From Haliotis rubra (Eukaryota): a DNA stretch of 64,000 bases. Numbering within the stretch: position 1 is the stretch's first letter; every line of letters begins with the position of its first letter. Positions 1 to 64,000 of the stretch are shown here, in pieces. The stretch spans positions 372,001 through 436,000 of the forward strand of contig NW_025767318.1 in NCBI RefSeq assembly GCF_003918875.1, in the 5' to 3' direction. Under the pieces are notes generated by a model. That model ran no database searches. It had not been told where the DNA came from and was given only the letters and a program-made list of their open reading frames with translations. Position numbers and translations under genes: made by a program.

Positions 1-12512: not shown

Positions 12513-14368
12513 GTAAGCATCATGGGAATGCGTAGCTATGGTTATCCAACTTCCTCATCAATTCAACAGAGATGATACTATGGAAACAGAACTTCTATAT
12601 TACCATGAACGTGACGTTTCGGTTAAGACATTTACGCCTTTATTCAGAACAACTGAGATATTTCTATGGATACAGAACTGTTTTATTCAACAAATGCGGC
12701 GTTTTCGTGTAGAAATATCTCAGTTGTTCATCCCACTATTTACTTTCAAAAGGGTATTAATATTCCTCATCCGTTCATCATTTTATACCAGTTTGTATAT
12801 AAGTGAGTTGTGTTTTACGCCGTTTCATGCAGTATTTCGGCTATAGCACAGCGGAGAAAGAGCAGAGGGAGTGGCCACGTGTTACTAACGTGAAGCGACC
12901 AACCCAGGTCGAAGTATGTGTTACAACGGTTGCCAAGGATTGTTTCATTCCGCTAGGGGAATGGCAGCAAAAGCGAACAACAACAGCAGCAATTCCATGA
13001 CCGCAGAGCATTTCTGCCCATACAGCATGACAGATACTTCCATGCAGATAATGGACTCGTAGATCTCCATTTCTCTATCGGGAACACAAAGGTGTTTTAA
13101 TACACGGCTTTGATTTTGGTACCAAGTGCATTCCCGGCACTCTGTGTTTCCTGGTCCTCATTGATGATCTTTTCCAGGCCTCCAATAATTTCAATTAGTC
13201 TAAATAAATATATACTCCTAGACATAGTTTAAAGAACCAGCTTCGACACATTCCACTGAGCGTAAAAGACAAAATAGTCGTAAGAATAATATATAAATGG
13301 ATCACCGCAATATCAGTGGTAACACCGGGTGTGCGTGAACAGTATGGGTATGTTCTGCTATGCCGGTACCAAAATACATTAACAGATATAATTGGTAATT
13401 TATGTTTAATAACTTTATATCCAATATTTTCTGCAAACCAAAGACAGTATAGTCAACAGCATCGATACAAAGCATAATAACAGTTCAGTAAAATCTGTAC
13501 CTGCAAATATTCCGATCAAACAGGAATAGTCTTGAAATACAACCTTGTCTAACTCCAAATATACTTTAACGTACAACTGCTCCTTTAAATGTAAGACAAT
13601 TCTAAACAAAACTTTAGTTAGATATATCTTGTTTGTGAAAATAGTCTATCCGGTGTAAGATTATTCTTAATGGTATCTCACAATGAGAGGGATATATTGA
13701 TAAATACAGTCACGTTTGTGTTGTATCACAAGCTGGCAGTAACTTTAGCATTATTGGAAAATACTATTGCTGTTTGCTGTGCAACAACCTCTCCTTGAAA
13801 TTCAGAGAAATATCACAAGTGTCCATAAATGATATTTCTCTGTTTATGTTTATTGCTTTCCTTAGGTTTTGCTGTGGACTTTGTCCAGGTCGAATCCGTT
13901 GTTTAGTTCAACACTGTGGGTGATGGATGTGGTCCGTGTAGATGTATTTTACGACTTCGCTATAGTATCTCTTCATCTGAAGTGCCTTCTTCGTCATTAA
14001 TACCGCCGTGATGTTGCTGGAATATTGCTAAAGCGGCGTAAAACCAAACTCAGTCAGTCAGTCGTCATTAATACATGACACGTTTTATGGATAAGAACTT
14101 CTTTTTATTCTTTATACGACGTCTCAGAGCTAATCCTTGCTCCTTCCTCAGGTGAATGATGAATGATGCAGAAGCAAGAACTAGCTCTGAAACAGACACA
14201 CCTAGCTCGGAATGGACCCATACATATAAGGTTTAACATTTTCTTCAAGTCTTTACTGAATATCATGTACTCTGTGTATGTGGCTCATACTCTCAATCAC
14301 TGGTTCTATCAAGCAAACACTTGTAGCCCGGGTCAGGTGAATGTGATGTCCTTTTCCCCATTTTTTAG

Positions 14369-14570
14369 AGACATTTCCCCACAAATCTACACATCTGTGA
14401 GGATACACCGGGGAGCGTTACCCCACGGACTCGCTTCAGACAGGTTCAGAGTGGAAAGGACGCTGTTCCTCAACTACGACAACATCGCCCGCACAGTACA
14501 ACGTCGTCACATCCAGATGTGGAAGTCAACACTCACAGATATACCGACGTCGCCTTGTTATGCTTTATAA
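14369..14570 (+). CDS. Paralog A, coding exon 2
   Basis: ttttttag|A then DISPQIYTSVRIHRGALPHGLASDRFRVERTLFLNYDNI...CYAL*; same phase-2 intron position as B and D. Confidence 0.85.
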
Positions 14571-14699
14571 TTTGAAGTTTGTTGATATGTCTTGTTTCAA
14601 AATATTAAACTAAGTGTACAGCCTCCTCCTTGTTTACGTTCTAATAAGGTTGCAGGGCATTTATAAGCTTGCGGTCTAATTCGAATCAAGATTCGGTGT

Positions 14700-14817
14700 G
14701 GGCGGTGGGATAGCCTAGTAGTTAAAGCGTTCGCTCGTCACACCGAAGACCCAGGTTTGATTCCCCTGCCGTTATATTGCTGGAATATTGCTAAAAGCGG
14801 CATAAAACAGTACTCAC
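14700..14817 (+). mobile_element. tRNA-derived SINE family 1, internally deleted
   Basis: Head and tail consensus present; TSD TCAAGATTCGGTGT. Confidence 0.8.
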
Positions 14818-14979
14818 TCAAGATTCGGTGTACAAAATGACGTCCTGTAGCAGCCTAAATGGAATGGTAGTGGGTTCGAATCCCACAGTCTCCCCGATTA
14901 TTATCCTTGGTCTTTTAGCAACATACTGACGTTCGTGGGCCTAACCACAGTAGCAGACATATGTTTAATGTTTCCAGTG

Positions 14980-15315
14980 ATTCTCCCACGTTGGTAAATG
15001 CTCAGTGGCGTTGTGTTTCTCGTGGAGAAAACATTGGATAGAGACGTCACGCATTGACGGCGTTCTCAGTCATGGACAAAACATGTACAGTGACGTTACA
15101 CCGTGACAATATTCTCCGTCGCGGACTACTCATTGTAAAGTGACGTCACGCAGAGGCAAGGTTCACCCACGTTGACAAATGCTGAGTACACTGAGGTCAC
15201 GCACGCCTAACAACCTTCTGCGTCGTAGACATCACGCAGGGACCAGCTTCTCCGTCGTAGACAAAATATTGTACAACCACATCTCGTAGTCACAAGGTTG
15301 TCAGTCGTCGACGCT
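14980..15315. repeat. Diverged ~50-bp tandem repeat with recurrent GACGTCAC
   Basis: About 7-8 units resembling TTCTCCGTCGTGGACAAAACATTGTACAGTGACGTCACGCA. Confidence 0.6.
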
Positions 15316-15666
15316 ACATTTCAGGATTCATAACGTTCATCAGCTAACGTCACCAAATTCCATGACGCGTGGAGCAATGGCGAGCAGACATCAGAATGCG
15401 TCTCTGTTAACATAGTTCAGTTACAATGGCGATGTAGATAGTAGATGCTAGACATTTACTGACGCGAAAATATTCTGCTTTGTGTCACTTCATTAACATC
15501 GGCAGAAGGTAAAGTGAACATGAAGACAATGGTTTGGGAAATATAGAATATGTATGTTGCGGTAGCGACAGCTTCAACGTAGATGGTTTTGAGAGTATCC
15601 AAATGCTGTTTTCATTTGACTAATCACTGCTTGTTCGGATAGAAATTTCTTTTTGGCATCAAGCAG

Positions 15667-15773
15667 GGCCCCGTTTTACAAGCTATCGTAGCGCTACGAG
15701 TGTCGTACCTCCTGTACTGTAACACAGACTTACGACAGGTCGTATGGATACGACAACTTTGTGAAACGGGGCC
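15667..15773. mobile_element. PIF/Harbinger-like MITE
   Basis: TIR GGCCCCGTTT(T/C)ACAA and 3-bp TSD CAG. Confidence 0.75.
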
Positions 15774-16138
15774 CAGGTTGGAAACCATCTTGCGGGGATA
15801 CCGCACTAAACCGCAGAAATACACGCTGTCCTCGTGGATGATGAACCCGGCTTCAAACACAGCATACATCTCTACCAGACTTGTTGTTTCATGCCGTCAT
15901 CCACAGTCTTCTCAACTCGCGCCTTTCCCGCTTGTTCAGTCTTCTGGACCTGTCGAAAATTGTCAGTTCCGGAAGTGATTCTGCGACTGGCTATGACTAA
16001 AACTACGGGAAGTAACTCTAAATTACTAGCTGTCAAGACCGCTAGCAAAAGGCTACTGTTGCCTCAGTTCAACTGCTGCCACTCACAATCAACACAACTG
16101 CAACACATCCACCGCCACTTGCTACCCTTCCTATAGTC

Positions 16139-16568
16139 CCGGGATCGGGTGGTCAGGCTCACTGACTTGGTTGACACATGTCATCGGTTCCCAATTCCGC
16201 AGATCAATGCTCATGCTGTTGATCACTGGATTGCCTGGTCCAGACTTGATTATTTACAGACCGCCGCCATATAGCTGGAATATTGGACTGACTGACTGAC
16301 TTTGGTTTTACGCCGCTTTTAGCAATATTCCGGGGGCGGTGGGGTAGCCCAGTGGTTAAAGCGTTGGCTCGTCAAGCCGAAGACCCGGGTTCGAATCCCC
16401 ACATGGGTACAATTTGTGAAGCCCATTTCTGGTGTCCCCCGCCGTGATGTTGCTGGAATATTGCTAAAAGCGGCGTAAAACCAAACTCAGTCAGTCAGTC
16501 AGTCAGCAATATTCCAGCAACATCACGGCGGGGAATATTGGAGTAAAACTAAACTCACTCACTCACTC
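16139..16568. mobile_element. Triple-nested SINE cluster (family 2, then antisense family 1, then sense family 1)
   Basis: TSDs GGAATATTGGA and AGCAATATTCC delimit the two inner insertions. Confidence 0.85.
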
Positions 16569-16874
16569 CAACCTATATCCCAGCATCCCTTTTAACGAGA
16601 AACTCTACTCTTGCCTGATTGTCACTGACCATGCGTTTCAGTTACTGAAGCATTGTCGCGTCATCTTGCTGGGAAAAATATACAACGTCTATATGTTCCT
16701 GGGTCTTCACAGCGTTAAAAATCTTCAGTGAACCAGCTGATACTTAGAGGATATGAAACAAGCTTCTAATTCATATCAATGTCCTTTCACGATTGCAATG
16801 CGTGTCCCAAGTTTTATCAAAAGGACGCTTCACTTCATATGATGTAAATGGCACATGTTTTGTATCCTGTGTAT

Positions 16875-17253
16875 TAGGGCTGCGCTATATAACCGGTTTA
16901 CCGGTATTTACCGGTTCAGACATGAAAACGGTATGTATTGCGATACGCTGATCGAAAACCGGTATTTTGACATGCATTCGGAAAACTTCGTAACAATCGG
17001 AAATCTTCGGATATTTCCGTTTTTTAATTGTTCCTTTCCCTGTTTCATTAGTGCCAAATGTTACTTTCATTTTCATTTTGTCATGATTAAAAGTTTTTAT
17101 TAAAGGTTAATCAACCATAGTGATTATGTTGTGTTTATAAATAGTTTTTGTTAAAAAAATAATTCTTGCAATATATTGCAATACATATCGCAATATATGC
17201 TTCCGCATCGCAATATATCGCAATATGAAAATTCTCTGCAATACCCACCCCTA
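16875..17253. mobile_element. hAT-like non-autonomous element
   Basis: TAGGG...CCCTA ends, 8-bp TSD CTGTGTAT. Confidence 0.8.
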
Positions 17254-18264
17254 CTGTGTATTATCAAGAAAAGAGCTTAACCGAATTACGCAATGACCAC
17301 ACTGGATTCTGCGTTGGATATTGTCAACACAGAGCCGTATAACTTGGGAGCTAAATATAGAAAGTCGCATCACAGCCAACTACACTGTCGTCCTTTTTGT
17401 GGCATGTACTCGTGTTACGTTGACTTCCCTGAATTAATGTGCTTGGTTGCACCTGTATGTAAACAGATATCAGTTGTTGAGTATGTGAGCTCAGGTAGCC
17501 AGACCGCATGCTTGTATTTACGTTGGTATTGGATGCACTCTCTCGTCAGTATCGATAAGTTAGCTTAGCCATAGCTTATTGTTACAAACATACACAAAAC
17601 GCTGACAGGGTGTAGACGAGTTCTAGTCTGACTGACAAAAAACTTGTACATATGGGTTATCGAGTTGAGAATAGAACCTATAAACGTGTACGGACATTAC
17701 AAAGATAACATAGAACTAAAGTACTGTCGGAATTAGAAAAAAACTGTGTTTAGGCTGTTACTCTGTATCCCTAACATTTACACAATTGCAAATAGCATAT
17801 GTCGAAATAACCCACTTCGGCCTAACTGGGCGTTCAGTGGGATGCGTAATACGATATCCAGAAAAGCATGTTTACTCGTCAAATTGGGCAAAGCTTAGAT
17901 AAAAATACGAATAGTTGCTGAAAACAATAGATCAGACTATAGATGACAATTAGGTCGCTCAGCCAGGTATGACGACGGACCGTCGACTCACCTGGCATGG
18001 AATGCACGTGCTGCTTACAGCCACAAGTGGTCATCTCAAAGATATTTTGTGCTTTTTCATGTGTGTTGACTATGTCTCATCCATTGATTAACATCTTACA
18101 GACTGTACGTGTCTTTCTTTCATAAAGTTTATGTTGAGATATGTAAAAGAGTATGATACCTGATAACCATAGAAACTCATCGTAGTATATAGGTGGCATG
18201 ACCATCCGAAGATCGACAGGACTGGATATTATTTGTAAATTGTTTTGACGTGCCGTGTACCTCC

Positions 18265-18911
18265 TAGGGGTGGGTATTGCAGAGAATTTTCATAATGCGA
18301 TATATTGCGATGCGGAAGCATATATTGCGATATGTGTCGCAGGCTAATATCTGTCACTAACACTGCACCATACTTTCCAGCACTCTCACTGATGTTGGTG
18401 TAAACAGCCCACCTTACTTGTGGTCTGACTGGAACATCCTGGGTTTGGCACATGCAGTCCCTGCAAATGTTGCAGAGGCAGGTCACATGACTGCTCTCTA
18501 TAAAAACTACATGTGTCAGAGGCCCAGCACACACCATGTCAGGCAGCAACTTTAACATGTTGTTGTGACCCACAGGTATGTTGTGAATTTGGAATGATTG
18601 TTTTAATTCATTATGCAAAAGGTATTTATTTCTCAGGTATGAAGTATATTCAACATGATTTTAAACAATGTTATGGGGAAATTGCCAGTGATAACATTAA
18701 TTGTTTAAAATACAATTAATTCCATAGAATATATTTTGAGTATTTAATAATTGATAAACATTTATATTATCTGTGTAATGACACACACCATGTCAGGCAG
18801 CAACTTTAACACCCACAGGTTTCGTGCATACAATAAATATCATCAGCCAGAATGGACTTTGTAGTTCCTGCGACATATGTATTGCAATATATTGCAAAAA
18901 TTATTGCCCTA
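18265..18911. mobile_element. hAT-like non-autonomous element, same family as 16875, opposite orientation
   Basis: TAGGGGTGGGTATTGCAGAG end is the reverse complement of the 17253 end; 8-bp TSD GTACCTCC. Confidence 0.8.
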
Positions 18912-19785
18912 GTACCTCCCCAGTATAATTGCCCTAAAGGATTATCTCATCTTAGCTGATATCTCTATCCCCCAGCCCGACCCCAGGGTTTTGCTTTTGA
19001 GACGACCCCTCCTATCTGTTTCTTTTTATAGTGACAGTGAGACTGCATGGTATCTACATTCTTAATAGTTTCAGCATAAAAGTTATTATTTTTTACGTCA
19101 GCTATCGTTTATAACGAATCCACGTCTAATTTCAAATTGGGCATTTAAAAGTGTCCTTTGTAATACAATATCGTCGCACACTAATTTGCATAAAGCCATG
19201 CTCAGTTCTGCACTAATTTCCCCTCAGTAAAGTCCCTTTTCTCCGTTTCCTATCTCTCTACCACTGAGACTGTAGTTAGGCCGAACATAGTTTAACAGAT
19301 ATTTCACACTTTCACATATCAACTAAATAAATTGTAGAGATAAATGAGAAAATACAGGTTTTTTTCTATTTCCGACAGTACTTTTTTTTTTTTTTTTAGC
19401 ATATTGACTTTGATGAAGAAAGATCGTTTAAATGAGGCCCAGAAGAGCCAAGCTGTGAATACCGTGTAAACAAAGCATGAAACCCGTGGCAAGTGATTCG
19501 TGTTTAGATACGAGCGATCTTCCTTCTATTGTGTCGGAAAATTTGAATATCGTCAATATGAACACCTCACTACATCCTCAGGGTGGAATTATGCTCCGTT
19601 ATCATCCCTACAACTGCACGGCCACTCCCAGTACCATGTGTTTACGTTGACACTTGCTCAGGGTATGCATGGGGGGGGGGGCGACTACTCGCCACATACA
19701 ATTCATGACATCTTGTCAGAAGTGAACTTTATGATAGATAAACATGGTAAACTACACTCTCGAAAAAGCTGTTAATGGAATAAAC

Positions 19786-20297
19786 AACTCGCGTGGTGGT
19801 GGAGCTGGCTAAGGCGCCAGGCTAGTGATCCAGCAAGCTTGAGGTGCCGGGATCGAGCCCACCTGTGACCAGGTGTAAAAACCTTGGAGTCAACTTTGTG
19901 TGCAGACTCTTTCTGTGTTGTCACAACCCCTAGTGTACAGTACACAACCCTGTGCACTTAAAAGAACCCACCAATCCGTTGGTATATGACCAGATGGTGG
20001 CCACATGAATACGTGCAAACACCTAGTTGCGGGTACAGCAACGTGCAGTAAACTTGGACAAAGTACTGTGACTATGTGTCCCAGTCCACCCTGCTGTGGA
20101 TGGGTACCTCGTAAGGATGGGAAAGCGGCAGTTACTCGGTGCGCCTTGTGGCAGCAAGAGTTGTATGATCCCCAGGTAGTTGAGATAATGCGATGTGTGG
20201 TTGAGATTGACATCCAATGATCGAGGGGAAAATACCAGCGCCTTTAGCATGCACTAGTGCGTGGACATGTGCGCTATATAAATATCCAATAAAATAA
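19786..20297 (+). mobile_element. Long composite tRNA-derived SINE (family 4)
   Basis: tRNA-like head (TGGTGGAGCTGG...GGGATCGAGCCC), conserved-domain-like blocks GTGCACTTAAAAGAACCC and CCCAGTCCACCCTGCTGTGGATGGGTACC, LINE-like tail GCGCTATATAAAT plus A-rich end. Confidence 0.6.
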
Positions 20298-20301
20298 CAT
20301 A

Positions 20302-21140
20302 TACACTAAACGCCAAAAGAAACGTTACGCTCCTTCCTTAATGACGGAGGTACCTATCTTCAGCTGGCGTTGTGATGCGTAGACGCCCACTTCTTGGTCT
20401 GTCTTCGGTGACCCCAGTCTGTCTGAAGCCCTGACGAAATCTTATAACCGTGATACGGTTGCATCCGGGGACTGTGGCAACAGCATTGTATGTCGACCCC
20501 ATCTGCACCATCCCAACGGCTCTTCAGCTGTTAATCGTGGCATATTTCTCGTACTTGTGTATCATATCATGTATTCTAGGCTCTCTTCATACCCTACAGA
20601 ATCATTCTACATGTGAAATATTGCTGCGTTTTGGCGATTGATATTGCTATGTGGAAACACAAAATTGAAAAATGTTACTTTGCGAGCAAAAATGTTAAGA
20701 TAATTTTGTATGTTCCTAAACATTTTTTCACAATATCAAAGACACGTTTTGCTTTTTTCACAATATCAAAGAAACGTTTTACTTCATAGGAATGATTATT
20801 TTACAATTTTGCACACTCTTGTTTCTTGTTTTAATAGTTGTAAAATGGTGACTTTAAATGGTTTATCTTTGTCCCATAGCAGAATTCTAACCTTTCTTTT
20901 GGACATCTAAATTACTGTTATTGGTTTATGTCGGCATGGACGAAAATAGGACAATTTAACTCTTCTGAAAAAGATGCTTTTCACCTAGATATGAATGCGT
21001 CTGAGAATTTGTTTTTCGTGATTTGCATAAGGCTGTGTTGCTAAGCTTTCTTGTAAACTAATATCTTCTAACATATCTTTGATAGTTTTTAAGTAATTCA
21101 TAAACGTAGGAGGGTAACCTTTCTTTTGGCGTTCAGTGTA
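20302..21140 (-). mobile_element. Internally deleted Tc1-like element
   Basis: ~33-bp TIR TACACT(A/G)AACGCCAAAAGAAA(C/G)GTTAC(G/C)CTCCT; HTH remnant on minus strand. Confidence 0.8.
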
Positions 21141-21142
21141 TC

Positions 21143-21733
21143 AGTAAACTTAGGCTCAGTATTATTCGTTACACTGCTATACTGAGTCTAACAAACCCTA
21201 GTAGAAGGTCGCGTCAGCTAACCTTTGAGCGACCTATGACCGTCACATCAAACGCGAGACGGCCGAACGGATTTAATCAATCAGATAGCGACTACTTGGT
21301 AGGGTTCGGCGGGACTTACAAATCAGTTTTTGGATTTTCTCTTCCTTGGTCGCTGACTATGATCTATCAACAAACGAAAATCCGCACAAAACGCAGATAT
21401 TTGACCTGCAGTATATACGCTTAGGTGTTCCTAATGACATGGTTACTATTAGCTTAAATATATCCTTGAATATTGACAAAAACGCTATTTTCTGCGACTG
21501 TTTAATCATTCTGTCCTCCAAGTGTATCACTCAGACGCGATCGTGCGGAAAATAGCATTCGGAATCGTTCGAGTTGTTTAGGTAAAGGTTCAAACGGTAT
21601 GTGCGAATGTTAACTTTCGCGATTTGGTAAGTTGTGTTCTGATTGGTCAGTCCAAAAGATTAGCTGACGCGACCTTCTACTAGGGTTTGTTAGACTCAGT
21701 AGTGTAACGAATAATACTGAGCCTAAGTTTACT
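21143..21733. mobile_element. MITE with long (~70 bp) terminal inverted repeats
   Basis: AGTAAACTTAGGCTCAGTATTATTCGTTACACT...CCCTAGTAGAAGGTCGCGTCAGCTA is mirrored at 21661-21733. Confidence 0.85.
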
Positions 21734-21877
21734 TAGACTGTTTAGTGTATATAAGTACCACCCTATTAGATGTGAGTAATAGAATGGAAAACACTGAGGC
21801 GCAAGTAAAAGCCTTGCAGGATCGTGTGGAGTTCATGAGTGCACGCGCACGTTACGACGAGGTGTTGAAGGAACAGG

Positions 21878-22203
21878 TGAGGTGAGGTGAAATTGGGTTG
21901 AACGTCGTGCTTGAGAATATTTCGCTCATATGACGACGTGCATGCGTGTGTATGTGTATGTGCGGCTGCTTGTACTAGCCCAGACTTAAGCTGGTTTTAT
22001 AGTGCTAGCTCACTGAGATACCATGCTGCATTGAAGCATGAATACCCCACTCAGACACAGTATACTGACTCCCGAGCCTACCAGTCCTTGTTGTACCCAT
22101 TAATGCCGAGCGCCAGGCAGGGACCAACAAGTACCATATTTTAACGTCTTTTGGTATGACGCGGTCGGGGATCGAACCCGCGACGTTCCGCTCTCCGGGG
22201 GGA
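21878..22203 (-). mobile_element. tRNA-derived SINE family 3 with Meta/MESC-type central domain
   Basis: Reverse complement shows a B box then TCATACCAAAAGACGTTAAAATATGGTACTTG...CCTGCCTGGCGCTCGGCATT; TSD TTGAAGGAACAGG; second copy at 61195-61430. Confidence 0.75.
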
Positions 22204-22499
22204 TTGAAGGAACAGGCTGTGGCAAATGAAGAGATAGGAGCCATTAAGGACCGGCAGAAAAAAACACTTAAAGACCAAATGACAAAAAACCATCCACTGC
22301 ATCGAAAGCATGTCAAATGAATTACATGAAGTGTGAGAAGACCTGCTTGAGCAGCTGTGGAGATGGATGCGAAGAAGAGCTGACCTGAGAACGGGTTCAC
22401 CATAGAGGGCCTCACCGACACGGTAGAACGCGCCCGATTGTAGCACACTTCTTGAAGTACACCCAGCGTAAGACTGTTCGAAGCGCCACTCCATCAATG

Positions 22500-22675
22500 C
22501 TCCGAGGCATTGCGTCCCATCGGGGATTCGAACCCACACCCTCAGAGCCAGGCACCTAATCGCCAGCACACAAATTCCACATAGTGTGGCTGAGCAGGTT
22601 AGGCGGCTGACTTTGTGTGCTGGCGAATAGGAGCCTGACTCTGAGGGTGTGGGTTCGAATTCCGGATGAGACTCA
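22500..22675. repeat. Head-to-head inverted pair of tRNA-like SINE heads
   Basis: GGATTCGAACCCACACCCTCAGAG...CGCCAGCACACAAA is mirrored by TTTGTGTGCTGGCG...CTCTGAGGGTGTGGGTTCGAATTCC. Confidence 0.75.
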
Positions 22676-22779
22676 ATCCAAAAAAGTTCTAGCAATTGTA
22701 CTTTCCTAAGAAAGTGGAATCCCAAATGTAACATATGTTACATTTGACCACTTTCTAAATGACATTTGTGTATTTAAAA

Positions 22780-23440
22780 CACTGGTGTTTTCCCGAAACC
22801 ATGGATGTACGGAATAATACACCCTATCTACAAGAATACAGGAAAAACAGATGACCCCGAACTGTTTCCAGCAAATTATTCACCTCTGTACTAGACAACC
22901 GACTCACAAAGTATCCAGATTCATCCTACGTAATCTCCGAAGCACACGCTTGATTCAGGAATCACTACTCTGCAAGTGATCACATCTTTAGTCTTAACTG
23001 TCTATCGGAATTCTTTGCAGTTTTTATAGATTTCGAAAAAGCATTCGACAGTGTTTGGAGAATAGGACTTTGGAGCAAGTTATTACAGCAATGAATCAAC
23101 GGACGTTTCTGTAGAATAATCCAAAACATGTATAAATCAATACTATCATGTATCCAGCAATAACATAAAAAGATCTTTCCATGCAATAAAAGGCATCAGG
23201 CAAGGTGAAAACTTGACCCATATGCTAATTGCACTATACCTCAATGACCTCGAAGTATATATCTCGAGTAACCTGCGATGAAATATTATATACGTGGATG
23301 AAGAAATAAACACTCAGTCAGGCTATGACCTACTATGCAACCAACATCATTATGCATTCATTTATGGCCCGAGTTACAGCAACAACTCGTTGTAATCATC
23401 GAATGTCGAACTTAAACTGAAGATTAACGTCAAAAAGATA
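22780..23440 (+). mobile_element. Degenerate LINE reverse transcriptase fragment (RTE-type)
   Basis: Remnants IITPIYK, FIDFEKAFDSVWRIGLW, GIRQGENL with stops and frameshifts. Confidence 0.7.
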
Positions 23441-23773
23441 CGCATCTTTTAAAAAATTATACGCATAGATGATTGATTTTGAAACTATTGGACTCATGAA
23501 GCTGCGACAAAAACAAAATAACTATGCTAATTCTTTCCAAAACGTCATCTTTGTGTGATTGTAAACAGCTTCAGCGCCAAAACGCGGCAATTTTAACTTT
23601 TTCCCTTGTAGAAGTGTTTGAAGAAATATTCGCCAAATCGTCACCGAGAAAAACATGCAAAGCAAAATGCACGTGCAAGTAAGCGGAAAAGCATGCGACA
23701 TCGATCACTATAAAAAGGTAAACATTGTGTTTAATTTTGCCATTCGTTTTTGCCTGGAAAAGAGGAAATCATC

Positions 23774-24290
23774 ATGTCATGTCTGAGTGCCGCCAATCAA
23801 AACATCGCCATAGGCCGCCTTGAAGCTGGGGAGTCGCAGTCTGCAGTTGCCCGACATTTCAACGTTCATCAGAGCACCACATCTCGCCTTTGGGATCGTT
23901 TCCTGCAGACCAATTCCGCCCGAGATGGCCCGAGAAGCGGCCGTCCAAGAGTTACCACCCAAGCCCGAGACCGCTACATCCGGTTGCTCACTTGCGTCAC
24001 CGTCCAAGAAGACCATTTGTTGCCCCTGTTTTGAGAGACTTCGATCGGTGCAATCACTTGCGGTGGTGTCGTGGAGTCCGAAACTGGAAGTCTTCTTCAC
24101 CGGCGAGGTGGAACACAGCGTGTTTACCGTCAATGAAATTAACGTTTTGCCCATAATTGCATTCGACAGGTCAACAGATTCGGCTGAGACAGTGTCATGG
24201 GGTTGGGTAGGATATCCAGTACACAAAGATCTGATTTAGTGGTGGTTCAGGAGAATTTGACAGCAAATCGGTACATCAACGAAGTCAGAT
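23774..24290 (+). mobile_element. Tc1 transposase N-terminal (paired-like HTH) fragment
   Basis: AIGRLEAGESQSAVARHFNVHQSTTSRLWDRF...RSGRPRVTT...DRYIRL. Confidence 0.85.
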
Positions 24291-24575
24291 GTTTGATAGG
24301 CACAAGTTGGTAGGTAATACAACATACTGGTATTGCACTCTTCATGATTTACACACACGATTGTACGCTTATACTTGCCCCTTCATCAGGTTGACAGTGA
24401 ATGTTACAGAGGTATATATTACAGGAAGCCACAGAGTTGTTTTTACAAATGTATTTATAGTATGTACATGAAGCCACAGAGTTGTCATTACAACAGATTG
24501 GTGAGGGGATTAAGTTAAATACATACTGTTTGTACAACATGTTCACATAAGTGATAGAATTGTGTTGAGATAGAA

Positions 24576-24960
24576 TTATGATATTATTTTGGGTTGCATG
24601 TGACCTTTAATGCACCAAGCATTGGGAAGGAAGACACCCTGGTCCCTATTCAACTCCGGTTTGGAACGTTTGATGTGGATAGCTTCCATTAATTTTCGTT
24701 TACGCCAATTGCTAATGTTGACGGCTAAGATTTCTGTGTGTTGCCAGTTGCTGGTATGGTCAGGATTCTTAACTAAGTGTTCAGAAAGAGCTGATATTAA
24801 GTCTGATTTGTTGACAGATGTTTTGTGCTCTTTTATCCGAGTTGCAATAGGTCTGCCAGTCTCATCGATGTTAGTGTCACCACAGTTACATTCCAATTTG
24901 TAGACACATCCTGTTGGGTTAGGAGTGATGTTGCAGCTGCCTTTGCCATTGACTTTTAGT
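24576..24960 (-). mobile_element. Penelope-like element GIY-YIG endonuclease remnant
   Basis: CNCG..I.ETGR.IATRIKEHK...SALSEH...KRKLMEAIHIK...LNRDQG. Confidence 0.8.
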
Positions 24961-25029
24961 AGTCTGCGTTCCGCTCTTGATAGAGAGCTTGTTCTGATGC
25001 ATCAGGATTTTGTACCGCAGGGTCACTCT

Positions 25030-27900
25030 TTTTCATCTTATCTAAATAAGAAAACAAAGGACAAATGTAATGAGTTAGAAACTAAAATAAGAGACTGTGA
25101 AGATACAATTTTCAAAACGTAGATGAAGCCTTACTATATGAACTTTCTAAATTAAAATCAGAACTACAACAAATTAAGGAAGAAGAGATACGAGGAATTC
25201 AACTCAGAAACAGAATTCTTGGTATGAAGAAGGGGAAAACCAACAAAATATTTCTGTCACTTAGAAAATAGGAATTATGTCAGCAAATCAATTAATAAAA
25301 TTATTACAGATAAGAATGACGAAATTACTGAAAGCGATGCAATCTTAAATGAACTTAAAGAGTTCTATAAAAAAATGTATTCTTCTGCTGAGAACTATGT
25401 AAATGATGCCTGTTTAGAAAGAGTGATAACTCCAACCTTGAGTCACCAACAGAGAGACAAATTGGAAAAAGAATTAGACATAAATGAAATATCATTGGCA
25501 ATAAAAAGTATGAAAAATAACAAAAGCCCCGATATAGATGGATTTCCAATTGATTTCTTTAAATTCTTCTGGAAAGAACTAAAGGTCTGGATTTTCAGAT
25601 TTACCAAAGATGTATCAAAAGGAAATAAGATGTCTCTTACCATGAAGAGAGGAGCTATGACTTGTATACCTAAAGCTAATAAACATAGGACCTTATTGAA
25701 GAACTGGAGACCAATTACTTTATTAAATGCTCTGTATAAATTAATCAGTGCATGTATCTCAAATCAGTTAAAATCTACCCTTGATTCCCTTATACATAAC
25801 AAGCAGACTGGATTTATACCTGGCAGAACATTAAGTGAAAACACAAGACTATTATATGACATTTTGTTTGAAACTAAGAAAAGAGACATGTCAGGTTTAT
25901 TATTTTTGATCGATTTCGAAAAAGCATTTGACAAAGTTTCCAAGGATTTTATCAATTCCGTCCAAATAAAATTTGGTTTTGGTCCAAAGATTATACCTTG
26001 GATTAATGTCTTAACATATGACACAACTTCATGTGTTATTCAGAATGGGCATCTCTCTGATTTCTTCCCAAATCAACGGGGTTGTAGGCAAGGGGATCCC
26101 ATATCTCCATATCTATTTCTTTTTGTTGCTGAAATCCTAGGATGTATGATAAGACAACATCAACTATAAAGGGTATTGTAATTGATGATCAAGAATACAA
26201 ATTAGGTCAATATGCAGATGACACTGAATTATTTTTGGATGGCTCAGATGAAAACTTGTATTCTGCTATAGACACACTTAATACATTTTACAATATGTCA
26301 GGACTAAAGATAAACATAGATAAGACTAGAGCAATCTGGATTGGATCAAAGGCTGGTAGCAGGGATATACTATGTCAGGATTTGAATATACAATGGCAAA
26401 GAAAACAATTTGAAGTATTAGGAATAAAGTTTACTCCGGATTTGAATGATTTATGGGTTATTAACACAAAGAAAAGACTAGAATAAAATTAATAGATTAC
26501 TAGCAACTTGGAGAAAAAGACATTTGACGCTGATAGGGAAAATTACTGTTATTAAGACATTGGCTCTTTCAAAATTAGTTCATAGTTTTAACACTTTACC
26601 TAACCCTTCAGAGGATTTTATCACCGTGCTTGAGAGAGGTTTTTTTAAATTCATCTGGAATGTCAAAAACGACAAAATCAAACGGAGCACTTTACAAAAA
26701 AGATATTAAAACGATTGTTAACGCCATGAAATGGGGCGGGAGGGGGCTTCATTGGATGATTGATACATTGTGTGAAGCCCATTGTTAACGCCATGAAATT
26801 GCTAAAAGCGGCGTCTCACACCCAAATTATACTATACTTAAAAACAAATCCTGGTAACCCATGCAACTTTCCTTTTGAGGATATGCTAAAATATGGAGCA
26901 AATTTTCAGAATATAGTTGCAGTTGATAATCTTGTATGGAAAGACGTATTAAAGGCATGGAGATTATATTGTATCAAAAATAATATAGATGCAGAGAACT
27001 TTAATGAAATCTTATCCCAACCTTTATGGCTGAATAACAATTTCAAAAACTCAAAAAACATAATTTGTCACTGGGCTAAAAGTGGAATCTTGACGATCAA
27101 AGATCTTTGTGATGAACATGGGTTTATATCCTTTGATAAAAAGAAGCTTAAATTTGATATAAAAGGTACTCACTTAGATCTTGGATATGTTATATATATT
27201 TTACCCGAACCTTGGAAAAAGACTTTAAAGGAATATAGATACATAAACATTAATGGCCTCACAATAACTTCACTCCAAAAGGATTTCATATCCCCAAGAA
27301 AAGGTTTAAGATTATTCTATGATAAATTGTTATCTGAAAATGTTAAACCTCACATGTGCCAAAAATGGGAAACATTATTTGACTGTATTGATTTTGATTG
27401 GCATTTAATTTTAATGTTTGTACACAGAATTTAGGAGATGTTAAACTGTTAGATTTTCAATATAAATTTCTGCATGGAATTGTTTATATCAAAAATGAAC
27501 TTTTTAGAATGAATCTGGTGGACAATACAATATGTTCTTTGTGTAATGATTCTGTTGAAACCTTATGCCATGTATATTGGGAATGTGATGAAACCAAAAC
27601 TTTCTGGAAGAAACTTGAACATCGGATTACGAAACGTATCCAAACACTTAATTTGACAAAATCTTTGATCTGGGTTGGCTTTTTAGGTAAGAATCCATTA
27701 CTGAACCACATAATCTTATCTACTAAAAGATATATTTACACTTGCTCTTTGAAAAAACAATTCCAAATGTTGATAATTACTTAAGGATATTGAGAGACAT
27801 ATTTACCACTGAATCATTTATCTCCAGAAGAAATAATAATGTTGAAAGCTTTTTAGCCAAATTGTTTCCTCTCATCCCTGACTTTAACCCTGAATGACTA
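25030..27900 (+). mobile_element. 5'-truncated L1/Tx1-clade LINE ORF2 pseudogene
   Basis: WRPITLLN, IDFEKAFD, GCRQGDPISPYLF, QYADDT and a C-terminal CSLC...HVYWEC zinc knuckle, broken across ORFs 25375-27784. Confidence 0.9.
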
Positions 27901-28149
27901 TTAAACAGAAACATATCACTGATATTGATATTCAATGTACTTAGTGTACTATATCGCCATTGAGCCCACTAGCAGCTATGTGCACACATTCCTCTATATG
28001 CTTGTACTCATCATGTTGGGACCAATAATAATACAAACTATAGGAAAGGGACGTATCCAACCCTCAATTTAACTAAGTCTCTGGATAACTTTACTGTTAA
28101 GGAATACTGAAATGACAACTCTAAAAGCAATACGGGAAACGGTAGTTTA

Positions 28150-28620
28150 TTCGGTGAAGCAAACATGACAAAAACTGACTCATTTTGTGGTGCTGATAGC
28201 TGTGGTCGTATGACGTTATCAAGCGAGTCTGCCCTACACTCCTCACGAAATCACATAGGTGTCAATAACCGAGAACAATGTCAACATATGGTGTAACCTC
28301 CGCCAACTGGGATAACATCCCTGATCATCCTCATCAGTGACTGTATCAGACGTTGAATTTGACGTTGAGGTCGTGCGTTCCGCTCTTGATAGAGAGCTTG
28401 TTCTGATGCATCAGGATTTTGTACTGCAGGGTCACTCTGGCGTATTTTGCGACCCATAGTGTCCCAAACATGCTCAATGAGATCTAGACTCCAGGGGGGG
28501 CAAGATTGATTTCCTAACGCCCCTTGCCTTATGAAATCACCAATGTCACGTGATGATGTGACCCAGTATTGTTGTCCATGAAGACTGGTCTTGTGTTCCG
28601 AGGATGGCCATCGAAATGTG
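28150..28620 (-). mobile_element. Tc1 transposase C-terminal remnant
   Basis: Reverse complement encodes IEHVWDTMGRKIR and QIQRLIQS...GGGYT. Confidence 0.7.
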
Positions 28621-28887
28621 GCACAACAACCCTCTCTAGCTTGTCCGAGATCTACCGCTGTTCATTCCGATATAGTCTGGCCATTACAAGGTCAAGTTTA
28701 CAGCTTATCATGTGAGAGGCGCCCGTACGATATCAATGAACTGGCTCCTAGATATTTTCTGCGGGGCCAAACACGACCTCGGCCATCAGTCATGACTAAT
28801 GGACCCTTCTTCCCCATGACGTAACATTCCAGTGACATCGGGCTGGACACTAAGCCAGTCGTGCTGCTTTGTACTCCAGAGATAATT

Positions 28888-29071
28888 GGGCGGTGGGGTA
28901 GCCAAGTAGTTGAGGCGTTTGCTCGTCACGCCGAGGACCCGGGTTCGATTTCCCACATGGGTACAATGTGTGAAGCCCATTTCTGGTGTCCCCCGCCATG
29001 ATATTGCTGGAATATTGCAAAATGCGGTGTAAATAAATCCACTCACACTCACACTCACACTCACTCACTCA
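28888..29071 (+). mobile_element. tRNA-derived SINE family 1
   Basis: Consensus head, body and (CACT)n-like tail. Confidence 0.85.
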
Positions 29072-29175
29072 CAAGCCCATCACTCTGGAGATAACAACAG
29101 ACGTTTTATATACATGGCCGATTTTGAGCAATTTCGTACAGTTCTGTTGGCCAAAGGTGGAATCCACTGTTTTTA

Positions 29176-29407
29176 GTGAGTGAGTGCGTGATATTGCCGC
29201 ATTCAGCAATATTCCAGCTATATGGCGGCGGTCTGTACATAATCGAGACAATCCAGTGATTAACAACATGTGCATCGATCTATGCAATTGGGAACCGATG
29301 ACATGTGTCAACCAAGTCAGCAAGCCTGACCACCTGATCCCGTTAATCGACTCTTAGGACAAGCATTGGTTACTGAAGATCAATTCTAACCCGGATCTTC
29401 ACGGGTC
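29176..29407 (-). mobile_element. Headless SINE-like retroposon family 2, full length
   Basis: Begins GACCCGTGAAGATCCGGG on minus strand; TSD CCACTGTTTTTA. Confidence 0.85.
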
Positions 29408-29491
29408 CACTGTTTTTAACATGACATGACATGATTAAGTCTTGTGAGTCTGACTCTCGGTGTTGTCACTCGTATTCGGCCTGAACGCTGA

Positions 29492-29653
29492 GGGCGGTAG
29501 GGTAGCCTAGTGGTTAAAACGTTGGCTCGTCACGCCGAAGACCTGGGTTCGATTCCCCACATGGGCACAATGCGTGAAGCCCATTTCTGGTGTCCCCCGC
29601 CGTGATATTGCTGGAATATTGCTAAGAGCGGCGTAAACATAAACTCACTCACT
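29492..29653 (+). mobile_element. tRNA-derived SINE family 1
   Basis: TSD CTGAACGCTGA. Confidence 0.9.
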
Positions 29654-30033
29654 CTGAACGCTGACAGTACTTAACGTGATTAGTTTGCGGAGTTTGTTTC
29701 TGGCCAATCGGCTGATAGTCGACGGACGGCAGTTGTCAGTTGTGGAGGCCTCATAATTATTATATGAATATAGATGGATGTATGAGGTTTAAAGATCATA
29801 GGTAGCTACACAGTAACATACAGGTTATATTGACACACAGCGTAGTGACGCACTCCCCAGAATACATTATGCCCATGTAACCATGGTGACTTCATCTTTG
29901 GGTTCAGAAATCGAACAATATAATATTTAATATCTTTGGCTGTTTCCACGTTAAGGTCAGTTCATCCCTTATGATGCAGTGCCGCCATTATATATGTTGT
30001 GAATGTCAAGATAGGCTTTCCAAAGAGACACGA

Positions 30034-30264
30034 GTGAGGGAGTTTAGTTTTACGCCGCACTCAGCACTATTTCAGCCGTCTGTAAATAATCGAGTCTGGA
30101 CCAGACAATCCAGTGATCAACAGCATGAGCATCGATCTATGCAATTGGGAACCGATGACATGTGTCAACCAAGTTAGCAAGCCTGACCACCCGATCCCGT
30201 TAGTCGCCTTTTGTGGCAAGCATGGGTTGCTGAAGACCTATTCTACCCCGGATCTTCACGGGTC
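30034..30264 (-). mobile_element. Retroposon family 2
   Basis: TSD CAAAGAGACACGA; same 5' end as the other copies. Confidence 0.85.
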
Positions 30265-30386
30265 TTCAAAGAGACACGAAGCTTCATTGTCGGTATGTCT
30301 GTACGTTGAAGCCGTTAGTGTCGGAATGATTTCAGGCAAATGTTATAGGCCTGCTCTAAGCTGTAGGTTTAATGCTAGTTCTCATA

Positions 30387-30675
30387 CAAAGCTTCAAGAC
30401 TAGTTCCATCCCCTTCAACAGCTTCAAGACTAGTTTCCCGTCAACAGCTTCAAGGCTAGTTTCCTATCAACAGCTTCAAGGCAAGTTTCCCTTCTACTAC
30501 CTTCAAGGCTAGTATCCCTTCAGCCGCTTCAATGCTAGTAACCCTTCAACAGCTTCAAAGCTAGTTTCCTATCAACAGCTTCTAGACTAGTTTCATCTTT
30601 TTTGTATTTGTCTTTATCATACTTCAACAGCTTCAATCGCGGGCTAGTATCTGTTTACCTTCAACAGCTTCATCT
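30387..30675. repeat. 25-bp minisatellite upstream of paralog B
   Basis: Unit CAACAGCTTCAAGACTAGTTCCCTT, degenerate; the same unit occurs upstream of paralog C. Confidence 0.85.
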
Positions 30676-31238
30676 TTTGTATCTGTCTTTATCATACATT
30701 TTTTCAATACAACTAGTAATATAGCAATATGAATGTGATAGTCAGTGCTGACACCAAGTTTTTATGAGAAGTATTTAATCTTGACATCACCCGATCCTCC
30801 GGTAACACCTGCACATCACTGTGGATCTATATATTTGCATTCCATTACTCTATGTTCGGTGCATTCCATTGATCTATGCACGGAGAGCACATGGCACGGA
30901 TGCAGGTCGAATTGCCACGCCAGGCTTCATAATAACAATTTCATTAATACTTTCAATTTACTGACATCTGTTCCAATGACACATTATACATGTAATTGTT
31001 CACATTGACTGATGGATTTACGTTTTGTTGCCAGTTATCATTTTGCGGACATTTTGTGTTTTACTAACATAGCACAGTGGGTTGTCTGACTTTAAGGTAA
31101 GATGTTGGTATGATTATAGTATACATTACGACACCACTGTGTTAGATTCTTTTGTCAAACAACTAAATGAAAGATTTCTTCTATATGTTCCAGTTTCTAT
31201 CACCACACCAGTTCCATTGATAGCTGAACTACTGGAAT

Positions 31239-31708
31239 ATGAACGATGTCAAGAGCTTCGAGAGTTATCAAGACGACGTTACCTTTCTCAAAACATGCCT
31301 TTATTTCATCAACAAAGAGATGGACATTGAACTAATGGCCAAGCAAGAAGGCAAAACAATGCTGCAGTACTTGAAACACATGGACAATGGCAATCAGGCA
31401 AGAGTAGTGTTTCCCCAAGGGATGAGTGTGGTGCAGGAATATAGAGAAGGGGCAAAGACCGGGGACAGCGTTCTGTACTTTGTGGGATTCATTGGCGAGA
31501 AGCTGGACACTGTGGATGAGCACGTTGTACAACAGATCTGGCAGATGGATGCTGTGCTTGTAGCTGAGTTGAACAGCCAGGAAGACATCTTGGTCTATTG
31601 CAGTGCAGAGAGAAGTCCTGGGGGTAACTGGGGGAACCTGGTGTTGTTACGACACCCCCGGGCCATACAGAAATGGAATCAACTCAAGATTCACGACCAT
31701 GCTATAAG
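31239..31708 (+). CDS. Uncharacterised protein family, paralog B, coding exon 1
   Basis: Open 470-nt exon MNDVKSF...GGNWGNLVLL...KIHDHAIR; upstream acceptor ttccag at 31193; donor ag|gtattt at 31709. Confidence 0.88.
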
Positions 31709-31937
31709 GTATTTACTATCTTACCATTCCCCTTACCCAATATAAGGGGCCGCGGGGTAGCCTAGTTATGAAAGCGTTCGCTCGTCACGCCAAAGACCCG
31801 GGTTCGAATCCCCACATGGGTACAATGTGTGAAGCCCATTTCTGGTGTCCCAGTGTCCTGTATTGGTAGGGTACTTATTTTTGTAATAAGATTAAATACA
31901 CAGTAGAGTGAAACGCCCATGTATATACTTAATTGAG

Positions 31938-32200
31938 GACCCGTGAAGATCCGGGGTAGAATAGGTCTTCAGCAACCCATGCTTGCCACAAAAGGCGACT
32001 ATGCTTGTCGTAAGAGGCGACTAACGGGATCGGGTGGTCAGGCTCGCTGACTTGGTTGACACATGTCATCGTATCCCAATTGCGCAGATCGATGCTCATG
32101 CTGTTGATCACTGGATTGTCTGGTCCAGACTCGATTATTTACAGACCACCGCCATATAGCTGGAATATTGCGGCGTAAAATTAAACTCACTCACTCACTC
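31938..32200 (+). mobile_element. Retroposon family 2, full length, in paralog B intron
   Basis: 11-bp TSD ACTTAATTGAG; (CACT)n tail. Preceded by a truncated family 1 SINE (31746-31850) and followed by a decayed family 2 copy (32250-32470). Confidence 0.9.
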
Positions 32201-33507
32201 ACTTAATTGAGTTTCAGTGATCAAGGCATGCTTAGTTCATTACTGCAGGAACACGTGAAGGTCCGGGTTTGTTAGCAGCCCATGCTTGTCGTACAAGGCG
32301 AGTAACGAGATTGGGTGGTCAGACTAGAGCATTTGTTTGATGCATATTATAGCATCCCACCTGTGTAGATCAATGGTCATAATGTCAAACACTTGATTGT
32401 CTGGTACCGTTTCAATCACAGACCGCCGCAATATTAGCTTGAATCTTACTGAGAGAGGCAAGGAACAGCTAACCAACAATCTCTATTTCTGGGTACAAAA
32501 CTCTTTATCATTAGTTTTCCTTAAATGGACGATATATAGGGCCCGTAAGTAGGTCACGACATAATGCGAGACCTTAGTACTTCCGGTGATAAAAAACGTT
32601 TTATGCCTTTTCGAATGGTCTCACGGTTGTCAGCTGACCGTAAGATACAGATAATCAGGAATAACAACTTTCCGATCTAACCATCCCTAAATTACCCAAC
32701 TATTACGACTGTCAACAGCTGTGGCAGCCAAGCATGGTTGTACACTTGGCCGGTCTAGTAAAGTCATATTTAGCGGTCGCGCAATTTGGAGCTAGAACTT
32801 GTTCTTGAATATGTGCTTGTCACCGGAAATTTGGTACCGGAAGTAAGCTGGGCCTCGTCTCGAATATCGCGCAAGTTGGCGCGCGCAAAGGGAGCAGGGA
32901 ACCAGCTTAGTACCGGAAGTAGCGCCTCGCGAGAAGGACAGACCCTATTCCGAAAGACGTAGCGACCATATTTCATGTAGTTCGTCATATAACCTTATTC
33001 ATGCTTTACCTCTCTTCATCTATTCCCATGGATGGAAAGAGTGCCTTCGTGTCCAAACTCATTGCCTAATTCCTTATCTCTACGTTTGTTTTGGTGGTAA
33101 TGTCGAAATGAAAATCAAGGGCGGGTAATCTACGGTCGAGAGAACAACGGGTAACGATCCAGGGTTAGTGTAGATTTATATGGATTCGACAGTGTACGAG
33201 GGCAAATTATGGCTGTCAGCATCTGCGGGTATTTTGAGTTTTTGTAAGGTTAATACTGTTCAAGAATTTAAAAATACGTAGAATCTTCTGTCGTTTCTGT
33301 TATATCAGCTCTGATAAACGTTTAACACAACTGAAAACCAACATTTGTCCTTTTTATGATTATTTATTCATTGTTCTCATATATTCTACAGGGATATATC
33401 TCCTGCCAACTACACGTCTATCAGCTCTGAGAAACGTTTAACACAACTGAAAACCAACATTTGTCCTTTTTATGATTATTTATTCATTGTTCTCATATAT
33501 TTTCCAG

Positions 33508-33706
33508 GGATATATCTCCTGCCTACTACACGTCTATAAGGATACATCGAGGAGTGCTGCCCCAGGGACTCGCCTCAGACAGGTTCACTATAGAGAGGAC
33601 GCTGTTCCTCAACTACGACAACATTAATCGAAGAGTACAACGTCGTCACATCGAGACGTGGCAGTCAACGCTCACAGATACAGCAACGTCGACCCGTTAT
33701 GCTTAA
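33508..33706 (+). CDS. Paralog B, coding exon 2
   Basis: tttccag|G DISPAYYTSIRIHRGVLPQGLASDRFTIERTLFLNYDNINRRVQRRHIETWQSTLTDTATSTRYA*; not in the ORF track. Confidence 0.88.
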
Positions 33707-34457
33707 TAATGTTACATATTTTTAAGCGCTCTCATTAAATTGCGATCTTTGTCAGACAGATGCAACAGAAGCTGTTCTTATTCATTTGCTGAACTTAAAC
33801 AAATGGAAGGCGAAAGTAAGTTTTTTCATGCTTTAAAGTTGGTTTAAAGTCAGTTATTCCCATATTAGGAAATACGTTTATTAGGACAATCAGGAAATTC
33901 GCAATTCCCGGCCACACAGGGTTTGACTGTAACATTCTCCGCTCATAAAGACCAAATCTAACCTAGCTGAATAGGGCTGCAATATACTCTATGTACCATC
34001 AGGGGTTGGAGGAAGGGTGAGCTGACGTCCTCATTCCGTTGGAATGTATTCTAGATTGGAGGCAGAGGCAGCAAACGGTTATCTGGATTTGAAGGAGACT
34101 CTCTCATTAGTACTTATCCACATGATAAAGCGTGTTAAGTTTAAAATCATGAATCATGTTTAAAGTCCGTTACATGGTTACACACTGCTTGAGTGTGTGA
34201 TACTTTAAAAAACTGTGATTGTCCGTGGGAACATTTTCTTTAAAATATATGACCTTTAACAGGCTTCTTTCTGCTTTCCTAAATAGTTCGTTCGAGAAAG
34301 CAGTGAAAATGGCTATTGTGGCTGATCAGGTCACAAATACACATCTCAGTTAGGACCCTGAGAGTTTAAAGATACAGCGGACAATGATTTATGTTTTCAG
34401 AAGGATTCAAGGTCATTTGTATTCAGGGCCGTTTATCAGGCGTGGCTGCATATATCT

Positions 34458-34521
34458 ATGTGTGTGCGTGCGTGCGTGCTTGCGTGCGTGCGTGCGTGCG
34501 TGCGTGTGTGTGTGTGTGTGT
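34458..34521. repeat. (GCGT)n/(GT)n microsatellite
   Basis: Direct inspection. Confidence 0.95.
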
Positions 34522-35519
34522 GGTCAGATAAGATATTATTGTCCTGTCCGAAAACAGTATTAACAGGAAACTACCCTGGGAAACCGAAAGCTGGAACGTT
34601 CAAGGTCGAAGCTGCATCAAGATCGATCACTGGTTCAGAACAGGCAGTTGCATCTGGGTTAATGAGTATTATCCAACACGTTTTTCATTTGTTGTTGTTG
34701 TGGGTAAAATCAGGAAATAGGCAGAACACCGTATGCCCGTGTGAGAAGTCAAATTAGGGACTGAAACCCCTTAGTTTGGCCTACCTCCCGAGTTCTATCC
34801 GATGTTGAGCTGCTGTTGCTGATGTTGAGTTGCCGAGCTGTGTATCAGTCAATTGTCAGAAGGTGAGATGCTCTGAAGGAATATAGCACCAGTTGTTTGT
34901 CACCTGGCTGGTATTCTACGTTGGCTGCTAGAGCTGGACTGATGCGCCAGACTCGGGTGAGGAATGGTGTTTCTCAGTGTCGTTGCAGATGTGGGACATT
35001 TACTGGAGACAAAACATACTGCTTTCTGGATTTTGACGACAGGCAAAACGGGGAATATTGAATGTCGATGTCTGACCGTAGGGAGTGCCACTGCAATGAA
35101 AACGATTTGGACAATATCAGTATGTTTCTAATTTAGTCGGATTGACCAAGTGTTGGAAGATGGCAGAAAAGATGGTGTTTTCTTGGAAATATCCCACAAG
35201 GTAATGTCGCAATGAAAAGTCGTAGAAGCTGGACTTGTCTCGCTCTTATAAGGTACAGTCACACATCTGGAAACTGCTCCCTGACGGATTTTCTCGAACA
35301 GTCAGGATAGTTCCAGACGTGCATCATTACAACAACCATAAAGTACTAGATGTCAAGGTCACTGCCCATTCCTTCCAGGTGATGCAGGATTGTGTTGTCG
35401 TCTTGCTCGGAATGTACCATGTTAGTCAGTTGGCAGGGTCATCAGACTCAGTAAGTCAGCTTAGCTGTCATCGTATGGCATGGTGACAATCAAGAATTGT
35501 TTGGTGCAGACTCCATTGT

Positions 35520-36790
35520 TTACACACAACGCACAACTGTACTGTCAACTGCTGAAAACAAATACATACTCCGTAACACTGCTGATGCAACAGCCTCATG
35601 ATGAGACCAATAACGGAAACAGTATTCCCGGATATGTGTGGAAGGAAACAGAAACTGGAAAATTCGGGACTTGCATATCTTCATCTCTAACTCAACTGAG
35701 CGTGGATGCTTCCCGTATGCCAGCTAACGACAACATCGACATTGTAGTTGGTAACCTCACCGACATTATTCAAAGCACTGCTGTGTTGTGTGATTTGGAA
35801 AGGAGACCTAAGTATAATAAATCTCATAACTCTACTGTATGGTACGACAGCGAATGTGAACTACTGAAATCACAGAAATTCAAATTATTAGACAATTTTA
35901 CACTACCTGGAAGTAAAGAGTTATTAAAGGAATATGTTCATGCAAGAAATAATTACAGATATTTATGCAGACAGAAAAAGAGAAAATTTTATACGAACAG
36001 TTCCAAATTCACAATTTAGTGGACAGTTCCAAGGACAGCAAAGTATTCTGGCAAAACCTAAATAAGATGACAAACAACAGGAAAAGCACACCCCTAATAA
36101 ATCAGGAACAGTAGACTGATTATTTTAAAGACACTTTTAACTTCACGGACAATACAGTGGATGAATCAAAACTAGAAGAAGCTGCCCATGCATTAGACAA
36201 CCACTGTGAACTCGACCACATGACATCATGTATTTACTGAACAGAGACGTATCGCTCCAAGATATTGAAGCAGCCATTAAAGACATGAAATCGGGTAAAG
36301 CAGCCGGTCCTCCGGGCGGTATTAAAGCAAAGATGGTGAAATTATGTGCTGATCTCTTAAGTCCATGTCTAGTCATTGTACGTAATATCATCCTAACCAA
36401 AGACGAATATCCTATTGAATGGACCAAGGGATCAATAGTACCACTGCTCAAGAAAGGCGACATTAACTCAGTCAACAACTACAGAAGTATCTCACCCGTG
36501 GACATTTTCGGAAAGATATTTTGCTTTATTCTAAACAACCGCCTACAAACATTTGCAACACTTTATGGCAAGATTCCAGGAGCTCAAGCAGGATTTTGGA
36601 AAAACTGCAACACAACTGATAATATTTTTACGTTACAATGTTTAATCCAGAAATACCCATCAAGGCGAGGTGGCAGATTTTATTCAATATTTGTGTTTGA
36701 ATTCTATGAAAGAAAACGTCTCTGGTATTCATTATTAAAGAATGATATTCATTGACGAATTCTTTACGTGCTAAAGAACATGTACTCCAA
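35520..36790 (+). mobile_element. Degenerate LINE ORF2 fragment (RTE-type)
   Basis: WYDSEC, GSIVPLLKKGD...NNYRSIS, QAGF...TTDNIFTLQCLIQKY. Confidence 0.75.
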
Positions 36791-36799
36791 AATCATGTC

Positions 36800-39700
36800 T
36801 GCTGTCCGAATAAGCAACCCCTCAATCTGTTTAAAATATTTATTAATTTTTTTAATGAACGGATTGGTAAACAGGCTATAAGCCTATATAAATACCTCTC
36901 CGAATACAATGCGATGGGAAACATTTTACATACATTCATCGTTACAGACAAGAGAACACACCATTTGAAGAGTAAAAGACTTAATGAAAAGACAGTAGTA
37001 TAATTAATCAATTAGGTAAAAATCGTTTTGTTAAGGTAAAATAGTCATGTACAGATTTTACAATATTTTCATTGATTTCGTCAGAATATGAGTAACTTCC
37101 ACATAATACAGATTGAATATTCTAACCATTTATGTAATAGAAACACTTCGATCGAATTGTAGTAAACTTTGGACAGATAAATAGAAAATGAATGGCATCT
37201 TCATAATGATGGCCACAAGAGCAAGTAGACGTATTTTGAAGAAAACGGTCAAATTTATGTGCATTTAAGTCACTACAGCCAAGTCTTAACTTACAATGAA
37301 TTATTTGGTTAAATCTAGTTCCAGTGTTTCTGAAGACATGATGTACATTGGATGAGACAGTTCGATCAAAGTGTTTCTTGAACATGGCAACGGAATCTAT
37401 GTTTCTTATATCATTATCTAACTTGTTCCACTCCATCACAGAGGATGGTAAAAATGATTTTTTTTATGTTTCCGTACGACATAATGGTACTTGGAGTATA
37501 TTACTAGATCTAGATTCATATGTGGATACAGAGGATATGTTTATTGGAATTAGATCTGATAAATACTTTGGAGTTTTATTATGGAACATTTTATGAAATA
37601 CACACATTTGGTGATTTTTGCGACGTTCCCTTAATGATGAAAAACCAGTTTCATGATAGATTTTGGAATGGCTGACTCCTCTAACAGATCCACATATCGT
37701 TCTTAAAGCATCTAAGTTAAGTTTTTCTAACAATAACTCTTGAGTTTGTGTACAGTTGTTCCAAATATAATCACAATAGTCAAAAAGTGGTAAAACAAAT
37801 GAACTATACAGGGTTTGGAGGGTTTTCCTCTGAAGGCGGTATTTCAGACTTCTTAAACAATTGATCATAGGACTAACTTTAGAAATAATATCATCTATAT
37901 GTGTATTCCAGTGGCCATCGCTTTGTAAAGTCAGCCCCAGATGTTTATGAGTGTCAACAGACTTTATCGGTATATCATTCATTATAAGATCTGGCATTGA
38001 TGTTACTGTTTTCTTTCTAGTAAAAATGATAGATTCAGTTTTATTGGGATTTAAAGTCTACTTTCCATGTCTGGGCCCATTTAGCTATTATTTCTAAATC
38101 ATCATTTAACATATTGGAAGATAAAATAGGGTCATCAATTATCACATATAAGGATGTATCATCGGCAAATAATTTAATATTACACTGTATATCTTCAACA
38201 ATATCATTGATATAAACCAAAAAGAGTAAAGGTCCTAGGACTGATCCCTGAGGGACGCCAGCTTCAATTGATTTAACATTTGATTTATACCCACTTATTA
38301 CTGTAAACTGTTTTCTATTATTTAGATAATTTTCAAACCATAATAAAAGAGATCCGCGGATTCCACTAGCCCATAACTTATGCAAAAGACCCTTGTGCCA
38401 AACCCTATCAAACGCTTTGCTTATATCGCAGAATACAGCGCGTACCTCCTTGCCACTATCCATCGCCTTAGCTATATAGTCATACAAATGAGTGAGCTGG
38501 TATGATGTAGAATCACCAGTCGTGAAACCTGACTGTAATGAAGTGATAGTTCCATTATCTAGGAAAAGAATTGACACATGTTTAAAAACACACTTCTCAA
38601 ATACTTTTGAAAGACAACTAGTAAGTGAAACCGGTCGATAATTAGTATAATCATGAACATTATTTTTCTTATAAATTGGAACAACGGATGAACATTTCCA
38701 TATATCTGGGAACTGAGAAGAGGACAAAGAAATATCAAACAGGTTACAAAGTGGAATGGACAATTCTTCAGCTAAACATTTTAAGACACGATTGCTAAGA
38801 TGATCTGGACCAGTTGCTTTAGTGACATCAAGCGACAGTAAAATATCCCTTACTTCGTAATTTTATATCAGTGAGACAATGTTTAACATTAATATCAGAA
38901 TATACATCGACATCATCAGAAGAACTGTTAACCGTTGCCATACTCACAAAGTAGTCATTAAAAATATTTGCTTTGTCAATATCATCTTCATAAACAACAT
39001 CATTGTGTTCAATGTGTGGAAATATCTTAGCTTTGTCTGTTTTCTTAAGATAATTTTTAACAATCCGCCACCAAGATTTACTACCATGTTCTGCATTGAC
39101 AACATTATCAAGTCTTTCAACATACAATGACTTACTTTTACGTATCTCTGAGATAAGCTTATTTCGACTTTTTCTAAATTTTCCCCAATCATTAGGCAAG
39201 TTACTACGTTTAGCCTTTCTATGAATTCTGTTTTTCTTACACATGAGTTTTCTGATAAATCCGTTCATCCATGGAGCATCATTTGGACGAATCACAACAG
39301 TTTTGTTCGGAATATTTGATTTACATAAATCTGTTAATGTATTAACAAATTTGGAAGCAGAGGCATCAACATCATCATTTTGTGTAAGAAAATCCCAATT
39401 AACATCAGCCAAATCTGCCGAAAAGAATTTATATCAATATTATCGTAATTATAAATGAATCTTGAAAAGGCTTCTTTCGTCTGTTTAATAGATTTCAGCC
39501 ACACGCTTACTGAACAATGGTCACTGCAGAATGGGGGAGTAACACCAGAGGATTTTACAATATCAGGACAAGATACAAATATTAGGTCAATAAGTGTCCT
39601 CGATTGTTGAGTAATTGTCTTAATATGTTCGATATTAGGATCTACTCTATTCAACAAATTAGCATTGAAATCCCCAAGTACTACAGTCTTAATAATAGTA

Positions 39701-40030
39701 TCTATAGCTAAGCCAATTCATTCTTCAATCAGATTCCAGTAGTGGGAACTTATATTTACACGATAAAATTATTAAACGTACCGACAACATAACTCTTATT
39801 TACACGTGATCTGTGCCCACACTGCCTCTAGTCCTGGGAAGTTGTAAGTCAGGCCTATGCTTACAGTAAATAGAGTCTTTCACATAAATTGCAACCCCAC
39901 CTCCCTTAGTTTGTCTATCATTACGGAATGGCGGATGAAACCCAGGCATTAGAGTGTCATAATTTGAAATACCATCATGCAGCCAAGTTTCTGATATACA
40001 TATAACATCATGTTCATGAAGTTCTGCGTA
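36800..40030 (-). mobile_element. CR1/L2-type LINE ORF2 pseudogene (endonuclease + RT)
   Basis: HDVICISETWL, CDISKAFDRVWHKGLL, GVPQGSVLGPLLFL, LFADDT, CSCG...HFLFICP; frameshifted. Confidence 0.9.
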
Positions 40031-40034
40031 AACT

Positions 40035-40459
40035 AAATAATGTGTAACATGTAATAATGTGTAACATGTAATAATGTGTAACATGTAATAATGTATATCA
40101 TGTTATAATGTGGAACATGTAATAATGTGGAACATGTAATAATGTATAATATTTCATAATGTATAACATGTAATAATGTGTAACATGTAATAATGTATAA
40201 CATGTAATAATGTGTAATATGTAATAATGTATAACATGTAATAATGTGTAACATGTAATAATGTATAACATGTAATAATGTGTAACATGTAATCATGTAT
40301 AACATGTAATAATGTGTAACATGTAATCATGTATAACATGTAATAATGTGTAACATGTAATAATGTGTAACATGTAATAATGTATAACATGTAATAATGT
40401 ATAACATGTAATAATGTGTAACATGTAATAATGTGTAACATGTAATAATGTATAACATG
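40035..40459. repeat. 17-bp minisatellite
   Basis: Unit TAACATGTAATAATGT(G/A), ~25 copies. Confidence 0.95.
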
Positions 40460-41337
40460 CATATTGCCTTGTCAACAATGAAATTTTGTATCATGTGATT
40501 GTCCATGGACCGATGGCCTACTTACAGAAATAAACACATTCATTTATTCAGACCGCTGACATATAGCTGGAATATTGCTGAGTGCGGAGGTAAACAAGAA
40601 TCAAACCAACCAGATACTATTCTATATAAGTTGTTTCTCTGTGGTAGAGAAGACATTGACCCTCGTGTAACACATCAAATATGTAAGTATCATGTTAACT
40701 ATTTCTTCGTCTGGATAAGTGTATTTGTGTCATGTTACATGGAACAATATACATATAGTTTGTAAGATAGTTATAACCTTATTACGCTTAAATTAGTTGT
40801 CCATATATTATGTTATCTACCGGGCTCCTACAATAGTTGTAGCTTACTGAATGTTGTAACAGGTAACAAAAGAGGACATCTTACGTGTCATGTGAAACTG
40901 ATAGGCACTGCTGCGAATTTGATGACTACATTGTGGGTGGGAAAAAAGAACATTATTACCTTCCTACGACCTGTAGTGTTTGCTTGACAAGTTTGCTTTT
41001 AATCCCCTGGCCTGCTTCAGCTACAGTATCAATGACACGGGATACACAAATGTGCTTTGACACACATACCGAGATCGTAGCTACATTGTGTCATGTGCCA
41101 TTGTAGTCTACTGCCATGACTGTGAAAATACAGCGTTGTAACACACCTGTCCAGAATACATAATGACAATGTAACCATGGTGATTTCATCATTATTCAGA
41201 AATAGTGCAACGGATATATCGTTTAGATACAATTTTAGTTCGTTGAAAACCTTATGACGTGATGCCGTTATGACTTATTTTGTGTGCCTCAGGGCAGCCT
41301 TATTAAGAGACACTGCTGGCGGAGACAAATACCCATT

Positions 41338-41885
41338 CGGCAGCTTCAAGGTTGTTTCACCTCCAACAGCTTCAAGACCAGTTCCTTTTCAACAGCTTCG
41401 AGGTTAGTTTCCCTACAACAGCCTAAAGACTAGTTCCTCTGTCTTCAACAGCTTCAAAATTGGCTCCTCTTCAACAGCTGAACGTCTCCTCTTCAACGGC
41501 TGAACGTCAAGTTACCTTCAACAGCTTCTAAAACTAAATAATTTTCAGCAGCTTCAAGACTAGTTCCCTTCAACAGCTCCAAGACTAGTTCCCTTCAATT
41601 GCTTCAAGACTAGTTCCCTTCAACAGCTTCAAGACTAGTTCCCTTCAATTGCTTCAAGACTAGTTCCCTTCAACAGTTTCAAGACTACTTCCCTTCAATT
41701 GCTTCAAGACTAGTTCCCTTCAACGGTTTCAAGGCTAGTATCACTTCAACAGCTTCAAGGCATGTTTCCTTCAACAGCTTCAAGGTAAGTTCCCCTTCAA
41801 CAGTTTCATAACTAGATCCCTTTCACCAGCTTCGAGACCAGTTCCCGCTCAACAGCTTGAAGAATAATTTCCTTGAACAGTTTCA
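41338..41885. repeat. 25-bp minisatellite upstream of paralog C
   Basis: Unit CAACAGCTTCAAGACTAGTTCCCTT, with a homogeneous core at 41550-41730. Confidence 0.9.
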
Positions 41886-42580
41886 GAATTACATCCTCTT
41901 TGAAAGAATCAACACAAATTATTTCATCATCTTCAAGAATGCCTCAATTACAACAAACAAAAGGACGTCCAGTGGTATGTAGAAATCTTTATTACTCACC
42001 GGTTGAAGATATCACTGTTTAATAAATCTACAATGTTAGTACACAGTGATGCCGAACGTATGACGTCATAATTATTTACAGTTATGACGTCTCATAGCTA
42101 ATCTTACCTCTGTCACAATGGTATTGGATCTTGCTTGACTCGCGAAATGCTGAGAGTCATCACACTTTAGGCAGTTTCTACCAATTTATGTTTGAGAATA
42201 GTAAACAGAATACTCTCAGTTATTTGCCAGGTCCATTTCGGTAAAAGGATGAATATGTATGACAATTGAATGAGTGGGTCATTAAATCAGTGCTGACATC
42301 AGGTGTTCACGAAAAGGGTGAGCAGGTTCCGATCAGCTGCCGCCACACACTACAATGGTGCTATACATGGGCTGTCCAAGGCATTCATTAACAGCACATT
42401 ATACGGATGCAACCATACTGGAGGTTTGGCAAACAACAACATAAAACAGTTGCATGACCAGTATCTATTACAACACCGGCGTGTTGGATTCGTATTTAAA
42501 CAACAACATGACAGACATGCTCTACATGTTCCAGTGTCAATCACCTCGTCGACACCGGTAGATCTGTATAAAGCTGGAAT

Positions 42581-43050
42581 ATGAACAATGTGAAGAGCCT
42601 CGAGAGTTATGAAGGCGATTTTGAATTTCTAATAAAATGCCTTGACTTCATCAACACGGAGATTGACATTGGACTAATGGCAAAGCAAGAAGGCAAAACA
42701 ATGCTGCAGTACTTGAAACACCTGGACAATGACCATCAGGCAAGAGTAGTGTTTCCCCAAGGGATGAGTGTGGTGCAGGAATATAAAGAAAGGGCAAAGA
42801 CCGGGGACAGCGTTCTGTATTTTGTGGGATTCATTGGCGAGAAGATGGACACTGTTGATGAGCACGTTGTACAACAGATCTGGCAGATGGATGCTGTGCT
42901 TGTAGCTGAGTTGAAGAGTCAGGAAGACATCTTGGCCTACTGCAGTGCAGAGAGAAGTCCTGGGGGTAACTGGGGGAACATGGTGTTGTTTCGGCACCCC
43001 CGGGCCATACAGAAATGGAATAAACTCAAGAGTCACATACATGCTATAAG
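42581..43050 (+). CDS. Uncharacterised protein family, paralog C, coding exon 1 (no private exon 2 found)
   Basis: Intact 470-nt exon; acceptor ttccag at 42533; donor ag|gtactc at 43051. Confidence 0.85.
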
Positions 43051-43974
43051 GTACTCACCAGCTTTCCCATTTGCTTATTATGTCACTCTTTATGCACTTT
43101 ATGAATGAACTCTGATTTGTGTAATTTCTAATTTTGACTCATTGACTCTTTCTTAATGAACAGCGGCAAATACAATACCAGCATTACAATGAATTTTCAG
43201 ACAAATTATTGGAAAATGATTCCTGTTTGTAAAATAATCATCATAAATCTCACATACGTTTTTCTTTCTACTTTTTGGTCAGGTGGAGTCGGTGATAACT
43301 TTCGTAAGCCCGGTACTTAAATTATGTATCACAGTGCTACGTACATTCTTTGAAACAAAGAAACGCCAAAGCCAATTTTAGAAGAATTTATTGCGCTAGT
43401 TTAAGAGCAGTTATGTCATGTTATTTCAATGGTAAAGAGGTGAAAATGCATACATTCGCCAAAACAACAGCAACCTTTATTGTTTTGTTTCTGTTTACTT
43501 GAGTCTACAAGATGGCGCAAAGTCAGTACTTTGTATGGCCCCCATTGGTAGAAATTACTGCTCGGCACCGCCTCGGCACAGAGTGGATAAGTCGACGAAG
43601 TCGCTCTTACGGAATTATTCCACACTCTTCCTGCAATGCGATGGCCAGGTTTGGAAGTGTCTGAGGCGTGTTTTGACGTTGACGTACACGTTGATCGAGT
43701 TCATCCTCGAGTGACAGACTGGCAGCGTCATTACTTGACCTTCGTGACGTGATTACAGATCTATCATATTTCACTAGACACATGAAATATTATCTATCTA
43801 TTATCTACAAAGGTAGCACAGTAGGTGAGCTAACAACGAGATAACAGATTTGCTCTGTATGCTCAAGTGTGTTAGGATCATCCCTCACAACTCAAGATAA
43901 GAAATTTGCTATATATATATTCCAGTGTCTATGACCATACTAGTGTGTTCGGGTGATCTTGGAAAAACTAGAAC

Positions 43975-44444
43975 ATGAACGTTGCAAAAAGCCTCGAGAG
44001 TTATGAAGACGATCTTACGTTTCTTAAAACATGCCTTGACTTCATCAACAAAGAGATGGACATTGAACTAATGGCAAAGCAAGAAGGCAAAACAATGCTG
44101 CAGTACTTGAAACACATGGACAATGGCAATCAGGCAAGAGTAGTGTTTCCCCAAGGGATGAGTGTGGTGCAGGAATATAGAGAAAGGGCAAAGACCGGGG
44201 ACAGCGTTCTGTACTTTGTGGGATTCATTGGCGAGAAGCTGGACACTGTGGATGACAGCATGGACAAACAGGCCTGGCAGATGGATGCAGTGCTCATAGC
44301 CGAGTTGAAGAGTCAGGAAGACATCTTGGCCTACTGCAGTGCAGAGAGAAGTCCTGGGGGTAACTGGGGGAACCTGGTGTTGTTCCGGCACCCCCGGGCC
44401 ATACAGAAATGGAGTCAACTCAAGATTCACGACAATGCTATAAG
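43975..44444 (+). CDS. Uncharacterised protein family, paralog D, coding exon 1
   Basis: Intact 470-nt exon; acceptor ttccag at 43925; donor ag|gtactc at 44445. Confidence 0.88.
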
Positions 44445-44639
44445 GTACTCACCAGGTTTCCAATCTACTTTTTTTACTGGTGCAGTTTTTCAAGCCTTAT
44501 TTATATTATATATTTTGATCAGTTTTCGAAATGTACATACGCCAGGGTTTTAATAGTATGATAATAGTGGGAAACACCCACCTAGATACAAAACTGAAGA
44601 TTTAGTAAGCAATGAAAGGTTGGTTCATTCTAACTGGAA

Positions 44640-45040
44640 TCCATGAGCAGATGGGTTGAAATTGGTCTTCATCATAACATGCTTATCCCCGGTGAACATC
44701 CGGGTAAGACGTGGTCTCCAACAACCCAGTCTTCTACCGATGGAACATTCGGGTTAAAACTGGTCTTCAAACCATGCTTGTCCCCTGTGAAGATCAGATG
44801 AGAATTGTTCTTCAACAAACCATGCTTGTCGCCCGTTAACATCCGAGTTAGAAATTATCTTCAGCAGCCCATGGGGTCAGACTCACTGCCTATGGTGCAT
44901 GTCATCGTACCCCAGTTGCTTAGATCGATGCTCCTGCTATCAATCACGTGATTGTCGAGACCAGATTAAGTGCAAACCGCCGTCACATAACAGGAATATT
45001 GAGGAGTGTAGCGTTACAAAAAAACCCCGAACAAACAAGC
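44640..45040 (+). mobile_element. Decayed family 2 retroposon with ~5 tandem copies of its 5' module
   Basis: Repeated CC(C)GTGAA(G/C)ATCCGGGTTAGAA..GGTCTTCA..AACCCATGCTT-like units precede a single body and tail. Confidence 0.65.
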
Positions 45041-45446
45041 AAACATTCTCGCTGGATGCAATCTTAAACCTCGACGCCATTTCCTGACTATAGTTTGGTC
45101 TGAAAAAACTTCCACAAGAATCTGTTTTCGTCAGTGACACAGTTCCGTCTTAATCTATGGAATGCTTTCAGGGTGGACCGCAGTGTCTTATCTATCTAAT
45201 GTCATCTGTTTGTTTCAGACAGTATCTTAAAGAGAATACACTATGTTATGTCTTGTTTCAATGGTCGCTTGTTTAGCCGAAGTGGCCCCCTGTCAGGGAA
45301 GACTATTGCTGAGAAACGCAAAAGACTCTTTCTTCAATCACCGTGTATCGGAATTATACACGAGATTTGATGGAAGAAGTGTCATTAAGTAATTGGGGAG
45401 CCACTAAGTCTTCTTATAGATGAAGAAAACATTTCGTTCATATCCA

Positions 45447-45591
45447 CACGCCGAAGACCCGGGTTCGATTCCCCACATGGGTACAATGTGTGAAGCCCCT
45501 TTCTGGTGTTCCCCGCCATGATATTGCTGGAATATTGCTAAAACTAAACTAAACTCACTAACTCACTCACTCACTCACTCACTCACTCACT
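45447..45591 (+). mobile_element. 5'-truncated family 1 SINE
   Basis: B box, body, (CACT)n tail, TSD TCGTTCATAT. Confidence 0.85.
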
Positions 45592-46188
45592 CGTTCATAT
45601 TCATGATTATTTAACTAATTATTATAATTTTGCGTTTTTTCCATTGGATGAGACACAGCGCATGACAGCGAAATTTAACGACAGTTTTCGTCTTTCATCT
45701 ATTTTTCACGAAACTGATTTCTTGAAATGACCTTGAAATTCTTGAGAAAGTCCCATTAACGATTAAATACAGAAGTTTTGCCTTTGATCATAAAGACAAT
45801 TTATCTTAATCTCTGCATTTGAGTATACCATCATAAAGACAACTCAAAGAGTGTGACGAACATCTTCGCTGCGACCCATCCAAATGAACGAATCTAGCAC
45901 CAACGTCCCTACAGTTTGGCGCTCACATTTGGCAGAATCATACTCAAAAACACTCGAAGTGAAAATCAATTTTAACAATTGTACTTCCTCGCGATGTTCC
46001 GTCTCTATAAATACAGTCGTTCTGGTGTAGCATGCAGAGACTACCATTCCCTTAGCAATCATCCAAACACCCACCCGTGCATGTTCCCTGCGCGCACTAG
46101 TCTTGTGCATATCCCCTGAACCAAACCACGCATCCGCTTGTGCTTGAGCAGTGTACGAATACATATTGACTTGTCTCATGTTTTCCAG

Positions 46189-46387
46189 GGATATATCTCC
46201 TGCCTACTATACGTCTATAAGGATACATCGTGGAGTGCTACCCCAGGGACTCGCCTCAGACAGGTTCACTGTAGAGAGGACGCTGTTCGTCAACTACGAC
46301 AACATCACCCATACAGTACAACATCGTCACATCGAGGCGTGGCAGTCCACGCTCACAGATACACCAACGAGGCCCAGTTATGCTTAA
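46189..46387 (+). CDS. Terminal coding exon for paralog D (and probably C)
   Basis: ttttccag|G DISPAYYTSIRIHRGVLPQGLASDRFTVERTLFVNYDNITHTVQHRHIEAWQSTLTDTPTRPSYA*. Confidence 0.88.
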
Positions 46388-48289
46388 TGATGTTACATGT
46401 TACATTTACTATGGACTTTTGTTACAATATGTGTATGTTCTTGTTGCTTGACTATTTAAGTGCTGCTTCTTGTTATATTTAAGTTTGGTTTGGGAGCTCA
46501 CATTGGTCACTCCACATAGTTATTCAAAATGACAGATTACATGTACTTAACATATTTGAAAATTCATTTATCCAGAAAAGTCCTTGATAAATCGCATGTG
46601 TCGCAATTTCACTCTTTGTCACATTTACCCACTCAACTTTTATCACGACCAAACATAACAGAATAGGTTCTACAGAAAGATAATATATATGGACAAACAA
46701 CTTCCTTAATACAATAGACAAAAATTCAAAAAGTGCACTGGCGTACCATTCATGTTTAAGATGTGCCACTCAATTTTATTTCATTTTTAAGGTTCAACTC
46801 TTACAATCTTACCCTATTGTATAGTCAACTGGCATCTCCAGTTGAAACCCTGAAAACCTAATCCACTGTAAAAACACTTAATCTATATCCCGCGCGTTTG
46901 AATCCAATATTCGCCTTATAATGTTTCTTGATCACTTAGCACCACACTAGTATATACCCCATCTCGATCGTCAACTTGTAACATTATAAAATGTGGCGGG
47001 TTTTCAACGAGAGAACAGGGAATACATCAAAGCATGATAAAAATGACGATGTGAATAAAATCCATTGATACGACATTGAAGTGTTTTGTCTTATCCTCTG
47101 TGCTCTCTGAAGATTGTGGTTTGGAATTTGCTGATACAGCTGAAACTTGAATAGGCAAGTTTCGCTATCAGTGCGCCACGATAACGCATTGTAGAACTGT
47201 GAATAACATACTGCGTACTTCCCGGCATGCTGTGCACTCTCCTACCCAGAGTTCCATGCGGCCAGCCAGCATAGTACCTCTGCCACAGGCCAGAAAGACG
47301 TTTCGTCACATCTTGCACCGTACATTCAATATAATCTACATATTTCTGAACTCTTTTATTTTTGACGAGTCTACACATCTAATTAAACATCTCTGCTAGA
47401 ATGGTTTAGTTTCACCGAGAAAATATCCTAAAACTTGTAACACTATTTCGATTTGCGTAGCGATCCTTTGTTTACATACTTTGTACGGCTCCGCGTACTG
47501 TCATCGAAGCCGACGGAGAGCAAACGATGCAACCAGTTTGATATCTAAATATGTACTGTCATAAATGTTACTGTCGCAGTTGTGGAAGAATATATATGGT
47601 ACAATGTAAAATATTGTGAAGAGCGCGCCGAAAAGCTTGCGTAAGGCCAGTCTCTTCTTATTGTGAATATGCGCGTTTGTTTACAAACAAGAGAAAAGTC
47701 CGGTCACGTGATATGCAAATTAGCTTGTGGGTGTGATGTTATGCTAAGTCATCACTGCGCCGGAGTGTGCATGCTGTGTGGACTGTTTCTAAAATCAACC
47801 AAAGTACACTCACGTACTTGCTGTACCCAATCCACGTCTACTCCGCCCCAGTTGTAAGCTGATGCTGTAAACACACTGAAGGAGGGAATTTGCAGTGTTG
47901 CGTTGGCTTCAGACGTGGCCCTTGGACCACGGCATCTCAAGATGTTTACTTTTTGGGGCTGGAACCTCTGAAAATCCAACCAGGATCATCGACGTTGCAA
48001 GCGAACGCTTTAACTACTGGGCTATCACGCTGGGCGCGCATTTTCTGACGCGACGTAAAACTACATCAGCAGCCGAAAGGATTCACGGGTGGTGGAGGAA
48101 AATATACTTTCGCCTAGATTAAATAATACAGCATAAGTGTCACCTACATTGAAAACACAACGGATGCGTCACAGATTTATTTACATTCAATTTAGAAACA
48201 GGTGTGTCACGCAAACACATTTGGCCTCAGTGGAAAAGACAGTAGATGTATGAACTAATTGACAAACACAGTATATGTATGGCCTGAAA

Positions 48290-49890
48290 GAAAAACACAG
48301 TAGAGGTTTGGCGTAAGTGTAAAACACAGGAAATTGTGACCAAAGTATAAAACACAGTAGATTGGTACCAAAGTGTAAAACACAGTAGATTGGTACCAAA
48401 GTGTAAAACACAGTAGATTGGTACCAAAGTGTAAAACACAGTAGATTGTGACCAAAGTGTAAAACACAGTAGATTGTGACCAAAGTGTAAAACACAGTAG
48501 ATTGTGACCAAAGTGTAAAACACAGTAGATTGTGACCAAAGTGTAAAACACAGTAGATTGTGACCAAAGTGTAAAACACAGTACATTGTGACCAAAGTGT
48601 AAAACACAGTAGATTGTGACCAAAGTGTAAAACACAGTACATTGTAACCAAAGTGTAAAACACAGTAGATTGTGTAAAAACACAGTAGATTGTGACGAAG
48701 TGTAAAAACACAAAGTGTAAAACACAGTAGAGTACCAAAGTGTAAAACACAGTAGATTGTGACCAAAATGTAAAACACAGTAGATTGTGACCAAAGTGTA
48801 AAACACAGTAGATTGTGACCAAAGTGTAAAACACACAGTGTTGACCATTGTAAAACACAATTGTGACCAAAGTGTAAAAACACAGTAGATTGTGACCAAA
48901 GTGTAAAACACAGTACATTGTGACCAAAGTGTAAAACACAGTAGATTGTGACCAAAGTGTAAAACACAGTACATTGTGACCAAAGTGTAAAACACAGTAG
49001 ATTGTGACCAAAGTGTAAAACACAGTACATTGTGACCAAAGTGTAAAACACAGTAGATTGTGACCAAAGTGTAAAACACAGTACATTGTGACCAAAGTGT
49101 AAAACACAGTAGATTGTGACCAAAGTGTAAAACACAGTACATTGTGACCAAAGTGTAAAACACAGTAGATTGTGACCAAAGTGTAAAACACAGTAGATTG
49201 TGACCAAAGTGTAAAACACAGTAGATTGTGACCAAAGTGTAAAACACAGTAGATTGTGACCAAAGTGTAAAACACAGTACATTGTGACCAAAGTGTAAAA
49301 CACAGTAGATTGTGACCAAAGTGTAAAACACAGTACATTTTGACCAAAGTGTAAAACACAGTAGATTGTGACCAAAGTGTAAAACACAAAACACAGTACA
49401 TTGTGACCAAAGTGTAAAACACAGTAGATTGTGACCAAAGTGTAAAACACAGTAGATTGTGACCAAAGTGTAAAACACAGTAGATTGTGACCAAAGTGTA
49501 AAACACAGTAGATTGTGACCAAAGTGTAAAAAACACAGTACATTGTGACCAAAGTGTAAAACACAGTACATTGTGACCAAAGTGTAAAACACAGTAGATT
49601 GTGACCAAAGTGTAAAACCAAAGTGTAAAACACAGTAGATTGTGACCAAAGTGTAAAACACAGTAGATTGTGACCAACAGTAGATTGTGACCAAAGTGTA
49701 AAACACAGTACATTGTGACCAAAGTGTAAAACACAGTACATTGTGACCAAAGTGTAAAACACAGTACATTGTGACCAAAGTGTAAAACACAGTACATTGT
49801 GACCAAAGTGTAAAACACAGTAGATTGTGACCAAAGTGTAAAACACAGTAAATGTACGGCGTAAGTGTAAAACACAGTAGATGTATGGCC
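48290..49890. repeat. 28-bp satellite array (~55 units)
   Basis: Unit AAAACACAGTA(G/C)ATTGTGACCAAAGTGT; has no stop codons on the minus strand, which produces the 511-591 aa spurious ORFs. Confidence 0.97.
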
Positions 49891-50341
49891 TGAATGTATT
49901 GATCGGGAAGCCAGGTTTCGACTCACACGGGGTTTTTTTATTTCTTGTCTATCAATCCCCAAAGTAGGTGACCTTTTATATAGATGACCTTCTACAGCTG
50001 GCGGGCCAATACGATTCTTGAAAAAATGAATAATGATAAAGATCCCATATCTATTTTAGCTGAGACGTTTGGGCATTTTGTGAACTTGTAACCGGCAGAA
50101 AACACGTGCATGTGGTGTTACCCGGTACAAATTTAGAGTATCCACACTCTCAAACAAAAGGAACCAGCTTTGCGATTCCGGGTTAGAATCGGCACAGGGC
50201 AGCCGACACTGGTCTGAAGCGACCAAATAAATCGGGTGTTCAGGCACTTTGTTTGACTGCGAATCAGTGTACATTGACGGCTCACAATATTTACAGTATT
50301 ATTACGTCTCTTTTGTTTGTGCACCGCTCTCGTCCAGCGAT

Positions 50342-50512
50342 TGGGGCGGTGGTGTAGCCTGTATTGGTTATAAAAGTCTTCGCTCGTCAGGCCGACGACC
50401 CGGGTTCAAGTCCCCACGTGGATACAAGGTGTGAAGCCCATTTCTGGTGTCCTCTGCAGTGATAATGTTTGAATATTGCTAAAAGCGGCCCGCAAAAACG
50501 TCACTCACTCAT
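50342..50512 (+). mobile_element. tRNA-derived SINE family 1 (diverged)
   Basis: Consensus match. Confidence 0.8.
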
Positions 50513-50933
50513 CTTGCCAGAATATTGTCATGTGCGTCTTCAAACATCTAACAAACCTGAATGCAACTGTTTGTGAGAGGTAATTTATGAACCAATGACT
50601 TTCAAGTCGACCTTGACATTTGACACAATCGTGATGCATGTTAGATTTGATTTGTCTTAATGCATTGCTTTTTTATGAAACAATGATGAATATTGAACCA
50701 CGTTATAATCTGTGTCGTCTGGTAGCTGTTTCTTATCGTTCTAGTAATAGATAGTCGAGTTATCTTATAAACAAGCATTTATGGCGCTAATCTCACAGTG
50801 AGTGGCCTTCACCTTTAATGACGTCAATAATCTTGCGACATTATTAGATGTTTCCAAATTAGGTGGTTATACATCATACTAATAAGACATTACTAATTAA
50901 ATACAATTGTCCTCGTTTACACAAGCCTCTCAA

Positions 50934-51080
50934 GGGGCGATGAGGTAGCCCAGTGGTTAAAGCGTCTCACTCGTCACGCCGAAGACCCGGTTTCGATTCC
51001 CCACATGTGTACAATATGTGAAGCAATTTTCTGGTGTCCCCCCGCCGTGACATTGCTGGAGAATTGCCAAACACACTCAC
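50934..51080 (+). mobile_element. tRNA-derived SINE family 1 (diverged)
   Basis: Consensus match. Confidence 0.8.
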
Positions 51081-51195
51081 TTATTGTTCATTCCGAATGC
51101 CTCCAAACATTCCAGAGCATACACGTGACGCATTTCAAACTATTGAGGCTCAGGTATCTGTCAGAAGTGGATGGATGGTCAATATCTCAAATTAG

Positions 51196-51621
51196 TATGG
51201 AATCCTAGAAGGGACATTCTCGCGTTGTCGCGTTGTCGCCTTTTCAAAAACAAGCCAAAGAGGCAAAATGAACCAAAGCGCTACTATGCAAAACGGCCAT
51301 TTTGTCGCGTTTTGAATGATATTTCTCTATTCATGCAAAGGGCGACATAACGACAATTTTCAAAGTCTAAATATGTTGCGTTGTCGCACTGTCGTCCCAA
51401 CTAAGATGTATTAAAAAAAAGCAAAAAAATGAGCGACAACGCAACAACGCGACATAATGAATATGTCGCATTGTCGCGTTGTCGCCTTTTTCGATTACCG
51501 GTGCGCATGTGTAGAAAGTCAACTAAATGCACAAATGGCTAAATTGTTTTGGTTAATTTTGCCTCTTTTTGCTTGTTTTTGAGAGGGTGACATCGCGACA
51601 TTTCCCTTCTAGGATTCCATA
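51196..51621. mobile_element. Palindromic MITE
   Basis: TIR TATGGAATCCTAGAAGGGA...TCCCTTCTAGGATTCCATA; internal TTGTCGC repeats. Confidence 0.85.
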
Positions 51622-52102
51622 AATCAAAGCCAACATCCGAATATCTCTGCTTGTGATTTTGATCCAAATAAGCTTTCATACATAACACATCATAATTCGG
51701 TTACCAGGTCTGAGATTATAACACAGGACACAAGATCCTATCTTGTCTTAGTTCAGGGCGCAGCTTTGACACAATACTTATTACTCCAGGTCACCACTAA
51801 TATTTCAACAAGTAAATGATCTTGAAAAGCATCAGAATCTAACACAAGTAAGCATCATTATAATGATGTCTGGAAAAAGGAAAGGTGTGGAAACGTCCCT
51901 TCATGTTTATACAAGACTAATTTCTGTTGATGGTAAGCAACACTCAGTCGTCGTAAGCTGACGTACAAAGAAAATTACATAAATTATATTTTTAATTGTA
52001 AAAACTGTAAAAGAGACCAATCAAAGGCAACCATCGTTTTTGTGTCCAGCCAAAGTATAAAAAACGCGCCATTTTAGCAGCGCCCTTGATATACTTGAAT
52101 CA

Positions 52103-52371
52103 AGTGAGTGAGTGAGTTTAGTTTTACGCCGCACTCAGCAATATTCCAGCTATATGGCGGCGGTTTGTAAATAATCGAGTCTGGACCAGACAATCCAGTG
52201 ATCAACAGCATGAGCATCGATCTGCGCAATTGGGAACCGATGACATGTGTCAACCAAGTCAGCGAGCCTGACCACCCGATCCCGTTAGTCGCCTTTTACG
52301 ACAAGCATAGTTGCCTTTTATGACAAGAATGGGTTGCTGAAGACCTATTCTACCCCGGATCTTCACGGGTC
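52103..52371 (-). mobile_element. Retroposon family 2, full length
   Basis: TSD ACTTGAATCA. Confidence 0.9.
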
Positions 52372-53325
52372 ACTTGAATCACTTCCCGACTGCTCTGCTG
52401 GAACATCTCCAAATCAGAAATATAGCCAATAACAAAGTCACTTGTCGTACTTATAATTTATGCGAAGTTTCACAATAACCTACAACAGCTCATAAAGATC
52501 GGAGAATGAGCCCTACACGCATTTTAACAAACATAAACTCCGATCTGCTGCCTTGGAAACGCAAAAATAAAAGCATATATAGCGAGAAAGACTTAAAAAG
52601 TATGCAAAGTTTAATAACAAATATTTACTTAAATTTCTCCGGAAATTAATCCATCCTTCATTCTCAAACTCCTGTTTATCAGAGGTCATTTTCAGCACTT
52701 CACGGTTATACACTGTTTCAAGTGATGGAGGGAACTACTTTTGCGGTGGCAAAAGCTAGTTCAACCGACGCAACTAAGTTACATCGAGAGAGAAATTGAA
52801 AACCTTATTAAAAAAAGAAATCTTAATATAAGACGCCTGCCTCGAATAAACGCCAGTACCGATGGCACAACACAACACAAGAACGGTCCTTATTGGTGGA
52901 TTTATGGACACGTCAGTGGTTAATAGTACGCTGTCTGTGGGTATAGGCGTCGTAAAGCCTCACTCACTCACTCACTCACTCGCAAATAAGGTCGGTGGGG
53001 TAGCCTAATGGTTAAAGCAGGTTGCAGGGCATTTATAATCCTGCGGTCTAATTCAAGTCAAGATTAGATGTGGGCGGTGAGGTAGCCTTGTGGCTAAAGC
53101 GTCCGCTCGTCACGCCGGAGACCTGGGTTCGATTCCCCACATGGGTACAATGTGTGACACTGCTGGAATATTGCTAAAACCAGCGTAAAACCATACTATA
53201 GTCCGTTTGGCTCAAAAGCGGACCGATGAATTGCAATGTAACTCGAAAACTAATAAACATATAATACTCAATGAAAAGCTGATCATAATCAAAACATCAG
53301 ACCAACTCTGTGAGGTTTTTGCAGA

Positions 53326-53622
53326 ATTTATGTCCTAAAATTAAAAAGTTGTTTAACAAACTATCATTAAAATATTGACAAAGTTCACTATTTCTTACGA
53401 GGGGAGGAGTGCAGAGAAAGGGACAGGCAGGTGTTAGAGAAGCACGTGCACCAGTGCCCACCAAGTTATTGATTCATTAACCTGTGCTGTGCCGTCTCCA
53501 TCCTTTCTCGCACACCTGGCTGTCCCTTTCTCTGCACTCCTCCCTCGTAACAAATAGTAAACTGTGTCCAAATTTTAATGATAGTTTGTTAAACAATTTT
53601 TTTTATTTTTTAGGATATAAAT
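53326..53622. repeat. Fold-back inverted repeat (~115-bp arms)
   Basis: TTTAACAAACTATCATTAAAAT...GAGGAGTGCAGAGAAAGGGACAG is mirrored at 53505-53622. Confidence 0.85.
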
Positions 53623-54924
53623 AACTCACTCAACTCACGCACTCGCAAATAATCACTGAAGCGTACGTAAAACATCTTCTCTTAGTGGCGTTTAGAATTC
53701 CTAATAATATTTGATTGTTTATTATTTAACGCCGCACTCAGCAATATCCCAGCTCTATGGTTGCGATTAAATACTCGGGTCTGGACCAGACAATCCAGTG
53801 ATCAACAGTATGAGCATCGGTCTAGGCACACTGGCATACGAATGATGAGCAAGGTAGATCTACGTAGAAAATAGCCAGGAAGGAAAACCTTTCTCCTTCT
53901 CACTTTGCAGCAAAATGTTTATAACTATTGTGAAATTCGATCAGAGCGTTTTTAAAAATATTGTTCATATGTTTCGCCAGAGACCATATACCGCACATAG
54001 ATTTAAGTTGTTATATCGCATTTCACGTTTAACCAAACTACACCTTTTAGACAACGCCGGCCGTCGCTTTCCCTGTGATAAAGACAAAGGTTATCGATAT
54101 ATTGGTGACTGTAGTTCTGTGTGACCTCACTGGTGAAGAGTAATTTCATATTTTATCTGAATACTCTTTGTATGCAAGAAAGAAAGAAACATGTAACTAA
54201 TTCTGTAACAATATGCTAAACCAACAGACATTTGCACACCTTTAAAAACACAACTTACAATTCGCTAGATTCATTCTTAAAAGACAAGCTGTCTAGAGAT
54301 TTATGACAACTGGGTATAATTGCGTGTAACTCATCTTAACAGACGGCCTGTAGAGCTACATACTGTTTTCTAAAATTGTCACTGTGCCTCTTGGGAACAA
54401 ATACCAATAAAGGTTTGCATTTTGAAATAATGACATAGCCAGATTTTATATTGCGCTGTTGACAAATGATTTAGCATTTTAAACTGATCTTAAACTAGTT
54501 TTAATTAATCTGTGATAATTTAGTTGTTTTGCTGTTCTTCGCTAATAGCATTTTTAAAAAATATAAATACACATATCTATATTTTCAGTATACGGCTCTT
54601 TGTCTTCACGATATGGCTGAATATTGACGTAAAATGTTAACTCACTCACTATAAACTCACTTAAAATAATAGCATCCCATTTGAGGACATCCATATGTAT
54701 GTGTGATGGTGCTACATGAAAAGGCTATCGCTTTACTTATATCAAATTGTTGTTGAATACTATTTTTTTTCATTTTGCAGTTGATGCGAACCGTTATAAA
54801 ATTCAACCCGTCTACATATGCCGTCTGCACATTCGTGACCAACTCGTGTTATTCCGGGACATGCCGAAGAACGAGGTTACGGAAAGGGGCGAGTGGTGAC
54901 GAATGGCGTGGTCCCAGACAAAGT

Positions 54925-54988
54925 CGTTTCCGGAAATTATCTCCCTTTAGCGTCTCTGGCTTTTTTGAGCTGTTGTTGAGCCACTGAG
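54925..54988 (+). promoter_or_regulatory. Candidate DHX9 promoter / non-coding first exon
   Basis: CpG-richer patch with TTCCGGAA, a pyrimidine-rich start and donor-like GAG|GTAGAC at 54989, 1.5 kb before the ATG-exon acceptor (56478). Inference only. Confidence 0.35.
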
Positions 54989-56494
54989 GTAGACTTTCGT
55001 GTTTTCTACGAATGCGCTTGACATGTTTTTCATTTTATGTGCATTATTGGTGATGTGAAGTTCAAGGAAGTCTTTTTCATATCAAAACTAGACTTTATAC
55101 GTGTAGACAAAAGTAGAACATTACATAAACTCCTTTCCATTTGTTTAAGTCATGATGTGTCCGGTTTTCGATCAGTAATCTTTTGTTCTAATTTGGCATT
55201 GCTTACAGTCAGTGTGGTTAATTTACAGCAACGCCAGTCTAACATGAACGAGCAGTCCGGTTCAATGTTGGTATTTGTGTTTACAAACGGAACAAACTGA
55301 ACGTAAGAAGAAACGCACTGAAAGCAGAACCGTTAATTCACAGTGAGACAGTGAACGAGGTGCGTTATCACTGACCATTCTGACGCTGAAGGGGATTTAG
55401 TCGGCAAGGGTACTACAGTTATGGGGAGTACTACACTTTACCGGGCGCACTTTTTCAGATTAATTAGCACTGCTGAGATTCCCTAACCCTAAAGATCGTA
55501 AAGGGTGCAGCGAAGGCTGCACCCGGTAAAGTGCATTCTAGCCCAGTTATGTACCCAAGTTACATTTCTGTATACAGGTTACTACCCTAGCCAAAATCTG
55601 AATACAGAAACGTAGGATGCATTCTGCATTGTGCTGTTTTCTTCATCGGAACTGTCATACTGTTGTAATACATTTGATTACCTTATATAAGAAACGACCA
55701 TACACAGTATCACATATTTCGCAATGCACAATACCACTCAAAATCAGTTGAACAGGAATAACTACATACAGTTTTGGGTTGCGGAATATGGACTCGTCCG
55801 CCGTTTAGGGTGCCGGGAATGTTTACTGTATTTTTATTTTGTTTACACATCTTTAGTACCTGTGCTGACAATGACCCCTTCAGCATCACTGACGGGGTCA
55901 TGGGTGCCTTCATGCCAGTTTTTTTTGCATTACAAGCCCCTGTACGTTAGGTGATTTGAAATATCACCTCTCAGAATTTACACAGTAAAAAAGTGCATTG
56001 AAATGCCAACACCTTATGATGTATTTATTACATGGAAAGTCTGATTGGGGAATTGACAGATTACATTCAGTTTGGTATATACCTCAGTATGCAGTTACAC
56101 CCAACCTGGTTGTTATCTTGGTACTTTTTACAACTATGCTTGTGAATACCCAAGTTACACCCCACATTGGGAGAGACATCAAGTAATCGTAAATGTTTTA
56201 GGGTGGATGCTTTCCCTATCATATCAGCCATTTGACCAAAGTTAGTACAGTTTGTAACACAGATTCGTATTGAGATTGGAGAAAAATCACTTTTAAACTT
56301 ATAATGGATCAAACAAGGACATTTCGACAACTACTAAATAGATCAATTCCATCCTCATTGGCAAATGTTATTATGACACAATTAGAGTAACTGGTGCTAT
56401 TAATTAATAAAAATAATGTGGTACTTATATCCTGATTTATGCTTTTGGTATATATCAGTTCTAGTTCCATGGTTTCAGGAGTGAATGAGACAGC

Positions 56495-56605
56495 ATGGGT
56501 GACATCAAGCAGTTTCTTTATGCATGGCTGGGGAAGAAGAAGGTCACCCCAGATTATGACTTCAATACAGGGGGACCAAAACATCGTATGAGGTTCAAGT
56601 GTGAG
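56495..56605 (+). CDS. DHX9: ATP-dependent RNA helicase A, first coding exon (dsRBD1)
   Basis: MGDIKQFLYAWLGKKKVTPDYDFNTGGPKHRMRFKCE matches the DHX9/maleless N-terminus; donor gag|gtatg. Confidence 0.93.
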
Positions 56606-57245
56606 GTATGTTCCACAAACAACAGCAGTTTATATAGATCCTGGTAATATCTGCAAGCACTATCACCTTCGAACATCATTTTAGTCAGCTAGTTCAAAAC
56701 TACTTACTTGTGTGAACAAGTAAACATCCAATGATGGTAGTGATTATAGAGAAGCTGAGAGCTATAAGTCCTAACCTGTTCTCAGTGCTTCAGTTTTGCT
56801 AGAATTTACAAATTCATACTGTAACTCTATAGCAGGATATTACCGGTACTGATGTCATCATGTCTCACGAAGTAGAGGGTTTTGTTTTTATCGATACTGT
56901 ATCAGCATGATCAATACATATCTATGAATATGAAAACTTGATAATTCACTGCCACAGAAGGTATACAAATATTAAGATTATCATTGTTAAGACACACAAT
57001 GAAAAGTCAAGCACACAATTTATTTTTAATCATATAATGGATCCTCCTAGTTCATTTTAGTGTTGACAGTTGCAGGTCTACAGGTATAGCATCAGGAGGT
57101 ATAGCTAATGATATTACGACTCGGTATATATCCTGATACTTTTAAGACAATATATCAATACAAAAAATTTCACCTCAATTACACACCTACCTTTCAGAAG
57201 GAATTTGGCACCCAAAAAAAGCCTAAATTCTTTATTGTTCACTAG

Positions 57246-57380
57246 GTTCGTGTTGATGGCTACGACTACGTTGGTGTTGGCAACTCCACCAGCAAGAAGG
57301 ATGCACAGGCCAACGCTGCCAGGGACTTTTGTCAGTATCTTGTCCGCAAATCAGAAATGCTTGCCAGCGAAATACCTGGG
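57246..57380 (+). CDS. DHX9: DHX9 coding exon 2 (dsRBD1)
   Basis: VRVDGYDYVGVGNSTSKKDAQANAARDFCQYLVR...; donor gtgagt. Confidence 0.93.
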
Positions 57381-57618
57381 GTGAGTCATAAAATATCTGG
57401 CATCATTTGATGACATTCAGACAATCTGGAAGTGCTCTACTGATCCACAAGGGCTCTACTGATTTGTATATATCAACAAGGTGATCAACTAGACAACAGT
57501 TGTCAGATTTTTTGTAGTCTGCTTTTGCAGTCTTTGCCGTATTTCACGAATTTCAAGAGTAATAAAAAAACTACTGATCTGATATGATGTGATAGTTTAG
57601 TAGGATTCATACAGAATA

Positions 57619-57858
57619 AACCCGTGAAGATCCGGGTTAGAATTGATCTTCAGTAACCCATGCTTGTCGTAAGAGGTGACTAACAGGATTGGTTGGTCAG
57701 GCTCGCTGACTTGGTTGGCACATGTCATCGTATCCGAATTGCGCAGATCAATGCTCATGCTGTTGATCACTGGATTGTCTGGTACAGACTCGATTATTTA
57801 CAGACCGCCAATATAGCTGGAATATTGCTGAGTGTGGCGTAAAAGTAAAGTCACTCAC
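57619..57858 (+). mobile_element. Retroposon family 2 in DHX9 intron
   Basis: TSD TCATACAGAATA. Confidence 0.9.
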
Positions 57859-58006
57859 TCATACAGAATAGTTACAAATCAGATAAGTAATAAGCCTGAA
57901 GTAAAATACAACTGAGATAAAAAGCCTGTAAACTGTTTTCAACACATTTTGCAAAGGTGTTACAATGTTTAATGGTGCAAGAGAGTAAACTCACTGTTTC
58001 TCACAG

Positions 58007-58105
58007 CTGGAGCTGACTACAGCGCGCCACCACAGCCAGGGGCAGATACCTTTAGAGAAGGGGCTGGATTACCTGGAGGACGTCTCCCGCCTCACCAGAC
58101 CCTTG
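58007..58105 (+). CDS. DHX9: DHX9 coding exon 3 (linker; 5' phase unresolved)
   Basis: ...PPQPGADTFREGAGLPGGRLPPHQTL resembles the DHX9 linker GG.LPPH; cacag acceptor, g|gtatac donor. Confidence 0.7.
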
Positions 58106-59227
58106 GTATACTATTTCTTCAATTATTGAATTACTGAGAGTCTCTTCACACTGTCTGTATCATTGCCATTGTATTGAAATGTGTTCTATCCACATCTGTT
58201 GAAATCACTTTTGGGTAATCGGGGTAATGAACATATTCATGTTCAATTATTTAAACAACTCCTTGAATTTTTAATTGTTTTGCTCAATTCTTTAATTATG
58301 CTAAAGTTGTGGGCACAGAACAGTCCTGGTCCTACCTCATTCTGTGGAACAGTTGAACAAAATTCAAACTCATTCACCTGATGAAGGAGTAAGGATATAC
58401 CCAGAAACATTGTGTTCCTCTTAATAAAGAAGTTGACATCCATAAAAAGTCTCTTCCTTAGTTGAACAAAATGTATGTTAATTTCACATGAAGTCCTCTA
58501 ATGAATGTTAGTTAGTGTTCAGTCAAATTATTAATTTGATGTCAGCCACAAATGAAGGAGGAAAATAGAAGCCAAGAACACCATGCTCTTGTGTCATCAT
58601 ACTTTAAGGCCTCATTCCCCCATTGGGATTCCGCATTGGAATTGTTCTCTAACAACAAGGATGCACGCCACCAAACAGATTGTGTGGGCCGACTCAAGGA
58701 CTGCGTTGATTGCAAGTTCTCATACCAGTGTTCACTAATAGCGTCTGACCCTCTGACAAATCCGGCAGATTCGCCAACGGTCAGAAAGAAGTCTACAACC
58801 CGCCGGCCCCAGTGTCTGACTGTGTATTTCACAATGACTTTGACTGAAGTTGTTTTATGGGACATGTGACACTTGTTTGCTGTTTACAAATCTTATGTTT
58901 GTTAATAATTTCAATGTCAATTATAAGAAATATTAAATCTGAAATGTGTGTTTAATTTTATTCCATGGGTCCTGTGCATTTTCAATGGGTCAGACAGACA
59001 TCTGAAACTTACAGGACCCAATGTCCTGTGACTTTGAAACACCATTCGTGAACACTGTCATACGCTGATGACATGGATCATTGTTCTTATAGCATCACTG
59101 GATTGTCTGGTTGAGACTGCTGTAATACGGGTGGAATATTGCTGCGTGTGACATAAAGCAACCAATAAACAAACTATCTACCTTATCTATGTGAAGCTCC
59201 TTCATTCACGCTTACCTCCCCTTGCAG

Positions 59228-59340
59228 GTGGCGCTGACAGCAAACCAATGGGTGCACCCCGCGAGTTTCCCATGTACCAGAGAGGACCACCACAGGCTTA
59301 TCTCGACAGGCTGGCTGCTGACAAGAGAGTTATGGAAGAG
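59228..59340 (+). CDS. DHX9: DHX9 coding exon 4
   Basis: ttgcag|GT GADSKPMGAPREFPMYQRGPPQAYLDRLAADKRVMEE|gtac; in phase with the next exon. Confidence 0.8.
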
Positions 59341-59527
59341 GTACAGTTTACTTCCACCTTCAACAGTAACTTAAATTTTAAACAGTCAGTGATGGATTCC
59401 ACACCACAGTTGGATTTTCCTATTTAACATCACAATCAAAGGAACTTTTTCTGTCTGGGTTCAAAAGTCAGGACATGACTCACATCTGCTTTGTGCTTGG
59501 TAAATAGAAATCTTTTTTGACTTTCAG

Positions 59528-59667
59528 TCCGAGGATGTAGACTTGAATGCTGATATCCATGGCAACTGGACGCTGGAGAATGCCAAGAGTCGACTTCACC
59601 AGTTTCTGCAGCAACATAAAATACATACAGATTACAAGTATTCCATGATGGGACCTGACCACAACCG
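59528..59667 (+). CDS. DHX9: DHX9 coding exon 5 (start of dsRBD2); gene continues past the window
   Basis: SEDVDLNADIHGNWTLENAKSRLHQFLQQHKIHTDYKYSMMGPDHNR, a diagnostic DHX9 motif; donor cg|gtaaga. Confidence 0.95.
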
Positions 59668-59676
59668 GTAAGAGTA

Positions 59677-61690
59677 AGATACACACAGACTACAAGTACA
59701 GACACGATACAGACAGACTAAAAGTACACACAAACTACACACAGACACAGACTACAAGTACACAAGATACACACAGTAAGGTACACACAAGATACACACA
59801 GACTACAAGTACACACAGACTAAACTATACACACACATACAAGTACACACAAGATACACACAGACTACAAGTACACACAAAGATACACACAGACTACAAG
59901 TACACATACACAAGATACACACACAGACTACAAGTACACACAAGATACACACAGACTACATACACACAAGATACACTACACTGCAGGTACACACAAGATA
60001 CACAACAACGATATACACTACACAAGATACACTACAGATACACACACTACAAGTACACACAAGATACACACACTACAAGTACACACAAGATACACACACT
60101 ACAAGTACACACAAGATACAGTACACACACGAAGTGCACTACAAAAGTACAGATACACACACTACAAGACACACACACTACAAGTACACATGATACACTA
60201 CACTACAAGTACACACAATACATGCACACAGACTACAAGTACACACACAGATACACACACTACAAGCAACACACAACGATACACACACTACAAGATACAC
60301 ACACACACTACAGTACACACTACAAGTACACACGACACACAAGATACACAGACTACAAGTACACACGATACACACACTACAAGTACACATACACACAGAC
60401 GATACAAGTACACGAATGCACAACTACAATACACACGATACACACTACAAGTACACATAACATCCATACTACACTACAAGTATATACACACGGACTACAA
60501 GTACACACGATACACAATACACTACAAGTACAGATACAAGTACACACGATACACACACTACAAGTACACACAAGATACACACACTACAAGTGCACACACG
60601 ACGATACACACACTACAAGTACACACACGATACACGGACTACAAGTACACACATACACACTACAACTACATGTACACAAGATACACACACTACAAGTACA
60701 CACGATACACACACTACAAGTACATGGACACACACACACACACTACAAGTACACAGTAATACACACACACACTACAAGTACACACAAGACACACTACAGT
60801 ACACACAACGATACACACACTACAATGTAATACACACACACACTACACACAAGATACACACTACAAGTACACGATACACAACTACAGTACAAGTACACAC
60901 AAGATAGTACAGCCTCGGACTACAAGTACACACACGATACACACACACTACAGTACACACACACACAATACACACACGAGGATTACAAGTACACACATAT
61001 ACAGTACACTACAAGATACACACACAAATACACACACACAGGGACACAACAAATACACACACTACAATACACACAATACTACAATTACAACACACAATAC
61101 ACACAGACTACACAACACAACTAAGAACACACACAGTACACACATACACACAATAATACATACAAGTACACACAGATGCACACAGTACAAATAGATGGCT
61201 TAGTGGTAGAGTCCCAGAGATAGCGGAAGGTCGGCGGGTTCGATCCCTGACCCCTCATACCAAAAGATGTTAAATATGGTACTTGTTGGTCCCTGCCTGG
61301 TGCTCGGCATTAATGGGTGTATAATGTGTTTTGAGTGGGGTATTCATGCTTCACTGCGCGCATGGTATCTCAGTGATCTAGCACTATAAAACCAGCTTAA
61401 GTCTGGGCTAGTACAAGCAGCCGCACGTACATCACACAGTACAAGTAACATGCACGATACAATCATATGAGATACACAAATATTCTCAAGAACACACAGT
61501 ACGACTACATTAAACACCAATTTCACTTCACCTCACAGTACTTACAGTACAAGTACACACAGTACAAGTACATACTACATACAAGATACACACAGTACAA
61601 GTACATACAAGATACACACAGTACAAGTACACACAAGATACACACAGACTGTAAGTACACACAAGATACACACACACTATCAGTACACAG
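59677..61690. repeat. CA-rich degenerate minisatellite in DHX9 intron, interrupted by a family 3 SINE (61195-61430)
   Basis: Unit resembles ACACACAAGATACACACAGACTACAAGT. Confidence 0.92.
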
Positions 61691-62144
61691 GCCACAACCC
61701 GTGAATGACCAAGGGTCACACACAATAAAAGAGTCACAATATTAAAGACAAGATATGCATTAGGACTATAAGTCCTAAGCCAGCAGTGAGTGTTAAACAC
61801 AGTTTGCTAGACTGCCAAGACACAATCCAGTGCCAGATGAGACTGGTGGCACCAGATTGTGGACAAACATCTGTTATCAGCATCATGGTCATGTAACCTT
61901 TGTGCTGATGGGTCAGTTCACTATGGCAACAGCTTGATAGACTGGCAAACAGTTTGGGATTCATACAAAATGATGCACATTTTGGCTGGAGGTATTCTGT
62001 CTGATGATAGAAGTCATTCATTCAAGTCATATTGCAATAATATCAAGATGTTACCATGTGATGGGAAAGTAGCATTGCTGGCGTACTCATCCCTGATAAT
62101 CCAGTGTATCATATCTCCATTCCATTATGACAATCAGGATCCAA

Positions 62145-62431
62145 TTGCTACCATGTCTTTAACTTCTTGGAGTGGCAATTTCAAAGTTTGGAAGTACAAT
62201 ATTGACAAACTTTATGGATAACAACTTCTATGTCCTGAATGTGATGTTTCGATACAGATTCTGCTGTCAAGCAGGACTGCAAGAATGCTTGACAACAGTC
62301 CAAGAATCTGTATCGAAACTCAGGAAATAGGAAGTGTTGTTGCCTTTAAAGTTTGTTAATATTGTACCATTTACCATTTTTGTTTGGAGGAAGTGACGTC
62401 CACATCTGTACTCAAAGCTATGGTAGCAAAT
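62145..62431. repeat. Degenerate fold-back element
   Basis: Mirrored arms TTGCTACCAT/ATGGTAGCAA, GTACAATATT/AATATTGTAC, GTTTCGATACAGATTCT/AGAATCTGTATCGAAAC. Confidence 0.75.
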
Positions 62432-63330
62432 GGTTCCATGACTGTAGAAATCCCCGCACTGTTAGAATGTGGAAATGATGCACTGAATCCTCAAGAATGG
62501 GCAGCGTAGTGGTTTGTTGAAACAACCTTCATCACTGTCAAGTGAGGGCCATGTTCTACATGACTTGTGGGGATCGTGGAGAAACAACCTTCATCATTTG
62601 TGGCACTGTTGCTGATAGAGAATCAGCTGTGTACCACGCAGTGGGCATGTTCAGCAGTACACCAGTCAAATTACTAAACACATCTCAAAGTATCGAGAAA
62701 ACTCCAGAAAGGTATCCAATGTAGGAAGATATAATTATTTATATCATTTATTTTAATAGTTACCTCAAGATGTTTAAAGATTTTGATATATTAGATGATA
62801 TACAAAATTTGATAAATTAGTATACAAAATTTAATGCAAACAATTGATGCAAACAATTGTGAACAAGCTATGGTTTTGATAATCAGGTGATTCAGGGTAT
62901 GTTGTGTAATGTTAGGATGTGTAATGTGATGACACAGCTCAGTCAGTGGTGTCACTGGCCGAGCTCTGGATGGAACTCTCTGTCTGGTGTACTGCTCAGC
63001 ATTCTTGAGGTTGTTTCTCCATGATCTAGGGGCCCGTGGTGGGGAACACTTGGGACCATCTTCTTGAGTCAGGGAGGAAAGTGACAGGTGAGTATCTTGT
63101 ATAATCAGACATTGTCCGATTTTGAATTCTGAGGTTAGAATAGATCCCCAGTAACTTATGCTTGTTGTAAGAGGCGATTAAACAGATTGGGTGGTCAGAC
63201 TTGGTGATCTGGTGTATCAATACTATCATTGTAGCAAAATGGCATTGATCGCAGTTCTCAGGGATGGTGGGGTAGTCTAGTGGTTAAAGCGTTTGCTCCT
63301 CACTCTGGAGACCCAAGTTCGATTCCTTAC

Positions 63331-63570
63331 CAGGGGTGGAAATAACCCATTGCCCAACGCCCGAGTCCAGTGTTTTTTTCTGTTGGGCAAGCAAATTTGT
63401 ATATCACACTGTACCGGTGTCCAGTTGACTTTCCAATATTAATTATGTTGTTTATTTAAAAAATCAACAAGAAAACGGCCGGTATAGTGGAAAAGTTATC
63501 AGGGCAAGTGATTTTACATGTGCCACTGTACCGGAGTACACTAGCAATTTTAAAGTTATTTCCACCCCTG
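63331..63570. mobile_element. MITE inserted into a family 1 SINE (63260-63678)
   Basis: Perfect 16-bp TIR CAGGGGTGGAAATAAC; imperfect 5-bp flank CTTAC/CTCAC; the SINE sequence resumes after it. Confidence 0.85.
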
Positions 63571-63686
63571 CTCACATAGGTACAATGTGTGAAGCTCATT
63601 TCTGTTGTCCCCCGCCATGATATTGCTGGAATATTGCTAAAAGGGGCATAAAACTATACTCACTCACTCACTCACTCATAATTCTC

Positions 63687-63838
63687 AGGGGTGGTGGGGT
63701 AGCCTACTGGTTAAAGCATTCGCTCGACACGCTGAAGATCCAGGGGTTCGATTCCCCACATGGCCACAATGTGTGAAGCCCGTTTCTAGTGTCCCCTGCC
63801 GTGATATTGCTGGAATATTGCTCAAAACAACGTAAAGT
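63687..63838 (+). mobile_element. tRNA-derived SINE family 1
   Basis: Consensus match. Confidence 0.85.
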
Positions 63839-64000
63839 CAGTGTTCTATCAGAGACTATTATGTCTCTATTGACTATTTATGATAACCACTGCTGACCTG
63901 TCAAGATTGCAGTATATTTCACTATCAGAGACTTTTATGTCTCTATTGACTATTTATGTCTCTATTTTTAATTCTAACCACAGTAAAAGTGATATTGCTA

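What the first reader, a model, noticed from the sequence alone, without database searches (positions are those of the whole stretch)
42533..46387. Two variable first exons (C and D) upstream of one shared terminal exon
Exon C is intact, with its own acceptor and donor, but no DISPAYY exon occurs between 43051 and 43925. Splicing C into D's acceptor hits TGA after about 10 codons. Splicing C to 46189 is in frame and gives a full-length protein. This resembles an incipient variable-exon/constant-exon arrangement (UGT1- or protocadherin-like) with alternative promoters, created by partial duplication.
Basis: partly seen in the sequence, partly recalled or inferred. Interest (0 to 1): 0.7.

Follow-up and report, generated by a model that had tools for sequence, protein, structure and literature searches.

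The report
Orphan duplicate first exon in abalone
In a blacklip abalone gene cluster, an intact extra copy of a gene's first coding exon sits just upstream of the complete gene and could be spliced to the same last exon; two abalone species share this layout, but no RNA data show that the extra exon is used.

Summary
The window is Haliotis rubra. It carries a tandem family of a two-coding-exon gene: exon 1 is 157 codons and exon 2 is 65 codons.

- **Anatomy.** Exon C (ATG 42581, donor 43050|GT) is intact and has no exon 2 of its own. Exon D (ATG 43975, donor 44444|GT) and one terminal exon (46189-46387) follow. Joining C to D's upstream AG stops after 10 codons. Joining C to 46189 is in frame.
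- A second contig of the same assembly, DNA contigs of a related abalone and the H. asinina genome show the same layout.
- **Age.** The arrangement predates the rubra/asinina split, so it is not "incipient". H. cracherodii and H. rufescens have one exon 1 and one exon 2.
- **Selection.** C, D and paralog B exchange sequence by gene conversion. C shows purifying selection between species (omega about 0.31, D 0.25) and no indels. In H. rubra it evolves faster than D, and its TATA-like motif has decayed.
- **Protein.** It belongs to an unnamed family with a predicted ABM-like alpha+beta barrel. Exon 2 supplies three core strands, so C needs it.
- **Expression.** No RNA evidence could be obtained. 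RefSeq annotates only D plus exon 2.

Verdict: a real, old, splice-competent alternative first exon whose use is unproven, about even odds against a relic kept by gene conversion.

The parts
42460..42534 (+). Promoter-proximal flank of exon C. It is homologous to the flank of paralog B (31118-31193).
   Evidence: blastn; alignment; contexts
42535..43050 (+). Exon C: a 46-nt leader, then ATG 42581, 156 codons plus 2 nt, and a phase-2 donor AAG|GT. The frame is intact and all family-invariant residues are kept except L134M.
43051..43925 (+). C-D spacer. It holds no exon-2 homolog and no AATAAA/ATTAAA. Positions 43342-43706 are a dispersed repeat, with more than 1600 first-look candidates in the genome.
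   Evidence: very high contig depth
43926..44444 (+). Exon D: a TATA-like (TA)n at 43911-43920 just upstream, ATG 43975 and donor 44444|GT. It is part of RefSeq protein XP_046545863.1, which starts at M28 (ATG 44056).
44445..46188 (+). Intron between D and the terminal exon. Its first ~230 nt are homologous to the intron of the single-copy H. cracherodii gene. It contains a tRNA-derived SINE and an (ACTC)n run at 45408-45595.
46189..46387 (+). Shared terminal exon. The acceptor is TCTCATGTTTTCCAG|G. It encodes 65 codons (DISPAYY...SYA) and ends in TAA. It supplies the end of a helix and the last three beta strands of the predicted barrel.
31239..33706 (+). Paralog B, a complete gene (exon 1 31239-31708, exon 2 33508-33706) equal to RefSeq XP_046545878.1. 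It is a gene-conversion partner of C and D.
12017..14570 (+). Paralog A, a divergent copy (exon 1 about 40% identical at protein level). A 1-nt deletion in a G run near 12425-12432 shifts the frame. Exon 2 is 14369-14570.

Best explanation
Exon C is the retained head of an old partial duplicate of a two-exon gene. The head comprises the promoter-proximal flank, the first coding exon and 29 nt of intron. It lies 0.9 kb upstream of the complete gene, D plus the terminal exon.

C kept its ATG, reading frame and phase-2 donor. The spacer has no poly(A) signal, no conserved exon and no strong acceptor. Any transcript that starts at C would therefore most simply be spliced 43050^46189. That gives a full-length 222-residue protein whose first 157 residues are the C version. 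Transcripts that start at D give the D version.

The locus is thus a two-member 'variable first exon / shared last exon' unit. It formed before H. rubra and H. asinina split, and gene conversion with D and B keeps it partly uniform. I take C to be a minor, weakly constrained alternative first exon.

Shown: the anatomy, the frame compatibility, the age, the gene conversion, omega below 1 and the absence of indels. Inferred: promoter activity at C, the 43050^46189 junction, and any role of the C isoform.
For: Anatomy and frame.

Age and orthology:
- H. asinina L001 is colinear: a decayed B-like copy, C-like 12064-12531, D-like 15306-15773 and one exon 2 at 21179-21376.
- The C-type and D-type leaders and C-specific residues (N3, D51, S151, H154) are shared across the two species.

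Constraint on C:
- rub_C versus asi_C gives omega 0.29-0.33 by three methods. D gives 0.19-0.25.
- In codons 1-35, which show no recent conversion, pN/pS is 0.34 (Fisher p = 0.006).
- There are 0 gap openings in 470 coding nt, against 1.94 per 100 nt in alignable flanks, so about 9 were expected.
- All near-invariant family residues are kept except the conservative L134M.

Need for exon 2:
- The conserved core of 378 relatives spans residues about 78-195, across the exon junction at residues 157/158.
- In the AlphaFold model (pLDDT 89.8), strands 164-174, 184-194 and 199-207 come from exon 2.

No other outlet for a C transcript: the spacer has no poly(A) signal, and the only conserved in-frame acceptor is 46189.

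Annotation: RefSeq for H. asinina treats the C-like exon as coding (XP_067664195.1).
Against: - No RNA evidence exists. The two runs offered were DNA contigs.
- No protein with a C-type head joined to exon 2 is in the 5.8-billion-protein collection. RefSeq for H. rubra annotates only D plus exon 2.
- Substitutions unique to rub_C are 10 nonsynonymous to 2 synonymous, close to the neutral ratio. There are three times as many as in rub_D (12 versus 4).
- Exon C differs from its H. asinina ortholog by 13.8%. D differs by 9.4% and the flanks by 17.5%.
- The TATA-like motif kept by B, D and H. cracherodii is degraded in C of both species.
- Sequence upstream of about 42526 is not alignable between the two species.
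- Gene conversion tracts cover most of the middle of the exon. These could explain the open frame and the low omega without any selection on C.
- The H. asinina RefSeq model joins the C-like exon to a spacer exon, not to exon 2. That spacer exon's acceptor is lost in H. rubra (CAG to CAA).
Confidence: 0.48

Rival explanations
1. Exon C is a dead relic. It is the head of a partial duplicate that is not productively expressed. Its open frame, donor and low between-species omega persist only because gene conversion from the working copies D and B keeps overwriting it.
For: - The exon is a mosaic. In H. rubra, nt 105-260 are nearly identical among B, C and D, and nt 261-312 of C match B (2 mismatches) but not D (12). 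In H. asinina, nt 261-416 of C and D are identical or nearly so.
- Within-species C-D dS is 0.13-0.18, against 0.24-0.37 between orthologs.
- Changes unique to rub_C are 10N:2S and three times as many as in D.
- pN in the non-converted N-terminus (0.16) is about equal to the non-coding mismatch rate (0.175).
- The TATA-like motif is decayed and the upstream sequence is not conserved.
- No C isoform is annotated or present in protein collections.
Against: - Conversion did not rescue other copies in the same clusters. The B-like exon 1 of H. asinina has a deletion. Copy A is frameshifted and an inverted copy is decayed.
- The ends of C that escaped recent conversion still show no indel (3 expected, P about 0.05) and pN/pS of 0.41 (p = 0.02).
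- In H. asinina, C and D have equal numbers and kinds of unique changes (7N:5S each).
- ATG, donor and invariant residues are all kept in two species.
Confidence: 0.4
2. Exon C is transcribed but serves as a non-coding or regulatory leader. Transcripts from C include D through the AG at 43925. The C frame then ends after 10 codons and the message is a target for decay, or C acts as a long upstream reading frame that damps D.
For: - An AG preceded by TTCC is conserved before C and D in both H. rubra and H. asinina.
- The H. asinina RefSeq model uses that AG before the C-like exon.
- C joined to 43926 stops after 10 codons.
- RefSeq's D protein starts at M28 rather than M1, which hints at an unusual 5' end.
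Against: - The AG reads AC in H. cracherodii, and the tract before it is a TATA-like run rather than a good pyrimidine tract.
- A non-coding leader would not need omega of 0.3 or an indel-free frame.
- The upstream exon of the H. asinina model lies in retroelement-derived sequence, and its donor is absent in H. rubra.
Confidence: 0.1
3. Assembly artefact: an exon 2 belonging to C, or the whole spacer, was lost or collapsed in this assembly.
For: The assembly does contain a low-quality duplicate contig of this very region (C1919).
Against: - C1919 has the same order and a C-to-D spacing of 1370 nt, against 1394 nt in the window.
- Contigs of a related abalone cover C, parts of the spacer and D.
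- The chromosome-level H. asinina assembly also has no exon 2 between the C-like and D-like exons.
Confidence: 0.02

Closest known systems
Multiple-variable-first-exon clusters (UGT1A, clustered protocadherins, GCNT2; see PMC1885805)
   Same: Homologous first coding exons lie in tandem. Each has its own ATG and 5' donor. They precede shared downstream exon(s) that complete the protein. They arose by tandem duplication and show gene conversion between variable exons.
   Different: There are only two variable exons here. No promoter or RNA evidence exists. The constant part is a single 65-codon exon that completes the same domain, rather than adding a separate constant domain. One of the two exons (C) shows relaxed constraint.
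Tandem exon duplication giving substitution isoforms or mutually exclusive exons (reviewed in PMC9013439, PMC9741552)
   Same: An exon was duplicated inside or next to a gene. The two copies are about 82% identical at protein level and have the same phase. Including both would be unproductive (a stop after 10 codons).
   Different: The duplicated exon carries the start codon and probably its own core promoter. The choice would therefore be made at transcription initiation, not by splicing of internal exons. Use of both copies has not been shown.
Partial ('headless' or 'tailless') gene duplicates kept similar by gene conversion, such as the GST duplicate reported earlier in this genome (s1-329494)
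   Same: A fragment of a tandem duplicate has an open frame, lies next to the intact gene, shows clear conversion tracts and has no RNA data.
   Different: Here the fragment is the 5' part with ATG and donor. It lies upstream of the intact copy, so it needs no extra signal to yield a full-length message. It is also shared by two species.
ABM / Dabb-type dimeric alpha+beta barrel proteins (e.g. PDB 2bbe, 1x7v, 1y0h, 5b08)
   Same: The predicted fold of the encoded protein resembles them (Foldseek probability 0.99-1.0, TM 0.6-0.7 on the roughly 100-residue targets). The feature search pointed to DUF3291/ABM/DUF4188 clusters.
   Different: No Pfam model reaches its threshold. Sequence identity to solved structures is 9-18%. 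The protein is twice as long, with an extra N-terminal helix and strands. Its function is unknown.

Membership tests
Variable-first-exon / constant-exon gene cluster (UGT1A, PCDH type) | Two or more homologous first exons in tandem, each with its own start codon and 5' splice donor | tested here: met
   C (ATG 42581, donor 43050|GT) and D (ATG 43975, donor 44444|GT)
Variable-first-exon / constant-exon gene cluster (UGT1A, PCDH type) | One set of downstream constant exons, with phase compatible with every variable exon | tested here: met
   There is a single exon 2 at 46189-46387 and none between C and D. Both donors are phase 2, and joining either to 46189 is in frame.
Variable-first-exon / constant-exon gene cluster (UGT1A, PCDH type) | Each variable exon has its own active promoter | not testable with these tools
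   Only sequence hints exist. A TATA-like motif about 55-62 nt before the ATG is intact in D and B and degraded in C. No CAGE or RNA data are available.
Variable-first-exon / constant-exon gene cluster (UGT1A, PCDH type) | Transcripts joining each variable exon to the constant exon are observed | not testable with these tools
   The run search returned only DNA contigs. D joined to exon 2 exists as RefSeq XP_046545863.1. No protein joining C to exon 2 is in the collections.
Variable-first-exon / constant-exon gene cluster (UGT1A, PCDH type) | Variable exons are kept by selection, so orthologous exons are conserved across species | tested here: inconclusive
   C and D are both orthologously present and intact in H. 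asinina. Omega is 0.31 for C and 0.25 for D. Gene conversion and the 10N:2S unique changes in rub_C leave it open.
ABM-like dimeric alpha+beta barrel superfamily | Ferredoxin-like beta-alpha-beta fold matching solved ABM/Dabb structures | tested here: inconclusive
   The AlphaFold model has pLDDT 89.8. The best Foldseek E-value is 2.6e-3, TM is 0.6-0.7 on the target and 0.3 on the query, and no hit has E <= 0.001.
ABM-like dimeric alpha+beta barrel superfamily | Match to Pfam ABM (PF03992) or a related model above the gathering score | tested here: not met
   There are no hits for the abalone proteins. One of 50 relatives matches ABM at E = 7.7e-4.

The most novel reading that the evidence does not exclude
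The abalone lineage leading to H. rubra and H. asinina turned a single-copy barrel-protein gene into a small variable-head / constant-tail unit. Two promoters would deliver two N-terminal versions, which differ in the long N-terminal helix and in the helix that crosses the exon junction, onto one shared C-terminal sheet. Gene conversion would keep the barrel core uniform while the ends diverge. This would be a young invertebrate example of how UGT1/protocadherin-type clusters begin. A similar head duplication is possibly visible in a mussel homolog.
Probability: 0.2. Interest if true: 0.5.

Novelty: new member of a known kind. Interest (0 to 1): 0.3.

Why it matters
If C is used, this is a compact and datable case of how a partial tandem duplication creates alternative first exons with a shared tail. 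It would come with a natural control, because the single-copy gene persists in North Pacific abalones. It would also show gene conversion and divergence acting on different parts of the same exon. If C is not used, the locus is a useful warning. An orphan exon can stay open and splice-competent across a species split through conversion alone, so 'intact ORF plus good splice sites' is not evidence of use. Either way the annotation matters. RefSeq models of this locus disagree between species: D only in H. rubra and C only in H. asinina. The encoded family is widespread in marine invertebrates and bacteria and has no name.

Tried and rejected
- **RNA evidence.** The look-up of sequencing runs (kind rna) returned two runs of one sample with no RNA on record. 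Read laying showed they are genomic contigs of a related abalone, since introns are covered, there are 2-5% differences and no exon-exon joints appear.
- **Annotation coordinates.** The look-up of encoding contigs does not serve the window's own genome, so the exon structure of XP_046545863.1 could not be read.
- **Contig C1919 as a neutral comparator.** It first looked like a decayed paralog in which both exon-1 copies carry stops. Its 81% stretch has 362 gap openings per 624 mismatches, mostly 1 nt. That is the signature of unpolished long-read sequence. I therefore used it only as a second witness of the exon order.
- **The H. asinina RefSeq model as a template for H. rubra.** Its last exon has lost its acceptor in H. 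rubra. Its first exon lies in retroelement sequence without a donor in H. rubra. I rejected it as a conserved structure.
- **Family assignment.** Pfam, PDB sequence search and Foldseek gave no significant family.
- **Literature.** A search for the two LOC identifiers found nothing.
- **Antisense frames.** The 120-122-codon open frames over exons C and D have no Pfam match and are taken as chance.
- **Joined C plus exon 2 protein.** The natural RefSeq protein of paralog B (P0001) stood in for searches and folding.
- The N run at 3232-3374 was left alone.
Full report
**What is there.** The window is from blacklip abalone, Haliotis rubra. Two proteins encoded in it are RefSeq entries of that species. 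The window holds a tandem family of a small gene with two coding exons. Exon 1 has 156 codons plus two bases and ends in a phase-2 donor, AAG|GT. Exon 2 has 65 codons and starts D-I-S-P-A-Y-Y.

The copies are as follows.
- A: exon 1 at 12017-12513, divergent and frameshifted; exon 2 at 14369-14570.
- A decayed inverted exon-1 relic at 15774-16728.
- B: exon 1 at 31239-31708 and exon 2 at 33508-33706. This equals XP_046545878.1.
- C: exon 1 only, ATG 42581 to 43050.
- D: ATG 43975 to 44444, followed by the last exon at 46189-46387.

In the whole assembly the family occurs only here and on one small contig, C1919.

**Checking the observation.**
- Exon C is open from ATG to donor, and its donor 9-mer is identical to D's.
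- tblastn and blastn find no exon-2-like sequence between 43051 and 43925.
- Reading from C's donor into the AG-defined start at 43926 gives ten codons and then TGA. Reading into 46189 gives the full 66-codon tail.
- The spacer has no AATAAA or ATTAAA. The first such signal after exon 2 is at 47054.
- About 365 nt of the 875-nt spacer (43342-43706) is a dispersed repeat, with more than 1600 first-look candidates in the genome.

**Is it an assembly slip?** No.
- Contig C1919 of the same assembly is colinear with window 32858-48459. Its two exon-1 copies are 1370 nt apart, against 1394 nt in the window.
- The 81%-identical half of C1919 has 362 gap openings per 624 mismatches, most of one base. 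I read it as an unpolished long-read haplotig and not as a decayed paralog.
- Genomic contigs of a related abalone, 2-5% different, cover exon C, parts of the spacer and exon D. The only indel listed inside C is an in-frame ATT insertion at a codon boundary.

**Age and origin.**
- The H. asinina locus L001 is colinear block by block. It has a B-like copy with a deleted exon 1, a C-like exon (12064-12531), a D-like exon (15306-15773) and one exon 2 (21179-21376). There is no exon 2 between the two heads.
- The leaders before the ATG are of two types, C-type and D-type. Each type is shared by the two species. Residues N3, D51, S151 and H154 mark C in both.
- The duplication therefore predates the split of these species, so the arrangement is not incipient.
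- H. cracherodii and H. rufescens have a single exon 1 and a single exon 2, 5-7 kb apart, within 10 kb on either side.
- Their exon and the first ~230 nt of their intron align best with D. D with its intron is therefore the ancestral gene body, and C is the added head.
- Homology between C and D covers only the exon, a short upstream flank and 29 nt of intron.

**Gene conversion.** The exon is a mosaic.
- In H. rubra, nt 105-260 are almost identical among B, C and D. Nt 261-312 of C match B (2 mismatches) and not D (12 mismatches).
- In H. asinina, nt 261-416 of C and D are identical or nearly so.
- Within-species dS between C and D is 0.13-0.18, half the orthologous dS of 0.24-0.37.
- Only the two ends, codons 1-35 and 140-156, keep a C identity.

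**Is C constrained?** The evidence points both ways.

For constraint:
- rub_C versus asi_C gives omega 0.29-0.33 by NG86, YN00 and ML. D gives 0.19-0.25, and the single-copy pair cracherodii/rufescens gives 0.10-0.13.
- In codons 1-35, pN/pS is 0.34 (p = 0.006).
- There is no gap in 470 coding nt, although alignable flanks carry 1.94 gap openings per 100 nt. For the unconverted ends alone, about 3 were expected (P about 0.05).
- All near-invariant residues of the wider family are kept except L134M.
- In H. asinina, C and D have the same number and kind of unique changes, 7N:5S each.

Against constraint:
- Changes unique to rub_C are 10 nonsynonymous to 2 synonymous and three times as many as in rub_D.
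- Exon C differs from its ortholog by 13.8%. D differs by 9.4% and the flanks by 17.5%.
- pN in C's N-terminus (0.16) is close to the non-coding rate.
- Conversion from working copies could carry much of the apparent constraint.

**Promoter versus acceptor.**
- The motif is intact in B, D and H. cracherodii. In H. cracherodii the AG reads AC. The motif is degraded in C of both species (CTCTACATG in H. rubra, GCCCTATG in H. asinina).
- I read these as first exons with a TATA-like core promoter rather than internal exons.
- The AG is used in the H. asinina RefSeq model XP_067664195.1. That model's upstream exon lies in retroelement-derived sequence and its donor is absent in H. rubra.
- The same model's last exon sits in the spacer, and its acceptor is CAA in H. 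rubra. Neither exon is a conserved structure.
- RefSeq models disagree between species. H. rubra has only D (from M28) plus exon 2, and H. asinina has only the C-like exon.

**The protein.**
- No Pfam model fits, and no solved structure matches by sequence.
- An exhaustive HMMER search finds 378 relatives of about 200-230 residues. Those with names include proteins of Pinctada, Lottia, Mytilus, amphioxus and an acorn worm. Many others are unnamed.
- The feature search gave mostly bacterial clusters, some carrying DUF3291, ABM or DUF4188.
- An AlphaFold model of paralog B built with 50 relatives is confident (pLDDT 89.8, pTM 0.87).
- Its best Foldseek matches are roughly 100-residue ABM/Dabb-type dimeric alpha+beta barrels, with TM 0.6-0.7 on the target and E-values of 2.6e-3 and weaker. 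This is a lead, not a membership.
- For this finding the key point is where the exon junction falls. The conserved core (residues about 78-195) spans the junction at 157/158, and exon 2 supplies three core strands. A C product without exon 2 would be an incomplete domain.

**How it most likely works.**
- If RNA polymerase starts at C, the pre-mRNA runs through D to the poly(A) signal after exon 2.
- C's donor then has one good partner, the pyrimidine-rich acceptor at 46189. The product is a full-length protein with the C head.
- Starts at D give the D head.
- This needs no new signal beyond some promoter activity at C, which is why I rate use as about even.
- The main rival is a relic kept open by conversion.
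- A third option is that C-D-exon 2 transcripts act as decay targets or as a long upstream frame.

**Comparison with known systems and limits of this work.**
- The layout is that of multiple-variable-first-exon clusters (UGT1A, PCDH, GCNT2; PMC1885805) and of tandem exon duplication in general (PMC9013439, PMC9741552).
- The two defining features that concern expression could not be tested here.
Searches were done exon by exon or with the natural RefSeq protein of paralog B.

Noticed in passing
window 12425-12432 (exon 1 of copy A): A 1-nt deletion in a G run shifts the frame of copy A. The downstream frame still encodes the conserved GDWGNLVIF...HDKAVR and ends at a good donor. This is either a young pseudogene or a homopolymer error of the assembly.
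   Followed up: partly
window 15774-16728, minus strand: A decayed inverted fragment of an exon-1 copy, with stops and frame changes, split by a tRNA-derived SINE at 16334-16496. It shows what an unconstrained copy in this cluster looks like.
   Followed up: partly
window 33303-33534: A 116-nt tandem duplication (97% identical) doubles the acceptor and the first 14 codons of B's exon 2. Use of the first acceptor (exon start 33392) would shift the frame. RefSeq uses the second (33508).
   Followed up: no
G000 contig C1919 (17,684 nt; loci L015, L016): A small contig colinear with window 32858-48459. It is 94% identical in one half and 81% in the other, with a large excess of 1-nt gaps. It is probably an unpolished long-read haplotig left in the assembly, and its gene copies look broken for that reason.
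   Followed up: yes
protein P0005 (Mytilus coruscus, 261 aa): The mussel homolog contains a full exon-1-like part, a second copy of the latter half of that part (from FIGF to HHIAIR) and then one exon-2-like tail. Head duplication before a single tail may recur in this family, or the gene model may be fused.
   Followed up: no
window 43342-43706: A dispersed repeat of about 365 nt, with more than 1600 first-look candidates in the genome at 81-88% identity, makes up much of the C-D spacer. It is also present at the orthologous place in H. asinina.
   Followed up: partly
window 48175-50000 and 39951-40562: A 28-nt satellite of more than 40 units lies just downstream of the gene and is present at the same place in H. 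asinina (L001 23498-23825). A 17-nt satellite lies upstream. A further tandem repeat at 41323-41900 resembles one upstream of copy B (30366-30595).
   Followed up: no
window 37464-39412 (minus) and 25375-26169 (plus): Reverse-transcriptase open frames (Pfam RVT_1, E = 4e-28 and 4e-23) of retroelements lie between the gene copies. The first exon of the H. asinina RefSeq model lies in sequence homologous to the element at 36228-36830.
   Followed up: partly
window 45408-45595 and six other places (16334, 28888, 29492, 31747, 50349, 63507): A tRNA-derived SINE family followed by an (ACTC)n microsatellite. It has extremely high depth in the related abalone's contigs.
   Followed up: no
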